Of a stretch of DNA of 64,000 bases, positions 1-64,000 are shown in pieces. The notes beneath the pieces are model-generated. The model saw only the letters and a list, made by a program, of their open reading frames with translations. It made no database searches and was not told where the DNA came from. Numbering within the stretch: position 1 is the first letter of the stretch; each line of letters starts with the position of its first letter. The DNA is from a virus (lineage: Duplodnaviria; Heunggongvirae; Uroviricota; Caudoviricetes): the IMG/VR virus record IMGVR_UViG_3300032322_001781; one strand, given 5' to 3'. The position numbers were made by a program, and so were the translations under genes.

Positions 1-61
1 GATTTCAGCAAATAACAATCATCAAACTTTTACTTTGAATAGAAAACATCACTCTGTATTT

Positions 62-147
62 GGGGGAGCTGCTCAGATGGTGGATGGGCACCAGACTGTA
101 AATCTGGCACATAAGAAACGCAGGGGGTTCGAATCCCTCCTTCCCCA
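62..147 (+). tRNA. tRNA-Tyr (anticodon GTA), type II with long variable arm
   Basis: Manual cloverleaf: 7-bp acceptor gggggag/cttcccc, anticodon loop ctGTAaa, T-arm ggggg-ttcgaat-ccctc, 15-nt variable arm. Confidence 0.8.
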
Positions 148-205
148 CGTCTAGACTGTTATACTTTCATAGACGGTGAACAACCGTAGCATAGAAAGTT
201 AAAAT

Positions 206-277
206 GCCTCTGAAACATATATGGTGATGTGCTAGTCTTGTAAACTAGATAATCCGATTCGAGTTCGGACAGAGGCT
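206..277 (+). tRNA. tRNA-Thr (anticodon TGT)
   Basis: Acceptor gcctctg/cagaggc, D-stem acat/atgt, anticodon stem ctagt/actag with loop ctTGTaa, T-arm tccga-ttcgagt-tcgga. Confidence 0.85.
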
Positions 278-383
278 CAAAAGAATGAAAAGAAATCTCA
301 GAGATGGTTGACATGTGTTACGACTGAAGGCGGCACTAATAGGTTTTTTCCAACATGAAGTACAAGTGTTGGATAGTTCATAT

Positions 384-457
384 GCATCATTCGCCTAGTT
401 GGTATGGCACCACACTTCCAATGTGGAATAGGGTCGGTTCGAGACCGACATGATGCT
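384..457 (+). tRNA. tRNA-Gly (anticodon TCC)
   Basis: Acceptor gcatcat/atgatgc, anticodon stem ccaca/tgtgg with loop ctTCCaa, T-arm gtcgg-ttcgaga-ccgac. Confidence 0.85.
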
Positions 458-524
458 CTGTGGTTATGGGACTGTTTATGATTTTATCGACTTGGCATTT
501 CAAGGAACGTAAAAAATCAACAAT

Positions 525-598
525 GTCGGTGACGCATAATTGGTGGTGCACCACCTTGCCAAGGTGGAATAGAGTGGGTTCGATTCCCATTACCGACT
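525..598 (+). tRNA. tRNA-Gly (anticodon GCC)
   Basis: Acceptor gtcggtg/taccgac, D-stem gcat/gtgc, anticodon stem ccacc/ggtgg with loop ttGCCaa, T-arm gtggg-ttcgatt-cccat. Confidence 0.85.
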
Positions 599-979
599 CG
601 TAAGTCGCTGGGACCTTAACCGTGCGAAATTCAAATAAGACAGTGAAAGGTGACGGGTGCAGAGAGAGGCACATAACGGGAGGGTTGAAATGGTAGAACA
701 ATACATTTTGACTAAAAAATGTTTACAGCAAAAAACACAAAATTCAAACAAACAGTAAATTTGCGTAACGTAGGTGCGACTCCTACCCCTCCCAATCAAT
801 CAAGTTAACTCGCTTCCACGTAGCGATTGATGGAAACAGGTAAAGCTGGCTAAGAAGTTAAAAAAATTATTAATAAAAAATAAAAACTACATTATGAAAA
901 AGATGTCCTTCAAATTTAAACGAAAATCCAAACGTTAAAGGCATCTGTAGATAACCTACGGATGCTTAATATTATATAC

Positions 980-1053
980 TGGCGTGTATCCGTAAAGGCA
1001 TTCGGTCCTCCCTCTTAAGGAGATTTATGTGGGTTCAACTCCCATCACGCCAA
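980..1053 (+). tRNA. tRNA-Lys (anticodon CTT) by manual fold
   Basis: Acceptor tggcgtg/cacgcca, anticodon loop ctCTTaa, T-arm gtggg-ttcaact-cccat; starts with T and 4-bp anticodon stem, so moderate confidence. Confidence 0.6.
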
Positions 1054-1058
1054 CTAAT

Positions 1059-1146
1059 GACTCTGTTCCCGTAGTTGGCCGAACGGTCCAGCCTTTTAAG
1101 CTGATGTGTGCAAACACCACCGTGGGTTCAAATCCCACCAGGGTCA
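1059..1146 (+). tRNA. Type II tRNA (Leu/Ser/Tyr-like architecture, 17-nt variable arm hairpin gtgt-gcaa-acac); anticodon uncertain (my fold gives TTT)
   Basis: Acceptor gactctg/cagggtc, perfect T-arm gtggg-ttcaaat-cccac, long variable arm; anticodon arm ccagc-cttttaa-gctga. Confidence 0.6.
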
Positions 1147-1162
1147 CAAAATTTTATAAAAA

Positions 1163-1372
1163 ATGATAAACATAGAATCACAGCTTTTAGAGGCTTACCC
1201 TCAATTTAGGAGGATTTGGGTTCAATATTCAAATCATAGGGGTTATCATGTGTGTATAACGTTATTTCCACAAGGCCATGAGCGTTATAAAATGTTATTT
1301 GGTGAAGTTAATAAAATAACGTTTGAAGTAGTTGATTCTTTGATTAGAAAACATTTGGTTAATTCAAATTAA
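1163..1372 (+). CDS. hypothetical small protein
   Basis: ORF immediately after tRNA cluster; no recognisable motif. Confidence 0.3.
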   Translation: MINIESQLLEAYPQFRRIWVQYSNHRGYHVCITLFPQGHERYKMLFGEVNKITFEVVDSLIRKHLVNSN

Positions 1373-1389
1373 TTTAATACCTTTGTATT

Positions 1390-2106
1390 ATGATTTATAT
1401 TCAATCCGATTCTGAACGTTTAAGACCTCATCATTTTGATTGTGCTTGTGGCATGTTTGGTGCTATAGAAACAGATAATAAATATCGATTAACTTCTTTT
1501 GAAGAAGTTGTTAGTGGTAAGTTTGATAATTTAATTAGAAATAATTTATTTATTGGTTCGGTTGAATTTATGCGTGAAGTTTTTAAACGTATTGGTTTGA
1601 ATAACGTTAAGTTACCTAAAAATTCTAATAGGGAACATGAAATAATTACATTAGGTGAAGCTTTATCTCGTTCAAAATCTGGTGAAGAAATTTTCATTAA
1701 ACCTTTGGAAATTAAATTATTTACTGGTTTCGTGTTAGATAAGTCTATTTACACTTGTTTAAATGGTATACCTAATGAAACTAAAGTTATGGCGTATAAA
1801 CCATTTGAACAACCCTTAGAAACAGAATGGCGGTTTTATATTCATAATAATAAAATTGTTGATGCTAGAAATTATTCTGGTGATTTCTTTAAAATACCTT
1901 CTTCGGAATATGTGTTAAAATGCGTGGCTGAAAATAGAGAAAATTTTCCCATTGCTTATACTATAGATGTTGGAATTATGGGTAAAGAAATGGTTGTTAT
2001 AGAATATAATGATATGTGGTCTATTGGTAATTATGGGGTGGATAATATAACATATCTTAAATTATTAAAAGACAGATATTTTGAAATAGTTAGAAAAAAT
2101 TTTTAA
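1390..2106 (+). CDS. hypothetical protein, possibly ATP-grasp-like fold
   Basis: 238-aa ORF; weak resemblance to phage ATP-grasp-like proteins (IFIKP...WRFYI...VIEYNDMW). Confidence 0.4.
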   Translation: MIYIQSDSERLRPHHFDCACGMFGAIETDNKYRLTSFEEVVSGKFDNLIRNNLFIGSVEFMREVFKRIGLNNVKLPKNSNREHEIITLGEALSRSKSGEEIFIKPLEIKLFTGFVLDKSIYTCLNGIPNETKVMAYKPFEQPLETEWRFYIHNNKIVDARNYSGDFFKIPSSEYVLKCVAENRENFPIAYTIDVGIMGKEMVVIEYNDMWSIGNYGVDNITYLKLLKDRYFEIVRKNF

Positions 2107-2118
2107 AATTTTTAACCA

Positions 2119-2448
2119 ATGCAATGTACAACACTTGACAGGGTAGAAGAAAATGGAATTATGGTTATGAGACCAAAAAAACAATTTGACACATTAGATA
2201 AAGCAATTGCAGTTGCTAAGATTGAAAATGCTAAACCTGAGCATTTACATAAGGTTGTTGCTTATAAGTGTAATATTTGTTATAAGTACCATATTGGTAG
2301 AAATGGTAAACCTTTAACTGTTAAAGAGCGTAATAAGCGACAGCAAGAAATAAAACAATCTGTTGAGGTTAAAGAAGCTAAACATCAACATGCGTTGGAT
2401 AATTTAAAAGTTGTTGGTTATATTGATTTAAATAAAATAAAATATTGA
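2119..2448 (+). CDS. hypothetical protein
   Basis: ORF; Cys pair CNICYKYH; true start may be downstream Met. Confidence 0.4.
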   Translation: MQCTTLDRVEENGIMVMRPKKQFDTLDKAIAVAKIENAKPEHLHKVVAYKCNICYKYHIGRNGKPLTVKERNKRQQEIKQSVEVKEAKHQHALDNLKVVGYIDLNKIKY

Positions 2449-2451
2449 AAA

Positions 2452-2563
2452 GCTGTTATAGTTTAATTGGCTAGAACACCGCAAATCCCAGCGGAAAGAG
2501 AACCAAGTCACTTCTAGTGTGGCGTTAGGTGAAGTAATTTAGGTTCGAATCCTAATGACAGCT
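2452..2563 (+). ncRNA. tRNA-like element of atypical length (~112 nt) with canonical T-arm
   Basis: T-arm ttagg-ttcgaat-cctaa at 2539-2555 and acceptor pairing gctgtta/tgacagc, but intervening length does not fit a standard cloverleaf (possible insertion or other small RNA). Confidence 0.35.
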
Positions 2564-2579
2564 CAAAATTAATTACAAA

Positions 2580-3704
2580 ATGGAAACGAGTAATAATTTA
2601 AATATAGATAAGAAGATATTGGTAGCTCTTAGTGGTGGTATCGATTCAACCGTATCAGCCATACTTCTTAAAGAACAAGGTTTTGATGTAATTGGAGTCA
2701 CAATGAAGACTTGGGATTATACTAGTTCTGGTGTCGTTGAGTCTTCAAAGAAAACAACTGGTTGTTGCTCTTTAGATGATATAAATGATGCTAGACAAGT
2801 TTGTGTAGATTATGATATACCTCATTATATTCATGATATAAGAAATGATTTTAACGATTCAGTTGTAAATAACTTTATTGATGAATACATGGAAGGTCGA
2901 ACTCCAAACCCTTGTATTATTTGTAATACACATATTAAATGGGGTGCTTTATTACGTATTGCTGATAAATTAGATTGTAAATATATTGCAACTGGTCACT
3001 ATGCTAATATTCGTAAAGAAGATGACCGTTATATTCTATCGAGTGGTGTAGATGTAACCAAGGACCAATCTTATGTATTATGGGGTTTAACTCAAGAAGT
3101 ATTAGCTCGTACTATATTTCCAGTGGGTGGTTATGAAAAGACGCAAATAAGACAAATGGCTTTAGATAGAGGTTATGCTGATATAGCAAAGAAGAGCGAA
3201 AGTTATGAAATTTGTTTTATTCCAGATAACAATTACCGAGCTTTTTTATCAAGAAAGCGTGACATAACCAAGGGTAACTTTTTGGATACTGCTGGAAACG
3301 TTATTGGCACACATGATGGGTTTCCATTCTTTACTATAGGTCAAAGAAGAGGTCTTGGTATAACAAATTCCGAACCTTATTATGTAACAGACATCAACCC
3401 AATCACCAATGAAGTAACGTTGGGTTGTGAAGTTGACCTTATGAGACAATCAATGATTGTTTCAAATGTTAATATCATAAAGTATTCGTATGCTTTGTTG
3501 AATGGAATGGATGTTCTTGCTAATGTAAGATATCGTGGTAAGACAGTACTAGGTAATGTGACATGTTTGGGTGATAGAATGATTAGAATTGATTTTAATC
3601 ACCAAATTAGAGCAATAACTGCTGGTCAATCCAGTGTGTTTTATGACCCATCAAATCCATCCGATGTTATTGGTGGTGGGCATATTCACCAAGTAATATT
3701 ATAA
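2580..3704 (+). CDS. mnmA: tRNA-specific 2-thiouridylase MnmA
   Basis: PP-loop SGGIDSTV near N-terminus, conserved catalytic Cys region (CCS, CNT..KWG), full-length similarity to MnmA/TrmU. Confidence 0.9.
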   Translation: METSNNLNIDKKILVALSGGIDSTVSAILLKEQGFDVIGVTMKTWDYTSSGVVESSKKTTGCCSLDDINDARQVCVDYDIPHYIHDIRNDFNDSVVNNFIDEYMEGRTPNPCIICNTHIKWGALLRIADKLDCKYIATGHYANIRKEDDRYILSSGVDVTKDQSYVLWGLTQEVLARTIFPVGGYEKTQIRQMALDRGYADIAKKSESYEICFIPDNNYRAFLSRKRDITKGNFLDTAGNVIGTHDGFPFFTIGQRRGLGITNSEPYYVTDINPITNEVTLGCEVDLMRQSMIVSNVNIIKYSYALLNGMDVLANVRYRGKTVLGNVTCLGDRMIRIDFNHQIRAITAGQSSVFYDPSNPSDVIGGGHIHQVIL

Positions 3705-3729
3705 AGCCGACATATGTCGGCTTTTTTTG
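3705..3729 (+). terminator. rho-independent terminator after mnmA
   Basis: Hairpin agccgacat-atgtcggct followed by T7 run. Confidence 0.75.
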
Positions 3730-3772
3730 TTTATTTTATGTAAGTTTCAATTATATTTATTGGAAAAACATT

Positions 3773-4333
3773 ATGAATATCAAAAATAGATTAAGAATGG
3801 CGTTATTAGAAGCAAAACATAAAAACCATAAGAATGATTATGGTTGTATAATGGTTTATTTGAATGTGGACCAAGATAAATGGGATGCTATGCAAGATAT
3901 GATTGATGAAGAAGATTTATACCAACCAGAAGATGACCCAAGCTATGGCAAAGAAACTGAACCGCATGTAACAGTTTTGTTTGGATTACATAATGACATT
4001 CCAGATTCAGATATTGAAGATGAAATCAATAAAATAAAAGAACCTAAAATAAAATTTGGTGATATATCATCTTTCTCTAATCCAAAGTTTGATGTATTGA
4101 AATTTGATGTTGATAGCAAGGACATGCACCAGTTAAATAAGAAGTTTAGAGAATTTCCATATACCAGTGATTACCCAGATTACCATCCTCATTGTACAAT
4201 AGCTTATTTAAAGTCCAATATGTCCAAAAAATACATCAAAAAACTAAAAGATTTTGTTGATATTGATATGGAAACCAGCCATGTGGTATATTCTAAATCT
4301 AACGGAAAAAAAAAGTCCTATAAATTGCCCTAA
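3773..4333 (+). CDS. 2H phosphoesterase superfamily protein (LigT / 2'-5' RNA ligase-like)
   Basis: Two H-x-T/S-x motifs: EPHVTVLFG and HPHCTIAY, spaced as in LigT/CPDase. Confidence 0.65.
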   Translation: MNIKNRLRMALLEAKHKNHKNDYGCIMVYLNVDQDKWDAMQDMIDEEDLYQPEDDPSYGKETEPHVTVLFGLHNDIPDSDIEDEINKIKEPKIKFGDISSFSNPKFDVLKFDVDSKDMHQLNKKFREFPYTSDYPDYHPHCTIAYLKSNMSKKYIKKLKDFVDIDMETSHVVYSKSNGKKKSYKLP

Positions 4334-4364
4334 TTGGTAAATTTTTGATATTTATTAGTAAAAA

Positions 4365-5489
4365 ATGAAACAACTAATTAAAAAAATCTTAAACGAAAAT
4401 CTAAACATAATATATGAAATAGATTTGCAAGGAACGTTTAAAGATGTCTCCTTCAAACAATTGTCTATAGATGAAGCTAGAGAGTATCTAGAAAGAGTAA
4501 TATCTAATTGTGAGAAAAAACCAGCTGAAAGAGAAAAATTAGCAGCAAATAAACCATATATTCACGGAAAAGCTATACCTAAAAGCGAGGGTGGTGAAAT
4601 AGACATGGATGCTTTCATTCAAAAGATAACTTCTATGCCAAATGAAATTTTAAGTATAAATTCAAAAATGGCAAAATCGGCTGATGATAATTCATTTACT
4701 GTTAATATTGGTATACCAGCATTAAGAGGTTTGGTATATGATTTGGATGCTGGGGTTTTTTATATAGTCAATACTTGTCCAGGGGCTGGTGCCTGTGCTT
4801 TATTTTGTTATGCTAGGCAGGGTAGTTATGTTATGTTTCCAAATGTGTTTGTTAATCAAACCAGAATATTAAATTTGCTACTCAATTTCCCAGAAAGATT
4901 TGAAAAATTATTATTTAGGGAATTAGAATCAGTTGCTTTAAAAAATCCAAACATGTCCATAAAAATGAGATGGAACGATGCTGGTGATTTTTTCAGTGAA
5001 GAATATTTCAACATTGCTTTTAGAATTACCAAAAAATTAAAAGCGGATGGTTATAATGTAACATCATATGCTTATAGTAAAATGGCTAATGTTGCTAATT
5101 TAGAAGATGACGATTTCATTGTAAATGTATCTGGAGATATCAACGTTAAACAATCTAAACAGATAAAGGATATTGAAAGCAAAAAAACACAAGTAACGGT
5201 ACCTAAAGATTTGTTTGACGACTTATTATTAAAGGATAAAAGACAATATGCTGTAAATGAAAAGGGTAAAGTCATATTTAAGAATGGTCAAGATGGTATA
5301 GATGCCTTGAAAAAGAGAATATCTTTAAAATATGACGTACCAGTTGAAACATTATTAACTTACGATGAGATGATGAAAACACCAAAAGGTGAGAAAAATC
5401 AATACAATGTAGTTATAATGCCAAGAGGTGATGGTGACATAGCTGCACAAAGAATGGATGTTAAAACTAGTTTTTTATTAATTCACTAA
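4365..5489 (+). CDS. hypothetical protein, Cys-rich motif CPGAGACALFCYA
   Basis: 374-aa ORF, no confident family assignment. Confidence 0.5.
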   Translation: MKQLIKKILNENLNIIYEIDLQGTFKDVSFKQLSIDEAREYLERVISNCEKKPAEREKLAANKPYIHGKAIPKSEGGEIDMDAFIQKITSMPNEILSINSKMAKSADDNSFTVNIGIPALRGLVYDLDAGVFYIVNTCPGAGACALFCYARQGSYVMFPNVFVNQTRILNLLLNFPERFEKLLFRELESVALKNPNMSIKMRWNDAGDFFSEEYFNIAFRITKKLKADGYNVTSYAYSKMANVANLEDDDFIVNVSGDINVKQSKQIKDIESKKTQVTVPKDLFDDLLLKDKRQYAVNEKGKVIFKNGQDGIDALKKRISLKYDVPVETLLTYDEMMKTPKGEKNQYNVVIMPRGDGDIAAQRMDVKTSFLLIH

Positions 5490-5595
5490 TCACTTACCTT
5501 GACCTTCATATTTTTTGGTTTTAGGACTGTATTTATTTGCTATTCTTTAAAAATTATCAATAAATAGTTGTTATTTTTAAAAAAATGTAGTACCT

Positions 5596-5886
5596 TTGAC
5601 AAAAATTACCATGAAAAATTTAATTATCATAGATATAGACACCGAAAGAGAACAAATAGTTCAGATTAACAAATCAGCTGATTTCGTATTACCGACAACT
5701 CCAGATGAAGCTAAAAAGATGATAATAAATGATATATCTTGTACTCTTGAGGCTTTATGTACTTTGATAAAAATTTCAGACGCAAATCATTACGCAAATA
5801 AAAAAGAACTTATTTCAACCTGTTTTAAATATTTAAACGATGTTTTAAACGAAGATAGTAATAATTTTAAAAACGGTAATTCATGA
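5596..5886 (+). CDS. hypothetical protein
   Basis: ORF. Confidence 0.4.
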   Translation: MTKITMKNLIIIDIDTEREQIVQINKSADFVLPTTPDEAKKMIINDISCTLEALCTLIKISDANHYANKKELISTCFKYLNDVLNEDSNNFKNGNS

Positions 5887-6058
5887 ACAGATTAAGAAAA
5901 GAAATTAAAGGTGATGAGCTTTATCTTTATAATGAAAAAAATGAATTAATATTTAAACGTTGGATAAAATTGGGTTATTCAAAAGTATTTGATGTAATAC
6001 CATATGGTAAAAACGACACGTATATATCTATTACAGATGAAGGAATTAAATATAAAAG

Positions 6059-6385
6059 ATGAGTTTAGATAGGAAAAAAGTTGATAAAAAACCGATAAAT
6101 TCAATAGTACCTAAAAAAAGAGAGATTGAAACACATAAAGAGGAGAAAAAACAAAATGATATCGGCTCAAATAACGATGAGTACTCATTATTACCAAAAT
6201 TTATAAAACAAAGTGTTTCTGAAACAAAAAACAGTTTAAAATTTATTAGAATTAGTTTAGATGCTGATATGGAAGAAAGAAAAAAAATTAGCGATAAACT
6301 TTCAAAAAATGAAATAAAACTTCAGTTTTTTGGTGTTGATGGTAATAAATCTTATCATTATTATTTAGAAATTAAAAAAAATTAA
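6059..6385 (+). CDS. hypothetical protein (Lys/Glu-rich)
   Basis: ORF. Confidence 0.4.
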   Translation: MSLDRKKVDKKPINSIVPKKREIETHKEEKKQNDIGSNNDEYSLLPKFIKQSVSETKNSLKFIRISLDADMEERKKISDKLSKNEIKLQFFGVDGNKSYHYYLEIKKN

Positions 6386-6386
6386 C

Positions 6387-6818
6387 ATGATGTTAAAAGA
6401 AAAAATAAACAATGATTTCATGGAGGCTTATAAAGCTAAAAACATGGAAAAGAAAAACTTTTTGGGTGTTCTTAAAGGGGCTATTCAAACACAAGAAGGC
6501 AAGATGATAGAATCTACCGATGAAAACGTTTTAAAAGTTATAAAAGCTTTAGAAAAAGGTTTGATTGAGACGATTGAAAGTAAAAATAGAATAGGTCAAG
6601 ACCCTAGTAAAGTAGAAACTGAATTGTCATACTTACAACCATATTTACCTTCGCTTATGAGTGAAGATGAAATTCGTTATGTTGTAAAAGAATTGTTAAA
6701 TAGAGAAGGTATTAACAAAAACCTAGGGTTTCTTATGGGTATGTTTAACAAAGAACAAAGAGGAAAGTCTTTTGATAACAAAGCCGTTTCAAAAATCATA
6801 AACGAAGAACTAGGATGA
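6387..6818 (+). CDS. GatB/YqeY domain protein
   Basis: Aligns along length with YqeY: N-term LKE.IN.D...A.KAK and C-term LMG...N.....S.D.K.VSK.I.E.L. Confidence 0.65.
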   Translation: MMLKEKINNDFMEAYKAKNMEKKNFLGVLKGAIQTQEGKMIESTDENVLKVIKALEKGLIETIESKNRIGQDPSKVETELSYLQPYLPSLMSEDEIRYVVKELLNREGINKNLGFLMGMFNKEQRGKSFDNKAVSKIINEELG

Positions 6819-7183
6819 GTTTAAGCGTAATTTTTTCAATTATTTTTATCCATTGGTTTTCTGATTTTGTTCTACAAACTCACTGGCAAGCAACGAACAA
6901 AAGCAAGGATAACAAAGCCCTTACTATGCATGTATTATCATATAGTGCTGTATGGTTTTTAACAGCAAATGTATATAGTATAATAACTGGTAATTATTTG
7001 GTTTTGGCTTTATTCACACCAATTACATTTATTTGCCATTGGATTACCGATTATTTTACCAGTAGATTAAATAGTAAATTATGGGCCAAAGGCGACATTC
7101 ATAATTTCTTCGTTAGTGTTGGTTTTGACCAAGTGCTGCATTATTTACAACTTTTCTTAACGTTTTACTTTTTAACAAAATAG
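6815..7183 (+). CDS. hypothetical membrane protein
   Basis: Multiple hydrophobic segments. Confidence 0.45.
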   Translation: MSLSVIFSIIFIHWFSDFVLQTHWQATNKSKDNKALTMHVLSYSAVWFLTANVYSIITGNYLVLALFTPITFICHWITDYFTSRLNSKLWAKGDIHNFFVSVGFDQVLHYLQLFLTFYFLTK

Positions 7184-7190
7184 AGTTTAT

Positions 7191-7781
7191 ATGAATCAAG
7201 AGCAAATTCACGCAAGTTTGGATAATATGCTTGCCAATCCTAAATCTAGAAATTTTTTGAACCACCTTGTTAGGTCTTACATGCCAATTTCAAATGTTGA
7301 AAAAGTTTGGGAAACACCAGAAAAAGATTTTAAATGTGTGATAACAAAAGACCAATTATTTTCGGCTTCTGATATTTTAAAAGGTATCCAAAGTGAAGAA
7401 TTTCAAAATGATTTTATGAATCATTTGAAATCATTATTCTCTGAAGATAAGGCAGAGTCTCCAATTGCTAAATTGATTGGTGAGAAGAAAATGGGTGTTA
7501 CTGGTAAAGACACCACGACTTATATGTCTTACCCAGCTTTTCAAGAGTTCTACAATTGGGTTGTTACCAAATCGCTTAAAGGAGATAAACATATTAACTG
7601 GCTTTTAGGTTCAATTAGACGGGCTTCATTTATAGAAAGAGCTGAGAAGATTGATGATAAGACTGTTCAAAAAAAGGTTGAAAACTTTAAAAAAACAACT
7701 GGTTCATCTTCAACTTATACTTTGGGTGATGCCAGTGATGCACTTTTAAAATTAAAAAATAAATTAGAAAATAAAGAATGA
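7191..7781 (+). CDS. hypothetical protein
   Basis: ORF. Confidence 0.45.
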   Translation: MNQEQIHASLDNMLANPKSRNFLNHLVRSYMPISNVEKVWETPEKDFKCVITKDQLFSASDILKGIQSEEFQNDFMNHLKSLFSEDKAESPIAKLIGEKKMGVTGKDTTTYMSYPAFQEFYNWVVTKSLKGDKHINWLLGSIRRASFIERAEKIDDKTVQKKVENFKKTTGSSSTYTLGDASDALLKLKNKLENKE

Positions 7782-8470
7782 GATTAAATGTAGATTTTAC
7801 ACAAGAAAATCGTAAAAATTTATTTTTCACATCCGACTTTCATTTGTTTCACAAGAATGTGTTGAAATTTGATAACAGACCGTTCTCAGATGTAAATGAA
7901 ATGCACATTGAGATTGAAAAAGGGTGGAATAAGGTTGTTAAACAAAATGATATTGTAATTTACCTAGGTGATTTGAGCTTTGCTAGAAATGAAGACAAAT
8001 CAAGTGTTCAAGCTATGTTAAATAGACTTAACGGTACCATTCATTTTGTTATGGGTAACCATGATAAATTGGACGATATAAAGAAAATGACACGATTCCA
8101 ATCAGTACAGGATTATTTGGAAGTAAGGGTTAAACACGTATTGGACTATAATGAAGTAGAAACATTGTTCTGTTGTATGCATTATCCAATATATTCATGG
8201 AATAAATCACATCATGGAAGTTGGTTAGTTCATGGTCATTGCCATATGAATTTACTTAATGAAGAATCAACATGGTTTTCAGAAATGAATAGTTTTTGTG
8301 ATTTTATTCCGTCAGACCAATTAGAAAAATTTAAATTGTTAATAGCTCAAAAAAATTATTATAATAGACGTGTATTTGATGTTGGTATTATGGGTCATGA
8401 TTATAAACCAGTATCTTATTTAGATATTTTAGCTATGACCAACAGTAAAACATTATCTAAGCATCATTAA
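7778..8470 (+). CDS. calcineurin-like metallophosphoesterase
   Basis: MPP motifs DFHLFH, GDLSF, GNHD, GHCH. Confidence 0.7.
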   Translation: MRLNVDFTQENRKNLFFTSDFHLFHKNVLKFDNRPFSDVNEMHIEIEKGWNKVVKQNDIVIYLGDLSFARNEDKSSVQAMLNRLNGTIHFVMGNHDKLDDIKKMTRFQSVQDYLEVRVKHVLDYNEVETLFCCMHYPIYSWNKSHHGSWLVHGHCHMNLLNEESTWFSEMNSFCDFIPSDQLEKFKLLIAQKNYYNRRVFDVGIMGHDYKPVSYLDILAMTNSKTLSKHH

Positions 8471-8492
8471 ACTATAAAAATATCTAAATAAA

Positions 8493-9782
8493 ATGAGAAA
8501 TAAAATGAGAAATAAAAAAAATATGTTAAGAGCCGAAAAAGCTCTTAGAAGCGTCAATGAAGCTATTGCTGAAGCGGAGCAAATGGGTATACCAGAACTT
8601 ATTGAAATAGATGAGGATGAAGAGTATAATGCTCATTCAAACACGTTTGAGATAAGTTTTATCGAATTTGCTATTATAAATATGTATCTTCATAATTCAT
8701 TTAAGGGTAAATATAATGATGTAATTGTTTCATCTTATGGTCAAGTAGATAGTTCTGGACGATTATCTTTTGGTGGTGTTTTTGAAAATACTGGTTCTTA
8801 TTGGTTTAGTGGTAGATTAAAAGATGTTGATAATGATTTTATTTTTCAAACCAAAATGTATCTTGATTCTAGGAATGAACTAAACATACAATTACATATA
8901 AGTGTTAAAAAAGCAATATCTTATGAATTATTTGATAAGTTTAAAAAAACAATTATGGAAATGGCTTTTAATAACTCTGAATATAAGGGTAAGTGTATTA
9001 AAGTAAAAATGAAAGATGGTCGTTTCAGAGGTATTGAAATCATAGACATCGAACAATCTAGAAATGAACTCATATTAAATGAAGTTCAAAAGAAATTTAT
9101 TGACCATTTTGTTTTTCGTGTTGAAAGAGGTGGAAATGCCAGATATTTGTTGAATGGGGAACCAGGTACTGGAAAGACCGAAAGCATACGTGATATTGCT
9201 CGTAGGCTTATACCTAAAGTAACATTCATAATTCCAGATTTTGACACAAGCGATGACCTTACATCAATTATGGAAGCTTGTGAAATTTTTAAAAATGGTG
9301 TTATTATTATGGATGATATTGACTTGTATTTGGGTTCACGTGACAATGGAAGTTACACCAAACTTTTAGGGCAATTTTTATCATTCTTTGATGGAGTTAA
9401 AAAACGTAAAATTAGTCTTCTAGCATCAACCAATGATAAAGGGTTGGTTGACAAAGCTGCCGAGAGACCAGGTAGATTTAATTTCACTTTGGATTACAAT
9501 TTCTTGGATGTTGAACAAATCGTTAAGGTTTGTAATATTCATTTGCCAGAAAAATGGAGAATTCAAGAAGTGTATAACGCACTTACTGAAAAAATAAATG
9601 GTAAAAAAGTGAACATTACAGGTGCGTTTATAGCAAACTTGGCTGAAAACATTAGAGAAATGTCGGAAGGTGATGATAACTGGTCGGTTGAAGATACAAT
9701 TAGTTTGATTAAAGAATCTTACAAAGGCTTCTATTCTAGCCAAATTGAGAAAGAAAAACAAAATTTAGGTTTTAAACTATAA
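8493..9782 (+). CDS. AAA+ ATPase
   Basis: Walker A GEPGTGKT, Walker B IIMDDID. Confidence 0.7.
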   Translation: MRNKMRNKKNMLRAEKALRSVNEAIAEAEQMGIPELIEIDEDEEYNAHSNTFEISFIEFAIINMYLHNSFKGKYNDVIVSSYGQVDSSGRLSFGGVFENTGSYWFSGRLKDVDNDFIFQTKMYLDSRNELNIQLHISVKKAISYELFDKFKKTIMEMAFNNSEYKGKCIKVKMKDGRFRGIEIIDIEQSRNELILNEVQKKFIDHFVFRVERGGNARYLLNGEPGTGKTESIRDIARRLIPKVTFIIPDFDTSDDLTSIMEACEIFKNGVIIMDDIDLYLGSRDNGSYTKLLGQFLSFFDGVKKRKISLLASTNDKGLVDKAAERPGRFNFTLDYNFLDVEQIVKVCNIHLPEKWRIQEVYNALTEKINGKKVNITGAFIANLAENIREMSEGDDNWSVEDTISLIKESYKGFYSSQIEKEKQNLGFKL

Positions 9783-9786
9783 AAAA

Positions 9787-9818
9787 TTTGGTAAATATAA
9801 AATTTTTTAATACCTTTG
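9787..9818 (+). promoter_or_regulatory. Bacteroidetes-type promoter (-33 TTTG / -7 TACCTTTG), drives nadM-like gene
   Basis: tttggtaa-N-tacctttg, 20-nt spacing. Confidence 0.6.
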
Positions 9819-9834
9819 GGTATAAATAAAAAAC

Positions 9835-10776
9835 ATGAGTAACATATTAAATATTAAACCAGATGTTGACCCATCAACAGCCCAAATTGGGGTGATAATG
9901 GCCCGTTTCCAAGTAGCTCAACTTCACGAAGGTCATAAACAACTTATAGATACTGTATTACACTATCATAAAAAAGTTATAATTTTTCTTGGGGTGTCTA
10001 AAAAATCTTCCGACAAGAATAGTCCTCTTGATTTTGCTAATAGAAGGGCTATGATTCATGAATCGTATCCAAACGTTATCGTGCTTCCTCAATTGGATGT
10101 GCGTGATGACCACAAATGGTCTGCAAATTTAGATGCACAGATTTCATTACCGTTTGGTGAGTTATCTGCTGTGATTTATGGTAGTAGAGATTCGTTTATT
10201 CCACACTACCATGGCAAATACAAGGTTATTGAAGTTTTGCCTAAAACACCAGTTAACGGAACTTCAGAAAGATTGGCTATAGCTAGAGAAGTTATCCCTA
10301 GTGTTGATTTTAGAAAAGGTGTTATTTACCAAACATTTACACAACGCCCAGTAACCTATCCAACTGTTGATGTGGTTGCTTACAATGACAATGGTCAAAT
10401 CCTTTTGGCTAAAAAACCCAACGAAATTCTTTATCGTTTTGTTGGTGGTTTTGTTGACCGTACTGATGAATCTTGGGAATCTGCCGCTAAACGTGAGTTC
10501 ATGGAAGAAAGTGGTGGATGCGAGATAGGTGATTTGAAATACGTTGCTAGTGCTAAAATCAACGATTGGAGATATGCCAAATCAGAATCTGGTATCATGA
10601 CAACATTGTTCTTGGGTAAATTCATGTGGGGCAATGCAAAACCATCAGATGACATTGCAGTTTTAGATTGGTTGAACCCAGAAGATATCAACCCAGAAAA
10701 AGACATCATGTTGGAACACCGTGAACTCTTCATCAAATTGATTGAGTTTATGAAAGCACAAAAGTTGATAAAATGA
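9835..10776 (+). CDS. nadM: bifunctional NMN adenylyltransferase / Nudix ADP-ribose pyrophosphatase (NadM-like)
   Basis: N-terminal nucleotidyltransferase H-x-G-H motif (LHEGH); C-terminal Nudix box GGFVDRTDESWESAAKREFMEESG. Confidence 0.8.
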   Translation: MSNILNIKPDVDPSTAQIGVIMARFQVAQLHEGHKQLIDTVLHYHKKVIIFLGVSKKSSDKNSPLDFANRRAMIHESYPNVIVLPQLDVRDDHKWSANLDAQISLPFGELSAVIYGSRDSFIPHYHGKYKVIEVLPKTPVNGTSERLAIAREVIPSVDFRKGVIYQTFTQRPVTYPTVDVVAYNDNGQILLAKKPNEILYRFVGGFVDRTDESWESAAKREFMEESGGCEIGDLKYVASAKINDWRYAKSESGIMTTLFLGKFMWGNAKPSDDIAVLDWLNPEDINPEKDIMLEHRELFIKLIEFMKAQKLIK

Positions 10777-10882
10777 AAGTAGCTGTAATAGGTAGTGGCA
10801 TTTTGGGACCAAAATAGTAGCGGTACGAAAGACTCAATTAAAAAAGCTGATAAGGCTGGTAAAAAAATATTGATAATTACAT

Positions 10883-10913
10883 TTTGATAATTCAAATATT
10901 ATTCGTACCTTTG
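10883..10913 (+). promoter_or_regulatory. Bacteroidetes-type promoter upstream of NAMPT
   Basis: TTTG ... TACCTTTG. Confidence 0.55.
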
Positions 10914-10943
10914 CACAAATAACAACAATTAAAAAATAAATAT

Positions 10944-12566
10944 ATGCAATCCGCAAGTCGTTTTTTAAAAAGAAAGCTAGGTCTTAAATCAGTGATTAAA
11001 GACCGCTTGGCTGAAGCCATCAAGAATCGTGATTGGGCTTCCATCGAAAATTTACAAGACCTTATTGCTAAGGCTTTGGATAAACCGTATAACCTTGTAC
11101 TTATGGGTGATGCTTACAAGTATTCACATCATAAGTTTTATGAGGACAATACTACCAAGGTTTATTCTTACATGGAGTCACGTGGTGGAAAATTCAGTGA
11201 AACCGTAGTTTACGGTATTCAAATGTTCATCAAAGAATTTATCGAAGGTGTTGCAATCACTCAAGAAGAGTTGGATGAAGCATACGAATACTTAGGTACA
11301 AAATTGGGTGTGTTCGGACGTGAAGACGTATTCGACAAATCCAAATTCCAATACATAATTGACGTTCACGGTGGCCGTCTTCCAGTTCTTATCAAAGCTG
11401 TTCCAGAAGGAACCGTTGTTGGTGTAAAGAACGTATTGGTAACTATTGAAAACACCGACCCTAATTGCTACTGGTTGACCAACTTCCTTGAAACTATCAT
11501 GATGCAAGTTTGGTATCCTATTACCGTAGCTACCTTATCTCACGAAGTTAAAAAAATTGTTCGTGAGTACTTCCAAAAAACATCAGACCTTCCAGAAAAT
11601 ATCATGGACACGGTTATTGAGTTCGTATTGAACGACTTTGGTTTCCGTGGTGTGTCTTCCGTACAATCGGCTGGTATCGGTGGCTCTGCTCACCTTGTAA
11701 ACTTCTTGGGTTCTGATACAACTTATGCTTCAAAACGTATCTGTGAATACTACAACTCTGACCGAGTATTTGGTTTGAGCGTACCAGCGACTGAACACTC
11801 TATCATGACAATGAGAGGTGAAGCTGGTGAAGTTGAAATGATGAGACGTACACTTGAAAAATATCCTACTGGTATTGTTGCTTGTGTATCTGACTCTTAC
11901 CACATCCTTCGTGCTTGTTCACAATATTGGGGAACTGAATTGCGTGACCTTATCTTGAGTCGCCCAGCAGAACCAGGTAACCAGTTGGTTATTCGCCCAG
12001 ACTCTGGCCACGTTGTGAATACACTTAAAGCTGTATTTGAAATCTTGTTTGACAAGTTTGGTTACACAACCAACTCAAAAGGATTCAAAGTATTACCTCC
12101 ACAAGTCCGTGTTATCCAAGGTGATGGTGTAAACATCGGTTCTATTGGTGAAATCTATGAAGAACTTTACAAGCTAGGTATTTCTGCTGAGAACATCGTG
12201 TTTGGTATGGGTGGAAAGTTGTTACAAGCTGACATCAACCGTGACACACAAAACTTCGCAACCAAAGCGTGTTTTGCAGTTGTTGATGGTGTTGAGCGTG
12301 ACCTTGTAAAATCACCAACAGAAGTTGATGAAAATGGTGACTTGAAACCTTCATTCAAGAAATCAAAACAAGGTCGTTTGAAACTTGTTAAGAATGAAGA
12401 TGGAACTTACCGCACTGTAACATCACGTGATGCTGACTTTGATAGCGTTAATGATGAATTGGTTCCAATATTCCAAGATGGTGAAATACTTGTAGAATAC
12501 ACATTCGAAGAAATCAGAGAAAGAGTTCAAGCTACTTTCAAAAAACAAGAATTGGAGGTTGCGTAA
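10944..12566 (+). CDS. nadV: nicotinamide phosphoribosyltransferase (NAMPT/NadV)
   Basis: Strong NAMPT-family similarity (DAYKYSHHKFY.., VVYGIQMFIKEF, GSDTTY motifs); about 48-aa N-terminal extension relative to canonical NAMPT. Confidence 0.85.
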   Translation: MQSASRFLKRKLGLKSVIKDRLAEAIKNRDWASIENLQDLIAKALDKPYNLVLMGDAYKYSHHKFYEDNTTKVYSYMESRGGKFSETVVYGIQMFIKEFIEGVAITQEELDEAYEYLGTKLGVFGREDVFDKSKFQYIIDVHGGRLPVLIKAVPEGTVVGVKNVLVTIENTDPNCYWLTNFLETIMMQVWYPITVATLSHEVKKIVREYFQKTSDLPENIMDTVIEFVLNDFGFRGVSSVQSAGIGGSAHLVNFLGSDTTYASKRICEYYNSDRVFGLSVPATEHSIMTMRGEAGEVEMMRRTLEKYPTGIVACVSDSYHILRACSQYWGTELRDLILSRPAEPGNQLVIRPDSGHVVNTLKAVFEILFDKFGYTTNSKGFKVLPPQVRVIQGDGVNIGSIGEIYEELYKLGISAENIVFGMGGKLLQADINRDTQNFATKACFAVVDGVERDLVKSPTEVDENGDLKPSFKKSKQGRLKLVKNEDGTYRTVTSRDADFDSVNDELVPIFQDGEILVEYTFEEIRERVQATFKKQELEVA

Positions 12567-13054
12567 TGGTTAAGAATAACATGGTCTTATTTTGGGGAGG
12601 AACATTCTCTCAGTGGTTCCCATCTGATTTCATCATAGATGGAATCAAATACGTAACAGCAGAACAATATATGATGGCTAGAAAAGCCAAACTTTTTGGT
12701 GATAATGATGCTTATCGTGAAATCATGAAATCAAAAGACCCAGCTTATCAAAAACGAATTGGCCGTCAAGTAAAAGGATTTGAAAAAAATGAATGGGAAT
12801 CTATTTGTCGTCAAATTGTTTATGATGGAAACTACGCTAAATTCAGTCAAAATCCAAGTATGAAAGCTGAATTAATGGCTACTGGTGAGTTGGAAATTGT
12901 AGAGGCTAGTCCATATGATAAAATTTGGGGTATTGGTCTTCACGAAACAGACCCACGTGCTTGGGATAAAGCAACGTGGTTAGGAACCAACTGGCTTGGA
13001 ATTGAAATTATGAAAGTAAGAAAAAAACTTAGAGAAGATGACGCAAATTCATAG
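12566..13054 (+). CDS. NADAR (YbiA/DUF1768) domain protein
   Basis: FWGGTFSQWFP...YVTAEQYMMARKA...SPYDKIWGIG matches YbiA-like N-glycosidase/NADAR family. Confidence 0.75.
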   Translation: MVKNNMVLFWGGTFSQWFPSDFIIDGIKYVTAEQYMMARKAKLFGDNDAYREIMKSKDPAYQKRIGRQVKGFEKNEWESICRQIVYDGNYAKFSQNPSMKAELMATGELEIVEASPYDKIWGIGLHETDPRAWDKATWLGTNWLGIEIMKVRKKLREDDANS

Positions 13055-13141
13055 ATACGAAGAAAGTGTAAGTGCATTTGTTTAAAGATGAATTTTTAGA
13101 CAAATTAAAACAAATAACAAATTTTTTAAAACTTAAATAAG

Positions 13142-13597
13142 ATGATTAAATATGTAGATGGTGATTTACTCAAACTTGCCGATGAGGGTTATTTCGATGT
13201 AATTGCGCACGGAGCGAATTGTTTTTGCAATATGGGTGCTGGTATAGCTCCACAAATTAAAGCTAAATATCCAGAAGCTTATAAAGTTGATTGTGAAACT
13301 ATTGTTGGTGATATAAATAAGTTAGGAACGATAACTTATACTAAAAATACAACACCTATTGTTGTTAATATTTATTCTCAGTTCGACACAAAAGGTCGAA
13401 GACAGGGTAAAATTGATTTAGACTATGAAGCTTTACGTTCTGGTATCAAAGCTATGAAAGAAAAATTTTCTGGTAAACGATTTGGACTCCCATACATAGG
13501 AACGGGTTTGGCGGGAGGCAATGAAGCTAAGGTTATAGCTATAATAGAGGAAGAAATGAGAGGTGAGTACGTAACTATGGTTAGATACGTACCATAA
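13142..13597 (+). CDS. macrodomain protein (ADP-ribose binding / ADP-ribosyl hydrolase)
   Basis: Macro motifs DVIAHGANCFCNMGAGIAPQI and GLPYIGTGLAGG. Confidence 0.75.
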   Translation: MIKYVDGDLLKLADEGYFDVIAHGANCFCNMGAGIAPQIKAKYPEAYKVDCETIVGDINKLGTITYTKNTTPIVVNIYSQFDTKGRRQGKIDLDYEALRSGIKAMKEKFSGKRFGLPYIGTGLAGGNEAKVIAIIEEEMRGEYVTMVRYVP

Positions 13598-13618
13598 TTC
13601 TTTAAAAAAGTATTAAAT

Positions 13619-13804
13619 ATGTCTAAACAAACGATTACAATTGGCGTTGCCAATGAAAAAGAAAAAAACATAGATGTTGAAGAATTAAAAACATGGGTAC
13701 CTAAAAATATTAGTTATTTTAGCGATACTGTTTATTTTAAACAGGATAAAGTTTATTATTCGATGAAAAGATTGGATTTTGATAAAATATTTCCTAAAAA
13801 ATGA
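13619..13804 (+). CDS. hypothetical small protein
   Basis: ORF. Confidence 0.3.
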   Translation: MSKQTITIGVANEKEKNIDVEELKTWVPKNISYFSDTVYFKQDKVYYSMKRLDFDKIFPKK

Positions 13805-14238
13805 GTGTAGTTAAAGCAATAGAAAAATTTTACCAAGATAAAGAAAAACGTGGTTGGGAAAAAGGGTTTTTTTTCTTTGATATTCATGGGACTATTCTTA
13901 AGCCAAATTATGAGTATGGTAATACACCAAAAGAATTCTATCCATATGCTAAAGAAGTTCTGCAACTTTTTAGTAAACGAAAAGATGTTTGTATGATACT
14001 TTATACTTGCTCACACCCAGATGAAATTGAAGAATATCTTAAACTTTTTGAGAATAATAACATAAAATTTGATTATGTAAATGAGAATCCAGAAGTTGTA
14101 ACTGATGTAAATGGTTATGGTTGTTACGATAAAAAACCATATATGAATGTCTTATTTGAAGATAAAGCTGGTTTTTATGGTGAAGAAGATTGGTTACCAG
14201 TTTTAAAGCTTTTAAAAGAAAAATACCCAGACGTGTAA
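13801..14238 (+). CDS. hypothetical protein
   Basis: ORF. Confidence 0.45.
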   Translation: MSVVKAIEKFYQDKEKRGWEKGFFFFDIHGTILKPNYEYGNTPKEFYPYAKEVLQLFSKRKDVCMILYTCSHPDEIEEYLKLFENNNIKFDYVNENPEVVTDVNGYGCYDKKPYMNVLFEDKAGFYGEEDWLPVLKLLKEKYPDV

Positions 14239-14318
14239 ATATAATTTGTCTTTTTTATTTATTAAACTTCTTGTTTTATTGAAAAATAACTAGTACTTTT
14301 GTGTAAATTAATTACATT

Positions 14319-14606
14319 ATGAAAAAACTAAACACAATTTTTGCCTTAGTCATATTAACATTTTTACTATATGGTTGTTTTCCACGTGAAATTCATTCTA
14401 ACAATACAAATGAGTTACCAGGTTTTTGGTTGGGTACGTGGCATGGTATGATAAGTGGTTTTTCATTTATAGGTAGCTTATTCGATGATTCGATTAAAGT
14501 TTATGCAATAAATAATAATGGACATTGGTATGATTTTGGTTTTGTTGGTGGGTTATTTTTTATTTTTAGAATATTTTTTAGTATGATAAATAGTAAAAAA
14601 GATTAA
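14319..14606 (+). CDS. hypothetical membrane protein
   Basis: N-terminal TM/signal, second hydrophobic segment. Confidence 0.4.
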   Translation: MKKLNTIFALVILTFLLYGCFPREIHSNNTNELPGFWLGTWHGMISGFSFIGSLFDDSIKVYAINNNGHWYDFGFVGGLFFIFRIFFSMINSKKD

Positions 14607-14607
14607 T

Positions 14608-14907
14608 ATGAGTTATAGGCCGCTACCAAGTTATTTAACGATAAAACCATCTATATTAGATGGTCTTGGGTTATTTGCAACCGATGATATTGATGAGAAT
14701 CATGTTCTTGGTATATCACATGTTTTTCATTCCAATTTTCAAGATGGGTATATCAGAACTCCTTTAGGTGGATTTTTTAATCATTCTGATTCACCTAATT
14801 GCAAAATAGTTGATAAGGGAGCTTATCTAATATTGCAGACGATAAGAAAAATAAATGCTGGTGAAGAAATAACAGCTTATTACACATTATATAAACTAGA
14901 AAAATGA
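14608..14907 (+). CDS. SET domain protein (putative lysine methyltransferase)
   Basis: GLGLFA, NHSDSPNC (NHSCxPN-like) and EEITAYY (post-SET-like) motifs. Confidence 0.65.
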   Translation: MSYRPLPSYLTIKPSILDGLGLFATDDIDENHVLGISHVFHSNFQDGYIRTPLGGFFNHSDSPNCKIVDKGAYLILQTIRKINAGEEITAYYTLYKLEK

Positions 14908-15269
14908 GCGTAATTAAATTTGAATTAAAAAAAGAACACGTGCTTTTGCTGAAAAATTTACGTTGGAGCGTAAACAGTCGGGGTATTATTAGTGGTGTTG
15001 CTGATGAAGGTGATGAAATAGCGCCTCCATTTGGTGAAACAAACATATATGATGCTATTAGTCTGATATTAAATGGAAAACCAGAAAATGTTGATTTGTT
15101 AACACATGATGAATTTTTTATTTACACAGATGAACAAAAAGCTGAATGGGATAAATTATATTCTGAGTTGCCAACAGCTCTAGAGATTATTCTTAGTAAT
15201 AATAGTTTTGATACTGGTATTTATAAAACAAAATATCATTTACGAGACTGGAAAAAAATTAATTCATAA
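14904..15269 (+). CDS. hypothetical protein
   Basis: ORF. Confidence 0.45.
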   Translation: MSVIKFELKKEHVLLLKNLRWSVNSRGIISGVADEGDEIAPPFGETNIYDAISLILNGKPENVDLLTHDEFFIYTDEQKAEWDKLYSELPTALEIILSNNSFDTGIYKTKYHLRDWKKINS

Positions 15270-15449
15270 AAATGAATAAGATAAAGTTTTTATCACTATT
15301 TTTTCTTATATTAATAGTGTTTGTCTCTATTAAAATTTTTTTAATATCCTTATCTATAATTTTTACTTTTTTAAAAATTGTAATTTTTAGTTTTTTAATA
15401 ACATGTGTTTTGTTTTTAATTATTTATTTTAAAAATAAGTTTAAATAAT

Positions 15450-15481
15450 TTTGTTAGTTATATATTTTTTTAATACCTTTG
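15450..15481 (+). promoter_or_regulatory. Bacteroidetes-type promoter
   Basis: TTTG ... TACCTTTG. Confidence 0.55.
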
Positions 15482-15496
15482 TAAAAATTCTATTAC

Positions 15497-15688
15497 ATGA
15501 CCTATAAAAAATCTTATGCGATTGTTAAAACCTTTAAAGAAAAGGGTAAAATAAAATCTATTTTATTAGTTGACACACATTCTGAAATATGGGAATTTGA
15601 TGATTTTAATGAAGCACAAGCAATTGCTGATGTTTTAACAAAAAATTCTGATTCTGGTTGGATGTATTTTGTAAGGTCTATTAATTAA
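15497..15688 (+). CDS. hypothetical small protein
   Basis: ORF. Confidence 0.35.
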   Translation: MTYKKSYAIVKTFKEKGKIKSILLVDTHSEIWEFDDFNEAQAIADVLTKNSDSGWMYFVRSIN

Positions 15689-15699
15689 AAATAACAATC

Positions 15700-16656
15700 A
15701 TGGAATCTATAATTTTTTCATTAGATGGTAGAGTAGATTTGATGAACTCTATTTTAGAACATTATAATAAAATTTCAGAAAACAAAAACACTATTATAGG
15801 TGAATTCAACCATCAAAAATTTTCAGATGGTGAATTATGTGGTGATTATAGCGTATCTGTAAGAGGTAAAAGAGTTTATCTTTTATCAAGTGCTAATGAT
15901 AGTGACAAAATTATTAGTCTAATTTTAGCAATTGATGCTGCAAAAAGGGCTGCTGCGTCCGAAATCATTCCAATACTCCCATATTTTCCTTATGCTAGAC
16001 AGGATAAAAAGGACCAAGTTAGAGGCCCTATTGGAGCTAAAGTTATTGCAAGTATGTTAGAAAATGCTGGTGCAACATCCATAATCACATTTGACTTACA
16101 CGCAGACCAAATTCAAGGTTTTTTTGATATTCCTCTTACGCACATAGAAGGTAAAAACGTTTTCGATGATTACATATATTCAATTTCTAACGAAAATACT
16201 GTTTTGTGTGGACCAGACGCTGGCTCTGGCAAGAGAGTTAAAAGAATGAAAGACCAATTATTAAATCATTATGGTTTAGATTTAAATTATGTTATGATGG
16301 ATAAAACCAGAAAAGTTGCTAATGAGGTTGATAAAATGGTTATAATTGGAGATGTTCAAGATAAAGATGTGATAATTTTGGATGATATGGTTGACACAGC
16401 TGGGACTTTATGTAAAGCTGCTAGTGTGATTATAGAAAACGGGGCTAAAAGTGTTATGGCTATAATTAGTCATGGTGTTTTATCTGGGAATGCTTATAAA
16501 AATATTAATTCTTCAGTTTTAAAAGAATTGGTAATAAGTGATTCACTACTTAAAAAAGATTTACCTAATAATATTATAACAATAAGTATTGATTTTCAAA
16601 TAGCGAAAACTATCGCTTCAATAAACAATAATTTAAGTTATGAATTAATAAAATGA
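15700..16656 (+). CDS. prs: ribose-phosphate pyrophosphokinase (PRPP synthetase) family protein
   Basis: Prs architecture: DGE..G.....VRGK.VYLL.S N-domain and PRTase-type C-domain (VIILDDMVDTAGTL). Confidence 0.8.
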   Translation: MESIIFSLDGRVDLMNSILEHYNKISENKNTIIGEFNHQKFSDGELCGDYSVSVRGKRVYLLSSANDSDKIISLILAIDAAKRAAASEIIPILPYFPYARQDKKDQVRGPIGAKVIASMLENAGATSIITFDLHADQIQGFFDIPLTHIEGKNVFDDYIYSISNENTVLCGPDAGSGKRVKRMKDQLLNHYGLDLNYVMMDKTRKVANEVDKMVIIGDVQDKDVIILDDMVDTAGTLCKAASVIIENGAKSVMAIISHGVLSGNAYKNINSSVLKELVISDSLLKKDLPNNIITISIDFQIAKTIASINNNLSYELIK

Positions 16657-16788
16657 GTGAAGAACAAATAAAACAGTTTGGGATTTTATGTTTACGAATA
16701 ATCCTAGCATTAGCCGCTTTTATTTTGGCATATAATAAAATAGAAGGATGGGGTTGGATATTAGTAATTTTATTTTTAACAATGTAAT

Positions 16789-17589
16789 ATGAGTAAAGAT
16801 TTAAATGTAAGAATGAAAGCTTACGAAGCTTGTTATGATTTCAAAGTTCCTTCTAGAACATATGTTATTATAAGGCTTGATGGGAAAAATTTTAGCAAAT
16901 ATACGAAAATGTTTAATAAACCATTTGATGATAATTTATCAAATGTTATGGATATTGCAACTATTGAACTTTGTAAATTATTTAACCCTAAATTTGCTTA
17001 TACGCAATCTGATGAAATTAGTTTGTTACTTACAGATATTGAAAATATTGAGTCTGAGCTTATTTTTGATGGGTCTGTTCAAAAACTTTGCAGTATATCA
17101 TCTTCAAAAGTAACAGCAGCTTTTAATAAAGCTATGTTGAAAACATTAGCCAGTACCAAATATAATCAAGAAAAATTATTTGAAAAAATTTTATCTGGTG
17201 ATTTCGCTGAAATTGATGCTGTATTTGATTCTCGTGTTTATATAATACCAGATTTTCGTGAAGTTTCAAATTATTTTATTTGGAGACAACAAGATTGCAC
17301 ACGTAACAGTATAAGTATGGCGGCTAGTGCTAATTTTAGTTCAAAAAAACTTGAAAAAAAATCTGGTAGTGAAAAACAAGAAATGCTTTTTATAGAAAAG
17401 GGTATTAACTGGAATGATTATTTAAGCAAATACAAAAGAGGTGTTGTAATAAAAAAAGAAAATGTTTTCGTTCAAGGTAAAAATGGCGATGTGGTTCAGA
17501 GGTCTAAATGGCTTCCAGATTATGAGACACCTATTTTTACTCAAGAAAAAGAGTATCTATATAATTTAATTCCAACTATATCTCTATAG
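16789..17589 (+). CDS. Thg1-like protein (tRNA-His guanylyltransferase / 3'-5' nucleotide polymerase family)
   Basis: Thg1 motifs: VIIRLDGKNFSKY (cf. RIDGRNFHKF), YTQSDEISLLL (cf. GQSDEYSF), IWRQQDC (cf. SWRQADC). Confidence 0.75.
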   Translation: MSKDLNVRMKAYEACYDFKVPSRTYVIIRLDGKNFSKYTKMFNKPFDDNLSNVMDIATIELCKLFNPKFAYTQSDEISLLLTDIENIESELIFDGSVQKLCSISSSKVTAAFNKAMLKTLASTKYNQEKLFEKILSGDFAEIDAVFDSRVYIIPDFREVSNYFIWRQQDCTRNSISMAASANFSSKKLEKKSGSEKQEMLFIEKGINWNDYLSKYKRGVVIKKENVFVQGKNGDVVQRSKWLPDYETPIFTQEKEYLYNLIPTISL

Positions 17590-17664
17590 TTGGGTTTTTA
17601 CTTGCAAATTTAGAGTTATTATAGTATATTTGCAATAAAATAACAGAGTTATAAACTAAATTTA

Positions 17665-19266
17665 ATGAGATTCAAAGAATTAACAAATGAAATAATTGAA
17701 AAAGCTAAGTCCATATATGTTGATAAAACGTTATCATGGGACGAAAGAATGAAATTACTTACAGAATTATTTGGACGTTCAGAACGTACTGTTCGTAGAT
17801 GGTGTAGTGAAAAACTTTCTTTTAAAGAAAAAGTTGATGTTGAACCTGAACAATATATAAAAGCCAAACAAAAACAAATTAATTTAGAGAAAAATAGATT
17901 TATTATTACTTGGGCTCAAAATAACACTCCAATTAATGTTAAATTTTTAAAAAATATTGAGGCGTATGCTGAACATATAAATGCGGATATTCATGTCATA
18001 GCTGGTAGATATAAAAATCCAACTAGTATTTGGACAAATGAACAAGAAAATGAAGAATTCTGGGATTCAAGAATTTTAAAATATTTGGATGCTAATAGAC
18101 ATGATGTGCATAAATTCTTATCAATCTTGTCAGATATCAAGATTCAACCAACAGCTGTTAATCCAATGGTTGGTATGCAAGCATTAAGTGGTATTAATTC
18201 TTGTGTTTTTGGTAGTCCAAAAGTTCAATTGGAAATGATTCCAGTTTTGGAAAATAACGTACCTAAAATGATGTTAACTACTGGTGCGATAACATTACAA
18301 AATTATACTGATTCTAAGTCTGGTAAAGTTGGGGCGTTTCATCACACATTTGGTTTTGCTATTGTTGAGATTAGTGATGAAAATGTTTTTCATGTTAGAC
18401 AAGTAACGGCTGATGATAAATCAGGTAATTTTTCTGATTTATTTTATAGGGTTGAAAATGGGAATGTAACTGAATTAAATAAAATAGAAGCTATTATATT
18501 GGGTGATTTACATTGTGGTCATCACGATGAAAATGTTTTGAAAGCTACGTTTAAATTAACTAGTAAGTTATCACCTACACACGTTGTGTTACATGATGTA
18601 TTCGATGGTGATTCTATAAGTCATCATCAGATGAAAGACCCATTTGTTCAATATGGAAAAGAAGTACAAGGAACCAATGATTTGGGTAAAGAAATTGATA
18701 ACATGATGGGTGTTTTAGATAATTTTATACATTTTGAAAACGTTGTTATCGTTCGTTCAAATCACGATGATTTTGTTGATAGATGGTTAAAAAATGAAGA
18801 TTGGAAGAAACAACCAACATTTAAAAACGCACCATTATATATGGAGTTAAGTGCCAGATTATTAAAACAATATGGTAAAGGTAATGAACATGTAATTGGT
18901 GTAATCCCAGAACTAATTAAAGAGCGTTTTCCTAAGTATATTACTTTAGATAGAAGTGCTTCTTATAAGGTAAAGGGTGGTTGGGAATTAGGACAACATG
19001 GTGATATTTCAGCTAATGGGTCTAGAGGGTCGTTGATTAATTTTAGAAAATTAAACACCAAAATCATAGTCGGTCACTATCATACGCCTGGACGAAAAGA
19101 CGGAGCTCTTTCAGTTGGAACCACTACAAAATTAAGAGTTGGCTATAATTTAGGCCCGTCATCATGGTTACAAAGTCACGTAATAATACATAATGACGGA
19201 CGTGCCCAGCACATTAATTTCATTCATGATAAAAATGGAATAGCTAATTTTACAACATTTATTTAA
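17665..19266 (+). CDS. large protein with C-terminal metallophosphoesterase domain
   Basis: GDLHCGHHD, SNHDDF, GQHGD, GHYHTPG motifs in C-terminal half. Confidence 0.5.
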   Translation: MRFKELTNEIIEKAKSIYVDKTLSWDERMKLLTELFGRSERTVRRWCSEKLSFKEKVDVEPEQYIKAKQKQINLEKNRFIITWAQNNTPINVKFLKNIEAYAEHINADIHVIAGRYKNPTSIWTNEQENEEFWDSRILKYLDANRHDVHKFLSILSDIKIQPTAVNPMVGMQALSGINSCVFGSPKVQLEMIPVLENNVPKMMLTTGAITLQNYTDSKSGKVGAFHHTFGFAIVEISDENVFHVRQVTADDKSGNFSDLFYRVENGNVTELNKIEAIILGDLHCGHHDENVLKATFKLTSKLSPTHVVLHDVFDGDSISHHQMKDPFVQYGKEVQGTNDLGKEIDNMMGVLDNFIHFENVVIVRSNHDDFVDRWLKNEDWKKQPTFKNAPLYMELSARLLKQYGKGNEHVIGVIPELIKERFPKYITLDRSASYKVKGGWELGQHGDISANGSRGSLINFRKLNTKIIVGHYHTPGRKDGALSVGTTTKLRVGYNLGPSSWLQSHVIIHNDGRAQHINFIHDKNGIANFTTFI

Positions 19267-19274
19267 TGTGAAAG

Positions 19275-19306
19275 TTTGTAAAATAAAAAAATATTTAGTA
19301 CCTTTG
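19275..19306 (+). promoter_or_regulatory. Bacteroidetes-type promoter
   Basis: TTTG ... TACCTTTG. Confidence 0.55.
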
Positions 19307-19353
19307 CAAACATGGGAAAGAAATTGAACGAGTTTTAGGTATAAAAAGAAGTA

Positions 19354-19908
19354 GTGTTAGTCAATGTGTTAAAGGTGGTATTAAAACCTCTGGTGGGTTT
19401 ATATGGAAATATAATAAAAATAAAGATTATGAGTAATTTAAAAAAAGAAAGTATCACAATCAATTGTGATTTTGACGGAACTGTTGTAACACATGACTAC
19501 CCAGAAGTTGGGAGGGATATAGGTGCTGTACCTGTTTTAAAAAGACTTGTGGCTGAAGGGCATCAATTAATCTTGTTCACTATGAGAAGTGATAAGGAAT
19601 TTGTTGAAAGAGATGGAAGTGTTACTACTCGTGGTCTTAAAGATGCGATTGATTGGTTTGTAAAGAATGATATTCCATTATATGGGGTACAAACAAATCC
19701 AACTCAACACACTTGGACTAATTCACCTAAAAGTTATGCACAATTAATGATTGACGATTCATCAATTTTTGCCCCATTAATTTTTGATGAAACTATTTCT
19801 AATAGACCATTTATTAATTGGGTTGAAGTTGAAAAAATATTAGAGGTTCGAGGAATATTAACACAAAAAACAAAAGAAAATGGAGAACAAGCAACAAATA
19901 ACGTTTGA
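19354..19908 (+). CDS. HAD-superfamily hydrolase (5'(3')-deoxyribonucleotidase-like)
   Basis: HAD motif I DFDGTVV near N-terminus. Confidence 0.5.
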   Translation: MLVNVLKVVLKPLVGLYGNIIKIKIMSNLKKESITINCDFDGTVVTHDYPEVGRDIGAVPVLKRLVAEGHQLILFTMRSDKEFVERDGSVTTRGLKDAIDWFVKNDIPLYGVQTNPTQHTWTNSPKSYAQLMIDDSSIFAPLIFDETISNRPFINWVEVEKILEVRGILTQKTKENGEQATNNV

Positions 19909-20224
19909 TGAATTCTTAGCTATTGAAGCTAAGTTAGAAATAAAGATTGGGCTTATAACTATGGCTGAAACCGTACCAAAAAGCTATGGTCTTAAATTGA
20001 CTGTTGATTTTGGTAATGGTGATTTACGCACCGTTTTCACCAATATAGGTAAAACACATTTACCAGAACAATTGATTGGTCTTACAATGCCTTTTATCAC
20101 CAACCTTGAACCAAGTGTTATCAAAGGTGTGAATAGTCAAGCTATGATTATGGTTGGTACTGGGACTGAAGGTCAGTTACAAGTTGGGTTAGATTTCATT
20201 GGAGTAGGTACTAGATTAATGTGA
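19880..20224 (+). CDS. tRNA-binding domain protein (Trbp111/CsaA/EMAP-II-like OB fold)
   Basis: FDEFLAIEAKLEIKIGLI...LKLTVDFG...RTV resembles Myf/tRNA-binding domain (F..LDLRVG.I). Confidence 0.6.
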   Translation: MENKQQITFDEFLAIEAKLEIKIGLITMAETVPKSYGLKLTVDFGNGDLRTVFTNIGKTHLPEQLIGLTMPFITNLEPSVIKGVNSQAMIMVGTGTEGQLQVGLDFIGVGTRLM

Positions 20225-20691
20225 TGAAAACAATAGCGGCTGGTTTATTTTTGGTTAATAAAGATGGTAAGTTATTAGTTTGCCACCCTACAAACCATAA
20301 ACCTGATTTTTGGAGTATCCCGAAAGGAAAAGTAGATGTTGGTGAGAATATTATAGACGCTGCCATACGTGAAACTTATGAGGAGACAAATTTAATTGTT
20401 CCTAAAGACTGTAATTTTATTGAATTACCAATGGTAAATTATAAACATGGAAAAAAAGCTATTCATGGTTTTTTAGTTTTAGAAGAACAAAACATGTCGT
20501 TAAATTTAATGGATGTGGTATTAAAATGTAATTCATTTGTGCCATTAGAAATGGGTGGGTTCCCAGAAATGGATAATTATAAATGGGTTGATTTGGATGA
20601 AGCTAAACCAATTCTACACGAAACTCAAGCACAATCAATAGATATTATAAAAAATATCATCAAAGATATTAAAAACACTTCTTTAATTTAG
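20221..20691 (+). CDS. Nudix hydrolase
   Basis: Nudix box GKVDVGENIIDAAIRETYEETNL. Confidence 0.75.
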   Translation: MMKTIAAGLFLVNKDGKLLVCHPTNHKPDFWSIPKGKVDVGENIIDAAIRETYEETNLIVPKDCNFIELPMVNYKHGKKAIHGFLVLEEQNMSLNLMDVVLKCNSFVPLEMGGFPEMDNYKWVDLDEAKPILHETQAQSIDIIKNIIKDIKNTSLI

Positions 20692-20709
20692 ATATTTATT
20701 ATAAAAAAT

Positions 20710-20892
20710 ATGAAGTTAACAAAAAAAATAGATTTCGGTGAGTATCTAATTATTGCAACTTACGATGATGTTAATGGTTCGTTAGAAGTTTCGGTTTTTG
20801 ATGAATTAGAAGATGTTATAGAGAGTATAAATATAACAAACGATAACGATTCTGACCAAAATGATTCGTTAATAAAACCTAGTTTAAATTAA
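20710..20892 (+). CDS. hypothetical small acidic protein
   Basis: ORF. Confidence 0.3.
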   Translation: MKLTKKIDFGEYLIIATYDDVNGSLEVSVFDELEDVIESINITNDNDSDQNDSLIKPSLN

Positions 20893-20895
20893 TTT

Positions 20896-21363
20896 ATGAG
20901 TAAAGGGATTGAAGTACAAGCACCAAAGCCGCTTGTTTTTAAAAATGACTATATAACCTTATTTTTAGGTGGTTCTATAGAAATGGGAAAAGCTGAAGAT
21001 TGGCAAAAAAAACTAATAAAATCGTTAAAAGACGAAAAAATTATATTTTTCAACCCAAGACGTGATGATTGGGATTCTTCTTGGGAACAAAAAATAACAA
21101 ATCCTGAGTTTAAGAAACAAGTTACTTGGGAACTAAAAGCATTGGAAAGTTCGGATGTTATAGTTATATATTTTGACCCAAAAACAAAATCTCCAATATC
21201 TTTACTTGAGTTAGGTCTTCACGCTAAAAGTGAAAAATTAATTGTTTTATGTCCAGATGAATTCTATCGTAAGGGTAATGTTGATATTGTTTGTGAAAGG
21301 TATGGTATAAAACAAGTAGAAACATTTGAAGATTTAGTATCAGAAATAAAATCTAAAATTTAG
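20896..21363 (+). CDS. nucleoside 2-deoxyribosyltransferase-like protein
   Basis: Rossmann-like pattern LFLGGSIEMG...FNPRRDDW...LESSDVIVIYFDP...LELG resembling Nuc_deoxyribosyltransferase-like family. Confidence 0.45.
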   Translation: MSKGIEVQAPKPLVFKNDYITLFLGGSIEMGKAEDWQKKLIKSLKDEKIIFFNPRRDDWDSSWEQKITNPEFKKQVTWELKALESSDVIVIYFDPKTKSPISLLELGLHAKSEKLIVLCPDEFYRKGNVDIVCERYGIKQVETFEDLVSEIKSKI

Positions 21364-21554
21364 TGATGAATAAAAAAAAAGAAAAACAACACAAACTAAA
21401 TTCATAAATTAAGCATCAAATTGTTCGTGTTGGCGAACATGGAGTTATGCCAATAAAAGAAGCCCAACAAATGGCTGATGACCAAGAATTGGTAATTATT
21501 GTAGACAAAAAGACCATACAAAAAATAAATTAGGTTTGATTTATAAAATAGATT

Positions 21555-22061
21555 ATGAAAAAACAAAATAGGAAAGAAAAATTAAATAAAGAAATTAAAA
21601 TTCAAAAAATAAGACTAGTTGGGGCTTTTAATGGTGAAATAGTTACTTTAAAAGATGCTTTAATTAAGTCAGAAGAAATGGGTTTGGATTTAGTTTTGAT
21701 TTCTGAAAATAATGATATAGGCGTTTGTAAAATAATGAACTATGAAAAGTTCTTATATGAGCAAATGAAAAAAGAAAAAGACAAACCTAAACCTTTGGAT
21801 GTGAAAGAAATTAAGATTGGTCCAAATACATCGGAAAATGATTTGGATTATAGGATAAAACACATGTCTGAATTTTTACAAAAAGGTCATAAAGTAAAAA
21901 TAACCATGCAATTTAAAGGTCGTGAAATGTCTTTTTCAACCAAAGGTGAAGAATTAATGTTAAAACTTATATTGAAGTTAACTGATTTCGGTTCAGCTGA
22001 AGCAATGCCTAAATTTGAAGGTAAAAAGATGTTTGTTACTATTAAACCAGTTAAAAAATAA
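21555..22061 (+). CDS. infC: translation initiation factor IF-3
   Basis: Near full-length alignment to bacterial IF3: IRLVG..GE...L..AL..AEE.GLDLV.IS.N....VCKIM.Y.KFLYE; C-domain VKEIK..P.T...D...K.....FL..G.K.KIT..F.GREM. Confidence 0.9.
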   Translation: MKKQNRKEKLNKEIKIQKIRLVGAFNGEIVTLKDALIKSEEMGLDLVLISENNDIGVCKIMNYEKFLYEQMKKEKDKPKPLDVKEIKIGPNTSENDLDYRIKHMSEFLQKGHKVKITMQFKGREMSFSTKGEELMLKLILKLTDFGSAEAMPKFEGKKMFVTIKPVKK

Positions 22062-22089
22062 GTATTAACCAACAACATTTATTTGGAAG

Positions 22090-22121
22090 TTTGTAAAGCT
22101 CAAAAATATTTATTACCTTTG
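22090..22121 (+). promoter_or_regulatory. Bacteroidetes-type promoter
   Basis: TTTG ... TACCTTTG. Confidence 0.55.
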
Positions 22122-22132
22122 CGAATATTAAT

Positions 22133-22471
22133 ATGAAAAATAAAACATACTTTACTAGACGTGGAAAACTGAAAAGTATTTTGGAGTTAAATTTCTTAAA
22201 TAAAAAAGTTGGGGCGACTGAAATAGAAGCTATCCTCAATATGGTTGATGAGTATGAAAAAGATAATCTAGACACCATTGAAAAATTAAAAAGACAAAAA
22301 AAAATTGAATTAAATAAAATCAATGGGGCTTTAAAACAAACCATAAATGTACATTCTAGTATTACTAAAGAGCTTATTGGCTCGGCCAGCAAACGCATTT
22401 ATGGGGCGTTGCTTGAAGATAAACCAAAACAAACTATTTTAAGTAGAATAATAACTTTTTTTAAATTATGA
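22133..22471 (+). CDS. hypothetical protein
   Basis: ORF. Confidence 0.4.
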   Translation: MKNKTYFTRRGKLKSILELNFLNKKVGATEIEAILNMVDEYEKDNLDTIEKLKRQKKIELNKINGALKQTINVHSSITKELIGSASKRIYGALLEDKPKQTILSRIITFFKL

Positions 22472-22989
22472 GAAATATTACCAAATTGGCTGTGTTTGAT
22501 TTCGATGGGACCTTAATTATGTCACCTTTGCCAGACACGGGTAAAAAATTATATCAAGAAAAAACTGGTAAACCTTGGCCATACCAAGGTTGGTGGGGGC
22601 GTGAAGAATCGTTGGATACAACTATCTTTGATATGCCATCTAATCCTAGTGTAATCGCTGATTACCAAAAGGAAAAAGCTGACACTAACACTGCTGTAAT
22701 CATGTTGACTGGACGTATGACAAAGTTAGCTGATAAGGTAAAAGATATTTTGGATTCTAAAGGGTTAACTTTTGACGGTTATTACTACAACAGAGGTGGT
22801 AGTACAGATGTTGAAAAGATTAAGACGTTAAATGAAATTTTAGAAAAAATTCCATCTATTGAAGTTGTTGAAGCTTGGGATGACCGTTTAGAACACATCC
22901 CAACGTTTGAACAATGGGGTAAATCTAAAGTTGAAGAGGGAAGATTAAAAGACTTTAAAATAAACGTGGTGTTCTCTGGACATCACTAA
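22468..22989 (+). CDS. HAD-superfamily phosphatase
   Basis: Motif I VFDFDGTLI. Confidence 0.5.
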   Translation: MRNITKLAVFDFDGTLIMSPLPDTGKKLYQEKTGKPWPYQGWWGREESLDTTIFDMPSNPSVIADYQKEKADTNTAVIMLTGRMTKLADKVKDILDSKGLTFDGYYYNRGGSTDVEKIKTLNEILEKIPSIEVVEAWDDRLEHIPTFEQWGKSKVEEGRLKDFKINVVFSGHH

Positions 22990-22993
22990 AAAT

Positions 22994-23020
22994 AAACCCA
23001 CTAAAAAGTGGGTTTTTTTA
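22994..23020 (+). terminator. rho-independent terminator
   Basis: aaacccac-taaaaa-gtgggttt + T run. Confidence 0.75.
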
Positions 23021-25039
23021 TTGCAAAAAGAAAAATTTGGTAGTATATTTGTAAAAATGATTAAAATAAACGAAATATTAGAAGGTAGATTAAGCATGAA
23101 CGCTAGTTGTTCAGCTTATTTGGTTAGCAACGATTTACCCAAGGACATTTACATTAGCAAAAACAACACAAATAAAGCTCTTCATTTAGATACCGTTAAG
23201 GTTAGAGTGATTGAAGGTAATGGCCGTTCAATTGAAGGTGAAGTAATTGAAATCATAGAACGATTTAGAAACGATTTTGTTGGTACTATACAAGTGTCAC
23301 CACGATATGCTTTCTTCATTCCAGATAGCAACAAGTTACCAATAGACTTTTTCATACCATTGGCCAAATCCATGGGTGCCAAAGATGGTCAAAAAGTTGT
23401 TGCCAGATTGGTTGAGTGGAAAGACGATGCCAAAAACCCCAATGGTGAAATCATTCGTATTATAGGGGATGCTGGAGAACATGAAACAGAAATACATTCG
23501 ATACTAGAAGAATATGGTTTACCATATGACTTTGATGGCGATGTAATAGCTGAATCAGAAGCCATTTCAGAAATCATCCCACAATCAGAGATTGACAAGC
23601 GTAGAGATATGCGTAATGTACTTACATTTACCATTGACCCAGCGGATGCCAAAGACTTTGATGATGCTTTGAGTGTTGAATGGGTGAACGGTGAATTGTT
23701 TGTTGGTGTTCACATTGCCGATGTATCGCATTATTTGCGTCCAGACACTGAATTGGACAAAGAAGCGTATGCTAGAGGTACTTCGGTATACCTAGTAGAT
23801 AGATGCGTTCCAATGCTTCCAGAAAGGCTTTCTAATGGCTTATGTAGTCTTAGACCAAACGAAGATAAGCTTTGTTTCTCAGCGGTTTTTAAATTGGACC
23901 ACAACGGCCATGTATTGGAAGAATGGTATGGTAGAACTGTAATTAACTCCAATCATCGTTTCACTTATGAGGAAGCACAAGAGGTTATAGAATGGAAAGA
24001 TTATAATGCTATGTCAAACCTATGTAAAAAAATTGGACTTGTTGATTTTAGTGTTGATGAAAAAGTAGATGAGGATTTAATAAAAGCTCATGGTTTAATC
24101 AACGCAATCAAGACACTTGACAAGATTGCCAAGAAGATGCGTAAGGTTCGTTTATCTAAGGGTAGTATATCATTTGATAAACAAGAAGTTAGATTTAAGT
24201 TGGATGAGAAGAACAAACCAATTGATATTATATTCAAGGTTGGCAAGGACTCAAACAAATTGATTGAGGAATACATGTTATTGGCAAACAGACATGTTGC
24301 ACAGTTCCTTAATTCAAAAGGAATACCTAGTGTTAATCGTGCACATGATAAACCCAACGAAGAAAAGCTTAACAGTTTAAAAGACTTTATCAAACAATTT
24401 GGTTATGACATAAAAACCCATGACCCAATTGAAATAACCAAAACACTCAATAAATTGCTTGAAGATGTAAAGGGAAAACCAGAAGAAAATATGATTAATA
24501 ATCTTGTTGTTCGTGCCATGCAAAAAGCAGATTACAGAACCAAGAACATTGGTCACTATGGATTAGGGTTTAAAGACTACACTCATTTTACTAGCCCAAT
24601 TAGACGTTATCCAGATGTAATTGTACATAGATTATTAGGAAGGTTATTAGAAAATAAAGTATCACCTAAGATAGAAAAATTAGAGGCTAAATGTGTTTAT
24701 TTATCAGAAAGAGAGAAGAAAGCTCAAAAGGCTGAACGTGATTCTATCAAGTATATGCAATGCATTTACATGACTAACAATGTTGGTAGAATATACAAGG
24801 GTATAGTTACGTCTGTTGCCGAATATGGATTATTTGTAGAAATGATTGATAACAAATGCGAAGGACTCGTTAGATTATCAGAAATTGGTGGTGACACTTA
24901 CATGGCTGATGTAAATAATTATTGTGTTAAGGGTTTTAATACTGGACAAATTATAAGGCTCGGTGATGAAGTTATGGTGGTTATAAAATCAGTTGATATT
25001 GAAAAGAAAAATATAAATTTGACGCTTATTAGACTATGA
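23021..25039 (+). CDS. rnr: ribonuclease R / RNase II family 3'-5' exoribonuclease
   Basis: RNB catalytic motif TFTIDPADAKDFDDALSVE, N-terminal cold-shock/OB region, C-terminal S1 domain; start may be internal Met (23054). Confidence 0.85.
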   Translation: MQKEKFGSIFVKMIKINEILEGRLSMNASCSAYLVSNDLPKDIYISKNNTNKALHLDTVKVRVIEGNGRSIEGEVIEIIERFRNDFVGTIQVSPRYAFFIPDSNKLPIDFFIPLAKSMGAKDGQKVVARLVEWKDDAKNPNGEIIRIIGDAGEHETEIHSILEEYGLPYDFDGDVIAESEAISEIIPQSEIDKRRDMRNVLTFTIDPADAKDFDDALSVEWVNGELFVGVHIADVSHYLRPDTELDKEAYARGTSVYLVDRCVPMLPERLSNGLCSLRPNEDKLCFSAVFKLDHNGHVLEEWYGRTVINSNHRFTYEEAQEVIEWKDYNAMSNLCKKIGLVDFSVDEKVDEDLIKAHGLINAIKTLDKIAKKMRKVRLSKGSISFDKQEVRFKLDEKNKPIDIIFKVGKDSNKLIEEYMLLANRHVAQFLNSKGIPSVNRAHDKPNEEKLNSLKDFIKQFGYDIKTHDPIEITKTLNKLLEDVKGKPEENMINNLVVRAMQKADYRTKNIGHYGLGFKDYTHFTSPIRRYPDVIVHRLLGRLLENKVSPKIEKLEAKCVYLSEREKKAQKAERDSIKYMQCIYMTNNVGRIYKGIVTSVAEYGLFVEMIDNKCEGLVRLSEIGGDTYMADVNNYCVKGFNTGQIIRLGDEVMVVIKSVDIEKKNINLTLIRL

Positions 25040-25779
25040 CAGACGAACAATTAGTTAAATCTTTTTTGGATAAAAATTACAGTTTAAAAGCCTCATTTGT
25101 AAGGTATTATGTTGTTGAAAAACAATCAGATAAAGAATTTAGTGAAAAATCTTTTAATGATGAAATATCTAACATTTTTGGTCACATAAATGGGTTAAAA
25201 AGTTACTTTGAAGAATGGTTTGATAACAAAAAAAGTGACTTATTAAAAGAAATCTATGATGAATTTGGTTTATTGGATTTTAGTAAAAGAAGTGTTGAGC
25301 TAATGGCAGTTCTATTCGAATTGGAGTTAAGTAAAAAATACGACAAGCCCTTTGTTGTACAAGTGTTTGAAGATTATTATTTTAATTATGTGTTAAAATA
25401 TAAACTTAAAAACTTTATCAAAGAAACTTATGAGGACAAAAAGACATGTAGTTCTGATTTGATTAGATTGGCGTTAGAACTATTAAACGGAGAAACACCA
25501 AGTATAGTTGAAAAGTCAGAGGCGATGATTAATGAATGGTATTTTGAAAACGTATTTTCAAAAAAAATAGATTTTTTCTTCAAAGAAGCTAAATTAGTTT
25601 TGGGACCGACTAATTGGATGGTTATACACCCATATTATGGAAAATTAAACACAGATAAATTAAGCAAACATTTTCCAGAAGAAACCATTTATCAAACATC
25701 TGTTTTAAATAAACAATATGATGATTGGTACAACGAAAAAATTTTGGAAGTCTCTGAAAAAATTATGAAAGAATTTTAA
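25036..25779 (+). CDS. hypothetical protein
   Basis: ORF overlapping rnr stop by 4 nt. Confidence 0.5.
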   Translation: MTDEQLVKSFLDKNYSLKASFVRYYVVEKQSDKEFSEKSFNDEISNIFGHINGLKSYFEEWFDNKKSDLLKEIYDEFGLLDFSKRSVELMAVLFELELSKKYDKPFVVQVFEDYYFNYVLKYKLKNFIKETYEDKKTCSSDLIRLALELLNGETPSIVEKSEAMINEWYFENVFSKKIDFFFKEAKLVLGPTNWMVIHPYYGKLNTDKLSKHFPEETIYQTSVLNKQYDDWYNEKILEVSEKIMKEF

Positions 25780-25791
25780 AACAAAACTTGT

Positions 25792-25819
25792 TTGGTTAAT
25801 TTTAATTATGTACCTTTGC
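25792..25819 (+). promoter_or_regulatory. promoter-like element (atypical spacing)
   Basis: TTTGG ... TACCTTTG with about 16-nt spacer. Confidence 0.35.
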
Positions 25820-26952
25820 TGAAAAAAATGAATTTAATAGATAAACTACTCAACAACACGCTTTATAGAAATAAATATAAAACGGATTCCGAGGCTGTTA
25901 TTATAGCCTGTTATTTCAACCCTCAGAATAATCCATATAGATTAAAAGCATTTAATATATTTTATGATTCCATAAAACATTTAAATCATAGAATTGTTGA
26001 GTGTACTATTAATAACTCTGAACCTGAATTACCAAAAACTAAATTCATAACTCATATTCACACTTCTAGTTTATTATGGCATAAAGAGGCTCTTTTGAAC
26101 AATATTATAAAAAATTTAGACCGAAAGTTTAAGTATGTTTTTTGGTTAGATGCTGATATAATTTTTACCGATAAACATTGGTTGGTAAATTCGGTTGAAG
26201 TGTTGAAATATAAAAATATTTTACAACCATTTGAATATTGTGTTCATCTAGAAAAAGATAAATTAACACCAACATTTAAAACTAAAGATTATCACCCAAA
26301 TTGTTTATTATCTGAGAAAAAACTTAGACACCCAAATTTATGGCGTAGTTTTTGTGCTAATTATGTTACCACAAACTTATCTGAATCTGAAAATTACGAT
26401 TTACATGGACATGTTGGTTTTGCTTGGGGTGCTAGAAGAGATGCTCTTGATAAGATACTTTTGTATGACCGTGCATTGATTGGTGGTGCTGACCATATTA
26501 TGGCACATGCCGCTGCTGGACATATAGGTCATACATGTATAACTAAATCATTCACAGATGATATTGAAGCTGTAAATGATTGGTCTAGAAAATTTTATTC
26601 TGTGATTGGTGGTAGCATCGGTTATGTAGAAGGTGAAGTTAGACATATTTGGCATGGTGATTTAACAAAGCGTGATTATTTGAATAGAATTAAAAATTTC
26701 ACAAATACTTCTAAAACAATTACAGAAAAAGACTCTAATGGTCTTCATATTACATCGGATGATTCATATGTTAAAAGATACTTTGAGCAACGTGAAGTTA
26801 AATCGGATAATGATGGTGATTTTTTAACTTCTATGGTTGTTGCTAATATGACTGATTCGGCTATTATTGGAAATGCTATTGGTGGTAACATGATGGGTTC
26901 TATTTTAGGTGAATCATTAAATGATGATAAAAATAATGAAAATTTTTCATAA
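25792..26952 (+). CDS. hypothetical protein, possible DXD-type glycosyltransferase
   Basis: YVFWLDADIIF resembles GT-A DXD region; weak. Confidence 0.45.
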   Translation: MVNFNYVPLLKKMNLIDKLLNNTLYRNKYKTDSEAVIIACYFNPQNNPYRLKAFNIFYDSIKHLNHRIVECTINNSEPELPKTKFITHIHTSSLLWHKEALLNNIIKNLDRKFKYVFWLDADIIFTDKHWLVNSVEVLKYKNILQPFEYCVHLEKDKLTPTFKTKDYHPNCLLSEKKLRHPNLWRSFCANYVTTNLSESENYDLHGHVGFAWGARRDALDKILLYDRALIGGADHIMAHAAAGHIGHTCITKSFTDDIEAVNDWSRKFYSVIGGSIGYVEGEVRHIWHGDLTKRDYLNRIKNFTNTSKTITEKDSNGLHITSDDSYVKRYFEQREVKSDNDGDFLTSMVVANMTDSAIIGNAIGGNMMGSILGESLNDDKNNENFS

Positions 26953-27365
26953 TGGAAGAAGAAAAAGAATTTAATATTGAGGAGTTTAAAAAACTTTTAT
27001 CAACGTTTATTAAACGTAACCTTAAAGGCTATCATTTTGTAGCTGAAGCTATTGATAAGGCTGAACCAACAGAACGTTCATTATTATCTAAATTAAAATG
27101 GTATGCTGAAGATTTATTTGAAGCTTTGGATGGTGAGTCTAAAGATTTAGAAGGTGAGATTTCAGACCTAGAAGACGATGTACGTAAATTAGAAGGTGAG
27201 ATTTCAGACCTAGAAGACGAATTGGAGGAGTCTAGGTTAACCATTGGTAGTACCTTAAATGATGAATATAAGATTAAATTCTTTAGAGAATATCATGAAA
27301 ATTATACTCCGTGGGAGATAGAGGAATTATTGATGAATGGTAAAAAATATCTTAATAAAACATGA
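26952..27365 (+). CDS. hypothetical coiled-coil protein with internal 42-nt tandem duplication
   Basis: Repeated LEGEISDLED[D/E] encoded by identical 32-nt stretches at 27147 and 27189. Confidence 0.45.
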   Translation: MEEEKEFNIEEFKKLLSTFIKRNLKGYHFVAEAIDKAEPTERSLLSKLKWYAEDLFEALDGESKDLEGEISDLEDDVRKLEGEISDLEDELEESRLTIGSTLNDEYKIKFFREYHENYTPWEIEELLMNGKKYLNKT

Positions 27366-28018
27366 AAATAGTTTGTATATCTGACACACACTCAAAACAT
27401 AATCAAATATCTAGCGAGTATATTGATAACAAAGACGGTTCAATAGACATGATAATTCACGCTGGTGATGTATCTAATCGTGGTTATGAAAATGAAATTA
27501 TAAATTTTTTATCTTGGTATAATGAATTAAATTATAAACATAAAATATTAATTGCTGGAAATCACGATTTTTACTTTGAAAAAACGAACCCAGAAACAAT
27601 AAAAAAATTATTTTCTGAATTTCCAAACATTACCTATCTCAACGACAGTGGTGTTGAAATAGAAGGTTTTAAAATTTGGGGTAGTCCTGTTCAACCATGG
27701 TTTTATAATTGGGCCTTTAATAGAACCTCATCAATGATTAATGAACATTGGGAAAGGATACCTTTAGATACCGATATACTTATTACACACGGACCAATGA
27801 ACGGATGTTTAGATTTAACTAATGGGGGTGAACCAGCTGGTTGTCCGCTTTTAAGGGATAAAATATATAAATTAAAAAATTTAAAATTACATGTCGTTGG
27901 TCATATACACGAAGCTTATGGAAGAATTGATGTTCAAGATGGACCTATATTTATTAACGCTAGTCTTTTAAATTTGAATTATATTATGAAAAATTTACCA
28001 ATAATTGTTGAACTTTAA
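27362..28018 (+). CDS. metallophosphoesterase (YfcE/MPP-like)
   Basis: CISDTHSKH, HAGDVSNRG, AGNHD, GHIHE motifs. Confidence 0.7.
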   Translation: MKIVCISDTHSKHNQISSEYIDNKDGSIDMIIHAGDVSNRGYENEIINFLSWYNELNYKHKILIAGNHDFYFEKTNPETIKKLFSEFPNITYLNDSGVEIEGFKIWGSPVQPWFYNWAFNRTSSMINEHWERIPLDTDILITHGPMNGCLDLTNGGEPAGCPLLRDKIYKLKNLKLHVVGHIHEAYGRIDVQDGPIFINASLLNLNYIMKNLPIIVEL

Positions 28019-28208
28019 AATAATAAAAAAAATGAACTTATACAAATACATTTTCTGGTATAATGAATATGAGGGCCTATGGTACGCTATTGAAAGAGAC
28101 GATGAAATTTTATTCTTTAATGGGAAAAGAAAAGAACTTAAAAATATTTTATCTAACAAAGATATAAATTTATTAATAAGAAAAGTTAATAGACTGTTTA
28201 AAAAATGA
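28005..28208 (+). CDS. hypothetical small protein
   Basis: ORF. Confidence 0.3.
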   Translation: MLNFKIIKKMNLYKYIFWYNEYEGLWYAIERDDEILFFNGKRKELKNILSNKDINLLIRKVNRLFKK

Positions 28209-28933
28209 GTAGAATAATAGCTATTGGAGACACCCACGGGCGCTCAACATGGAAAAGAATTTTAAAAAAAGAAACAGAATTCGATAAGTGTATATTCATT
28301 GGTGATTATTTTGATACTCATGACAATGATTGTACACCTGATAAACAAATAGTAAACTTCAAAGAGATAGTCGAGTTTAAAAAAGCGAATCCAGACAAGG
28401 TTATACTTCTTACGGGTAATCATGATTACCACTACATTAGGGGTGTTGGTGAAACATATTCTGGGTATCAAGCTTCGTATGCTTTAGAAATAGGTGAGCT
28501 AATCGAACAGGCTATCAACGATGATATTATGCAGATGTGTTATCTGCATAATGATTTCTTTTTTAGTCATGCTGGCCTCACAAAAACTTGGGTACAATCC
28601 ATATTAGCGCCTAATAACATTAACCCTCTGGTCGATGATGTTATGGTGCAAACAATCAATGATTACCTTAAATTTCAACCCAGAGTGTTTGGGTTTATGA
28701 TGGGTAACAACTTTGACCAAACTGGTAATGATATAACTCAGGGGCCCATATGGGTGAGACCACAATCTTTGGTAAAAGATATGGTGGAAGGTATAACATG
28801 TGTTGTTGGTCACACTCAAGTTCCTGAGCTAACGTATTTGCCAGATTATAAGCTTATACTTATTGATTGTCTAGGTAGTGTGGACGAATATTTTGTAATA
28901 GATAATGGGGTAACAAAAATTGGAAGAATTTAA
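28205..28933 (+). CDS. Ser/Thr protein phosphatase family (PPP / ApaH-lambda phosphatase-like)
   Basis: IAIGDTHGR, IGDYFDTHD, LTGNHDY, GHTQ motifs. Confidence 0.7.
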   Translation: MSRIIAIGDTHGRSTWKRILKKETEFDKCIFIGDYFDTHDNDCTPDKQIVNFKEIVEFKKANPDKVILLTGNHDYHYIRGVGETYSGYQASYALEIGELIEQAINDDIMQMCYLHNDFFFSHAGLTKTWVQSILAPNNINPLVDDVMVQTINDYLKFQPRVFGFMMGNNFDQTGNDITQGPIWVRPQSLVKDMVEGITCVVGHTQVPELTYLPDYKLILIDCLGSVDEYFVIDNGVTKIGRI

Positions 28934-28940
28934 CCAATTA

Positions 28941-28972
28941 TTTGGTAAATTAAAAACTATTATTTACCTTTA
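28941..28972 (+). promoter_or_regulatory. promoter variant (-7 TACCTTTA)
   Basis: tttggtaa-N20-taccttta. Confidence 0.4.
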
Positions 28973-29012
28973 TTAAAATTTTTAAAGATGTTAAAGGAAA
29001 AAATAGTAACCA

Positions 29013-29252
29013 TTGTTTTCATTTTATTTTTTTTTGGTAACTTTATTAGTTGTCTTTTTTTACGAACCACCTAATTGCAAATACGAGCTTAAACGAGTCA
29101 GAATTGATTCTGTGTCATGTAGAGATAGATATACTTTTTTACCTGACAAACTGTGGCTGTATTATACCAAATATGGTGTTGTGATTACCTCACGTAAAAA
29201 ATATAATGTTGGAGATTCCATAGAAATTAAAAAATTTAAAAACTTTGAATAA
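29013..29252 (+). CDS. hypothetical small protein
   Basis: ORF. Confidence 0.3.
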   Translation: MFSFYFFLVTLLVVFFYEPPNCKYELKRVRIDSVSCRDRYTFLPDKLWLYYTKYGVVITSRKKYNVGDSIEIKKFKNFE

Positions 29253-29724
29253 TAAAGAATTCATCATTGGAAAGTTAAAAGAAAAAGATTTTGCGAAGCT
29301 TTTTACTAATGTTGTTAGTTCGTCAACAATTGAAGATGTCTATGAACACTGGGACTTGTTAATTAAAACAAAAATTGATGTAAAATCTATAAAAAAAGAA
29401 TCTAGAGGTGATTTAAAACCAAACGAAAACTTTCATTGGGTTGAACTTAAAAACGTTAGAGGTAAATTGTCATGGCTTTATGGAAAAGCGGATTTTTTTT
29501 CTTTTGAAACTGAAGACTATTGGATTATTGTAGAAAAAGAGTCTCTTCAAAAATTCATTGAAGAAAAATGTAAAGGTAAACAAATTGGACCCTCTAAAGA
29601 CCCATATGAATTATATCAACGTATTGGTAGAAAGGATGTGATTGTAAAAGTTAAAACAATAGACCTTATTTATATTTCTATTACATTAATTAAAAAATAT
29701 GAGCAAACTGATAGTCAAAAATAA
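29245..29724 (+). CDS. hypothetical protein
   Basis: ORF. Confidence 0.45.
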   Translation: MNNKEFIIGKLKEKDFAKLFTNVVSSSTIEDVYEHWDLLIKTKIDVKSIKKESRGDLKPNENFHWVELKNVRGKLSWLYGKADFFSFETEDYWIIVEKESLQKFIEEKCKGKQIGPSKDPYELYQRIGRKDVIVKVKTIDLIYISITLIKKYEQTDSQK

Positions 29725-30145
29725 AAAAGCTTATTATGAATACAACATTTTAGAAAAAGTTATTGCAGGTGTTCAACTTAAAGGTTCTGAAGTTAAGTCA
29801 GTTAAATTAGGTAATGTGACTATAAGTGAGTCTTATTGTTTTGTTTTAGATAATGAGATATTCATAAAGAATATGCATATATCAGAACATAAACAAGGTG
29901 GTATTTATAATAATCATGAACCTTTGCGTGATAGAAAACTTTTATTAAGAAAAAAAGAGATTTTGACATTAAATGAAAAAGTTAAACAGAAAAGTTTGAC
30001 TATTATACCATTGGCTGTTTTTTTATCAGAAACTGGTTATATAAAAATCGAAATTGGTCTAGCTAAGGGTAAGAATACTTACGACAAAAAAATGTCACTT
30101 AAAATAAAGACATTAGAAAAAGAATTAAGAAAAGATTTAGATTAA
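29699..30145 (+). CDS. smpB: SsrA-binding protein SmpB
   Basis: Collinear with SmpB: KNKKAYYEY.I......G..L.G.EVKS...G...I..SY......E......HI.E...G.....NHEP.R.RKLLL.K.EI..L..K....GLT..PL......G..K.E..LAKGK...DK. Confidence 0.9.
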   Translation: MSKLIVKNKKAYYEYNILEKVIAGVQLKGSEVKSVKLGNVTISESYCFVLDNEIFIKNMHISEHKQGGIYNNHEPLRDRKLLLRKKEILTLNEKVKQKSLTIIPLAVFLSETGYIKIEIGLAKGKNTYDKKMSLKIKTLEKELRKDLD

Positions 30146-30157
30146 AAATTAACATAT

Positions 30158-31054
30158 ATGAAGCAACTTGTAATAACAAATAGACTTACTAATAGGGAAA
30201 ATGAATCATTCAAACAATATCTTAAAGATATCGCTGAAATTGATGTATTCACTCCAGAGGAAGAAACTATTTGTGCTGAAAAGGCTAGTCAGGGTGATGA
30301 AGAAGCGATAAAAGAATTGGTGAGAAGAAATTTACGTTTTGTAGTATCGGTAGCCAAACAATACGCAACATCTCAAAATCCATTGCAAGACCTTGTGAAT
30401 GAGGGAAACATAGGACTTATTATTGCGGCTGAAAAATTTAACCCAAAAATGGGTTTTAAATTTATTTCTTATGCTGTTTGGTGGGTACGTAAAATAATAA
30501 TGGAACACCTTTCAAAACATGGTCGTTTAGTTAGATTACCAGCAAATAAAATAAATAGTCTATCAAAATTAGATAAAGAAATGTCTGTATTAGAACAGCG
30601 ATTAGGAAGAACAGTAAGCGTTCAAGAAGCCATAGATGTATTAGCCAATTCTGGTAACTATGATTTAGTTTCTTTAAAGAAAAAGAGTGAAGAATATGAA
30701 TTTTTAGATGTTTTATCGTCTTATCATATGGATTCATTAGACCGTGATATAGGTGGTGATGATGGAAACGGAACGTTACTATCAGATACTATTTCAGACG
30801 ACAGCATATTTAAACCTACTGACTATGGTATTAACAATGCTGATGTAAAAAATGAAATAAATAAGTTATTAAACACACTGAAACCTAGGGATAGAAAGGT
30901 CATTGTTGCTTTATTTGGTTTGGATGGAAGTATACCTAGAACACTTAAAGATATTGGTGACGAAATAGGTGTTACACGTGAAATGGTTAGACAAATAAAA
31001 GAAAAATGTTTAACTAAAATGCGTAAAAAAATGGAAAACTCTGAAATAATTTAA
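30158..31054 (+). CDS. RNA polymerase sigma factor, sigma-70 family
   Basis: Region 2 (LRFVVSVAKQY, ISYAVWWVRKII) and region 4.2 HTH (LKDIGDEIGVTREMVRQIKEKCLTKMR). Confidence 0.85.
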   Translation: MKQLVITNRLTNRENESFKQYLKDIAEIDVFTPEEETICAEKASQGDEEAIKELVRRNLRFVVSVAKQYATSQNPLQDLVNEGNIGLIIAAEKFNPKMGFKFISYAVWWVRKIIMEHLSKHGRLVRLPANKINSLSKLDKEMSVLEQRLGRTVSVQEAIDVLANSGNYDLVSLKKKSEEYEFLDVLSSYHMDSLDRDIGGDDGNGTLLSDTISDDSIFKPTDYGINNADVKNEINKLLNTLKPRDRKVIVALFGLDGSIPRTLKDIGDEIGVTREMVRQIKEKCLTKMRKKMENSEII

Positions 31055-31371
31055 TGGAAGACTTAATTTTCAATTATTTAAATAAAAATTATAGATTTAC
31101 TTTAGATACTTATGAAAATTTTATTGTAAAAAATAAAATAACTGGTGAAGATGAAAAGTTGTCATCAGTTATTTCATCATTGCATACAATTTTTAACGAA
31201 GAGGAAAACTTTATTATGCGTATTTTTGATAGGTGGGCTGATTACCAAAATGCTTTTCTTTATAATAGAATAACAGACATAAGAGAAAACTTATTAAAAA
31301 ATGGTACTGAAATAAACCTTACTGTTGATGAAATTGTATCATACATACCACATGAAAACAATCAAGCATAG
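31054..31371 (+). CDS. hypothetical protein
   Basis: ORF start overlaps sigma gene stop. Confidence 0.4.
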   Translation: MEDLIFNYLNKNYRFTLDTYENFIVKNKITGEDEKLSSVISSLHTIFNEEENFIMRIFDRWADYQNAFLYNRITDIRENLLKNGTEINLTVDEIVSYIPHENNQA

Positions 31372-31450
31372 GTCATGTACACATTTGAGTACATAAACAA
31401 AATTAGAAGTTTTAAATATTTTCAGATATTTATTATTAAGTTTAAAACCT

Positions 31451-31798
31451 ATGGAAAAGAGTAAAATAAAAGAATTATTGAGAGAAACTTTTACACAACC
31501 TATTCTAGAAAAAGAAGAAAAGGATAGCAACAGTGAAAAGGAAAAATCAAAAGGTACCGAAAAAGACTACGGTGAAGTCACTAGGAAACTTGACGGAACC
31601 ATGTTAAAGGCTAGTCAAGTAATGGCGGCTGCTGGTTTGGGTAACCCAAAAAATGCAACAGATAGGTCTCTTTTCAGCAAAAAAGTAAGGCGTGAAAAGA
31701 ATGAAGAAGGGGGTGTTTACCAATTCAATGATGAGGAATTGGCAAAGATTGTGAAAATAATCAACAACCCAGCAGCTTATTTAAATGTAAAAGCATAA
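31451..31798 (+). CDS. hypothetical protein
   Basis: ORF. Confidence 0.4.
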   Translation: MEKSKIKELLRETFTQPILEKEEKDSNSEKEKSKGTEKDYGEVTRKLDGTMLKASQVMAAAGLGNPKNATDRSLFSKKVRREKNEEGGVYQFNDEELAKIVKIINNPAAYLNVKA

Positions 31799-31932
31799 CT
31801 ATAACCTCCATAAAAATATGGGTTTATTATTTTAATTAACTTCATACAATTTTTTAGAAGTCAAAGGTACGAATTATTTTTGATAAAAAAATATTTTGTA
31901 AAATTTTGTAGTTTGAAAAATTTTTACTACTT

Positions 31933-32535
31933 TTGTCTAAAATAATTAAAATGGCGATAGAGATTCAAAAGATTTACGAATTAGAATACAATGAAGTTTT
32001 AGCTATATCTGTAATTGAGTCAGATGAAGATTTGCGTTCAATATTTTGCGATGAAATAAAATTACCTTTTAACATGGTAAGGACATTATCAATTGAAAAC
32101 AAATTAAATGATGAGGCTAAAAACCTTATAAAACAATTATTTGACAAAATTATACTCACCAAAGAACAACTTTGCGAAAAGTATAAAAGATTATCTCATC
32201 AAAATATTGCTGAAGACAAGCAAATCGAAGTAGTCAAAGAGGTTGTTGTTGAAACAAAGACAGAAACACCAAAAAAAGTCAAAGCTTTACCTAGAAGATA
32301 CGGTAAAGTTCAAATAAACAAGGATGTTCAAAAACAAGGTGGGAAACCCACCAATGCTCAATTAACAGCTTTGGCTGTAAATGATTTGAAAAACTTGTAT
32401 GTTAATCTTAGTAATAAAATGATTCATGATATGTTGAGTGGTTCACCTTTGTTAAGCGATGAAGAATATAGAGAAATCAGGTCAACAATCACCATATTGA
32501 AAAATAAAATGAAACCCATACTTAAAAAAAAATAA
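31933..32535 (+). CDS. hypothetical protein
   Basis: ORF. Confidence 0.45.
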   Translation: MSKIIKMAIEIQKIYELEYNEVLAISVIESDEDLRSIFCDEIKLPFNMVRTLSIENKLNDEAKNLIKQLFDKIILTKEQLCEKYKRLSHQNIAEDKQIEVVKEVVVETKTETPKKVKALPRRYGKVQINKDVQKQGGKPTNAQLTALAVNDLKNLYVNLSNKMIHDMLSGSPLLSDEEYREIRSTITILKNKMKPILKKK

Positions 32536-32541
32536 TTTAAT

Positions 32542-32919
32542 ATGGGAAAAATTAAAGTTCGTTATAATCTAGGTAGGGGTGTTAATTATATGAAGTGGAA
32601 AATTTCCTATCCAGACGGAAAGGCTGAATATTATAATCCAACTGAAGTTCAATTGGTAATTAAAAAACCAAAAATTAAGAACAATAAGCGTCTTGCTAAT
32701 AAAATATTTGAAGGTGGTTCAAAAGTTGTATGTGCGTGGATTGTTTGTGAAGATATCCAAATTATAACTCAAAATTTTAATCAATCAGATTTACAAGGTA
32801 AACGAATTAGTTATAACCCACGTATTCACCCTAATTGGTCAATGGATGGGGTTAATATAGATGAATTTGAATTTAATCTGATTGAAAGTTTTGATTATGG
32901 GTTATATGTAATGGATTAA
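32542..32919 (+). CDS. hypothetical protein
   Basis: ORF. Confidence 0.45.
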   Translation: MGKIKVRYNLGRGVNYMKWKISYPDGKAEYYNPTEVQLVIKKPKIKNNKRLANKIFEGGSKVVCAWIVCEDIQIITQNFNQSDLQGKRISYNPRIHPNWSMDGVNIDEFEFNLIESFDYGLYVMD

Positions 32920-32924
32920 AATAT

Positions 32925-32955
32925 TTGGTAAATTAAAAAATAAATAGTACCTTTG
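32925..32955 (+). promoter_or_regulatory. Bacteroidetes-type promoter
   Basis: TTTG ... TACCTTTG. Confidence 0.55.
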
Positions 32956-32974
32956 TATAACTAAAAATAATAAA

Positions 32975-33253
32975 ATGGGAAAAACTACTAAAGAAAGTGA
33001 AAACAAACATTTGACCAAAATGTTGGAAACTATGAATAAAGCAATTGCAGATGGTCAAAAAAGTGTGATTGTTTTTACAACCAAAAGAAAACATTATAAA
33101 ACAAATAAATCTAGTCCATACGGTTTTAGTTCTGAGGACCTTAAGTCTAAGTTTTACGAAGCATATAAATACTTTTTATGCCAACATGATGTAACCACAC
33201 GTCTTTTAAATCCAAATGAGTTATCTGTTGAATGGGTGGTTAAATTGCGTTAA
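32975..33253 (+). CDS. hypothetical protein
   Basis: ORF. Confidence 0.4.
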   Translation: MGKTTKESENKHLTKMLETMNKAIADGQKSVIVFTTKRKHYKTNKSSPYGFSSEDLKSKFYEAYKYFLCQHDVTTRLLNPNELSVEWVVKLR

Positions 33254-33256
33254 AAC

Positions 33257-33589
33257 ATGGCAAAATTAAAACAATTCGACTTAACCCATTATTACAGAGG
33301 TATTGAACTTCGTGTAATTTGTGTTACAAGTTCGCAAAAGAAATTTGCCGAACTTACGAAAACTTCACCCAATAACATCAAGAACTACGCTCATTATTAT
33401 GAGCCAAGGAATCAAGAATGTATTGATAACCCAGACACCTTGTTTGCTGAAATAGGACTAGGTGGTGAGGGTATATATGTATTTGAACGCAACAAGATAT
33501 TACCATATACAGAGTATATGGCGATGATTGATAAGCACAGAGAAACATATGGTTCTTATCGTGATTATCTCGAAAAAACTGGTAAATAA
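33257..33589 (+). CDS. hypothetical protein
   Basis: ORF. Confidence 0.45.
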   Translation: MAKLKQFDLTHYYRGIELRVICVTSSQKKFAELTKTSPNNIKNYAHYYEPRNQECIDNPDTLFAEIGLGGEGIYVFERNKILPYTEYMAMIDKHRETYGSYRDYLEKTGK

Positions 33590-33599
33590 ATTAATTTAA

Positions 33600-34073
33600 A
33601 TGAAATTTTACAATACACGAAAAACTTCATCTGGGCAATATTGGACAACTGAGTTCTCTGCTAATGAAATGACAAATATAAATGTCATAACATTAGTTAT
33701 AGTGTCATGCATATTAGCTCCGTTAGCGGCAATAGCTTCAGGTATATTGGCTCTTGTAACCATTCATGATTTGGAAGATGAAGGGGCGGTCCCAAGCATA
33801 TTCGGGGTCTTAATAAGTGTGATATTTTTATTGGATATATATTATCATTTTATCATAAGGGTTATTCTCTATATCATGTTTGGTGAGCAATGGATTAAAG
33901 TATTTTATGATTTGAATGTTGCTTATATTGCGGCACATATATTTTTGATATTTTTTGGTCGATTTACTTATAATCGTACTGGAGAAAAAAGTGTATTGTT
34001 TATTATTTGTGCAGCTATTGGGGTTATAGTTTATTTTATATCCAGTGCATTGATTACAATAAAACCTTATTAA
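33600..34073 (+). CDS. hypothetical membrane protein
   Basis: 4 predicted hydrophobic helices. Confidence 0.45.
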   Translation: MKFYNTRKTSSGQYWTTEFSANEMTNINVITLVIVSCILAPLAAIASGILALVTIHDLEDEGAVPSIFGVLISVIFLLDIYYHFIIRVILYIMFGEQWIKVFYDLNVAYIAAHIFLIFFGRFTYNRTGEKSVLFIICAAIGVIVYFISSALITIKPY

Positions 34074-34085
34074 TAATTAAAAAAC

Positions 34086-34379
34086 ATGAAGATAAATAAA
34101 AGTATATTGGATATGTCTGATGTGTATTGTAAACTATCTCATTTTGAAACTATTTGTTTTTTAGATGAATTACTTATTATGCAATATGAGTTAGAAGATT
34201 TATTAGATGAGTTAACAAATGATATGAATAATTCATCATTAATTGTTGAAATTGAAGGGGAAATAGCTTATCTTAAAGAAAACATAAGAGTTGTTGAAAA
34301 CGCTTTATTATGTCATGAATCAAAAATAACAAAAAGGTTCAGTATATCTGGTGAAATTAATTATATTTTTTTTAATTAA
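34086..34379 (+). CDS. hypothetical protein
   Basis: ORF. Confidence 0.4.
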   Translation: MKINKSILDMSDVYCKLSHFETICFLDELLIMQYELEDLLDELTNDMNNSSLIVEIEGEIAYLKENIRVVENALLCHESKITKRFSISGEINYIFFN

Positions 34380-34389
34380 CGTTTTGCAG

Positions 34390-34416
34390 CTATGCGCTCG
34401 TTTTAATGGCGCATAG
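34390..34416. repeat. hairpin with conserved loop TCGTTTTAATG (stem ctatgcgc/gcgcatag)
   Basis: Member of loop-conserved/stem-covarying hairpin family (see 43023, 44621, 44949, 44352). Confidence 0.6.
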
Positions 34417-34470
34417 GTGCTGTTATAAGTAGTTGCGGATTATTAGTAAAAACTTCAAAATAAAAAGAAA

Positions 34471-34680
34471 ATGATAGAAAATTTAAAAGCAAGATTTAAA
34501 GCCCAAAAGTATAATATTTGGACTGAACAGATTGACCCCAAAAGAAAAGCCGATAGTTGGTTTACTGGTTATTGGTATGCAAATGGTAAATTATACTATG
34601 GGCATCCTTTACTCATTTTCTTTTTATCATCACAAAATGATTGGTTTAAAGACAAATGTCCAAACGGAGACAAATGGTAG
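34471..34680 (+). CDS. hypothetical small protein
   Basis: ORF. Confidence 0.3.
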   Translation: MIENLKARFKAQKYNIWTEQIDPKRKADSWFTGYWYANGKLYYGHPLLIFFLSSQNDWFKDKCPNGDKW

Positions 34681-34687
34681 CAATTAC

Positions 34688-34783
34688 TTATAACGGTTGA
34701 GTGTATGAGTAGTGTGGCTTTGCACATACTTTCAACTAACAGATAAACTTATTTAGCCACATTACTTATACACTTTGTTATAG
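34688..34783. mobile_element. MITE-like palindromic element (TATAAC...GTTATA termini, ~30-bp imperfect TIRs)
   Basis: Start ttataacggttgagtgtatgagtagtgtggct vs reverse complement of end acctataacaaagtgtataagtaatgtggct. Confidence 0.55.
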
Positions 34784-35195
34784 GTATGTAAAACAACCGA
34801 TATGAAAAAGAAGATAATAATTTCAATTTTAGGATTATGTTTATTAATGGCAATACACGCTTCAATAAATATTTTCTTATTACATAGAGAAATGGAAAAG
34901 ACTATGATAATGATGCCAATATTTACAATGGTTTATATTGGATACATTCAAATAGTAATAAGAAAATATTTAAAGTTGTAGGTTGTTTTATTACTTATAA
35001 CGTTTTGCGTGTATATGTCAGGTGGCGATTAGAAGCACTACGCTTGATTATACCACAAAAGTTTGATAGAATAACAAATGTTGAATAAACCACAGAACCG
35101 CCACTTGCATATACACGCTGTTAGTTGCAGTTGCGGATATTACCACAGAACTTCAATCGAAGCACTAAGACATTTTTATTCTTTTTGTGCGGTTA

Positions 35196-35474
35196 CTAAA
35201 ATGTATCCATTAATGCACCCCAATTAGGACCGCTTGATACTGGCTCAACCTTTATACTATTAATATCAAGATGTCTAAAATTAGGTGATTTAATATCAAT
35301 AGTATTTAAATGTTTTTCAGCTTCTTCTTTACTATTATATAATAAATCAGTTAAATATAATGTACCACCTCTCGTGTCCTTTCCTATAATCCACCATTTT
35401 TTGCTTTCTTCTTCCTTAATAATCTGTTTTACTAAAGTTCTTAATTCATTTAAAATATTTTTTTTTGTTGCCAT
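35196..35474 (-). CDS. hypothetical protein (only convincing minus-strand gene; divergent from integrase)
   Basis: 92-aa ORF in repeat-dense integrase-proximal region. Confidence 0.45.
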   Translation of the reverse strand: MATKKNILNELRTLVKQIIKEEESKKWWIIGKDTRGGTLYLTDLLYNSKEEAEKHLNTIDIKSPNFRHLDINSIKVEPVSSGPNWGALMDTF

Positions 35475-35671
35475 AATATTTTATATTTACATATAAATAT
35501 GCAGAAAATTTGTTTTTTCAAAATTTTTTTAGTAATTTTGTGGTGTGGGGATAAAAAAAAGAATAAAAATGTTTCCATAAATGTTAAATTGGAAGATGAA
35601 CTTAGCAATTGCAACTAACTATTATATAGATGTACCTTTTTAAAACCAATTAATTATCAATGTTTTAGAAC

Positions 35672-36472
35672 ATGGAAAAAACAAATTATTACGAAATTTG
35701 TAAACAAAAATTGAAGTATTTGAACTATTCAGAAAAGACAATAACAAATTATCTTTTCCATATAAATCAGTTTTTGAATAATTCCAACGTATCTCCAACC
35801 AGATTACAATCCAAGGATTTTCAGTCATATTTGGATAACTATAAATTCAGCTCCACATCTCAACAGAACCAAATAATAAACTCAATTCGTTTTTTATATA
35901 AATTTGGGTTGAATAAGAAATACGACAAGGTTTCTTTCAAGAGACCAAAATCTGAGAAGAAACTACCTAGAGTAATTGATGGTGATTGCATAAAAGAAAG
36001 ATTGAGTAAGATTGAAAATCTAAAACATAAATCAATCCTAACTTTAACATATTCTGTTGGATTGAGAGTCTCTGAGGTTGTAAATTTAAAGATTGATGAT
36101 ATTGATTCCAAAAGAATGTTAATTCACATTAAAAACGCTAAAGGTAGAAAAGATAGAATAGTTCCCTTATCACCAAATGTTCTTAATTTGCTTAGAGAGT
36201 ACTTCAAAGAATATAGACCTTCCGAATATCTTTTTAATGGCCAGTTTTCTTCCCAGTATTCGATAGGTAGTTGCCAGAAAATATATAAGAAATATATTGA
36301 GAACGATGGACATATCCACACTCTTAGACATAGTTGTGCAACCAATCTATTGGAAAAAGGTACTGACCTAAAATTAATCCAGAAGATTTTAGGTCATTCA
36401 AGTGTTAAAACAACTGAAATATATACCCACGTTTCAAATCAATTATTAAGTAAAATTGAACTTCCTGTATAA
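35672..36472 (+). CDS. tyrosine recombinase / phage integrase (XerC/D family)
   Basis: C-terminal catalytic region LRHSCATNLLEKGTDLKLIQKILGHSSVKTTEIYTH (R..H-x-x-R...Y), upstream R (GLRVSE) box. Confidence 0.85.
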   Translation: MEKTNYYEICKQKLKYLNYSEKTITNYLFHINQFLNNSNVSPTRLQSKDFQSYLDNYKFSSTSQQNQIINSIRFLYKFGLNKKYDKVSFKRPKSEKKLPRVIDGDCIKERLSKIENLKHKSILTLTYSVGLRVSEVVNLKIDDIDSKRMLIHIKNAKGRKDRIVPLSPNVLNLLREYFKEYRPSEYLFNGQFSSQYSIGSCQKIYKKYIENDGHIHTLRHSCATNLLEKGTDLKLIQKILGHSSVKTTEIYTHVSNQLLSKIELPV

Positions 36473-36476
36473 TTTA

Positions 36477-36508
36477 TTTGGTAATATCAAATATTCTTCT
36501 TACCTTTG
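36477..36508 (+). promoter_or_regulatory. Bacteroidetes-type promoter
   Basis: TTTGG-N20-TACCTTTG. Confidence 0.6.
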
Positions 36509-36531
36509 TATCCTAATCAAAAACAATAACT

Positions 36532-36942
36532 ATGGAAAACATGACAGAACAAGAAATGGAATTTGAACGTCAAGAACGTGAACACCAAAGACTTGAAAAA
36601 GAAATTCGTGATGCCAAAGAAGTAATTGACACACTCGGAAATTACGTTAACTATAGGAGGTCTAGCAAAGCCTTTGCTGAAGCATTCAAACGTGAGCATC
36701 GCACCCTCCAACAATCAGCCTTTAAAATGTTCTTGGAACTAATGGAAGAAATGGCTACCGAAAACTATCATACAGATGGTCGTAACGAAGATAGCAAGAA
36801 GATGGCTAAAACACTCTTAAAAGGATTTCAACTGGCTAAAAAACAAGAATACATCGAACAAGGTGTCTCAGAACAACGTGCTGAAGAATACGTTACATTG
36901 GGTGATGGTGGCAAACCTAGTAGATATATCCGACATATATAA
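36532..36942 (+). CDS. hypothetical protein
   Basis: ORF. Confidence 0.45.
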   Translation: MENMTEQEMEFERQEREHQRLEKEIRDAKEVIDTLGNYVNYRRSSKAFAEAFKREHRTLQQSAFKMFLELMEEMATENYHTDGRNEDSKKMAKTLLKGFQLAKKQEYIEQGVSEQRAEEYVTLGDGGKPSRYIRHI

Positions 36943-36947
36943 AAAAA

Positions 36948-37289
36948 ATGAATAAAACTTACTTTCGTGTGTGCCACAAAGATTCCCTACAGGGACTTTG
37001 GTATGCTTTTAATGGTGAATTTACTGGACTTATCCATGATAAATTTAAATTCTGTAAAAACACAGAACTGAAAATGGATTTTGATATAGAATTAGTTGGT
37101 TGGCTGTCAGCAGTTGATTCCTTAGAGAAATTATATCATTGGTTTACAGAAGACGATATTCGTAAACTACAAGAACATGGTTGGTTTATCCATGAGTTTG
37201 AAGCTGTGGAAACAAAATTTTATGATAGGTTTCAACATCTAGTTATAAAACAAGATTCTTCACGAGTTATTAACATAATAGAAATTTAA
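36948..37289 (+). CDS. hypothetical protein
   Basis: ORF. Confidence 0.45.
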   Translation: MNKTYFRVCHKDSLQGLWYAFNGEFTGLIHDKFKFCKNTELKMDFDIELVGWLSAVDSLEKLYHWFTEDDIRKLQEHGWFIHEFEAVETKFYDRFQHLVIKQDSSRVINIIEI

Positions 37290-37293
37290 TATT

Positions 37294-37653
37294 TTGACAC
37301 GTATAAATGTTGGGATTCCACCAAAAGAATTAACAAAAAAACACCTCATTGCTGAACATCGTGAGATAAAACGCTTACCTAATTGTGTTTCAAAAGGTAA
37401 ATATAATTTAAAAGGGCAACCAAAAGAATTTACTTTAGGTACTGGTCATGTAAAGTTTTTCTATACTCGGTTAGGTTATCTTAGACAACGATATGAAGAA
37501 TTATACCAAGAATGTGTTGAACGTGGTATAAATGTTCAATATTATGGTAATGCTTGGGATAATGTTCCTGAACATCTAATGGGTAATTATATACCTACAG
37601 AAGAAGATAAACGAATAATAAGAGAACGAATAGCTGAAAGATTAGGAAAATAA
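37294..37653 (+). CDS. denV: pyrimidine dimer DNA glycosylase, T4 endonuclease V homolog
   Basis: Very close to T4 DenV: MTRIN.......L...HL.AE.RE..R........G.......F.LG.GHV.FFY..L.YL..R..EL..EC..RG.N. Confidence 0.85.
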   Translation: MTRINVGIPPKELTKKHLIAEHREIKRLPNCVSKGKYNLKGQPKEFTLGTGHVKFFYTRLGYLRQRYEELYQECVERGINVQYYGNAWDNVPEHLMGNYIPTEEDKRIIRERIAERLGK

Positions 37654-37654
37654 A

Positions 37655-37686
37655 TTTGGTAATCTTAAATTTATTTAATACCTTTG
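37655..37686 (+). promoter_or_regulatory. Bacteroidetes-type promoter
   Basis: TTTGG-N20-TACCTTTG. Confidence 0.6.
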
Positions 37687-37690
37687 CATT

Positions 37691-38071
37691 ATGGAAATAA
37701 ATTTAACACTATACGCTGTTCAAAACGAGAAAGGTCAATTTTTCAGAGCCAAAGGTTATAATGCTTCTGGTAGCACATGGGTTGATGATATAAACAAAGC
37801 CAAAATATATCCTAAGATTGGTGGGGCTAGAGGGACCATAACATGGTTTGCTAACAACTACCCAAAATTTCCAACGCTCAAATTACTTAAACTAACTGTT
37901 AGCAATGTTGAAGAATTGGATGAAACTGAACGTGTAAACAAAGCCAAAGCCAAGAAAAAACGTGAGGAAGCTGAACGTATGAAACGTCAAGCTGAAAGAG
38001 AAATGGAACAAGCCAAAAGACAATTGGCTGAGGCACAGGCAAAAATAAATAAATTGAAAAATAATGGATAA
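37691..38071 (+). CDS. hypothetical protein with KR/E-rich coiled-coil tail
   Basis: ORF. Confidence 0.45.
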   Translation: MEINLTLYAVQNEKGQFFRAKGYNASGSTWVDDINKAKIYPKIGGARGTITWFANNYPKFPTLKLLKLTVSNVEELDETERVNKAKAKKKREEAERMKRQAEREMEQAKRQLAEAQAKINKLKNNG

Positions 38072-38396
38072 ATCACAAATTAAAAAAGGTACGTATGTTC
38101 GTTGGACTGCCGACAGAATGTTTAAATCTTGGGATACTTATGGAATTATTACCAAAGTAACTGATAAAGAAGCCACCATTAAAACCTTTGATGATTTAAA
38201 GGAAACTACTATTTGTATTGAAGGTGAAGCCATGACAGAAGAAGTTAGATGTGTTAGTAAAATAGAAGTTCAAAAGTATATTGATAAAGCTATAATGAAA
38301 CTTAAACATCGTATTGATGAACTTGAACTGGAACATAAGGGGACTATTAGTTCTCTAAATGAGAAGATAAAATTCTTGGAAGAAACTACCTTATAA
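38064..38396 (+). CDS. hypothetical protein
   Basis: ORF. Confidence 0.4.
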   Translation: MDKSQIKKGTYVRWTADRMFKSWDTYGIITKVTDKEATIKTFDDLKETTICIEGEAMTEEVRCVSKIEVQKYIDKAIMKLKHRIDELELEHKGTISSLNEKIKFLEETTL

Positions 38397-38397
38397 A

Positions 38398-38429
38398 TTA
38401 GGTAATGTCAAAATAATTATTTACCTTTG
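38398..38429 (+). promoter_or_regulatory. promoter variant (-33 TTAG, -7 TACCTTTG)
   Basis: ttaggtaa-N20-tacctttg. Confidence 0.45.
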
Positions 38430-38433
38430 CATC

Positions 38434-38832
38434 ATGGATAAACTACAACTATTAGATAAGGTTAAAAATTTACCTAATCTCCAACAATCAGAAAAAGATA
38501 AAATTTTAGGTTGGGTCCAAGCTATGCCTAGTGGAGTAAGTAAAGTAAAACCATCAGTTTATAAAATTGGTGACGTTTTTCTTCACCCAATTTTTTTACA
38601 CCCTTACATCCTGCTTCAAAAAAAAAGAAATGAATGGATTTGTGGGTTACTGACTTCTGAATCAGAATGTAGTGAAATATTAGAACAATGTGAAAGTAGA
38701 TTTTTTGATGTTAATTATTTCACTAAGGTTATTTTTACTGCCAAAGAACCTATAGGTGCTTTTATGGCATCGTATGATAATAACATTCATCTAAAAAAAG
38801 TTTATAAACAACTTAAAGGAATTTTTAATTAA
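38434..38832 (+). CDS. hypothetical protein
   Basis: ORF. Confidence 0.45.
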   Translation: MDKLQLLDKVKNLPNLQQSEKDKILGWVQAMPSGVSKVKPSVYKIGDVFLHPIFLHPYILLQKKRNEWICGLLTSESECSEILEQCESRFFDVNYFTKVIFTAKEPIGAFMASYDNNIHLKKVYKQLKGIFN

Positions 38833-38835
38833 AAT

Positions 38836-39783
38836 TTGGTTTATTTTGGCATTATGAAAAAACAAGAACAAATAGAAGCTAAGAAAAATAAACCAATTGA
38901 AGTTGGTGATTTGGTCAAAGTTTCAACAAATTATTTTAAAACCGTAACCGAAACGGTAAAGGTTGGAAGGAAGAGAGAATTCATTAATAAGGAAGTTGAA
39001 AAAAAATTTACCTTTGAAGGAACTGTTCTAAAAATAGAGAACGATAAATACTATGTTAAGTTAAATAGTAAATCTGTTCCATATGAATTAAACGAAAAAT
39101 TACCTAGTAAACATACGGATAAAAACGAGAAATATTGTATTGCTGATATTTCAATAATTACACCTACTGTTTATGAATGTGGTGCTAATCCGTTCTGTAA
39201 AGAGAAAAGACGTATTTCTTTTTATAACCAAGACATTTGGCAAATTCTATTCAAAGCTGGTTATGGTAAAATAACTGACGACTATTCTAAGCTTGAATCT
39301 ACCGAAGATTTTGGTTACGTAAACTTTAACCCATTCATTATTGATGCTAATGGAAATCGTCAATATTATCAACGTGACCTTGTATGGACACTTGAACAAA
39401 AACAATTACTAATTGACAGCATCTACCAAAATATTGAAATTGGTAAATTTTTATTCCGTTATAATTCTTGGGAAAGAATGCAACTAGAAAAAAAAGAAAC
39501 AGGTGTAGGTCATGGTTGGGATTGTGTTGATGGTAAACAACGATTCTTTGCTATTGTCGAATTTTTACAAAACAAATTCCAAGATAACTATGGTAATTAT
39601 TGGAAAGATTTGAGTGCTAATGCACAGCGTAGATTTCTAAACTTTCCGAATTTATCTTATGGAGAGTTACCAGAAACAGCAAGTGATGAAGATGTTATTG
39701 ATAATTTTTTAACACTTAATTTTACGGGCACACCAATGTCACGTGACCATATTGAGTATGTTAAATCATTTAACATGAAATAA
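38836..39783 (+). CDS. DUF262 (ParB/GmrSD-N-like nuclease domain) protein
   Basis: C-terminal half: YYQRDLVWTLEQKQLLIDSI ... VDGKQRFFAIVEF matches DUF262 FQR..VW...Q...L.DS / DGQQR signature. Confidence 0.6.
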   Translation: MVYFGIMKKQEQIEAKKNKPIEVGDLVKVSTNYFKTVTETVKVGRKREFINKEVEKKFTFEGTVLKIENDKYYVKLNSKSVPYELNEKLPSKHTDKNEKYCIADISIITPTVYECGANPFCKEKRRISFYNQDIWQILFKAGYGKITDDYSKLESTEDFGYVNFNPFIIDANGNRQYYQRDLVWTLEQKQLLIDSIYQNIEIGKFLFRYNSWERMQLEKKETGVGHGWDCVDGKQRFFAIVEFLQNKFQDNYGNYWKDLSANAQRRFLNFPNLSYGELPETASDEDVIDNFLTLNFTGTPMSRDHIEYVKSFNMK

Positions 39784-39784
39784 A

Positions 39785-39816
39785 TTTGGTAATATCAAAT
39801 TTATTTCATACCTTTG
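39785..39816 (+). promoter_or_regulatory. Bacteroidetes-type promoter driving ORF-free structured region
   Basis: TTTGG-N20-TACCTTTG followed by TCACGTTCATTGA. Confidence 0.6.
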
Positions 39817-39821
39817 TATCA

Positions 39822-40080
39822 CGTTCATTGATAAACAACTTTGGCTCGGTAAAGCCTCTTGCGAAAGCAACGTAACCGATGCCGTAGATATTAGGATAGG
39901 GGTTATGCTGGCTGATTACGTTATCTGCCCGATAATGAATGCTCAACCATAAGTTTCCAAACTTCCCCGATTCCTATTAACATGATTAGAGTTTGGAAAC
40001 CGAATACGTGCCAGTATTTGATTAGCGTTTGGTTGGGAAAAGGTAAAATCGGAAAGTGGGGAGGATAGACCTCCCCATAA
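39822..40080 (+). ncRNA. candidate structured ncRNA (~260 nt), unknown family
   Basis: No ORF; higher GC than flanks; internal stems (gtttccaaac...gtttggaaac); ends with GC hairpin ggggag-N-ctcccc. Confidence 0.5.
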
Positions 40081-40102
40081 TCCTTTAAAATTAAAAATTA
40101 AA

Positions 40103-40435
40103 ATGATAAATATGCAAAAAAATCCTACACTGGAGGATATGTTTATAGATAAATTACGTGATATTTTTTCTCTTAAGAAAAAGAAAATTAATGTTGGTGA
40201 TTATGGGGTTTATCAAGATGTATTATCTATAGATACAATAAACGATGGTACACATTCACTTAAATATGACATATACACCAAAGTTAAAGCCGTTGCTATC
40301 TATCAAAATTTGGTTGAAATAGAAATAGTTGAAATATTTACCATAAATTCTTGTAATCAAGATGTTAGGGAATTGATTGAAAAAAACATGCCAAAGTACA
40401 TTCACCCTAAATACATAAGATGGGAGATAAAATAA
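40103..40435 (+). CDS. hypothetical protein
   Basis: ORF. Confidence 0.45.
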   Translation: MINMQKNPTLEDMFIDKLRDIFSLKKKKINVGDYGVYQDVLSIDTINDGTHSLKYDIYTKVKAVAIYQNLVEIEIVEIFTINSCNQDVRELIEKNMPKYIHPKYIRWEIK

Positions 40436-40445
40436 GTTTTTAAAC

Positions 40446-40658
40446 ATGTTAATTCAATTCAAAAAATTAAAGTGTAATATATTTGGTCATTCGTGGCTTT
40501 ACAATTTCCCAGTTATGGCGAATAAAAGAATTTGTAAAACTTGTAATACAAAAATGGTGTTAAACTTAAAAGAAGCTAAGTGGTATGAAATAGATAGCTT
40601 CAACCCAATATTAGGGACTGATAAAGAAATTAAAAAACGTTGGATAAGTTTTAAATAA
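40446..40658 (+). CDS. hypothetical Zn-ribbon-like small protein
   Basis: C..H ... CKTC pattern. Confidence 0.35.
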   Translation: MLIQFKKLKCNIFGHSWLYNFPVMANKRICKTCNTKMVLNLKEAKWYEIDSFNPILGTDKEIKKRWISFK

Positions 40659-40678
40659 AATAATTTTTAAGTGTTACA

Positions 40679-40975
40679 ATGAAAACAAAGCTTTTAAAAA
40701 AACTTCATAAGACATATGATTGGTACTTTAATTCAGATGGGTTTCCAGTACTGATAAATCACGTTAAACAATCTGTTATATTATACGATGTGGAATACTT
40801 ATGCCAAAGAATGAAATATAAGGTGGAAGACCTACCAACGTTGGTAAAAGTTCATCATACCGAATGGGCATTGAGAATGATGAAATTGGATATCCTACAA
40901 GAATATGGCTGGGATATGTCACGTGTCAGATATAAACAAGCTATAAAAAGATTTAAACAAAAAAGAAACAAATAA
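40679..40975 (+). CDS. hypothetical protein
   Basis: ORF. Confidence 0.4.
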   Translation: MKTKLLKKLHKTYDWYFNSDGFPVLINHVKQSVILYDVEYLCQRMKYKVEDLPTLVKVHHTEWALRMMKLDILQEYGWDMSRVRYKQAIKRFKQKRNK

Positions 40976-41007
40976 TTTGGTAAATTCAAAATTTATTCGT
41001 ACCTTTG
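40976..41007 (+). promoter_or_regulatory. Bacteroidetes-type promoter
   Basis: TTTGG-N20-TACCTTTG. Confidence 0.6.
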
Positions 41008-41214
41008 TATCACTAAAATAAAAAAATATGGTATTAAAAACTAGTCTAAAAATTCTAGCTGTTTTGTTCCTTCTCTATGTGAGTTGGTATGTATTCAGTT
41101 TTTTCTCAGCATGGGGTGGAATAGCAATTATTGTTGCTACCCTAATAGGTGTCGGTGTCTACCTAGAAAATGTCATCAAAAATAATTTTAAATAAAAACA
41201 AAAAAAAAACAAAA

Positions 41215-42027
41215 ATGAAAAAAAGCATCCTATCGATTCTTAGCGTAATCACACTAGCAATGTTTATGCAATCATGTGACACCGTACAACCTAACTATGT
41301 TGGTGTACTAATGACAAATTTTGGTAAAAATGGAAAATCAGATTTCGAACTGGTCAAAGGAAGGGTACCCACATATTCGCCAGGGACACAACTCTATCAA
41401 GTGCCTTTGTTTGAACAACGTGCAAATTTTGGTGACCAAACGTTACATTTAAAAGCAGCTGACAATACAGAATTTACAGCAAAACCACTCTACTCTTATC
41501 AAGTAATTGAGGAACGTTCTGTAGACGTAGTATTTCAAAATGCTCGTTTGGGTAGTGGTTCTGAATTCATTAAATCATTAGAAGACAATGTACTTGAACC
41601 ACATATCTATGATATAATTAAAGAAGAAAGCCGTAAATACATTACTGATTCTCTAATGGCTAATGGAGGTTCGTTAAAATTTGAAGAAAGAGTACAAACT
41701 TTGGTTATTAAATCTTTTGAACAAAAGGGTTTGAAATTAATATCTTTTAGTTGTAACCTAGATTTTTCTGCTAAAGTAAAAGAAAAGATTGATAATCGTA
41801 ACGAAGTAAACACCAACTTATCAGTTCTGGACCAACAAATTCAAGAACAAAGAAAAAAGAACGAACTAGCAGAACTCAAAGCACAAGAAAATATCATATT
41901 ATCAAGAGGCTTGACAGATGAAATTTTAAGAAAAACAGCAATTGATGGATGGGTTAAAAATGGTTGCCCAACCCCTCAAGTTGTCGGAAGCGATTCAAAA
42001 ACGTTTTATAACCTTGTTACCAAATAA
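41215..42027 (+). CDS. lipoprotein, possible SPFH/band-7 domain
   Basis: Signal peptide + lipobox (LAMFMQSC); track ORF start 41170 is upstream of likely Met 41215; preceded by unlisted 55-aa membrane ORF 41029..41196. Confidence 0.5.
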   Translation: MKKSILSILSVITLAMFMQSCDTVQPNYVGVLMTNFGKNGKSDFELVKGRVPTYSPGTQLYQVPLFEQRANFGDQTLHLKAADNTEFTAKPLYSYQVIEERSVDVVFQNARLGSGSEFIKSLEDNVLEPHIYDIIKEESRKYITDSLMANGGSLKFEERVQTLVIKSFEQKGLKLISFSCNLDFSAKVKEKIDNRNEVNTNLSVLDQQIQEQRKKNELAELKAQENIILSRGLTDEILRKTAIDGWVKNGCPTPQVVGSDSKTFYNLVTK

Positions 42028-42047
42028 AACAAATATTAAACAAATAA

Positions 42048-42077
42048 AAAACCTTACCAATTGGTGAGGTTTTTTTA
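42048..42077 (+). terminator. rho-independent terminator
   Basis: aaccttacc-aatt-ggtgaggtt + T run. Confidence 0.7.
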
Positions 42078-42086
42078 CTATTTTAA

Positions 42087-42434
42087 ATGGAAATTAAAAA
42101 AATTGATTATGATTTGGTTCAAAAAGAATTTGCTGAATTAAAACCAGATTTATTAGATAATTATGCCACATATTATGGTTGTTTTATTAAAGATGAGTTA
42201 GTTGGCATTGTTTCTTATGTTGAACACCCACATGTGATTTATCTATGTCACGCTTACGTTAAAGATAGTTTTAGAAATAGAGGAATTTACAAATTACTTT
42301 GGAATTACCGAGATTCAAAAATTAAAGAAACGAATAAAATTGTTTATGCTCACTGTAATGTTGATAGTTTAAAATACTTCATAAACAATGGTTACTCAAT
42401 TGAAAAAGCTTTATTTAAAGTAGTTAAAAATTAA
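42087..42434 (+). CDS. GNAT-family acetyltransferase (putative)
   Basis: Motif A-like FRNRGIYKLL after beta-strand VGIVSYV. Confidence 0.5.
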   Translation: MEIKKIDYDLVQKEFAELKPDLLDNYATYYGCFIKDELVGIVSYVEHPHVIYLCHAYVKDSFRNRGIYKLLWNYRDSKIKETNKIVYAHCNVDSLKYFINNGYSIEKALFKVVKN

Positions 42435-42441
42435 AAAAAAA

Positions 42442-42639
42442 ATGGCATTAATTAGAAAGGAAATCTTAGTTGAAGTTAAAGTTGGTGACGTAGTTAAAGC
42501 ACCTAATACGATATATCGTGATGATTTAACACTATATGTTTGTCATATAGAAGATGATTTACTTTACATTTCTGATGAAATTAACACACCTAAAAAAGGG
42601 TGCGAAACATCATTTGTTGAAGATTGTTATTTAGTATAG
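42442..42639 (+). CDS. hypothetical small protein
   Basis: ORF. Confidence 0.35.
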   Translation: MALIRKEILVEVKVGDVVKAPNTIYRDDLTLYVCHIEDDLLYISDEINTPKKGCETSFVEDCYLV

Positions 42640-42660
42640 ACAATAATTTTTGTTTAATTG

Positions 42661-42812
42661 CCTATAACGTTTTGCAGATAGGCGATGTGGCGGATTTTGG
42701 AACACAAAACTTTCTGCAACCACTAAAATTAATTTGAAAACGAAAACTTAATATTAACCGAGAACCCCGCCTTATTGCCTATGTGCTGTTATAGGTAGGG
42801 CTTCTCACAAAT
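42661..42812. mobile_element. MITE-like palindromic element (TATAAC termini)
   Basis: gcctataacgttttgcagataggcgatgtggcgg vs reverse complement of end gccctacctataacagcacataggcaataaggcgg. Confidence 0.5.
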
Positions 42813-42821
42813 TTTTATAAA

Positions 42822-43004
42822 ATGACAAAAGCAGAATTACTCGAAATTATTAAAGATTATCCCGATGATGTGGATTTGGTTTTTACACAGGAAACGGAAA
42901 GACAAGCTGGCGATGTGTCAGATATGTATTTAGACCACTTGACTGAATGCAAGGCGTTCAATTATATCAATCTTTATTTCAAATGGACTGATGTTGGGGA
43001 ATAG
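42822..43004 (+). CDS. hypothetical small protein
   Basis: ORF. Confidence 0.35.
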   Translation: MTKAELLEIIKDYPDDVDLVFTQETERQAGDVSDMYLDHLTECKAFNYINLYFKWTDVGE

Positions 43005-43011
43005 CTTTACC

Positions 43012-43072
43012 TATAACGTCCGATGATAAACAATCGTTTTAATGTTGTTTATCATTTGTTATGTGTAGGTGT
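43012..43072. repeat. 60-nt intergenic repeat copy 1 (contains hairpin gataaacaa-TCGTTTTAATG-ttgtttatc)
   Basis: Near-identical copies at 44610 and 44937, each directly after a small ORF stop. Confidence 0.8.
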
Positions 43073-43103
43073 TTTTTTATTGCGAAAAATAAATATATAA
43101 ATT

Positions 43104-43424
43104 ATGGAAAGAAAAAGAATTAGAAATTTTGAAACATTTACAAATTCATCAATAATTAAAAGGATTAGAAATATTTATTCTAAATTTATGAATATTGAAC
43201 TTTTTGATATGAGTGATAGTAATGACTATGATATTATATGGGAAGGTGGTTTATTAACAGATGAAAAATATAAACAATTCATCAAAAAGTTAGAAGATGA
43301 ATTTGGAATATCAATACTTGATGAAGTATGGAATGATGAAGAAGGTTTCAAAGATTTAACAGATGATAAATATAGAACATTTAATGGGTTAGGAGAATAT
43401 ATTTATTCACAAACGAATTCTTAA
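43104..43424 (+). CDS. hypothetical protein
   Basis: ORF. Confidence 0.4.
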   Translation: MERKRIRNFETFTNSSIIKRIRNIYSKFMNIELFDMSDSNDYDIIWEGGLLTDEKYKQFIKKLEDEFGISILDEVWNDEEGFKDLTDDKYRTFNGLGEYIYSQTNS

Positions 43425-43435
43425 CACTTACACAT

Positions 43436-43563
43436 AACGGCTGACGCTATACGAAGGCAGGGGTTGGATGCACACCCTTTCAGCCTTACACAAATGATAA
43501 ATAGATGCACACCGCTTGTATTAGCAGTAAAGCCCCTGCTTTTGTATAGCGTATGTTATAGGG
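43436..43563. mobile_element. MITE-like palindromic element (TATAAC termini)
   Basis: ataacggctgacgctatacgaaggcagggg vs reverse complement of end ataacatacgctatacaaaagcagggg; overlaps spurious N-terminus of track ORF 43464. Confidence 0.55.
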
Positions 43564-43580
43564 CGTTTATTTTAGTTAAA

Positions 43581-43859
43581 ATGGAAATTAAAAACATACA
43601 CGAACACGCAGGGTGGTTTGCTTCATATATGAATGCTCCCGATGGCGGTAATGATGCACAAGGTGAGGCTCTTGTTAAATGTCAAATCAAAAAAATAAAA
43701 CAGTTGACCGAATTAATAGAAAATATTAAAGGTGAAATAGAACTCACTGACAATCCAAAGGAGTTTTCGGAAAGAACTGTTTTAAATTCAATTAAAGCAA
43801 TGATTGAACAAAAGAAAGAAGTTGAACATACGAGTGGTTATTTTAAGTGGGTTGGCTAA
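43581..43859 (+). CDS. hypothetical protein (start re-assigned to Met 43581)
   Basis: Track ORF 43464..43859 begins inside palindromic repeat; MEIKNIHEH start follows it. Confidence 0.4.
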   Translation: MEIKNIHEHAGWFASYMNAPDGGNDAQGEALVKCQIKKIKQLTELIENIKGEIELTDNPKEFSERTVLNSIKAMIEQKKEVEHTSGYFKWVG

Positions 43860-43910
43860 ATGCCCTATAACGGTCACAGATAAATGTAGTTTTAACAAAA
43901 ACTTAATAAA

Positions 43911-44126
43911 ATGGAAAAAGATAATAACAAAGTTGATAATTGGGATGAATATAATGAAAAATTACATTTATCTGATGTTATGTTTAGTATTTTCACACTT
44001 GATGAAATAAGGACAATTATAAAACATAGACAATTTAGAGGAATGAAAACTCTACAAATGTCAAAAGATAAACAAGATGAGTTTAGAGAAATAATTAAAA
44101 AAATCGAAGATATGTTTGATGTGTAA
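43911..44126 (+). CDS. hypothetical small protein
   Basis: ORF. Confidence 0.35.
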   Translation: MEKDNNKVDNWDEYNEKLHLSDVMFSIFTLDEIRTIIKHRQFRGMKTLQMSKDKQDEFREIIKKIEDMFDV

Positions 44127-44351
44127 AAATATTGAACATAACGGTTGCAAATATATGTTGTTTAATAAAAAATTAAAAATATGTTTATTACATTGAATTA
44201 CATTTGGAATAACTACTGGAAGACAGTAAAGCGAGGAAAACCTAATATGAGAGCATTTTTAATTTTTTTACGAATGCTTGGTTTGGAATTAAAATGTTTA
44301 TTATTAACGGGATATTCAACAGATGAAATACTTAAATAACATATATTTGCT

Positions 44352-44380
44352 GTTATAAAATCGTTTTAATATTTTATAAC
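44352..44380. repeat. hairpin gttataaaa-TCGTTTTAAT-attttataac followed by TATAACGGTTGCAAATAT box
   Basis: Same loop as 34398 and 43032 hairpins with a different stem; TATAACGGTTGCAAATAT also at 44136. Confidence 0.6.
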
Positions 44381-44609
44381 GGTTGCAAATATGAGAAGTA
44401 AAATTTTCCTTTAAAATTTTTTATTTCAAAATTTATTTCTTATATTTGTTGTTATAAATACGTAATTTAAAATACACACAATATGAAAAAAATTAATTCA
44501 ATTTACAAGAAATCAGTTTGAAACAAAACCTTTTGGTGGAATAGTTGGTATATCTATAATCTTAATTTTTTCACTATTAATGATTTTAGGTGTATTTTAA
44601 ATTATTGTT

Positions 44610-44660
44610 TATAACGTCCGATGATAAACAATCGTTTTAATGTTGTTTATCATTTGTTAT
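44610..44660. repeat. 60-nt intergenic repeat copy 2
   Basis: tataacgtccgatgataaacaatcgttttaatgttgtttatcatttgttat. Confidence 0.8.
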
Positions 44661-44726
44661 ACACAGTATTTTTGTGGGAGGGTTGATAAATTAGAAATAA
44701 ATTAGTATATTTGTAAAAAACTGAAT

Positions 44727-44942
44727 ATGGATAATAATAGAAATAAGGTACATTGTTTAGTATATGATTATACTGGTGACACTAATAATGTTTATGTAAG
44801 AGTTTCAAAAGTTCACGAAGTAGATGAAAATGTTTATCTTAAAATACAGAACCCTGTTGTGAATAAAGGGTTACTTCAATATCAACATAAAGATTTATGT
44901 GGTACTGGTTGGGATGAGGGTGAAAAAAAATATTGTGTATAA
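44727..44942 (+). CDS. hypothetical small protein
   Basis: ORF. Confidence 0.35.
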   Translation: MDNNRNKVHCLVYDYTGDTNNVYVRVSKVHEVDENVYLKIQNPVVNKGLLQYQHKDLCGTGWDEGEKKYCV

Positions 44943-44998
44943 CGTCCGATGATAAACAATCGTTTTAATGTTGTTTATCATTTGTTATGTGTAGGTGT
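44937..44998. repeat. 60-nt intergenic repeat copy 3
   Basis: Identical to copy 1 including gtgtaggtg tail. Confidence 0.8.
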
Positions 44999-45225
44999 GG
45001 ATTAATAATAAAAAATATAATAAAATAGAATAAAATGAATGAACAAGAAATGCGTGAATACTTAAAAGGTAAATCTCAAGAAGAAGTTAGGGATTTTATT
45101 ATTGATAGGTTAAAGAAAATCTGTGAAGAAGGTGAAAAATTATCTGTTAATGATGAAGATTACGAAAAGGCTGGTGAATTACTTAAAATTAAAAACAGAT
45201 TAAAGTGATGAATGTAACACTTACA

Positions 45226-45320
45226 CATAACGGTTGGGTGTATGAGAAGGTTTGCTTAGATGAACTTTCAAATTACCACTGAACTTAATAGCAAACTTTC
45301 TTATACACCTTGTTATAACC
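45226..45320. mobile_element. MITE-like palindromic element (TATAAC termini)
   Basis: ataacggttgggtgtatgagaaggtttgct vs reverse complement of end ataacaaggtgtataagaaagtttgct; same architecture as 34688 copy. Confidence 0.55.
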
Positions 45321-45474
45321 AGTACGGATAAATTAGCACTGAACTTGATACGAAGAACGAATAAAAACTTTTTAAAAATGTGCGGTGGAAAACTTGATTA
45401 ATTTAAAAATAAGTAGTATATTTGTAATATCATAATAATAAAATAATAAACTAATAAACTAAAAAATTAAACAA

Positions 45475-46068
45475 ATGGCAAAATTTATTGAAACAATTTA
45501 TCCAACTATTGAAGATAGAGTAAGTAGATGGGAAACAATGGGAATGTTACATATAGTTAAATCTGATGATTCTAAAAAATTGGTAGCGATGGCACTTGAT
45601 GCAACTGCAATATATCTTACAGAATTTAATTTTAAAAATTTTGATAACGATACAAAAACGGTTTTAATACCAGTAATTGTAAGAATTTTCAACGAAACAA
45701 ACAAAGATTTCACATTAGAAACATTAACTAAATCAGTTAGAAGAATAATTGAAGATTTTGTGGAAAAATATGAAGAAGCAAAACCTAAGTTTAACCCATT
45801 AACTTCCGAAAGAGATGATGATGCTGAATTTATTGCGTTATATTGCGAAAACTATTCTTTTGATGAAAACAAAATTAAAATTAAATTTAAAATTACATTT
45901 TGGAAAGATATTCCAGAAAGAACATTTATAATTGATGATACCAACTTCTTTCCAAAATATTTTATGGGGTTGGATGGTATTTTATATGAAAATTATGGAA
46001 CAGAGGAAAAACCAATGTGGGAAAATGTTTTTGATAGTGACTATGAGATTGAAATTGTTAATCTTTAA
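45475..46068 (+). CDS. hypothetical protein
   Basis: ORF. Confidence 0.45.
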   Translation: MAKFIETIYPTIEDRVSRWETMGMLHIVKSDDSKKLVAMALDATAIYLTEFNFKNFDNDTKTVLIPVIVRIFNETNKDFTLETLTKSVRRIIEDFVEKYEEAKPKFNPLTSERDDDAEFIALYCENYSFDENKIKIKFKITFWKDIPERTFIIDDTNFFPKYFMGLDGILYENYGTEEKPMWENVFDSDYEIEIVNL

Positions 46069-46195
46069 GGTGGGAAATTTTTAAAAAGTTTTCCTCACAG
46101 AACTTAAATATGGAACACGAATGTAGTATTGGTTATAACGTAAAAGTATTGGCGATGTTGGGGATTAAAGAGTACAAATGTTTAAATAACAACAA

Positions 46196-46621
46196 ATGAT
46201 AGTAAAAAGCACAAATGTTCAAATTAAGAACGAAAGCCCCAATATTGCCAATGCAGTGTTAGGTGCAGTTACATTCCCGAAGCGTAACACCCGTTTCAAA
46301 TTAAAAGACTTCTTTCAAGTGGAAGTTGATGATTTTCATAGTGGGGAATTTCTATTTTTGTCGGCTAAAAAAGTCAAAACAAAAAGTGATAAAAAGCTAT
46401 TTGATGAAGTAGAAAGTTTTGATGAATATGGATGGATAATAAGCACTTGGTGCTATGACCGTAAATATTACTACAAAATTTTTGTTTGCCAATACCGACA
46501 AAAAGCGTGGAAAAATCATTACCACATTGAAAGTATGTTGGCAGGATTAAACGGGTGTGATGGTTATGCAGTAAATAACACTATTGAGGAATTTGCTGAA
46601 TGGATGGAAGTGTCGCAGTAA
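46196..46621 (+). CDS. hypothetical protein
   Basis: ORF. Confidence 0.45.
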   Translation: MIVKSTNVQIKNESPNIANAVLGAVTFPKRNTRFKLKDFFQVEVDDFHSGEFLFLSAKKVKTKSDKKLFDEVESFDEYGWIISTWCYDRKYYYKIFVCQYRQKAWKNHYHIESMLAGLNGCDGYAVNNTIEEFAEWMEVSQ

Positions 46622-46765
46622 TTGCACCTAACGAGTATATATACACACCTATAGTCTAACCCATTTAAAATCAATATTTTGAACCAAAAAATTATAAAGA
46701 TTTGTGAACAAAAGTTTATATATTTAAACTAATCAGATAAGAGTATTAGGTTATATGCTTCTTAC

Positions 46766-46796
46766 TTTGAAATATCAAAATTTATTCGTACCTTTA
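46766..46796 (+). promoter_or_regulatory. promoter variant (-7 TACCTTTA)
   Basis: TTTG-N19-TACCTTTA. Confidence 0.4.
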
Positions 46797-46807
46797 TAAA
46801 AAACAAA

Positions 46808-47407
46808 ATGAAAATTAATTTTACAGAATCCTTTTCTAAATCATTAAAAACTTTATACTGGCAAAATACTCTTCCTTATAAAGTATATTCTTTTTTCAGA
46901 TATGATTTACCTAGATTTCTAAAAAACATTTGGAAATTTAGGAAAGCATTGTATAACCATTATTGGTTTGACCATCACGGAATTCTTATGTTTATGGAAA
47001 TAGGGTTAACTGACATAGCTAATAATATTGAAAAACATGGAATTGAAGTGGAAAGCTCTAGAATGAAAAAAGTTGAAAAAATGCGTAGAGTCATTCAATT
47101 TATTAAAAATTATAATGAGGACTTATATATTGAAATGGCTGAAAAAGAATTAGGTGAATTGATATTACATAAATTGGAATTTGAACCCGCTCCTGATTAT
47201 CCAAGCAGTTATCAGTTAGTTGATAAAGATACTCCTGAAGAAAAAGAACATAATAATAAAGTGTATACTAGAGCGAGAGAATTTGGAGAACAAGAATGGG
47301 CTGAATTGTGGAATATCATTAAAGGACAAGACTACTCAAAATTTGACGAAAATATTGATTTTGATAATCAATTTGATGGTTCAGGATTAAGAGGTTGGTG
47401 GGATTAA
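46808..47407 (+). CDS. hypothetical protein
   Basis: ORF. Confidence 0.45.
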   Translation: MKINFTESFSKSLKTLYWQNTLPYKVYSFFRYDLPRFLKNIWKFRKALYNHYWFDHHGILMFMEIGLTDIANNIEKHGIEVESSRMKKVEKMRRVIQFIKNYNEDLYIEMAEKELGELILHKLEFEPAPDYPSSYQLVDKDTPEEKEHNNKVYTRAREFGEQEWAELWNIIKGQDYSKFDENIDFDNQFDGSGLRGWWD

Positions 47408-47412
47408 TTTTA

Positions 47413-47444
47413 TTTGGTAAATTCAAAAATTATATGTACCTTTG
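47413..47444 (+). promoter_or_regulatory. Bacteroidetes-type promoter
   Basis: TTTGG-N20-TACCTTTG. Confidence 0.6.
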
Positions 47445-47475
47445 TCATAAGTTTAATTAGAAGAAAATTAATCAT

Positions 47476-47749
47476 GGAATTTGTTATAATAGAAATAGGT
47501 AGTAAAGAATGGGATTATATGTGGGAATGGTTATCAAATCACCCCATAAATAAAGACTTGGAAGAACCAAGTGTTGCTCTTAATGAAGGTGAAGCTTGGC
47601 AATATATGGGAAGTTATAAACAAAATGATAGCGTTATTCATTCTTTCCGACATAGGTCACATCCTTTAACCAATAGAATAGAACAAATTAGTCTATATTC
47701 ATCAAATGAATTCTCAACAGACCAAATAAAAAAAAGTTATAAGTTGTAA
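47476..47749 (+). CDS. hypothetical protein (start moved downstream of promoter to Met 47476)
   Basis: Track ORF start 47414 lies inside the promoter. Confidence 0.4.
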
Positions 47750-47763
47750 TTTTATTTAATACA

Positions 47764-48060
47764 ATGGAAAACTTAAAAGCAATACTGTTAGTGTTAGAAG
47801 AGCAAAATAAAAAACTAACTGAATTAAGTAAAACACTTGAAGAATGTACTTTAGACGAATGTACTAAATATTTACATTGGGGCCAGAATTATGATGCTGA
47901 TATGAATAAATTACCTAAAACTATATTTAAACCTATATGTGAGTTAAATACAGGTCATATAGAATCTATATTAGAAGGTAATTATTGTAAGAATGAGATG
48001 TATTTAAAAGTATTTGCGTATGAATTAAATAAAAGAAAAAATGAATTACACACTACATAA
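47764..48060 (+). CDS. hypothetical protein
   Basis: ORF. Confidence 0.4.
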   Translation: MENLKAILLVLEEQNKKLTELSKTLEECTLDECTKYLHWGQNYDADMNKLPKTIFKPICELNTGHIESILEGNYCKNEMYLKVFAYELNKRKNELHTT

Positions 48061-48688
48061 ACTAGAAACAGGATTTATTGTTGTTTCTGATGAAAAAATT
48101 AAAGTTGGTGATACTTGTATATCAGATAAAAATATTATTGATATAGGTAAAATTCACAACCAATGGACCATGTTTAAACCTTCTACACAAGAACATTTAA
48201 ATATTTTAAAATCTTGTAAAAAAGTAATAGCCCAAGAACCTAACATCATATTCTCAGACCTCAAAGAAGAGGAACAGAGAAGGATTGGATGGTTTGATGT
48301 TGATTTTATTGTTAAAGACGTTTGTGGATATGATAAAAATGTACCACTACCAGAAAATGATAATGAAGTAAATACTGCCTTAGATTGTTTAAAACGATTC
48401 CAAAAAGCCCAAGAACTTTTATCTGATAAAAGGTTTACTTTGGAAGATTTAAGAAAAGCGTTTAATGCTGGAGATGATTACAGGTATTACGAAAATGGTG
48501 GTTTTAGAAGTATTCCAAGTGATGTTTTAGATGAAGATGGATATATCCAATCGCTATCTCAACCTAAATCTTGGCCTGTTAAATTAGAGATGGAAGATTA
48601 CGATTTTAAAGTAAAAGATGCAAGAAATTATTTACCTATGAAACCAAAACTAACTGATGGTAAAGTAAGAATATTAAAAGTATTGTAA
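48041..48688 (+). CDS. hypothetical protein
   Basis: ORF. Confidence 0.45.
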   Translation: MNYTLHKLETGFIVVSDEKIKVGDTCISDKNIIDIGKIHNQWTMFKPSTQEHLNILKSCKKVIAQEPNIIFSDLKEEEQRRIGWFDVDFIVKDVCGYDKNVPLPENDNEVNTALDCLKRFQKAQELLSDKRFTLEDLRKAFNAGDDYRYYENGGFRSIPSDVLDEDGYIQSLSQPKSWPVKLEMEDYDFKVKDARNYLPMKPKLTDGKVRILKVL

Positions 48689-48777
48689 TATTTAAAAAGC
48701 GGTTAGGTAGCTCCTAAATGAACTTAGAGGGTCTTCGGGAAAATCTAAGAGAGATTGAAAAATAACCCGACCATTGG

Positions 48778-48844
48778 GGAGATACACTTAAAGTTGGCCA
48801 CAGGTAAAGTGATAAGATTGTAAGTTCGAATCTTACTCTCTCCA
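48778..48844 (+). tRNA. tRNA-like element (short, ~67 nt) with canonical T-arm gtaag-ttcgaat-cttac
   Basis: Acceptor-like pairing ggagata/tctctcc but D/anticodon arms do not fold canonically. Confidence 0.3.
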
Positions 48845-48895
48845 CAGAATTAACACAGGTATACATGTGCTTAATGGACTGCTAGAAATAGCAGA

Positions 48896-48964
48896 AGTAG
48901 AATCGTCTAATTGGTAGGGCGCATCAGGAAAGGTGAAATTTAGGTTCGACTCCTAGTTCTACTA
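48896..48964 (+). tRNA. tRNA-like element (short, ~69 nt) with T-arm ttagg-ttcgact-cctag and D-loop-like aattggtag
   Basis: Perfect 7-bp acceptor agtagaa/ttctact, D-stem gtct/gggc, but no canonical anticodon arm (loop ggaaagg lacks U33). Confidence 0.35.
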
Positions 48965-48980
48965 CTAAATTTTAAATAAA

Positions 48981-49337
48981 ATGAATGAAATAGAAAAAGA
49001 ATTTATACCATATAATTTGGCTGTAGAGCTTGATAAACTTGGGTTTAACAAACCTTGTTTTGGTTATTTTGATAAAGAAGATGAAAATAGTTTAAAATGT
49101 GATGTAGTTTATGACAATAAAAATTTATCAGCTCCTACTTATCGACAAGCGTTTAAATTTTTTAGAGATAAATATAAACTTTCTATCTGGATATATAATA
49201 GTGATTTAGATAAATACTTCTTTACAATATTACAAAATGGTAGAATTATAAAAGCTAATCAATCAACAAGTAGTTATGAAGAAGCTGAATCAGAATGTTT
49301 AAATAAATTAATAAAAATTTGTAAAAATGAACAATAA
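48981..49337 (+). CDS. hypothetical protein
   Basis: ORF. Confidence 0.4.
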   Translation: MNEIEKEFIPYNLAVELDKLGFNKPCFGYFDKEDENSLKCDVVYDNKNLSAPTYRQAFKFFRDKYKLSIWIYNSDLDKYFFTILQNGRIIKANQSTSSYEEAESECLNKLIKICKNEQ

Positions 49338-49728
49338 TATAGAACCACATTATGTAAGTTATGATTTTGCTAAATTCTTAAAAAGTAAAGGATTTAATGT
49401 GTTTTGTAGACAAGCTTTTTATGGTGATGTAGAAGATGAAGAAATAGAAAATAATGAACCTACTACAACGGGAGATGATTTTATTTTAGGTGAATATGAT
49501 TGTTATGCTCCTGAACACTGGGAAGTAGTTGACTGGTTATACAAAAATTATGGTATTTGGGTGCAAACTACTTGGGTTAAAGATAACACTTTCAGATGTG
49601 GTGTAATTGATACTGATAATAAAACAGAGTTCATTATTAGAACTAAAGATGAACAACTTTATCATAAAACACCAGAGGAAGCTTATTCAGCAGCGTTTGA
49701 TTACATAAAAACTAAAGGATTAATATGA
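49327..49728 (+). CDS. hypothetical protein
   Basis: ORF. Confidence 0.4.
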   Translation: MNNNIEPHYVSYDFAKFLKSKGFNVFCRQAFYGDVEDEEIENNEPTTTGDDFILGEYDCYAPEHWEVVDWLYKNYGIWVQTTWVKDNTFRCGVIDTDNKTEFIIRTKDEQLYHKTPEEAYSAAFDYIKTKGLI

Positions 49729-49798
49729 AAAAAGTAACTAAATATATCATAGCTTTTATTATGACTGTAGAATATTATTTTAGAAAAATATTTAAACT

Positions 49799-50134
49799 AT
49801 GACACAACAAGAAATACAAGATAGAAATGTTGAAATAGCAAGAATGCTTGGTTATAAAACTAATTGGTTAGACAAACTTTTCTACACTTGGAAGTGTAGA
49901 TTTTTGTATGACTGGAATCTTTTAATGGAAGTAGTTGAATTTATAAGATTAAAAAATTGGTCTTATGATATGTATTGCCCTTCAGATATTATGGATACAG
50001 ATGGTTTATTTGAATGTAATTTTTGGGATAAAATTAATCCTGAAATAGAAGGAAGAAGTAAAAATTCATTAAAAGAAGCAGTATTTATAGCAGTATCAGA
50101 TTTTGCTAAAAAATTTAATAATAAAGAATTATGA
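49799..50134 (+). CDS. hypothetical protein
   Basis: ORF. Confidence 0.4.
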   Translation: MTQQEIQDRNVEIARMLGYKTNWLDKLFYTWKCRFLYDWNLLMEVVEFIRLKNWSYDMYCPSDIMDTDGLFECNFWDKINPEIEGRSKNSLKEAVFIAVSDFAKKFNNKEL

Positions 50135-50300
50135 AAACTATTTCTACTGATAAACATACAAGCCTTTTTATAGATTGGGTGAAAGAACTTTTAACGGAAG
50201 AAGAAGGTCAAAATATCACTAGGCAGGGTTTAAATTATCTTGAAATTCTTTATAAAGAATGCACTGGTAAAGAAGCTAAAAAATTTAACAACAAAGAATT

Positions 50301-51260
50301 ATGAAAAATATATTTATATTACCAACGAATAAACCAAGTAGATTATATAAAGCTAGAACATTTGATTATGGACTTTATGAAAAACCTAAAACTTATACTG
50401 TAAAAAATCAAGGACAACATGTCTATATTACATCTGATGAAGAAATTAAAGAAGGAGATTGGATTTTGGATAATATATTGGTAAATAAAAAACCAATTAG
50501 AGTAACAAAAGAATTATTAGAAGATGGTTTTCTTAAAGAAGATAAAAAAATTATATTAACAACAGACCCAGATTTAATTGCAGATGGAATACAAAGTATT
50601 GATGATGAATTTTTAGAGTGGTTTGTTAAGAATCCAAGTTGTGAGTATGTTGAGGTAAAACAAAAACAACATTTTGAACCTAATAAAACTAAAAGAACTA
50701 ATCCTTTAAATGGTGTTTATTATTCTTACAAAATTCTAATTCCAAAAAAAGAACCTAAACAAGAATTACCAGGAACAAATATGACATCTTTTGAAATAGA
50801 ATTAGATAAAGATTGTTTTCCTAAAAATGTAGAAGTTGAATCAGCTAATGGTGAACATTTAGGAACAGTTAGTATTATACCTATACCTCATATAGATTAT
50901 ATTCCAAAAGAAGAAAAATGTACTTGTGAGAATCCTACCGATAATACTTGTGATTATTGTGAAAAAGAAAACAAGATTGAAATACTAGAAGAAGCTAAAA
51001 AAAGAGCTTTAGAAGAAGAATTGGAAGAAGCAGCTAATAGATTATTTCCTATATCTAAAGGAGGTTTAATGTGGATGCCTTCAACACATGATTGTAATCA
51101 AGCAAATAAACAAGAAGGATTTATTGTAGGTGCTAAATGGCAAGCTGAAAGGATGTATAGTGAGGAAGATTTATTAGTTGCATTTGAAGCAGGAATGATG
51201 TTTATTGGTGAGGATAAAGGAAGTTTTAGAGAATGGTTTGAACAATATAAAAAGAAATAA
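50301..51260 (+). CDS. hypothetical protein
   Basis: ORF; C-x-C...C..C cluster mid-protein. Confidence 0.45.
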   Translation: MKNIFILPTNKPSRLYKARTFDYGLYEKPKTYTVKNQGQHVYITSDEEIKEGDWILDNILVNKKPIRVTKELLEDGFLKEDKKIILTTDPDLIADGIQSIDDEFLEWFVKNPSCEYVEVKQKQHFEPNKTKRTNPLNGVYYSYKILIPKKEPKQELPGTNMTSFEIELDKDCFPKNVEVESANGEHLGTVSIIPIPHIDYIPKEEKCTCENPTDNTCDYCEKENKIEILEEAKKRALEEELEEAANRLFPISKGGLMWMPSTHDCNQANKQEGFIVGAKWQAERMYSEEDLLVAFEAGMMFIGEDKGSFREWFEQYKKK

Positions 51261-51523
51261 TGAAAAAAATTAACTTAATTAAATTAGAAACATTAACTAC
51301 TGCTGAGTATCCTCAAGAAAATAAATATCCTTCTGGTAATATTATAGCAAAAGGTTTAATGTTTAATTGGTCTAAACCTGAAATTGACAAATGTTTTTAT
51401 GTATATAAAGCTAAATTAAGACCAGTATTTGCAACTAGTTTAGTTCAAAATATTGAAGAAATTGAAGATGGATACATAATTACAACAATTAATTCAAAAT
51501 ATAAAATTGAAATTGTAAAATGA
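51260..51523 (+). CDS. hypothetical protein
   Basis: ORF. Confidence 0.4.
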   Translation: MKKINLIKLETLTTAEYPQENKYPSGNIIAKGLMFNWSKPEIDKCFYVYKAKLRPVFATSLVQNIEEIEDGYIITTINSKYKIEIVK

Positions 51524-51638
51524 AATAATATGAATAAATATGACACTCAACAACATATAATAGTATGGATAATGATACTAATACCTTTATTATGTTTGTT
51601 TTTATGTGATTAAGGTTTGAACAATTTAAAAAGAAATA

Positions 51639-52097
51639 ATGAAAAATAACTTATCCTTTAAATTTAGTAAAATGACACACAAAATAGAATTAAACTTTGA
51701 AGAATTATGTTTAGTAGAAAGAGCATTAGAGTTATATGGTAGGGTAGGTATGTATCAATTTGACTATTTAACTCTTAATTACAGCCTTCAAAAGCAAATA
51801 TGGGATAAAGACATATCTCAAGAATTTAGAGACAAAGCTGATGAATTAAAAGCTTTATTTAGTTATTCTAAAAATGCAAATCCAGGGATATTAAATAAGG
51901 AAGAAGTTGGTGATGACTGTAGGCTAGCAATTCATATATATCAGCAAATTAGATATCAAAGATATTTGGATAGAGCAAAAATAAATCCTCAAGAGGAGGC
52001 TGAACATCATGGTGTTGATAAATATCCAGCAGACACTTGTCAATTAGCAGATATGTCTTTACCTAATTTCAAAATAACAACTAATGACCAAACCTAA
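51639..52097 (+). CDS. hypothetical protein
   Basis: ORF. Confidence 0.4.
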   Translation: MKNNLSFKFSKMTHKIELNFEELCLVERALELYGRVGMYQFDYLTLNYSLQKQIWDKDISQEFRDKADELKALFSYSKNANPGILNKEEVGDDCRLAIHIYQQIRYQRYLDRAKINPQEEAEHHGVDKYPADTCQLADMSLPNFKITTNDQT

Positions 52098-52317
52098 TTT
52101 TGTTTTAGAAAGAACTAAAGCTATTTTTTCTGATGAATCTAATAGAGATATTCAAAATAAAATATATTTAGATTACATTAATAAAAGAAATAAAGAAACT
52201 TCAAAACCATGTTATTGTGGCAAAGTAACATTTTGTCTTTGTGGTAATCCATCATTTGAAGAATTTAAACATAACTTACTAAATAATAATATAAATGAAA
52301 GGAATTTATTTAACTGA
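52084..52317 (+). CDS. hypothetical small Cys-rich protein
   Basis: ORF. Confidence 0.35.
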   Translation: MTKPNFVLERTKAIFSDESNRDIQNKIYLDYINKRNKETSKPCYCGKVTFCLCGNPSFEEFKHNLLNNNINERNLFN

Positions 52318-52579
52318 AGAAGGTAAAAAAGAAATTGAAAATAAGATAGCTGATTATGAAAGAAGTGAAGCTTATGATGATGAATATTATGAAAGGGAAC
52401 TTCAAGGAAAATATAAAATTCATAAAGAAATCCTAGCATCAGCAATAATACTACCTGTTGAGGAAAGTTGGGAAAAATTAGAAGAGAATCTTTTAGAAGG
52501 ATTACATGAACATACAAGATTAGAACATGTAATTTCTATTGATTATCCAAATGGAGTTATAATACAACCTAAACAATAA
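52295..52579 (+). CDS. hypothetical protein
   Basis: ORF. Confidence 0.4.
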   Translation: MKGIYLTEEGKKEIENKIADYERSEAYDDEYYERELQGKYKIHKEILASAIILPVEESWEKLEENLLEGLHEHTRLEHVISIDYPNGVIIQPKQ

Positions 52580-52582
52580 AAC

Positions 52583-52762
52583 ATGGCACAAACTAAAAAA
52601 CAACAAGAAGAAGTTAAACAAGCCATGCAACAATCTCCACCAAAAGATGAAAGAAGTTATCTTTTTGATATTACTGGTTGTCCTAGATATGAAGGTTATA
52701 TACCTAAATCATTAGGACATGAAGTATGTAAATATTGTGGAAGACATAGTTATTATCATTAA
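52583..52762 (+). CDS. hypothetical 59-aa Zn-ribbon-like protein (not in ORF track)
   Basis: MAQTKKQQEE...GCPRYEG...CKYCGRH; below 60-aa track cutoff. Confidence 0.35.
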   Translation: MAQTKKQQEEVKQAMQQSPPKDERSYLFDITGCPRYEGYIPKSLGHEVCKYCGRHSYYH

Positions 52763-52843
52763 AATTTATTAAAATGCTAGACTTAAATAAATTGGAATAA
52801 AGAATAAGCGTCTTATAAAATGAAATAATTTTTTCAAAATAAA

Positions 52844-52875
52844 TTTGGTTATGTCAAAATTATTTCATACCTTTG
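52844..52875 (+). promoter_or_regulatory. Bacteroidetes-type promoter driving 900-nt ORF-free region
   Basis: TTTGG-N20-TACCTTTG followed by TCACGTTCATTGA (same +1 box as 39817). Confidence 0.6.
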
Positions 52876-52881
52876 TCTCAC

Positions 52882-53786
52882 GTTCATTGAAATACTAAAA
52901 AAAATTAGGCTTGATATTTGCCTTTGTGAATGAATTAGTCAGAGCCAGTAATGGACAAGAGCTTGAGAACTCTTATAATTCACATAAAAAGTTGTAGTAA
53001 TAAAAAGGTTGGTGGTTAGACTTTGATAGGTTGCCGAAGTCCTTAGAGATGAGTAGGAAGTTCTTAGTCGTTAAAGAAGAACACCAGTTATTACTACAAA
53101 TTGTGTTGTTTCTCTGATTTGAGATAAGAGAAATGCTAATAGATTCACATAAATAAACTGATAATAGTGAAAAGCTGAGTTATCGCAACACAAATATCAA
53201 TCTCAATCTAATTGTTTTGTAATAGTCTTGAAATATAGGGTAACTACTTATAATAAAAATAGCGATTTGAGAGTGCCGTAAGGTAACAGATTATGAGAGC
53301 TATTACAAAACATTAGAATATTCTATACCAATAAACTTGTTGTTAGTCAACATATAATAGTCAGAAAATATTGGTAGAAGATATAAATCACTATTGAAAA
53401 TAGTATGAATGTAGCTGCTCACGGCTACAAAGCTGGTAAAAACTTTGTAAAAAATGTGAGACTCCAAGCAAGAAATTGTGATGGTACAAAGAATTCAGGT
53501 GAATACTATATAACCTAAGTAAATAGTGACACATAATGGTGGCTGTAGTAATACAGTAGTGGCAGCATATTGTATAAGAAGGCATTAGTTTAACTCTTTA
53601 TTGTCAGAACATCTTATAGTATGCCTTAAACATAGTAATATGTTTATAGTAGTTTCTAATACGACATACATAGAAATATGTGTTTGCAAAATGAAACATT
53701 GTGCGAGCCTACTGTGGTGGTAGGAAAATATTAACAATTAAAACTTAACATGATGAATATGTTAGCAAAATTGCTTACTTTTACGT
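52882..53786 (+). ncRNA. candidate large structured ncRNA (~900 nt), unknown family
   Basis: No ORF >60 aa on + strand across ~900 nt in an otherwise gene-dense genome; numerous local and long-range complementary segments (tgtgaat/attcaca, attgtgttg/caacacaat, gtaatagtc/gctattac). Confidence 0.5.
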
Positions 53787-54533
53787 ATGAAAAAATTAAA
53801 CCACTTACAATTTTTAGAAAAATTAGAATTAAAAAATACCTATTACGCTAAAAAAGAATTTGTTGTAAGTGGTTTTTATGTTGATAGTAGAACAAAAATA
53901 GAAGTAGAAACACTATTTGGTAAATGTTTAATATTACCAACAAGTTTACTAAAAGGTTTTAATCCTACTATAGAAACAGCGATTGATAAAAATAATTATA
54001 TTATAGCACAATTTAAAAATGTTCATGGTGATAAATATAATTATGATTATGTGCATTATAAAAATATGAGAAATAAAGTCATTATTTTCTGTGAAAAACA
54101 TAACATGAAATTTTCTCAACTTCCTTCATGTCATTTATCTGGAAGAGGGTGTCCTTGTTGCGGAAAAAATATGATTAGTTTAAATAATCAAAAAAATTGT
54201 ACAACATGGAGTTATTCTGATTGGGAATCTATTGGAAATATATCTTTATATTTTGATTGTTTTAAAGTTTATATAGTAAAATGTTGGGATGAAAATGAGG
54301 AATTTTATAAAATTGGTAAAACTTTTACAAATATAAATAAAAGATTATCTAAAAATAATTTACCTTACAAATATGAAGTATTAAAAATATTTACAGGTAC
54401 AGCTTTAGAAATATCTAAATTAGAGAAAAAATTAATTGATATAAATAAAGAATATAAATATATACCTAAACAAAAATTCAAAGGTATGTATGAATGTTTT
54501 AACAATATAAATAATATAATATGGGAAATTTAG
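53787..54533 (+). CDS. hypothetical protein with Zn-ribbon (C..H...C.CCG); weak GIY-YIG-like stretch
   Basis: CHLSGRGCPCCG; VYIVKCWDENEEFYKIGKT loosely resembles GIY-(10)-YIG. Confidence 0.4.
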   Translation: MKKLNHLQFLEKLELKNTYYAKKEFVVSGFYVDSRTKIEVETLFGKCLILPTSLLKGFNPTIETAIDKNNYIIAQFKNVHGDKYNYDYVHYKNMRNKVIIFCEKHNMKFSQLPSCHLSGRGCPCCGKNMISLNNQKNCTTWSYSDWESIGNISLYFDCFKVYIVKCWDENEEFYKIGKTFTNINKRLSKNNLPYKYEVLKIFTGTALEISKLEKKLIDINKEYKYIPKQKFKGMYECFNNINNIIWEI

Positions 54534-54946
54534 CAAAAGCCATTCAAATAGCAGCAACAGCTCATTTGAATCAAACAGATAAAGGTGGTAAACCTTATAT
54601 TCTACACCCATTATGGGTAATGGATAGAGTAAGACATTTAGGAGAAGATTACATGATTGTAGCAGTATTACATGATGTAGTAGAGGATTCTGATTGGACA
54701 TTAGTACAATTGGCAAATGAAGGTTTTAATACAAAAGTTATTGGCGCATTATCATTATTAACTCATGATAAATCCCAATCTTATGATGATTACATTAAAG
54801 CCATTTCAACAAATCCTATTGCAAAAGCTGTTAAATTGCGTGATTTAGAACACAATACTAAAATTACAAGACTCAAAGGTTTAAGAAAGAAAGACTTTGA
54901 TAGGCTTGAAAAATACCACAGGGCATACACTTATTTACTAGATTAA
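54521..54946 (+). CDS. small alarmone hydrolase (RelA/SpoT-type HD domain, Mesh1-like)
   Basis: AATAHLNQTDKGGKPYILHPLWV...IVAVLHDVVEDS matches (p)ppGpp hydrolase HD signature (AH.GQ.R.SG.PYI.HPL.V...LHDV.EDT). Confidence 0.75.
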   Translation: MGNLAKAIQIAATAHLNQTDKGGKPYILHPLWVMDRVRHLGEDYMIVAVLHDVVEDSDWTLVQLANEGFNTKVIGALSLLTHDKSQSYDDYIKAISTNPIAKAVKLRDLEHNTKITRLKGLRKKDFDRLEKYHRAYTYLLD

Positions 54947-54958
54947 TAATTAAATCAA

Positions 54959-55153
54959 ATGATAAACTCAATTATATTAGCTCTAGATTTTATGTCAGAG
55001 CATAAAATCATAACTGCTGAATTAAAACAAAGAGCTGAAGATGAATATAAAGCTGCATTAAAAATGCCTAGAAAGAAGAAAAAACAGGCTAAAAAATCAG
55101 CAGAATTGTTATATTCAATAGCTTGTCATGGTGACAATTTACTAAATTTTTAA
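54959..55153 (+). CDS. hypothetical small protein
   Basis: ORF. Confidence 0.35.
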   Translation: MINSIILALDFMSEHKIITAELKQRAEDEYKAALKMPRKKKKQAKKSAELLYSIACHGDNLLNF

Positions 55154-55165
55154 CAATTAAAAACA

Positions 55166-55381
55166 ATGAAAAAAACAATAATTAAAACATTATTAATAGT
55201 ATTTTTATTTCTGATTACATTTGGTTGGGCGTTTATACCTGAAGATGTTTTATTTGTAAATTATCATGACAATGTGAAAACTCCATTTGGCAATATTATA
55301 TTGACTGTAAGTGGACTATTTTTAGGATTTTTTGCTGGAATGGGAATATTTCATGAAGTAAATAATTTAATGAGAGATTAA
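55166..55381 (+). CDS. hypothetical small membrane protein
   Basis: two hydrophobic helices. Confidence 0.4.
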   Translation: MKKTIIKTLLIVFLFLITFGWAFIPEDVLFVNYHDNVKTPFGNIILTVSGLFLGFFAGMGIFHEVNNLMRD

Positions 55382-55388
55382 AAATAAA

Positions 55389-55420
55389 TTTGGTAATCTA
55401 AATAATTTATCATACCTTTA
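55389..55420 (+). promoter_or_regulatory. promoter variant (-7 TACCTTTA)
   Basis: tttggtaa-N20-taccttta. Confidence 0.45.
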
Positions 55421-55440
55421 CATAAATCAATAAAAAAAAA

Positions 55441-56001
55441 ATGAAAAAACAAATTTTAATTCTATTTGCTGTATTATTTAATACAGCCATTTTCGCCAAG
55501 TCTTCAACAGAAACTGTTCTAGATAAGGTAGAACAAGTAGCTGACTCAGCTAAACAATCAGTGAAAAATGGTGTAACTGCTGTAGATACATCGTCTAATT
55601 TTCGCTTAATATATACCGATATGAAAGAAGGTATTGCTGCTTTAGCCACATCCCTAAAAGTAGGAGCCGAACATGTATATATTGTTATTGTTAAACAACA
55701 AGTTGTATATGCAATTACTTATACTATCTTAGATTTATTCTTATTATCATTTGCATTATTCTTCTTAATATCATTTTATAGATGTTATCGACATACTTTA
55801 GATAAAAAGCATGATTGGTATCGTCACGACTTACATGACCATTTTGGATTAGTAGGTAACTTAATAATTGGGATACTCATTTTAATTTTATCGTTTATCA
55901 TAATTAGTCATAATTTAACATATATAGTTACAGGTTTTGTTAACCCTGAATATGGCGCAATTCAAACCATTATTGATATTGTTAAAGACGCTAAAAAGTA
56001 A
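55441..56001 (+). CDS. hypothetical membrane protein with signal peptide
   Basis: N-terminal signal, 3 C-terminal TM helices. Confidence 0.45.
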   Translation: MKKQILILFAVLFNTAIFAKSSTETVLDKVEQVADSAKQSVKNGVTAVDTSSNFRLIYTDMKEGIAALATSLKVGAEHVYIVIVKQQVVYAITYTILDLFLLSFALFFLISFYRCYRHTLDKKHDWYRHDLHDHFGLVGNLIIGILILILSFIIISHNLTYIVTGFVNPEYGAIQTIIDIVKDAKK

Positions 56002-56004
56002 AAA

Positions 56005-56036
56005 TTTGGTAATCTAAATTATTTATCTTACCTTTG
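56005..56036 (+). promoter_or_regulatory. Bacteroidetes-type promoter
   Basis: TTTGG-N20-TACCTTTG. Confidence 0.6.
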
Positions 56037-56060
56037 CATAAACCAATTAAAATTTAAAAA

Positions 56061-56612
56061 ATGAAACACCTTAAACTAATCGTAATCTCAACCCTAATTT
56101 TTATTCCTCTATTGATAATCGGGATACAATTGATTTCTCTTTCAAATTCAGATACCCGCCTAAGAAATCAATTTAAACAAAAAATTGATGAACGGACCGC
56201 TTTTTACGATAATATGTGGAAAACACTTTCTCAGAAATCACAAATAGCTGTTAAAAATGATTCTAGTTTTTATAGAAACATTAATGCTATTATGTCATCT
56301 AGGAAAGATGCATCAGGATTATTTATGAAATGGATTACAGAATCTAACCCTAATGCCAATTACCAAGAAGTATCTAAGCTCTATTCAGATTTATCTAGAA
56401 CTGTAGAAAGTAAAAGAGATGAATTTTTTGAAAGAGAAAAAATGCTTCAAGATATAAAACTACAATCCGATAACTTGTTAACTTTATTCCCTAGCGGATG
56501 GATACTTAGAAACATATTTGGTAGAAAATACCTAGTATATAAACCTATAACATCAGATAGAACTGATGAAGTTATGACAACTGGAAAAGACAATAACGTT
56601 CAACTTTTTTAA
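56061..56612 (+). CDS. membrane-anchored protein, possibly LemA-like
   Basis: N-terminal TM then helical domain of LemA-like size; weak. Confidence 0.4.
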   Translation: MKHLKLIVISTLIFIPLLIIGIQLISLSNSDTRLRNQFKQKIDERTAFYDNMWKTLSQKSQIAVKNDSSFYRNINAIMSSRKDASGLFMKWITESNPNANYQEVSKLYSDLSRTVESKRDEFFEREKMLQDIKLQSDNLLTLFPSGWILRNIFGRKYLVYKPITSDRTDEVMTTGKDNNVQLF

Positions 56613-56614
56613 AT

Positions 56615-57775
56615 ATGATTATTTGGTACGCAATGATAATACCCCTACTAGCTGTAGGGGTTTTATATTTATTTTTTAAACATAAAACACATGTTTATGA
56701 AATATTAGGACTAATAAGCATCCCAGCAATAGTTATTCTTATATTTTATTCGATTGCCTCAAATTATGATATCCAAGACACTCAATTTAAAAGTGAACTT
56801 ATTACTAGAATAAGATACTACGAATCTTGGGAAACTTGGAAACATAGAACTTGTTCTTATACTACTTGCTCAGGCTCAGGTAAAACTAGAATATGTACAA
56901 CTCATTATTATGACTGTAGTTATTGTGATTATAATAAAGAACATTATACAGCAGTTACAATATCAGGTAAAGAATTTTCCCTTACTAGAGAAAAATATCA
57001 AGAACTCCTTAATAGATGGAAAGCAAAACCTAAATTCGTTGAATTAAATAGAAGTATAAATTATCATGGTGGTTGCGGTAAAGATGGTGATATGTATGAA
57101 TCATCTTGGAATTTTGATAAATTTACTACCGAATCAGCAACAATTGAAACTTCCTATGATAATCGTACTCAAGTAGCTTTAAGCGCATTTAATTACCCTA
57201 AGATTTCAAAAGAAAATGCCGATTCATTAGGTCTTTTTTCTTACCCAGAAATTGATGGTTATATTCAACCAAATATAGGCTTTAATTCCTATTGGTGGAA
57301 AAATAAATCAGATAAAAGATTTAATCTATATCAACACTTAAATGGTTTCATCGGACCAAATTATAAAGCTCATGTGTTCTTGTTATTCTTTAAAGATAAA
57401 GATGTAGATATCGCCTTTAAACAAGAAGCTTATTGGGCTAATGGTAATCAAAATGAAGTAGTTATTTGTATAGGTTATTCAGGTAATAAAATTAATTGGG
57501 TAAGACCTTTTAGTTGGTCCGAAAATAAAAGAACTTTGGTGGATTTAAGAGAAGATATATCTGAATTGAAAACAATAGATTTAAATAAGATATATCCATT
57601 AATCCTAAATTCAATAAAACTCAATTACCATTATAGAGACTTAGATAAAGATTTTGAATATTTATCTGTTGATTTAACTGAACATGAACTAATATCAGCA
57701 TATGTTTTAATCCTAGTCTTAACATTCGCCCTTTGTTATTATTTTGTAACAAACGATTTTGAACACGAAAAATAA
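56615..57775 (+). CDS. hypothetical membrane protein with Cys-rich segment
   Basis: 2 N-terminal TMs, CSYTTCSGSG..C..HYYDCSYCDY, C-terminal TM. Confidence 0.45.
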   Translation: MIIWYAMIIPLLAVGVLYLFFKHKTHVYEILGLISIPAIVILIFYSIASNYDIQDTQFKSELITRIRYYESWETWKHRTCSYTTCSGSGKTRICTTHYYDCSYCDYNKEHYTAVTISGKEFSLTREKYQELLNRWKAKPKFVELNRSINYHGGCGKDGDMYESSWNFDKFTTESATIETSYDNRTQVALSAFNYPKISKENADSLGLFSYPEIDGYIQPNIGFNSYWWKNKSDKRFNLYQHLNGFIGPNYKAHVFLLFFKDKDVDIAFKQEAYWANGNQNEVVICIGYSGNKINWVRPFSWSENKRTLVDLREDISELKTIDLNKIYPLILNSIKLNYHYRDLDKDFEYLSVDLTEHELISAYVLILVLTFALCYYFVTNDFEHEK

Positions 57776-57776
57776 A

Positions 57777-57808
57777 TTTGGTAATCTAAATTATTTGTCT
57801 TACCTTTG
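57777..57808 (+). promoter_or_regulatory. Bacteroidetes-type promoter (duplicated copy A)
   Basis: Near-identical to 56005 and 60235 promoters. Confidence 0.6.
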
Positions 57809-57823
57809 TATAAATAACTAATC

Positions 57824-58330
57824 ATGGAAATTAACCTAAACAAAAATTCGATTACAGCTAAGCTGTATCGCTGGTTCTACAATGTGGATACTTTACCACA
57901 AAACCTATGTCCCTACTTTTGGAAAGTAGTAATAATGTATTTACTATTACCATTTTTAGGTATCCCTGCCTTAATAGGTCAACTATTTGAAAAAGATTGT
58001 GATGCTTTTACTAAATCAATTCTTACAATTGCAGTGACAGTTTTTTTTACAGCTGGTTTAATAGGAATTGGTTCATTAATAGTAAGTCCAATAGTAGTGT
58101 TTAATTGGGTAGTACTAAACATAAAACCTAATCAAATGTATGAAAATATGATGGTAGGGGGTTTAACTGGATGGTTTTCCTTGTTTATATATGGATTTTG
58201 GGTTGGAGGCGTAGAATTATATAAATATCTGACCAATAAAAAAACAAATACCCCTAAAGAATCTAACATTATTTTAGCTTTTGTTAAGGCTAAATACCAT
58301 AAATATTGCTTACCAATTAACTGGAACTAA
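57824..58330 (+). CDS. hypothetical membrane protein, paralog A
   Basis: Closely similar to ORF 60286..60780 (MEINLNKNS.T..LY.WFYNVD.LPQNLCPYFWKVVIMY.LLPFLGIP). Confidence 0.55.
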   Translation: MEINLNKNSITAKLYRWFYNVDTLPQNLCPYFWKVVIMYLLLPFLGIPALIGQLFEKDCDAFTKSILTIAVTVFFTAGLIGIGSLIVSPIVVFNWVVLNIKPNQMYENMMVGGLTGWFSLFIYGFWVGGVELYKYLTNKKTNTPKESNIILAFVKAKYHKYCLPINWN

Positions 58331-58332
58331 TC

Positions 58333-58413
58333 ATGAAACCAATAGCTATGCGCTGCTCAAAAGAGCAATTTGAAGAAATTAAACCTATTTTAGAGAAAAA
58401 TAGAAGAAATTAA
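58333..58413 (+). pseudogene. truncated copy of gene 60783..61757 (26 codons then stop)
   Basis: MKPIAMRCSKEQFEEIKPILEKNRRN* vs full-length MKPIAMRCNEQQFEEIKPILEKNGLSVKYL... Confidence 0.6.
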
Positions 58414-58437
58414 AGAGTACGAAAATTTTATATAAAC

Positions 58438-58686
58438 ATGGAAAAACAAACTACCGAATACTTAATGAGTGTCCATTATAAAATTAGAGAACTTTTTGAA
58501 AGCGGAGACAGGACAGGCTTGGAAAACTACTTGAAATCTTTTTGTACAGAAGAAGCTACCGCTGGCGAGTTAAGAATAGCACTTGTGATTTGCAAGGACA
58601 TAAAAAAAATTTCTGATTTCATTCCAGAAGATACTTTTGAAGAAATGAAAAGATTACTATTTAGCAAAACCAATAGCAAATATTAA
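58438..58686 (+). CDS. hypothetical protein
   Basis: ORF. Confidence 0.4.
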   Translation: MEKQTTEYLMSVHYKIRELFESGDRTGLENYLKSFCTEEATAGELRIALVICKDIKKISDFIPEDTFEEMKRLLFSKTNSKY

Positions 58687-58687
58687 A

Positions 58688-59050
58688 ATGATTGATTTAG
58701 AAAAATTAGAAACGGAATCAAATAAAGTTTTAGAAAACGAAACCAAAGAATCATTAACCAAATTTATCATGGAGAAAAGAAAAAAGCAATTTCAGCCTTA
58801 TGAACAATTTGAGGTTGAACATGTAGCCTTCAAAGGAACGGGCGAAGGAACATTTAACTACGAATTTTCGTTTAACAAAAAGTTGAACAGTGAAGGTTAT
58901 TTTAAAGCTATCGAAAAAGCTTTGAAAAACCAAGACTACGTTTACTATTTGCACGATAAAGCAAAATGGAACAGGGAAAACAACCCGACACAAAAAGAAA
59001 AATTAGTTAAGTGGTGGAATAACTTAATCGGTAAATTTTTAATTAAGTAA
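58688..59050 (+). CDS. hypothetical protein
   Basis: ORF; shares 30-nt ENETKESLT-encoding block with 59491 ORF. Confidence 0.4.
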   Translation: MIDLEKLETESNKVLENETKESLTKFIMEKRKKQFQPYEQFEVEHVAFKGTGEGTFNYEFSFNKKLNSEGYFKAIEKALKNQDYVYYLHDKAKWNRENNPTQKEKLVKWWNNLIGKFLIK

Positions 59051-59052
59051 TT

Positions 59053-59331
59053 ATGGAAGATTTGAATAACTCTAAAGACCTCAAAGTAATCGCCAAAGGA
59101 ATTGATGAAATTCTTGCCAAGGAAACGCCTGAATCTTTTCAAAAAGGGTTTGAAAATGATTTTGAGGGCGAATTAACAGGATTTGAAATGCTTGAACTTG
59201 GCAAACGTGCAAGTGATAAGGCCGACCTGTTTATGATGGCAACTTATCAAATAAGAGAATCAATGAAACTGCACGAAATGAATAGGGAAATAGGCCCTAT
59301 TCTGTATGTAATTAATAAATTCAACCTGTAA
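59053..59331 (+). CDS. hypothetical protein
   Basis: ORF. Confidence 0.4.
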   Translation: MEDLNNSKDLKVIAKGIDEILAKETPESFQKGFENDFEGELTGFEMLELGKRASDKADLFMMATYQIRESMKLHEMNREIGPILYVINKFNL

Positions 59332-59490
59332 AATGGACGAAATAACCAAACGAGAATTAAAAGGCGCAATAATTATGCTATTAGGCGTTTTGGCTGTTGT
59401 AATATCGGAACATTGGGCGGCTAATACATTTGGGTTAATTATGGCCTTTATATCGCTAAGCTATTTTTCACATTTATTTAAGTAAAACGC

Positions 59491-59841
59491 TTGGACAAAG
59501 CACTTGAAAACGAAACCAAAGAATCATTAACTAATTGGATAAACAATAAACGAATGGAAAACAAAATATTTAAAATAGTAAACAAGCCGTTTAAATTAAG
59601 CTACTTATTTAAGCCAGTTTTTTGGAGGCTAATTAGGTACGCAATAAAAGTTAAGTGGACAAAGCTTTTTGTTATTATATCCCATGACAGGGATAACAGC
59701 TTAATGACCATAGGGCTTGAATACCCTCTTTCTGTTTTACTTGAAAAGGGATACACCCCATCTTACGGAGGTTATGTTCTATGGGAACCTATAATGATTT
59801 ATTTTCTTAAAAACAACAACACCAATGACAAAATTTTATAA
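59491..59841 (+). CDS. hypothetical protein
   Basis: ORF. Confidence 0.4.
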   Translation: MDKALENETKESLTNWINNKRMENKIFKIVNKPFKLSYLFKPVFWRLIRYAIKVKWTKLFVIISHDRDNSLMTIGLEYPLSVLLEKGYTPSYGGYVLWEPIMIYFLKNNNTNDKIL

Positions 59842-60058
59842 CATTCTTTTTGTATATTTTACCGTAAGCTATGTGCTTGGCATACTTTACATGATTTGGA
59901 AAACGTGTATTTTAGATGGACAATATTACAAAGACCCCTATCTTAGAAGGGATTGGTATTTTTTTATTTTTACGGGATACATTACAGCAGCCCTTTTAAT
60001 TATAGTAGCATTGGTGGAACTTCTTATTCACGACATTAAAAAAATAAAATGGAAATAA
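59825..60058 (+). CDS. hypothetical small membrane protein
   Basis: two TM helices. Confidence 0.4.
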   Translation: MTKFYNILFVYFTVSYVLGILYMIWKTCILDGQYYKDPYLRRDWYFFIFTGYITAALLIIVALVELLIHDIKKIKWK

Positions 60059-60234
60059 CATTAACTGAAATGCTCAAAGACTACTTTGCCAAAACACCAC
60101 TTGCACAAGTGAAAAAAGACTGGGAAAAATCACAAGAATATGACAAAGTTGGGCCAACCTTTGATGAATATATGAAATTCTTGGAGGAAAAGAAAGAACA
60201 TGGCAAAGGTGGTACTGAGAAAAAAGAAAAATAA
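60049..60234 (+). CDS. hypothetical small protein
   Basis: ORF. Confidence 0.35.
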   Translation: MEITLTEMLKDYFAKTPLAQVKKDWEKSQEYDKVGPTFDEYMKFLEEKKEHGKGGTEKKEK

Positions 60235-60266
60235 TTTGCTAGTCTGAATTATTTTTCATACCTTTG
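60235..60266 (+). promoter_or_regulatory. Bacteroidetes-type promoter (duplicated copy B)
   Basis: TTTG-N20-TACCTTTG. Confidence 0.55.
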
Positions 60267-60285
60267 TATAAATAAATAACTAATC

Positions 60286-60780
60286 ATGGAAATTAACCTA
60301 AACAAAAATTCCTTTACACCTAGACTATATAAATGGTTCTACAATGTAGATTATTTACCACAAAACCTATGCCCATATTTCTGGAAAGTAGTAATAATGT
60401 ATATATTATTACCATTTTTAGGTATTCCAATTTTAATAGGACAACTAGCTGAAAAAGATTCAAATGCTTTTGTGAAAACAGGTGTTGGAATCATTTTAAT
60501 CGTTCTTTCTATATTCTTAATATCTACAATAATATCTCCAATAGTATTATTTAATTACTTAGTTTTACATGTTAAACCTAATGAAATGTATGGGAAAATA
60601 ATGGAGTTAGGTTTAACTATATGGTTTCCTTTAATTGTATTTGGAATATGGACAGCATGTGAAAAATCATATGAATATATAACTAATAGAAAAAAACCTA
60701 TCCCTGAAGAATCTAATGTAGTAGTCGCTTTTGTTAAAGCTAAATTTCACCAAATTTGTCCATCAATAAATTGGAAGTAA
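60286..60780 (+). CDS. hypothetical membrane protein, paralog B
   Basis: Paralog of 57824..58330. Confidence 0.55.
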   Translation: MEINLNKNSFTPRLYKWFYNVDYLPQNLCPYFWKVVIMYILLPFLGIPILIGQLAEKDSNAFVKTGVGIILIVLSIFLISTIISPIVLFNYLVLHVKPNEMYGKIMELGLTIWFPLIVFGIWTACEKSYEYITNRKKPIPEESNVVVAFVKAKFHQICPSINWK

Positions 60781-60782
60781 AT

Positions 60783-61757
60783 ATGAAACCAATAGCTATG
60801 CGCTGTAATGAACAGCAATTTGAAGAAATTAAACCTATTTTAGAAAAGAATGGTTTATCAGTAAAATATTTAGATAATTTTAAAATTTGTCCATATTTAG
60901 TAAATAATATATCAGGTTATAGAGCTATTTCAAATGTTGTTCCATCTAATAAAACTAGTCATAAAAGAGAAATATTTGAAGAATGGGATATGAATACATT
61001 CCTAGAATATTGTGATATTAAACCTGAATTGCCTAAGTCGTTTGCCATTAAACACAAACCATGCAGATTGTGGTTTGAGTATATCAATTGGTTAAATTGT
61101 AAATATGAGTCAAATTATGCTGGAAATGCTAGGAATACACTTTATGGTGTCAATAGTTATGGTAAAGCTGACTATTTTAATAGAATAGAAGGTTTTGCTA
61201 GAGATGCAGTAGAACTAACCCTAGAACAATGGGATAAAATTGTAAACAATCAAACTAAACAACCAATGAATAAAACAGTTAAAGGAATAGATGTATTAAG
61301 AATACATGCTATCGTGTGTACAGAATGGAAAAACAAAATAGTTAACGACTATTTGCATAGAATTACTGTATCTGGTGAAATCACATTTACTCAAGAAGAA
61401 ATCAATGAAGGTTTTAAAGCTGCTAAAACAGCAAGCAATTCTAGTGAAGTAATAACCCTGCTTGAAGAAGTATTTGGTAAACAAGTAAAATCTATTGATT
61501 ATGATAAAATCAAAACTGGTTCTAAGGTAATGTTAAAATACACTGGTGATATTTGTGGTGAGCATTGGAATAATTGTATTATAACTGAACCATTTACTGT
61601 GGTATTTTATAAAACTGAGCATTATATAAATAACTCAAATACATTCTATAAACAAGGTACTTGTAGAAGTTATTGTACTTTTCATCAAGGTGGTAAATTT
61701 GTATTATTTGCTGCTAACTCGAATGTGGATTATATTGTAGAAGTTTTAGAATATTAA
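60783..61757 (+). CDS. hypothetical protein (start at Met 60783)
   Basis: Track ORF start 60756 overlaps upstream gene; MKPIAMRC start matches truncated copy at 58333. Confidence 0.5.
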   Translation: MKPIAMRCNEQQFEEIKPILEKNGLSVKYLDNFKICPYLVNNISGYRAISNVVPSNKTSHKREIFEEWDMNTFLEYCDIKPELPKSFAIKHKPCRLWFEYINWLNCKYESNYAGNARNTLYGVNSYGKADYFNRIEGFARDAVELTLEQWDKIVNNQTKQPMNKTVKGIDVLRIHAIVCTEWKNKIVNDYLHRITVSGEITFTQEEINEGFKAAKTASNSSEVITLLEEVFGKQVKSIDYDKIKTGSKVMLKYTGDICGEHWNNCIITEPFTVVFYKTEHYINNSNTFYKQGTCRSYCTFHQGGKFVLFAANSNVDYIVEVLEY

Positions 61758-61801
61758 AACCCCATCAAAAACGATATCATTAGAAAAAAAAATAAAATAA
61801 A

Positions 61802-61833
61802 TTTGGTATATTCAAAATTATTTCATACCTTTG
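61802..61833 (+). promoter_or_regulatory. Bacteroidetes-type promoter
   Basis: TTTGG-N20-TACCTTTG. Confidence 0.6.
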
Positions 61834-61857
61834 TCAAACATTAAAATAAAAACAAAA

Positions 61858-63015
61858 ATGAAAGAAAAACTAGAACAACATGAAATCGACTTAATGTCAG
61901 TTGTTAGTAATAAATGGATAAAATTAGCATTCGACAAATGCTCGGATGGTATTAATAAACCAGCCTTCGAAGAAGGTATTGCTTGGCTGTATAAAAGATT
62001 CCTAGACTTGGGCGCACCCCAAGTAGTTTATTGCGAGTCAATGCTGGATGCTGTAATTAAAATCACTCTTGTAAAAGATTATGGTAAAGAATTGTCAGAT
62101 TTCTCACCAAAAATCATGGATGACTTTCACAATGGTGAATTAGATGCTGATTTTGTCGCTAAAATAAAAGAAAACTATTCCCTAAAATCAACTTATATCG
62201 GTTGGTCTAACTATGGTTGGGTTAGTTTCTACGATTTCTTCACTCAAATTAACGTTCTCAATCACGAAGACTTCAACAACTATCAAAAGCTGATTGAATC
62301 AAATGTATTTGAATGTTTTGAATTTGAAAATGTGGTTTTCGCTGTTCAACCACCAAGCAAAGTCATTTACAATGAAGCATTGCTTCCACATAACCTAGAA
62401 GGCCCTTCTATCATCTTCAACGATGGTTCAGATTTCTACCATGTTAATGGGTTTTCAATATCTCATGAATTATTTGAAAAATTGAAAACCAATACCTACA
62501 CATTTCAAGACTTCATTAGTGAAGAAAATGAAGAAATAAAATCAGCCATTATTTCGTATTTGGAACTTAAAAACGGTCCAATCGGTGTATATGATTTTAT
62601 CAAAGATAATCTTAAAGAAGTGGATTCTTTCGTAGATAAAAAAGAAGACCGTTTTATGGAAGGTACTACCAAAAGCATGAATATAGGTGTGTATACCCTA
62701 TTCAAAGGGAATATCAATAACATTGATATAGCTTATGTTAGATGCTACTGCCCATCCACTGATAGAATGTTCTTCTTAGGCGTGGACCCAGAAAACACCA
62801 ACGCTAAAGATGCTATCGCCTCTCTATTTAGAGTACCAACTGTTTTGAAAAACAAAATCAAAACCATCTCAAGACAAGGTGAAAAATTTTCGATAGAATT
62901 TGATGAGGAAACTATCGCAAAATTACAAAACAATCAATTTTCACAAGAAGAATTAAATACTTATACAACAGTATCAGGTGATGAATACTTCTCCCTTATG
63001 AAATATGAATTTTAA
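61858..63015 (+). CDS. hypothetical protein (first ATG after promoter)
   Basis: Track start 61831 has no ATG and lies in promoter. Confidence 0.5.
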   Translation: MKEKLEQHEIDLMSVVSNKWIKLAFDKCSDGINKPAFEEGIAWLYKRFLDLGAPQVVYCESMLDAVIKITLVKDYGKELSDFSPKIMDDFHNGELDADFVAKIKENYSLKSTYIGWSNYGWVSFYDFFTQINVLNHEDFNNYQKLIESNVFECFEFENVVFAVQPPSKVIYNEALLPHNLEGPSIIFNDGSDFYHVNGFSISHELFEKLKTNTYTFQDFISEENEEIKSAIISYLELKNGPIGVYDFIKDNLKEVDSFVDKKEDRFMEGTTKSMNIGVYTLFKGNINNIDIAYVRCYCPSTDRMFFLGVDPENTNAKDAIASLFRVPTVLKNKIKTISRQGEKFSIEFDEETIAKLQNNQFSQEELNTYTTVSGDEYFSLMKYEF

Positions 63016-63056
63016 AAATTTCTATAACAATAACAATATCCTAAACTAAAACAAAA

Positions 63057-63293
63057 ATGGAACAAATGGAAAAAATGGTTAATGTTGCACCAACAAGCAC
63101 AAGCGGTCACTTTATTAAAGGGGCAAAAAATGTAGTTAACATCGACAATATCAACGATACGTATTTCGTTGATGGTGAAAGTGAATTGGTTACTCAAAAC
63201 CATACTACACTTAAACAAGATAATTCTTGCTTAATCACCACTCAAATGGTTTTTAACCCATTTTCAAAAATGTTTGAAAAAAGTCTCGACTAA
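63057..63293 (+). CDS. hypothetical protein
   Basis: ORF. Confidence 0.4.
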   Translation: MEQMEKMVNVAPTSTSGHFIKGAKNVVNIDNINDTYFVDGESELVTQNHTTLKQDNSCLITTQMVFNPFSKMFEKSLD

Positions 63294-63316
63294 ACAAACA
63301 TGTCTTGTTAATAAAC

Positions 63317-63352
63317 AAAAAGAGCATATTTTATACATATGCTCTTTTTTAT
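63317..63352 (+). terminator. rho-independent terminator
   Basis: agagcatat-tttatac-atatgctct + T6. Confidence 0.75.
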
Positions 63353-63362
63353 TTTAATCTAT

Positions 63363-63578
63363 ATGGAACTAGGTAATTCAGTATATAATTCAGTATGGAA
63401 TTCAGTAAGTGTTTCAGTATATAATTCAGTATGGAATTCAGTATATGATTCAGTAGAGAATTCAGTACGGAGTTCAGTATTGAATTCAGTAAGTGATTCA
63501 GTAAGTAATTCAGTATGGCTTTCAGTAAGGGATTCAGTAACCAGACAAATTCAAAATATAAAACATGAAACTAGGTAA
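63363..63578 (+). CDS. small ORF 1 of tandem array: (N/D)SVx tetrapeptide-repeat protein
   Basis: MELGNSVYNSVWNSV...; stop overlaps next ATG. Confidence 0.4.
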   Translation: MELGNSVYNSVWNSVSVSVYNSVWNSVYDSVENSVRSSVLNSVSDSVSNSVWLSVRDSVTRQIQNIKHETR

Positions 63579-63744
63579 ATCAATAAGTAATTCAGTAAGG
63601 AATTCAGTAAGGATTCCAGTAAATGATTCAGTAACTAATTCAGTATGGGGTTCAGTAAGGGATTCAGTATGGGATTCAGTAAGGGATTCAGTATGGAATT
63701 CTGTCATTCGACCAACTAGAAATATAAAAAATGAATATAGGTAA
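63565..63744 (+). CDS. small ORF 2 of tandem array (59 aa, not in track)
   Basis: MKLGKSISNSVRNSV...TRNIKNEYR*; overlaps ORF1 end and ORF3 start. Confidence 0.4.
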   Translation: MKLGKSISNSVRNSVRIPVNDSVTNSVWGSVRDSVWDSVRDSVWNSVIRPTRNIKNEYR

Positions 63745-63901
63745 TTCAGTTAAAAGCAAAGTAACTAATTCAGTATTGAATTCAGTAAATGATTCAGTAA
63801 GTAATTCAGTATGGAATTCAGTAAGTAATTCAGTATATTATTCAGTAAATGATTCAGTAACTAATTCAATAACCAGACCAACCAGAAATATAATAAAATG
63901 A
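63731..63901 (+). CDS. small ORF 3 of tandem array (56 aa)
   Basis: MNIGNSVKSKVTNSVLNSV...; stop TGA overlaps next start in ATGA. Confidence 0.4.
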   Translation: MNIGNSVKSKVTNSVLNSVNDSVSNSVWNSVSNSVYYSVNDSVTNSITRPTRNIIK

Positions 63902-64000
63902 ATATAGGTAAACCAATATGTAATTCAGTAAGGAATTCAGTAAGTAATTCAGTATATGATTCAGTAAGGGATTCAGTATTGGATTCAGTATGGGATTCAG
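63898..64000 (+). CDS. small ORF 4 of tandem array (partial, runs off window)
   Basis: MNIGKPICNSVRNSVSNSV... Confidence 0.35.
   Translation, partial: MNIGKPICNSVRNSVSNSVYDSVRDSVLDSVWDS

Follow-up and report, generated by a model that had tools for sequence, protein, structure and literature searches.

The defence systems retron-Eco7 and PrrC target tyrosine and lysine tRNAs and phage tRNAs counteract both (PMC11555353), in line with the original prediction for this locus, which had named these tRNAs as defence targets. HDV-like ribozymes that adjoin tRNAs are a known class (PMC10879173). The window analysed here is a stretch of 64 kb from a phage genome that is probably longer than 300 kb in full; contigs of relatives measure 330–370 kb and a syntenic early region is common to the lineage. 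Positions 1–4333 hold the downstream part of an array of co-directional tRNA genes, with its first accessory genes. They lie within an early region for 'translation support and counter-defence' in a jumbo phage that is AT-rich (30% GC). NAD+ salvage genes, ADP-ribose hydrolases, IF3, RNase R and SmpB are neighbours there, and comparable gene sets are already known from jumbo phages (PMC7824862).

The tRNA array and codon usage

Genes for tRNAs were called with ARAGORN and the Rfam tRNA model (gathering score 29). The two agree on five tRNAs (Rfam 33–54 bits) and Rfam adds tRNA-Lys(CUU), missed by ARAGORN, giving six sound tRNAs in the window where at least six had been predicted:

62–148 (+), tRNA-Tyr(GUA), type II (ARAGORN; Rfam 41.4 bits)
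206–278 (+), tRNA-Thr(UGU) (ARAGORN; Rfam 51.6 bits)
384–458 (+), tRNA-Gly(UCC) (ARAGORN; Rfam 53.7 bits)
525–599 (+), tRNA-Gly(GCC) (ARAGORN; Rfam 48.7 bits)
980–1053 (+), tRNA-Lys(CUU), anticodon loop CUCUUAA (Rfam 40.8 bits)
1059–1147 (+), tRNA-Lys(UUU), long variable arm GUGU-GCAA-ACAC, discriminator A73 (ARAGORN and Rfam)

Bacterial tRNA-Tyr is usually type II. The 89-nt tRNA-Lys(UUU) is type-II shaped and corresponds to the 'type II tRNA' of the original prediction. In the alignment of its seven-member family 98% of cells pair, with compensatory change in all four pairs of the variable arm, and this covarying long arm on tRNA-Lys(UUU) was found in phage-type tRNA arrays only. Contig L007, from the same phage, reaches 562 nt further upstream of the window start and contributes a Pro-TGG, a second Pro-TGG of 95 nt and a Gln-TTG of 88 nt. 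The array of the relative L102 follows the same order (Pro, three Gln, two Tyr, Thr, two Gly and three Lys(UUU)) and adjoins the GP88 and 2H genes, and in L001 Gln and three Lys tRNAs adjoin MnmA.

The array covers the commonest codon types of the phage (Lys, Gln, Pro, Thr, Gly and Tyr). Among 16,668 codons counted, AAA stands at 1397 vs 263 for AAG, CAA at 433 vs 45 for CAG and GAA at 1110 vs 189 for GAG; AAA is the top codon (8.4%), and AAA, CAA and GAA together make up 17.6% of phage codons. No tRNA-Glu is present in the array, despite GAA being the second most used codon.

A candidate lysine-rich leader before the tRNA-Lys pair

Two elements lie immediately upstream of the tRNA-Lys pair:

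894–938 (+), Lys-rich mini-ORF MKKMSFKFKRKSKR with its stop codon, 14 codons, 6 of them Lys, candidate leader peptide
939–967 (+), 12-bp hairpin from a terminator-like scan (L007 1501–1529)

The hairpin begins 1 nt past the stop codon of the mini-ORF and ends 12 nt before tRNA-Lys, and the 87-nt leader-plus-hairpin segment has an MFE of -17.7 kcal/mol. The mini-ORF could merely code for a small basic peptide; a Lys-rich mini-ORF followed by a hairpin recurs upstream of the first tRNA-Lys at nine loci (eight besides this one), which belong to several lineages and include one in the 635-kb phage LR745206. Among non-redundant tRNAs of related phages whose upstream spacer is 90 nt or longer, the arrangement precedes 7 of 14 tRNA-Lys vs 1 of 107 other tRNAs (p = 4e-7). 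A further, independent set of 120 loci has the leader at 4 of 82 tRNA-Lys vs 0 of 303 others (p = 0.002), and its prevalence in unbiased sampling is about 5% of phage tRNA-Lys genes. None of the other isotypes examined is preceded by a cognate-rich leader. Five unrelated stem sequences share the architecture, with 0–3 nt between stop codon and stem and 8–15 nt between the end of the stem and the tRNA. The hairpins have no U tract and are thus not canonical intrinsic terminators; T5 lacks a Lys-rich leader before its tRNA-Lys. At the present locus tRNA-Lys is singled out by the leader ORF, by its two genes and by the long variable arm.

tRNA-like RNAs and a ribozyme candidate

Four further RNA elements were located around the pair:

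650–675 (+), invariant 26-nt motif GTGACGGGTGCAGAGAGAGGCACA, hairpin GUGC-AGAGAGAG-GCAC, 2 nt upstream of a tRNA-like RNA
678–794 (+), degenerate tRNA-like RNA, 117 nt (23.5 bits with the Rfam tRNA model, under the gathering score)
795–862 (+), candidate HDV-like (theta/drz-Fpra-type) self-cleaving ribozyme (RF02682, 42.8 bits)
2452–2563 (+), tRNA-like RNA, 112 nt (Rfam 41.1 bits)

The 26-nt motif is identical in eight IMG/VR stretches, each time with a tRNA just downstream; an Rfam search returned no matching family and four sequences showed no covariation. The degenerate RNA (fold z-score -2.8) gave no ARAGORN call; its acceptor stem is 7 bp long, its T loop reads UGCGACU, its 'anticodon' loop UGACUAAA has 8 nt and its variable region spans about 48 nt. 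The predicted cut of the ribozyme candidate falls at the exact 3' end of this RNA. All helices (P1 ATCAATC/GATTGAT, P2 TTAACT/AGTTAA, P3 GCT/AGC) and the core (L3 TCCACGT, P1.1 GG, J4/2 CTAAGA) are present, with a score 1.2 bits short of the RF02682 gathering score of 44 (E 1.4e-4 for the whole window). The candidate opens with an A-U pair, whereas HDV-like ribozymes have a G.U wobble there; because of this pair and the score below the Rfam threshold, it may be slow or dead. It is absent from L001, the closest relative with the same array, and a custom descriptor run over 1.4 Mb gave no second convincing site. The RNA at 2452–2563 carries Gly-type marks (G1-C72, C2-G71, CCC and U73), with 8 nt in its loop AAAUCCCA and 45 nt in its variable region, and its homologue in L098 (2669–2763) keeps the loop AAUCCCCA on a covarying stem. 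The ARAGORN call of this RNA as Arg-TCT with a 27-nt intron is not conserved.

MnmA and the 2H phosphoesterase

The protein-coding genes next to the array are:

1163–1372 (+), 69-aa protein (L001 has an ORF of 56% identity in this position; no Pfam match)
1390–2106 (+), R2K-clade ATP-grasp protein, predicted peptide or amino-acid ligase (PF18299, 4.8e-23)
2580–3704 (+), MnmA, tRNA 2-thiouridine(34) synthase (PDB 2DER, 3e-63; three Pfam domains)
3773–4333 (+), 2H phosphoesterase, Acb1 / 2_5_RNA_ligase2 type (PF13563, 9e-12; PF23474 (Acb1), 8.8e-9)
4365–5489 (+), GP88-family protein (PF17338, 2.5e-20; syntenic in L001 and L102)
6387–6818 (+), YqeY (GatB C-terminal-like) protein (PF09424, 3.7e-17; syntenic in L102 and L103)

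Contrary to the original prediction, MnmA does not follow the tRNAs directly: the 69-aa protein, the R2K ATP-grasp protein, a 109-aa protein and the tRNA-like RNA at 2452–2563 lie between it and the Lys tRNAs. The enzyme is intact, retaining the PP-loop SGGIDS and both catalytic Cys motifs, and reaches 397 bits with the NCBIfam equivalog (cut-off 284). The substrates of MnmA are U34 of tRNA-Lys(UUU), tRNA-Gln(UUG) and tRNA-Glu.

A terminator-like hairpin (3703–3724) parts MnmA from the 2H gene, whose product has two HxT motifs and a predicted 2H fold (pLDDT 88). It had been described as LigT-like, but its sequence matches Acb1, with both PF13563 and PF23474 over the Pfam threshold, and a sequence search of the PDB yielded Acb1 anti-CBASS phosphodiesterases as the only solved relatives. 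By these matches its most likely identity is an Acb1-type phosphodiesterase with cyclic-oligonucleotide immune signals as substrates, a role that fits the adjacent NAD+ salvage, NADAR, Macro and T5-A1-like genes. It might also open the 2',3'-cyclic phosphate that ribozyme cleavage leaves. By fold comparison Acb1 could not be told apart from Usb1, plant CPDase or LigT.

Downstream genes and possible tRNA rescue

Further downstream the window encodes:

9835–16656 (+), NAD+ and ADP-ribose block, whole, with the next five genes
9835–10776 (+), NMNAT-Nudix
10944–12566 (+), Nampt
12566–13054 (+), NADAR
13142–13597 (+), Macro
15700–16656 (+), PRPP synthetase
16789–17589 (+), Thg1-like protein, bacterial TLP type, 3'-5' nucleotidyltransferase (PF04446, 1e-29; PF14413 (Thg1C))
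17665–19266 (+), T5 A1-like metallophosphoesterase (phrog_1745, 2e-145)
19880–20224 (+), tRNA-binding-domain protein, Trbp111 / MetRS C-terminal type (PF01588, 4e-11; TIGR00399, 5e-16, under cut-off)
20221–20691 (+), Nudix hydrolase (PF00293, 1.3e-17; RppH-like matches weak)
21555–22061 (+), translation initiation factor IF3 (IF3_N, IF3_C)
22468–22989 (+), HAD phosphatase, RNA-repair (PNKP-phosphatase-like) type (PF10307 HAD_SAK_1, 2e-11; phrog_415 'polynucleotide kinase', 6e-10)
23021–25039 (+), RNase R/II family exoribonuclease (RNB, 1e-112; CSD2 and S1 domains)
29699–30145 (+), SmpB (PF01668, 5e-49)

Domain profiles recover all the genes originally predicted (MnmA, 2H phosphoesterase, Thg1-like, tRNA-binding and Nudix), and the expected overlap of the tRNA-binding and Nudix frames amounts to 4 nt. 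The Thg1-like protein (PDB 4KGK match, 1.4e-50) conserves the catalytic carboxylates, its D (RLDG) and DE (SDEIS) aligning with the solved B. thuringiensis TLP. Genes of this type, thought to be unusual in a phage, occur in 164 of 50,697 phage GenBank records, mostly annotated already, and in 388 IMG/VR contigs.

The idea of a tRNA-rescue toolkit holds in part. Genes for tRNAs and for tRNA- or RNA-end enzymes (MnmA, Thg1-like, tRNA-binding and HAD phosphatase) are concentrated here, and the Thg1-like, tRNA-binding, Nudix and HAD proteins may heal tRNA ends. The ~55 larger ORFs screened, of ~90 in the window, yielded neither an RNA ligase (Rnl1, Rnl2, RtcB) nor a 5' kinase nor a CCA-adding enzyme, and therefore a cut anticodon loop could not be rejoined by the genes seen; an RNA ligase could be located elsewhere in the genome. 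The MnmA and 2H genes lie 12 kb from the Thg1-like and tRNA-binding genes, with NAD+ salvage and ADP-ribose genes in between. Judged by gene order, the parts of the toolkit are not one module, their linkage being lineage-wide synteny only, and the Thg1-like, tRNA-binding, Nudix and HAD genes are separate, lineage-conserved and not a unit with the array. The evidence favours replacement of tRNAs, together with thiolation of U34, over repair.

Proposed explanation

The best overall explanation, to which we give a probability of about one half, combines array supply, thiolation, a Lys control unit, the ribozyme and the counter-defence neighbours. Decoding of AAA, CAA and GAA would be sustained by fresh Lys and Gln tRNAs thiolated by the phage MnmA, a supply that would be of use when host tRNAs are scarce or are cut by defence nucleases directed at tRNA-Lys or tRNA-Tyr, so that rescue would consist of replacement, not resealing. 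The tRNA-Lys pair would be under its own control unit, in which the mini-ORF stop codon abuts the 12-bp hairpin. Ribosome slowing at the terminal Lys codons would hold this hairpin open, and the read-through or processing of tRNA-Lys would in this way be tied to the capacity for decoding Lys, with termination, Rho access, RNase P processing and mRNA stability as candidate read-outs. Cleavage by the HDV-like ribozyme at the tRNA-like RNA's 3' end would give the leader transcript its 5' end.

A tRNA array with a thiolating enzyme and counter-defence genes is a known kind of phage kit. The unusual part of this one is its lysine tRNAs, one of them with an extra arm and the pair preceded by the mini-ORF and hairpin, which may tune the tRNA-Lys supply.

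Organization of the locus and its genomic setting

The locus is a jumbo-phage tRNA array accompanied by translation-support and counter-defence genes. The window has a GC content of 30%, all the ORFs judged coding lie on the + strand, many of them are small, and the standard genetic code fits. ARAGORN places five tRNAs in positions 1–1147 (Tyr-GTA, Thr-TGT, Gly-TCC, Gly-GCC and an 89-nt Lys-TTT), all of them also matched by Rfam, which adds a Lys-CTT and three tRNA-like RNAs of 112, 69 and (weakly) 117 nt; the tRNA genes of the original prediction are thus confirmed. Six of the genes fold into a canonical cloverleaf: the acceptor stem has 7 bp, the D, anticodon and T arms are all present, the anticodon loop counts 7 nt and includes U33, and the T loop is of the UUCRANY type. 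The array begins 5' of the window, as seen in L007, a contig that comes from the same phage and has identical genes (offset +562), where a Pro-TGG, a 95-nt Pro-TGG and an 88-nt Gln-TTG come first.

Features of the window (protein-coding genes on the + strand)
62–148, 206–278, 384–458, 525–599: canonical tRNA genes
650–675: 26-nt motif
678–794: tRNA-like RNA, 117 nt
795–862: candidate HDV-like ribozyme
894–938: Lys-rich mini-ORF
939–967: leader hairpin
980–1053: tRNA-Lys(CUU), canonical
1059–1147: tRNA-Lys(UUU), canonical, 89 nt
2452–2563: tRNA-like RNA, 112 nt
2580–3704, +: MnmA
3703–3724: terminator-like hairpin
3773–4333, +: 2H phosphoesterase
6387–6818, +: YqeY protein
9835–16656, +: NAD+ salvage/ADP-ribose gene set
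16789–17589, +: Thg1-like protein (TLP)
17665–19266, +: T5 A1-like phosphoesterase
19880–20224, +: predicted tRNA-binding protein
20221–20691, +: Nudix hydrolase
21555–22061, +: IF3
23021–25039, +: RNase R/II-family exoribonuclease
29699–30145, +: SmpB
34380–35671: 1.3 kb without ORFs of at least 80 aa
35672–36472, +: tyrosine recombinase/integrase
38836–39783, +: GmrSD_N-domain protein
41170–42027, +: T5.080-like lipoprotein
43860–45474, 52580–53786: further long stretches without ORFs of at least 80 aa
48896–48964: tRNA-like RNA, 69 nt

The genes for YqeY, an AAA ATPase, NMNAT-Nudix, Nampt, NADAR, Macro and PRPP synthetase separate MnmA and the 2H gene from the Thg1-like gene, which is followed by the T5-A1-like phosphoesterase, a nucleoside deoxyribosyltransferase-like protein, IF3, an RNA-repair-type HAD phosphatase and then, among others, RNase R, two metallophosphatases, SmpB and a sigma-70 factor. 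In the relatives, which are IMG/VR viral contigs and contigs of 331–372 kb, the order tRNA array, MnmA and/or GP88, 2H, YqeY and AAA is kept, and a second block (PRPP synthetase, Thg1-like, A1-like, tRNA_bind, Nudix, IF3) is conserved in about 20 contigs. This conserved order indicates that the linkage is a lineage-wide synteny of the early region and not a dedicated operon.

The set from NMNAT-Nudix to PRPP synthetase resembles the NAD+-reconstitution pathways with which phages counter defences that deplete NAD+. Since SmpB and RNase R act together in trans-translation, their presence raised the question of a tmRNA; none was detected in the 64 kb by ARAGORN or Rfam, and the tRNA-like RNAs have no G3.U70 pair. 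The A1 'DNA transfer' phosphoesterase (phrog_1745, 2e-145) and the lipoprotein (phrog_200) have counterparts in phage T5, and the YqeY protein may match, by name only, the 'tRNA amidotransferase' T5.081, which hints at a T5-like ancestry of the early region. Both phages bear in this region tRNA arrays, including tRNA-Tyr and tRNA-Lys, with small ORFs, homing endonucleases and tRNA-like stable RNAs interspersed. A Bacteroidota-type promoter pattern, considered as a clue to the host phylum, was not enriched.

The same gene inventory, with a conflict-based interpretation, has been published for jumbo phages (Iyer et al. 2021, PMC7824862). Those sets have in common with the window tRNA arrays, 2H and HAD phosphoesterases, Thg1, a T5-A1-like phosphodiesterase, Nampt/Nudix/Macro/NADAR genes and an R2K ATP-grasp protein, whereas their ATP-grasp or RtcB RNA ligase, kinase and CCA-adding enzyme are not seen in the 64 kb of the window. 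Conversely, MnmA is outside the described sets (there is no 'thiouridylase' in PMC7824862), and nothing in that account corresponds to the Lys leader, the ribozyme or the long-arm tRNAs.

MnmA and the supply of lysine and glutamine codons

The MnmA gene is present and intact, in agreement with the original prediction. All three Pfam domains are found, the NCBIfam equivalog model gives 397 bits (cut-off 284), and the motifs SGGIDS (the SGGxDS PP-loop), NPCIICN and YEICF align with solved MnmA structures, thereby placing both catalytic cysteines (C102 and C199 in E. coli). No cysteine desulfurase that could act as the sulfur-relay partner (IscS/Tus or YrvO) was seen in the window. MnmA is scarce in phage records, with 26 matches, several of which are tiny contigs. 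At the 3' end of MnmA, a strong terminator-like hairpin followed by a U tract (AAAGCCGACATATGTCGGCTTT TTTTG) extends over the stop codon, so MnmA and the 2H gene are probably not strictly co-transcribed.

The codons AAA, CAA and GAA, read by the tRNAs that MnmA thiolates at U34, make up 17.6% of the 16,668 codons, AAA being the commonest of all (8.4%). In one relative (L102) three Gln(UUG) and three Lys(UUU) are found among 13 tRNAs, and in another (L001) a Gln and three Lys tRNAs adjoin MnmA. Codon use, the arrays rich in Lys and Gln tRNAs here and in relatives, and the rarity of phage MnmA together lead us to read MnmA and the Lys and Gln tRNAs as a functionally coherent core. Replacement and modification of Lys and Gln tRNAs is the best-supported mechanism for the locus.

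A Lys-rich leader ahead of the tRNA-Lys genes

The mini-ORF encodes MKKMSFKFKRKSKR, with lysine at 6 of its 14 codons. Its stop codon is placed 1 nt 5' of a 12-bp hairpin, and the tRNA-Lys(CUU)/tRNA-Lys(UUU) pair starts 12 nt 3' of this hairpin. As in a leader peptide, a short ORF rich in the cognate codon thus lies directly upstream of the tRNA-Lys genes. The same arrangement appears ahead of the first tRNA-Lys in eight other phage loci of several lineages, with peptides that include MKTKLKYKR, MKNLTIISKKKKKR and MTIKRKYKR, each closed by a stop codon. Five unrelated stem sequences occur among the hairpins, and the architecture recurs at fixed distances.

When redundant tRNAs are removed and an upstream spacer of 90 nt or more is required, the leader is found at 7 of 14 tRNA-Lys and at 1 of 107 other tRNAs (p = 4e-7), and in this same set no cognate-rich leader was found ahead of any other isotype. 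An independent sample of 120 IMG/VR loci, picked solely by a tRNA-Lys anticodon-arm pattern, gave the leader at 4/82 tRNA-Lys and 0/303 others (p = 0.002). The leader is specific to tRNA-Lys yet confined to some lineages. We take it as a putative control element that would couple the output of tRNA-Lys to the decoding of Lys codons. Neither an intrinsic-terminator U tract nor an alternative antiterminator pairing was detected in the leader hairpins. The tRNA-Lys of T5, when checked, had no Lys-rich leader, hairpin or long variable arm.

This layout is reminiscent of the trpL, hisL and pheL attenuators and of tnaC, where a very short ORF rich in one amino acid is followed by an RNA structure and, just downstream, by genes of the pathway of that amino acid. 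It differs in that the putatively controlled genes are tRNA genes and not biosynthetic enzymes, and in that the phage leader has a single hairpin, which lacks a U tract and for which no alternative pairing is obvious; what it would sense is the decoding capacity of Lys-tRNA. The literature searched contains no description of this Lys-rich leader.

tRNAs with long variable arms

The tRNA-Lys(UUU) carries a paired extra arm, although its anticodon falls outside the class II set, restricted in cells to Leu, Ser, bacterial Tyr and Sec. Homologues that share its D arm have the anticodons UUU, CUU or GUU. In an alignment of seven sequences of this family, 98% of the cells pair and the four pairs of the extra arm all show compensatory change, values reached by none of 500 shuffles. 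Long-arm tRNAs with anticodons other than those of Leu, Ser and Tyr are fairly common in phage arrays: in the independent 120-locus sample (L114–L233), tRNAs of at least 82 nt account for 10/123 Lys, 5/32 Asn, 4/48 Met and 4/34 Ile, and also for some Thr, Trp, Cys, Gln, Gly and Val tRNAs. A class II-type D arm is seen in many of these, and the long arm is often capped by a GNRA loop. The phage of the window has long versions of Pro(UGG) and Gln(UUG) as well (L007 358–452 and 465–552). An exact 30-mer of the long-arm tRNA had zero matches in IMG/VR, the homologues surfacing with a shorter D-arm pattern, and no description of such long-arm phage tRNAs was found in the literature searched.

tRNA-like RNAs, a candidate ribozyme and RNase P RNA

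Three of the RNAs added by Rfam depart from the cloverleaf. The one at 678–794 has a T loop of UGCGACU and an 8-nt loop, that at 2452–2563 an 8-nt loop and a 45-nt variable region, and that at 48896–48964 an anticodon arm cut to 14 nt (CAUC-AGGAAA-GGUG). This last RNA (Rfam, 37.2 bits) is distant from the array and was not called by ARAGORN. The RNA at 2452–2563 bears the bacterial tRNA-Gly identity marks G1-C72, C2-G71, CCC and U73, and the same element is found in the relative L098 (2669–2763); the 8-nt loop reads AAAUCCCA in the window and AAUCCCCA in L098, and the variable region of the two spans 28–45 nt. This type of loop resembles the CCCC anticodon of the classical sufD frameshift suppressor. 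With introns allowed, ARAGORN reads the window copy as an Arg-TCT with a 27-nt intron; this was rejected, since in the L098 homologue the 8-nt loop persists as AAUCCC(C)A on a covarying stem and the proposed anticodon loop is missing. A suppressor tRNA or stop-codon recoding, suggested by a CUA in the loop of 678–794 and the adjoining ribozyme, was also rejected, since read-through of TAG, TGA or TAA gave no meaningful merging or lengthening of ORFs in the window.

A 26-nt motif, GTGACGGGTGCAGAGAGAGGCACA, precedes the RNA at 678–794 and is repeated in L001 (4022–4045), L098 (1341–1366) and a further relative, L099 (4955–4980). It is invariant between phages whose proteins are just 50–80% identical, it always lies 2–5 nt upstream of a tRNA or tRNA-like RNA, and in the relatives it is the end of a conserved element of about 110 nt. 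The region was considered as a miniature RNase P RNA or a known ribozyme; a 276-nt search gave no Rfam match at E up to 10, and no covariation was seen.

The segment 795–862 is a candidate HDV-like ribozyme (RF02682, 42.8 bits, below the Rfam gathering score of 44; E 1.4e-4 in the whole window). The nested double pseudoknot can be drawn in full (P1, P1.1, P2, P3 and P4), and the predicted cut falls directly after the discriminator of the degenerate tRNA-like RNA 678–794. No other convincing site for the ribozyme descriptor was found in 1.4 Mb of related DNA. HDV-like or theta ribozymes 3' of phage tRNAs are a known context for the class (Kienbeck et al. 2024, PMC10879173). The candidate matches published theta ribozymes and the Rfam family RF02682 (drz-Fpra) segment by segment in the double-pseudoknot core (L3 UCCACGU, P1.1 GG/CC and the catalytic C opening J4/2), and its cleavage site likewise abuts a tRNA 3' end without encoded CCA. 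It differs in its first pair, where A795-U833 closes P1 in place of the G.U wobble, in a longer J4/2 (CUAAGA) and P4, in its degenerate upstream partner, in being followed by the leader ORF and not by another tRNA, and in the lack of any sign of stop-codon recoding in the window. Its sequence had no match in part of the supplementary tables of the theta-ribozyme paper. The 2',3'-cyclic phosphate left by such cleavage is not discussed in PMC10879173; that the nearby 2H and HAD enzymes could remove it is only an idea.

In two relatives a tRNA is preceded, at a distance of 8–9 nt, by a reduced gene of about 230–300 nt that resembles RNase P RNA (L001 5585–5880, just before MnmA, and L098 2431–2660). 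It matches RF00010 over the full-length model span (28 bits, E 4e-7 in a 551-nt search), with CR-I GAGGAAGUUC and CR-IV/V AGAUAAAUG...ACAGAAUCGCGGCUAA, and most of the specificity domain is missing. In the window no RNase P RNA was found at E up to 0.5, though relatives carry one, and the literature searched holds no report of a phage RNase P RNA.

ORFs resembling GIY-YIG or HNH homing endonucleases break up the tRNA arrays and the MnmA–2H interval of relatives, which fits the view that array members, and MnmA or the 2H gene, are quickly acquired and lost among them.

GIY-YIG/HNH-like ORFs in two relatives
L001: 2102–2722, 2996–3562, 4380–5267
L103: 2822–3502, 5006–5530, 10418–11026

A possible tRNA-Lys replacement circuit, or plain codon supplementation

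These elements could be parts of an on-demand circuit that replaces tRNA-Lys, with a stall-sensing leader, a nuclease-resistant long-arm tRNA charged by LysRS, thiolation by MnmA and a processing that is partly independent of the host. If nucleases such as PrrC, PARIS, RloC or those of the Schlafen type deplete the tRNA-Lys of the host, ribosomes would stall on the Lys codons at the end of the leader and hold the adjoining hairpin open, which would raise the output of the two phage tRNA-Lys genes and couple it to Lys decoding. The phage-specific extra arm may make one of these tRNAs a poor nuclease substrate that LysRS still charges, the newly made tRNA would then be thiolated by the phage MnmA, and the HDV-like ribozyme and the RNase P RNA genes of relatives might render processing partly host-independent. 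We give the complete circuit a probability of roughly 0.18. An added arm would also depart from the known evasion of retron-Eco7, PrrC and PARIS, which proceeds through overexpression or anticodon-loop changes.

A plainer account is that the array merely tops up tRNAs for an AT-rich genome and has no relation to its neighbours, the odd RNAs and the ribozyme being relics of homing-endonuclease turnover, the mini-ORF a gene for a basic peptide, and the hairpin a structure stabilising the 3' end of the mini-ORF mRNA once RNase P frees the tRNA. The tRNA set does fit the most used codons, and degenerate or pseudo tRNAs and 'tRNA-like stable RNAs' have long been known in phage arrays (RNA1-3 of T5, the 'tRNA-Pseudo' of phi4:1). 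The GIY-YIG and HNH ORFs interrupting the arrays of relatives, the leader hairpins without U tracts and a ribozyme that has no G.U wobble and is absent from L001 point the same way. However, a random small gene would not be expected to be rich in lysine and tied specifically to tRNA-Lys, nor would the same hairpin architecture be expected to recur at fixed distances with unrelated sequences. The compensatory change in every pair of the extra arm argues for selection and not decay, and the 8-nt loop of the RNA at 2452–2563 is conserved in L098. Plain supplementation is the most serious of the alternatives, though a doubtful one.

The 2H phosphoesterase, the Thg1-like protein and RNA repair

The 2H protein was originally taken for a LigT-like enzyme. 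Its fold and two HxT motifs agree with that view: HVT (65–67) and HCT (140–142) are present, with H65, H140 and T142 invariant and T67 nearly so in 44 homologues. Family membership is another matter, as the LigT/ThpR model TIGR02258 gives 32.7 bits (cut-off 65.7) and PF02834 17.9 (23.3), whereas the Acb1 family PF23474 passes its gathering score (35.7 bits, 27 required). The single sequence and the 44-member family profile both detect just Acb1 proteins in the PDB (9Q2G at E 2e-4), and LigT is undetected by the profile at E up to 10. The predicted model (pLDDT 88) has the 2H fold, and Foldseek ranks Usb1, the poxvirus cGAMP phosphodiesterase, Acb1, plant CPDase and LigT together; the fold matches all five types and does not settle the substrate. 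On sequence grounds the enzyme is more probably an anti-CBASS Acb1. It has in common with the Acb1 proteins of T4 (gp57B), phage FBB1 and Burkholderia phage BCSR5 the fold, both motifs and a PF23474 score above threshold, and its gene lies among counter-defence genes; it differs in length (186 aa with an extra N-terminal helix, against 137–165 aa), in an identity of just 15–19% and in a fold score no better than that with Usb1 or plant CPDase.

The Thg1-like gene also stands as predicted. It matches PF04446 (9.6e-30), and the D of RLDG and the DE of SDEIS align with the catalytic carboxylates of the palm domain (D29, D76 and E77 in the human enzyme) in the solved B. thuringiensis TLP (BtTLP, 4KGK) and in C. 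albicans Thg1. The protein is closer to BtTLP (E 1.4e-50) than to the eukaryote-type Thg1 that adds G-1 to tRNA-His (2e-18), its anticodon-recognition segment is TRNSISM as in TLPs instead of HINNLYN, and ARAGORN found no tRNA-His in the window. Such a gene had been considered unusual in a phage, but tblastn finds one in 164 phage records of GenBank, where most bear the name tRNA-His guanylyltransferase, and a relative is encoded in 388 IMG/VR stretches. Further downstream, the predicted tRNA-binding protein is supported by PF01588 (43.3 bits, 27 required); it has 114 aa and this single domain, as in Trbp111/CsaA, with equivalog models below their cut-offs; its gene overlaps the Nudix gene.

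The original prediction joined these genes into an integrated toolkit, in which tRNAs, MnmA, 2H, TLP, tRNA-binding and Nudix proteins form one repair kit that heals 2',3'-cyclic phosphates and rebuilds 5' ends after attack by an anticodon nuclease. This view is partly supported, since the tRNA genes and RNA-end enzymes are indeed there: the 2H protein has the fold and its two HxT motifs, the active site of the TLP is intact and BtTLP is its nearest relative, a HAD phosphatase of the RNA-repair type is present, and a tRNA-binding domain gene is translationally coupled to the Nudix gene; RNA-repair sets of like composition have been proposed before for jumbo phages (PMC7824862). The integration is what is weakened. 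About 55 ORFs in this 64-kb portion of a larger genome were screened with Pfam or PHROGs, and they yielded no RNA ligase (Rnl1, Rnl2, RtcB), no 5' kinase and no CCA-adding enzyme. The pair of polynucleotide 5' kinase and RNA ligase of a T4-type break repair was thus not found among the ORFs screened, whose products may heal RNA ends but would be unable to rejoin a cleaved anticodon loop. In addition, the 2H sequence groups with Acb1 and not with LigT, and the genes lie 12 kb apart, with the NAD+ genes in between and a terminator-like hairpin after MnmA, in an order that is lineage-wide synteny. Only 16 of 80 phage Thg1-like loci have tRNAs within 8 kb, and the phage tRNAs show no mismatch at the 5' end of the acceptor that would call for TLP editing. 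A single repair kit is accordingly unlikely. T4, which counters PrrC with Pnkp and Rnl1, likewise responds to the loss of tRNA-Lys, and a HAD 3'-phosphatase-type domain is common to both phages; the kinase and ligase that define the T4 system were not found in the window, and the response here looks like replacement and not resealing.

Identity of the long-arm tRNA and nature of the sequence

The long-arm 'Lys' tRNA might be no lysine tRNA at all, but a substrate of SerRS, LeuRS or TyrRS that inserts another amino acid at AAA, or an uncharged decoy. Its class II D arm and variable arm would fit this, SerRS and LeuRS do not read the anticodon, and tRNAscan-based annotation labels the phi4:1 homologue 'tRNA-OTHER / pseudo'. 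Against it, position 73 follows the anticodon, with A73 in 4/5 UUU/CUU members (U73 in the remaining one) and G73 in 3/3 GUU (Asn) tRNAs examined, one of them with a different D arm, in agreement with the identity rules of LysRS and AsnRS. The 95-nt Pro(UGG) retains the bacterial tRNA-Pro marks C1-G72 and A73, and with AAA at 8.4% of the codons its misreading would damage the phage itself. A non-lysine identity is thus very improbable.

The D-arm 18-mer of this tRNA occurs in just eight stretches of 185,579 species genomes, six of which are not tRNAs and two phage-like tRNA arrays in oddly labelled MAGs. The two MAG contigs, L105 (Saccharibacteria, 151 kb) and L110 (Methanobacterium, 171 kb), have phage-style tRNA arrays with long-arm Lys, Asn and Pro tRNAs, and L110 also has the Lys leader; both look like phage contigs binned into cellular genomes. 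That the window itself is a cellular genome or plasmid with ordinary housekeeping genes is hardly credible. In its favour, MnmA, IF3, SmpB, RNase R, PRPP synthetase and sigma-70 belong to families with housekeeping roles in cells, and the assemblies that hold two of the relatives bear the label of a bacterial or archaeal MAG. Against it, these labels are mutually inconsistent on contigs with phage-style arrays, the coding ORFs, many of them small, share one strand, relatives come from the viral contigs of IMG/VR, several PHROG families and a T5 A1-like protein are present, and the 18-mer is otherwise missing from cellular tRNAs.

Implications for phage tRNA biology

Why phages carry tRNAs is an old question, and recent work shows that phage tRNA-Lys and tRNA-Tyr can neutralise tRNA-cutting defences. 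The present analysis corrects an attractive though over-integrated repair-kit reading of the locus, its 2H enzyme being more likely an anti-CBASS Acb1 and Thg1-like genes being commonplace in phages. A phage MnmA beside its substrates points to the supply of modification as a limiting step in infection. The class II-type arm on phage Lys and Asn tRNAs, and less often on others, is not known in cells for these isotypes and raises questions on recognition by aminoacyl-tRNA synthetases and on evasion of nucleases. The Lys leader and the long-arm tRNAs are the parts most worth experiments. The Lys-rich leader with its hairpin is a cis element statistically tied to tRNA-Lys genes and, if it does act as a sensor, would be the first case of a tRNA gene controlled by its own decoding capacity.

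Follow-up and report, generated by a model that had tools for sequence, protein, structure and literature searches.

NARP2 of Vibrio phage KVP40, which consists of the Nampt NadV and the Nmnat/Nudix protein NatV (Osterman et al. 2024, bioRxiv 10.1101/2024.02.11.579819), counters the type I Thoeris, DSR, SIR2-HerA and aRES defences (Osterman et al. 2024; Osterman et al. 2026, bioRxiv 10.64898/2026.01.28.702374). The pathway consumes PRPP and is costly, and overproduces NAD+ even when no defence system is present (Osterman et al. 2024). NARP1-AP, found in Vibrio phage Gary and its relatives, consists of Adps, the macro phosphatase Adpp and Namat; this association of a macro protein with NARP1 was described in 2026, together with the dephosphorylation of ADPR-1P by Adpp, for which Poa1p was given as the nearest characterised cellular relative (Osterman et al. 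2026). In bacteria, prs-nadV and nadM-nadV salvage operons are controlled by the ADPR-sensing NrtR, the prs-nadV linkage includes the Bacteroidota member Cytophaga hutchinsonii, and it was explicitly proposed in 2008 that Nudix-cleaved ADPR is returned via Rib-P to PRPP (Rodionov et al. 2008, PMC2330246). Some of the bacterial 'prs-nadV' pairs may be NARP1 homologues (PMC12774641). AdfN (orphan phage NADARs acting against DarTG1) and AdfM (macro) are demonstrated anti-DarT factors, with AdfN of Bas60 neutralising DarT1 (Johannesman et al. 2025, PMC11825919), and all NADARs and YbiAs so far assayed cleave guanine-ADPr in vitro.

The window, i.e. the whole 64-kb stretch of DNA that was analysed, is derived from a jumbo phage, probably one with a freshwater Bacteroidota host. 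All of the domains named in the first-pass annotation (NadM-like NMNAT/Nudix, NAMPT, NADAR, macro, SET and Prs) were found where it had placed them, in a block of genes (coordinates 9835–16656) lying on the + strand throughout. The block also includes seven further ORFs, encoding proteins of 61, 145, 95, 121, 58 and 63 aa and, as the seventh, the SET gene. Profile-HMM searches detected NAPRTase, NUDIX, NADAR, Macro and Pribosyltran_N, whereas CTP_transf_like stayed below its cut-off. Gene frequencies refer to 58 related jumbo-phage lineages of the NadM-like clade.

9787–9818, +, promoter-like site P1 (TTTG, 20 nt, TACCTTTG), 17 nt upstream of the NadM-like start codon
9835–10776, +, predicted divergent NadM-like bifunctional protein, 313 aa; N-terminal NMN adenylyltransferase, C-terminal Nudix hydrolase
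10883–10913, +, promoter-like site P2, upstream of NAMPT
10944–12566, +, predicted nicotinamide phosphoribosyltransferase (Nampt/NadV type), 540 aa; NAPRTase and NAMPT_N domains
12566–13054, +, predicted NADAR (YbiA/Glu type) N-glycosidase, 162 aa; start overlaps NAMPT stop; variable accessory gene
13142–13597, +, macro-domain protein of an Adpp/Poa1p-related phage family (phrog_335), 151 aa
13619–13804, +, 61-aa protein; stop overlaps start of HAD-fold gene
13801–14238, +, capless HAD-fold protein, 145 aa; invariant D27-x-H29-x-T31, S71, K112 and D121
14294–14301, +, weaker promoter-like variant TACTTTTG, upstream of the 95-aa gene; from direct sequence reading
14319–14606, +, predicted membrane protein, 95 aa (phrog_30702); 14/58 lineages
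14608–14907, +, SET-domain protein, 99 aa (PF00856, 43 bits)
14904–15269, +, conserved 121-aa protein; mostly located a short distance 5' of Prs
15272–15448, +, hydrophobic ORF, 58 aa; doubtful gene
15450–15481, +, promoter-like site P3, upstream of the 63-aa gene and Prs
15497–15688, +, 63-aa protein, directly 5' of Prs
15700–16656, +, predicted class I ribose-phosphate pyrophosphokinase (PRPP synthetase, Prs), 318 aa; variable accessory gene

The NadM-like protein includes the N-terminal motifs LHEGH and GTSER (HxGH, SxTxxR) and the Nudix box REFMEESG (REx2EE). It matched NUDIX PF00293 with 43 bits (E 5e-11), and its N-terminus scored merely 19.3 bits with CTP_transf_like (cut-off 21). A profile built from 29 homologues (A1) retrieved from the PDB FtNadM (2qjt), matched collinearly over its two domains with E 5e-15, and slr0787 (2qjo), with E 6e-10, both named there as bifunctional NMNAT/ADPR-pyrophosphatases, followed by archaeal NMNATs. 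The protein fell far under every NCBIfam NadM equivalog cut-off (36 vs 449 bits) and did not match KVP40 NatV in tblastn at E 1e-5; its sequence places it in a divergent NadM clade that was present in only 5 GenBank phage records. Huang et al. are said to have reported in 2008 that the Nudix domain of NadM is an ADPR pyrophosphatase. As the Nudix box of the window protein has a one-residue insertion, its substrate is uncertain.

NAMPT immediately follows the NadM-like gene in 55/58 lineages. In the window its product scored 142 bits with NAPRTase, 90 bits with NAMPT_N and 535 bits with NCBIfam PRK09198 (cut-off 405), and the catalytic motifs DFGFRG, ATEHS, RPDSG and IQGDG are readable. It is predicted to be of Nampt type. 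Identification as a Namat was rejected, as the match to Namat of Vibrio phage Cilsick (28% identity, 148 bits) is weaker than that to KVP40 NadV (41%, 305 bits) and GGKLLQADINRD is found in place of the motif GSxΦxΦxΦTRD (PMC12774641).

Prs is similarly predicted to be a canonical class I PRPP synthetase, with 105, 57 and 48 bits for Pribosyltran_N, Pribosyl_synth and Pribosyltran, and 311 bits for NCBIfam NF002320 (cut-off 297). The motifs PYARQDKK, HADQIQGFF and DDMVDTAGT and a C-terminal module are present, and the alignment with human PRPS1 (219 bits) and E. coli Prs (202 bits) reaches residue 313. The alternative that it is the NARP1 enzyme Adps was rejected, since Cilsick Adps gave 57 bits only (25% identity) vs 219 for human PRPS1. 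Huge phages with the same NadM clade likewise encode a canonical Prs, at another site in the genome. The predicted enzymes support the earlier proposal that the locus encodes the route from nicotinamide via NMN to NAD+ (NAMPT and NMNAT/Nudix), with Prs supplying PRPP from ribose-5-P at its entry. The pairing of NAMPT with NMNAT as a phage counter-defence, also proposed, corresponds to the published NARP2 (Osterman et al. 2024).

NADAR gave 170 bits with PF08719 and 155 bits with TIGR02464 (cut-off 73.7). It consists of a YbiA-like domain alone, including the Glu of the family, and shares 36% identity (residues 2–145) and the active-site motif VEASPYD with AdfN of Bas60 (bas60_0111). The macro protein scored 26.5 bits with Macro PF01661 (cut-off 22) and 162 bits with phrog_335, a family abundant in phages (2,721 records), and shares 37% identity (E 2e-28) with Cilsick gp173, encoded in an Adps-macro-Namat operon. 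Poa1p was its best single-sequence PDB match, but by profile DarG and TARG1 are at least as near. As it is an Adpp homologue and carries Gln80 at the position of the catalytic Lys of DarG (Lys80) and TARG1 (K84), the removal of ADP-ribose marks is a less likely function for it than that of an ADPR-1''-phosphate phosphatase. Of the two proteins for which mark erasure had been suggested, NADAR alone has a precedent for that role.

Of the accessory genes, the HAD-fold gene accompanies the core most consistently (39/58 lineages). The 61-aa gene was found in 18/58, always ~0.2 kb ahead of the HAD gene, and the two genes travel together. The second Asp of HAD motif I is replaced by His (D-x-H-x-T), making phosphatase chemistry uncertain. 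This pair, which ranks above NADAR and macro in conservation with the core, had been overlooked in the first-pass annotation. The SET domain is present within the block as had been described, but the gene, found in 4/58 lineages, is a sporadic passenger. The 95-aa membrane protein is probably a passenger and the 121-aa gene possibly one; no homologues of the 58-aa ORF were found in related loci.

The gene arrangement is not due to chance, as the order is repeated in 14 close IMG/VR relatives and across the 58 lineages. However, the block does not behave as the one tight unit previously envisaged. It contains at least three, perhaps four, internal promoter-like sites, and in strains that are 97–99% identical NADAR (L100–L102) or Prs (L100) is missing by clean deletion, or a SLOG (YAcAr) gene is carried between the NadM-like gene and NAMPT (intergenic region 10777–10943). 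The island is modular: the NadM-like gene and NAMPT are fixed, and the remaining genes are gained or lost between strains. The window contains 23 copies of TACCTTTG (3.05 expected), with 21/23 on the + strand, 20 of these 21 having TTTG ~20 nt upstream; position 9787, at which the first-pass annotation began the locus, is the -33 TTTG of P1. This pattern fits the Bacteroidota -33/-7 consensus. One promoter type precedes the NadM-like gene, NAMPT and the 63-aa/Prs unit, but as the motif is spread over the whole window and the phage itself encodes a sigma factor, sharing it does not set the island apart.

The reading that we consider moderately probable is that of an extended NARP2-type island for the reconstitution of NAD+, in which ADP-ribose would be returned via Nudix, ribose-5-P, Prs and PRPP. 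We infer the core roles from homology and conserved adjacency, and we also infer the feeder steps. NAMPT would convert nicotinamide and PRPP to NMN, and the NadM-like protein would use its N-terminal domain to adenylylate NMN to NAD+, the pair restoring NAD+ after cleavage by SIR2, TIR, SEFIR or RES effectors. Prs would form PRPP from ribose-5-P, sparing the PRPP for nucleotide synthesis from the NAMPT drain, and the Nudix domain would split ADP-ribose into AMP and ribose-5-P, so that the second fragment of cleaved NAD+ could re-enter through Prs. RES-type cleavage of NAD+ gives ADPR-1''-phosphate, which the macro protein would convert to ADPR for the same loop. However, as NARP2 alone cancels aRES (Osterman et al. 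2026), Adpp is not needed for NAD+ restoration. Less certainly, NADAR would most plausibly free ADPR from guanine-ADP-ribosylated DNA in the manner of AdfN, a separate anti-DarT1-type function also yielding ADPR, and the 61-aa and HAD-fold pair may add a step, probably the dephosphorylation of a ribose-phosphate or nucleotide intermediate. The passengers would be SET, the membrane ORFs and perhaps the 121-aa gene.

Near-identical strains can do without macro, NADAR or Prs, each of which many lineages lack (they are present in 19, 13 and 23 of 58, respectively), a pattern that fits independent accessory genes as well as one pathway. It is possible, if rather doubtful, that only the NARP2 core forms a pathway, with NADAR and macro independently erasing nucleic-acid ADP-ribosylation (anti-DarTG1/anti-DarTG2-like), Prs serving general nucleotide metabolism, and all of them co-located in a variable early-gene region that accumulates accessory and counter-defence genes. 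The single gains and losses of NADAR and Prs, the insertable SLOG gene, the rarity of NADAR and its similarity to AdfN, the proven roles of AdfN and AdfM, and other counter-defence-like genes nearby, such as an Acb1-like 2H phosphoesterase, are consistent with this. However, the closeness of macro to Adpp and its Gln argue otherwise, and a relative (L052) has a second macro of truly DarG-like type, Lys included, which shows that these are two distinct types. In the distant lineages L079, L085 and L091 macro is again linked to NadM-NAMPT but in other orders, NadM, NAMPT, Prs and HAD form compact cassettes in distant relatives (L075, L076, L084), and the window NADAR is without the DNA-binding extension that DarT1-linked NADARs have at the N-terminus.

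The KVP40 NadV/NatV pathway was first interpreted as auxiliary metabolism. It is unlikely that the island is such a module, supplying NAD+ and PRPP for phage replication and NAD+-consuming enzymes in a nutrient-poor host and not acting in counter-defence. In favour of this view, many genes of the region are of housekeeping type (IF3, SmpB, an MnmA-like enzyme, Thg1, RNase II/R, tRNAs and a Nuc_deoxyri_tr2 protein), Prs is a canonical class I enzyme, apparently regulated, of the kind that serves nucleotide synthesis as a whole, NARP2 overproduces NAD+ without any defence, and bacterial prs-nadV operons are ordinary salvage modules (PMC2330246). Against it, the anti-defence activity of NARP2 has been demonstrated, and strain-level variation of NADAR, Prs and SLOG beside ADPR-processing neighbours is typical of conflict loci; the metabolic and counter-defence functions are not mutually exclusive.

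Yeast Poa1p clears ADP-ribose phosphates in tRNA splicing. A role in RNA repair is improbable; in it, macro, perhaps with NADAR and the 2H phosphoesterase (coordinates 3773–4333), would remove the ADP-ribose 1''-2'' cyclic phosphate and ADPR-1''P formed by a Tpt1/KptA-type 2'-phosphotransferase. Such phage systems are proposed in PMC9503650, Poa1p is the cellular relative named for Adpp and the best single-sequence PDB match of the window macro, and the window encodes a tRNA-binding protein and a HAD_SAK_1 RNA-repair HAD in addition to the 2H-family protein, Thg1 and tRNAs. However, neither KptA/Tpt1 nor an RNA ligase was found among ~55 ORFs scanned, and across lineages macro is tied to NAMPT, not to RNA genes. 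It is equally hard to credit that NADAR is no ADP-ribosyl hydrolase but a YbiA-type N-glycosidase of riboflavin-pathway intermediates, or an N-ribosyl-5'-phosphate hydrolase giving ribose-5-P to Prs, as despite its TIGR02464 score, its bare domain with the family Glu and, in the relative L072, the fusion of NADAR with an N-glycosidase domain resembling nucleoside 2-deoxyribosyltransferase, the scanned ORFs included no riboflavin genes, every tested NADAR/YbiA hydrolyses guanine-ADPr, and AdfN, the nearest tested phage homologue, neutralises DarT1.

The extended NARP2-type island that we favour shares features with each of the known systems, and its linkages are less new than the first-pass annotation implied. 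NADAR, like AdfN, stands alone, but its gene overlaps the NAMPT stop. A dedicated Prs linked to NadV recalls the NrtR-regulated operons (PMC2330246), though the phage is without NrtR and has Prs, NadV and NadM together in a single block, with macro, NADAR and HAD added. NADAR was placed near NadM and NadV in phages in the part of the survey by Iyer, Burroughs, Anantharaman and Aravind (2022, PMC9503650) considered here, where there is no mention of Prs, of the HAD-fold partner, of macro as an Adpp-type protein or of strain-level gain and loss. As in NARP1-AP, a predicted ADPR-derivative-trimming enzyme, 37% identical to the Cilsick operon macro, lies beside an NAD+ rebuilding pathway. However, the partner is of NARP2 type, and as it has Prs not Adps and NAMPT not Namat, ADPR would be recycled through Nudix and Prs and not by direct pyrophosphorylation. 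With KVP40 NARP2 the island shares a Nampt-type enzyme (41% to NadV), a bifunctional NMNAT/Nudix and the same predicted chemistry (Nam + PRPP + ATP to NAD+), but its NMNAT/Nudix forms a separate divergent clade, the two genes are adjacent in its lineage, and canonical Prs, Adpp-like macro, NADAR and a HAD-fold protein are added. Every linkage in the island already has a published precedent, and the island is an elaboration of NARP2, a known phage counter-defence, and not a new kind of system.

The window is AT-rich (~30% G+C) with coding nearly all on the + strand, and thirteen ORFs, all on the + strand, were found in 9835–16656. Profile searches located every domain that the first-pass annotation had named in this island (NUDIX, NAPRTase, NADAR, Macro, SET and Prs), including NADAR and macro, for which it had proposed a profile-HMM check. 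The corresponding genes are:

9835–10776, + strand: NadM-like protein, 313 aa (NUDIX, E 5e-11)
10944–12566, + strand: NAMPT (NAPRTase and NAMPT_N domains)
12566–13054, + strand: NADAR (PF08719, 170 bits)
13142–13597, + strand: macro protein (Macro, 26.5 bits against a cut-off of 22; phrog_335, 162 bits)
14608–14907, + strand: 99-aa minimal SET domain, putative methyltransferase (43 bits)
15700–16656, + strand: Prs (three Prs domains; Pribosyl_synth over residues 207–313)

The island had no DNA-level match in a megablast search against 50,697 phage records, and relatives were therefore reachable via proteins only. These relatives are IMG/VR contigs, the largest of 362 kb. One metagenome contig (L099) is 100% identical to window 3801–24238, and the 145-aa HAD-fold protein encoded in the island was found unaltered on a 306-kb contig. 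On contigs of up to ~377 kb, 1,289 NadM-like and 1,194 HAD-fold homologues were collected.

The NMNAT half of the NadM-like protein, also proposed at first pass, was weakly matched by Pfam (PF01467, 19.3 against a cut-off of 21), and the assignment instead draws on a profile (A1) built from 29 aligned homologues. Searched against the PDB, A1 matched FtNadM (2qjt; E 5e-15) and Synechocystis slr0787 (2qjo; E 6e-10) with both domains collinear, the next matches being archaeal NMNATs, and the HxGH (LHEGH), SxTxxR (GTSER) and REx2EE motifs are invariant among the 29 homologues. As A1 finds 2qjt and 2qjo collinearly and the motifs are invariant in the family, the protein is predicted to represent a divergent NadM-type clade of the same architecture and not a close orthologue. 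Its Nudix box carries one extra residue (G-x6-E), it missed the NCBIfam NadM equivalog cut-off (best 36 bits against 449), and a tblastn comparison with KVP40 NatV gave no match. In GenBank, the gene was found in only five phages, four 'huge phages' and Tunturiibacter phage Tunturi_5.

The product of the adjoining NAMPT gene scored above the NCBIfam PRK09198 cut-off (535 versus 405), with 391–405 bits to Nampt structures versus 231 to the 9w5w/9ke8 group, and shares 41% identity with KVP40 NadV versus 28% with Namat of Vibrio phage Cilsick. Namat is defined by a selectivity-clamp motif, GSxΦxΦxΦTRD (PMC12774641), which reads GSFTYQYVTRD in Cilsick Namat; at this position the window protein has GGKLLQADINRD. 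The possibility that it is a Namat was therefore ruled out by the stronger match to Nampt/NadV and the missing clamp motif, and the enzyme is assigned from its sequence to the PRPP-using Nampt clade.

If Prs were instead an Adps, the island would be a NARP1 or a NARP1/NARP2 hybrid. Adps is PRPS-like, does not have the C-terminal alpha11-alpha12 module, and has a remodelled PP loop (PMC13586617). The window protein matched human PRPS1 (219 bits) and E. coli Prs (202 bits) in alignments running to residues 310–313 of 318, and scored above the NCBIfam class I cut-off (NF002320; 311 versus 297). It keeps the N-terminal domain, the K-x-R flexible catalytic loop and the C-terminal module, and aligned to PRPS1 it retains PYARQDKK, HADQIQGFF, KTRKVANEVDKM and DDMVDTAGT, the last of which fits the PRPP/R5P loop pattern DD(M/I)(V/I)DT(A/G)GT and is DDISDGGAS in Cilsick Adps. 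With the C-terminal module present and only 57 bits (25% identity) to Cilsick Adps, the Adps reading was ruled out, and the protein is predicted to be a canonical class I PRPP synthetase. Such enzymes are rare in phages: of 710 records with a match, only ~40 reach a query coverage of 80% or more, mainly from huge phages and probably in part representing bacterial contamination.

The genetic context of the NadM-like gene was examined in 80 loci found with A1, which form 58 clusters (lineages) at 90% NadM identity, 41 of them with full flanks.

Occurrence of island genes within 10 kb of the NadM-like gene (all lineages; lineages with full flanks)
NAMPT, directly downstream and on the same strand: 55/58; 39/41
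145-aa HAD-fold gene: 39/58; 31/41
Prs: 23/58; 18/41
121-aa gene: 23/58; 18/41
Macro: 19/58; 17/41
NADAR: 13/58; 12/41
SET: 4/58; 3/41

A tRNA_bind column was left out of these counts, as the iterative HMM also drew in NADAR ORFs, which was regarded as an artefact of iteration. In 14 close relatives (NAMPT 64–99% identical), the order is AAA ATPase, NadM-like, NAMPT, [NADAR], [macro], 61-aa, HAD-fold, further genes, 121-aa and Prs, where brackets mark genes that vary. Start/stop coupling between NADAR and macro is frequent among the loci. Compact NadM-NAMPT-Prs-HAD cassettes were found in three distant relatives (loci L075, L076 and L084), and in L079, L085 and L091 the linkage of macro follows a different arrangement. 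In huge phages of the same NadM clade, NadM and NAMPT are adjacent and Prs is located elsewhere in the genome. The AAA ATPase and a metallophosphatase (window 8493–9782 and 7778–8470) lie at −1.4 and −2.0 kb from the NadM-like gene in ~21–27 of the 58 lineages; the former has weak similarity to IteA/IetA and FtsH, and in phage PaulScherrer (Bas60) NADAR is likewise two genes past an FtsH-like protein.

Metagenomic strains that are 97–99% identical to the window (L100, L101 and L102) have a clean NADAR deletion corresponding to window 12653–13107, and the gap that separates NAMPT from the NadM-like gene (window 10777–10943) has gained a 111-aa YAcAr (SLOG, PF10686) gene in them. L100 additionally has a clean Prs deletion (window 15774–16720). 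Together with the lineage counts, the picture is one of an island with a fixed core and exchangeable accessory slots. Further blocks absent from these strains correspond to window 6385–7744 and 19229–20658.

The macro family is very common in phages (2,721 records, T4 Tk.4 among them). Since the family profile matches BT1257 (85 bits), DarG (77), TARG1 (70), SCO6735 (67) and Poa1p (48), the function cannot be read from the fold class by itself. Across 151 aa the protein shares 37% identity with Cilsick gp173 (E 2e-28), the gene for which is placed between Adps and Namat. Adpp is a Poa1p-like ADPR-1''-phosphate phosphatase of NARP1-AP operons (bioRxiv 10.64898/2026.01.28.702374), and gp173 was taken as its orthologue because of this operon position, the experimentally tested Adpp being that of the related Vibrio phage Gary. 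Adpp genes are located no more than two genes from an Adps-Namat pair; in the window, the cluster is NARP2-type, and macro is the second gene past one of the Nampt type.

The first-pass annotation had described both NADAR and macro as ADP-ribosyl hydrolase folds, and for macro such an activity is disfavoured. In the profile alignment, the catalytic Lys of T. aquaticus DarG (K80, in PTK80KHW) and TARG1 (K84, in ITKKRA) is replaced by Gln80 (YSQ80FD), and Adpp also has Gln here (YGQYH). N26 (HGANCF) aligns with N22 of the DarG NxxG motif and is invariant in the macro family. The Gln at the Lys position, as in Adpp, favours a putative Adpp-like phosphatase over a DarG/AdfM-type DNA hydrolase. However, SCO6735-type macro enzymes act without the catalytic Lys, hence the DarG/AdfM-type reading, though disfavoured by the missing Lys, keeps some probability. 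Locus L052 carries two macro genes 0.7 kb apart (18098–18556 and 19288–19728), one Adpp-like with Gln and the other DarG/AdfM-like with the Lys motif FPTKDHW (PF01661, 68 bits). Macro homologues in L060 (14555–15226), L069, L072 and L073 have a 70-aa N-terminal extension, and in L091 (4492–5157) the N-terminal extension is a Lar-type zinc ribbon (PF14354).

The NADAR protein is a bare YbiA-type domain of 162 aa, with the domain starting at residue 12, and its nearest relatives are the P. nicotianae NADAR (8BAU) and E. coli YbiA. NADAR families are distinguished by the last-strand residue, which is Glu in YbiA, Asp in BC4488 and DarT1-linked proteins, and His in the T4 gp30.3 type (PMC11125620). 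In the window protein this residue is Glu (VEAS), EIVEASPYDKIWGIG aligning with RLYEASRHDAIWGIG in 8BAU and KLVEHTENDAYWGDG in YbiA. The N-terminal extension, catalytic Asp and adjacent ART (DarT1) gene that would be expected for a BC4488/DarT1-associated antitoxin are all absent. The protein scored 155 bits against TIGR02464 (YbiA riboflavin-intermediate N-glycosidase; cut-off 73.7), and no riboflavin genes were present among the ~55 window ORFs scanned. The same scan, which covered the larger ORFs of the window, found no KptA/Tpt1, ART or sirtuin gene that would point to RNA repair or self-ADP-ribosylation. The protein shares 36% identity and the VEASPYD motif with bas60_0111 (AdfN) of Bas60, which counteracts DarT1 and so protects phages against DarTG1 (PMC11825919). 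The function of the window NADAR is most plausibly the removal of guanine-linked ADPR from DNA.

From PADLOC, the only additions were a candidate family of NADAR type (PDC-M42C) and weak similarities to DarG and IetA. In locus L072 (15686–16702), NADAR is fused to a nucleoside 2-deoxyribosyltransferase-like (NDT-like) domain. An NDT-like protein of this type (PF15891, 127 bits; window 20896–21363) and a second, stand-alone Nudix protein (64.5 bits; window 20221–20691) are encoded 3.5–4 kb past Prs.

The 145-aa HAD-fold protein had no usable sequence match in the PDB, even with a profile, and was placed by fold search alone; the fold gives no hint of the substrate. HAD superfamily phosphatases combine a Rossmannoid HAD fold with motifs I (DxDx(T/V)), II (S/T), III (K) and IV (D/E-D), and at motif I this protein reads D-x-H. 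With the 61-aa protein it forms a pair that may contribute an extra step, its function being putative. The 121-aa gene is usually located a short way upstream of Prs, and its product has a confident predicted fold (pLDDT 81) for which no structural neighbours were found. The context of the SET gene hints at no target.

A scan of the window for generic sigma-70 promoters and terminators gave no surplus over shuffled sequences, and was replaced by an over-represented motif, TTTG-N19-20-TACCTTTG. The TACCTTTG element was observed at 23 sites versus 3.05 expected. The + (coding) strand carries 21 of these, in intergenic positions 12–70 nt upstream of start codons. Features relevant to its use are:

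1378, 5591, 9811, 10906, 15474, 19299, 22114, 25811, 32948 ... 61826: examples of TTTG-N19-20-TACCTTTG sites
30158–31054: phage-encoded sigma-70 family factor (regions 1.2, 2 and 4)

The motif resembles the Bacteroidota sigma-A −33/−7 promoter consensus, and the host is for this reason probably a member of the Bacteroidota. Three clear promoter-like sites with this common motif precede the NadM-like gene, NAMPT and the 63-aa/Prs unit, an arrangement compatible with co-expression of the three units. However, the motif does not single out the island, as it is window-wide and the phage encodes its own sigma factor, which could be its reader.

Translation and RNA genes are dense in the window, comprising five tRNAs, a MnmA-like tRNA 2-thiouridylase (labelled QueC-like in PHROGs), YqeY, Thg1, a tRNA-binding protein, full-length IF3, RNase II/R and SmpB:

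62–1147, 2580–3704, 6387–6818, 16789–17589, 19880–20224, 21555–22061, 23021–25039 and 29699–30145: translation/RNA gene set

ARAGORN found no tmRNA in the window. A 186-aa 2H phosphoesterase (3773–4333), ~5.5 kb upstream of the island, matched Acb1 (anti-CBASS, PF23474; 35.7 bits) and 2_5_RNA_ligase2 (45.7 bits), and may act in cyclic-nucleotide signal degradation or RNA repair. Three more calcineurin-like metallophosphoesterases are encoded (17665–19266, 27362–28018 and 28205–28933); the one of 533 aa corresponds to phrog_1745 ('DNA transfer protein', 487 bits), and its location downstream of Prs is conserved. The window also encodes a tyrosine recombinase (Phage_integrase, 130 bits; 35672–36472) and a GmrSD_N-domain protein (38836–39783), and the phage otherwise looks like a lytic jumbo phage.

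The core of the island would constitute NARP2, in which nicotinamide and PRPP are converted to NMN and then to NAD+. In published experiments, NARP2 overcame type I Thoeris, DSR, SIR2-HerA and aRES, at a cost of PRPP (bioRxiv 10.1101/2024.02.11.579819; 10.64898/2026.01.28.702374). On the basis of homology, motifs and linkage, three feeder steps are proposed. The phage Prs would cover the PRPP cost, the Nudix domain, which is an ADPR pyrophosphatase in the solved NadM homologues, would supply Prs with ribose-5-phosphate from ADPR, and the Adpp-like macro protein would admit ADPR-1''-phosphate to the loop. A loop from ADPR through ribose-5-phosphate to PRPP was put forward in 2008 for bacterial prs-nadV regulons (PMC2330246). 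NADAR would strip guanine-linked ADPR off DNA, and the HAD pair would add an unassigned step.

It is possible, though rather unlikely, that the island as a whole is a self-contained 'long-loop' NAD+ reconstitution that brings the economy of NARP1 to NARP2. ADPR, or ADPR-1''-phosphate after the macro step, would be cut by the NadM Nudix domain and the ribose-5-phosphate re-activated by the dedicated Prs. The 61-aa and D-x-H HAD proteins would perform an undescribed trimming, for example of ribose-1,5-bisphosphate or another phosphorylated ADPR fragment, and varied conjugates or signals containing ADPR would be converted to substrates of the loop by interchangeable front ends, namely NADAR, SLOG and NDT-like N-glycosidases. 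In this way, the phage would restore both fragments of cleaved NAD+ regardless of how the NADase works. Should the accessory genes prove independent, what is described here would simply be a NARP2 locus, well documented, from a new group of phages. Natural strains that differ by NADAR or Prs only offer ready-made comparisons.

NAD+ depletion is among the commonest bacterial anti-phage strategies, and its reversal by phages is under active study (NARP1, NARP1-AP, NARP2 and NARP3). The fixed NadM-NAMPT pair is accompanied by recurring feeders (canonical Prs, the macro protein of Adpp-like type, a novel HAD-fold protein and exchangeable N-glycosidases), which suggests that NARP2 is more than a bare two-gene pathway in a large group of uncultured jumbo phages.

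Compared with known systems, the island agrees at the sequence level with NARP2, having a Nampt-clade enzyme and, in the adjoining NadM-like gene, an Nmnat homologue in the same phage. It differs from NARP1 in both enzymes, as it encodes neither Adps nor Namat. The macro protein is homologous to Adpp but without the operon context of Adpp, and NADAR differs from the DarT1-linked NADARs in being of the YbiA/Glu type. NADAR beside NadM/NadV in phages is already noted in PMC9503650, macro with NARP1 has been described (bioRxiv 10.64898/2026.01.28.702374), and prs-nadV is known in bacteria (PMC2330246). Within the literature searched, the features that appear to be new are the presence together of NARP2, canonical Prs and an Adpp-type macro protein, the conserved pair with the D-x-H HAD protein, how large the uncultured jumbo-phage NadM clade is, and the gain and loss of NADAR, Prs and SLOG from strain to strain.
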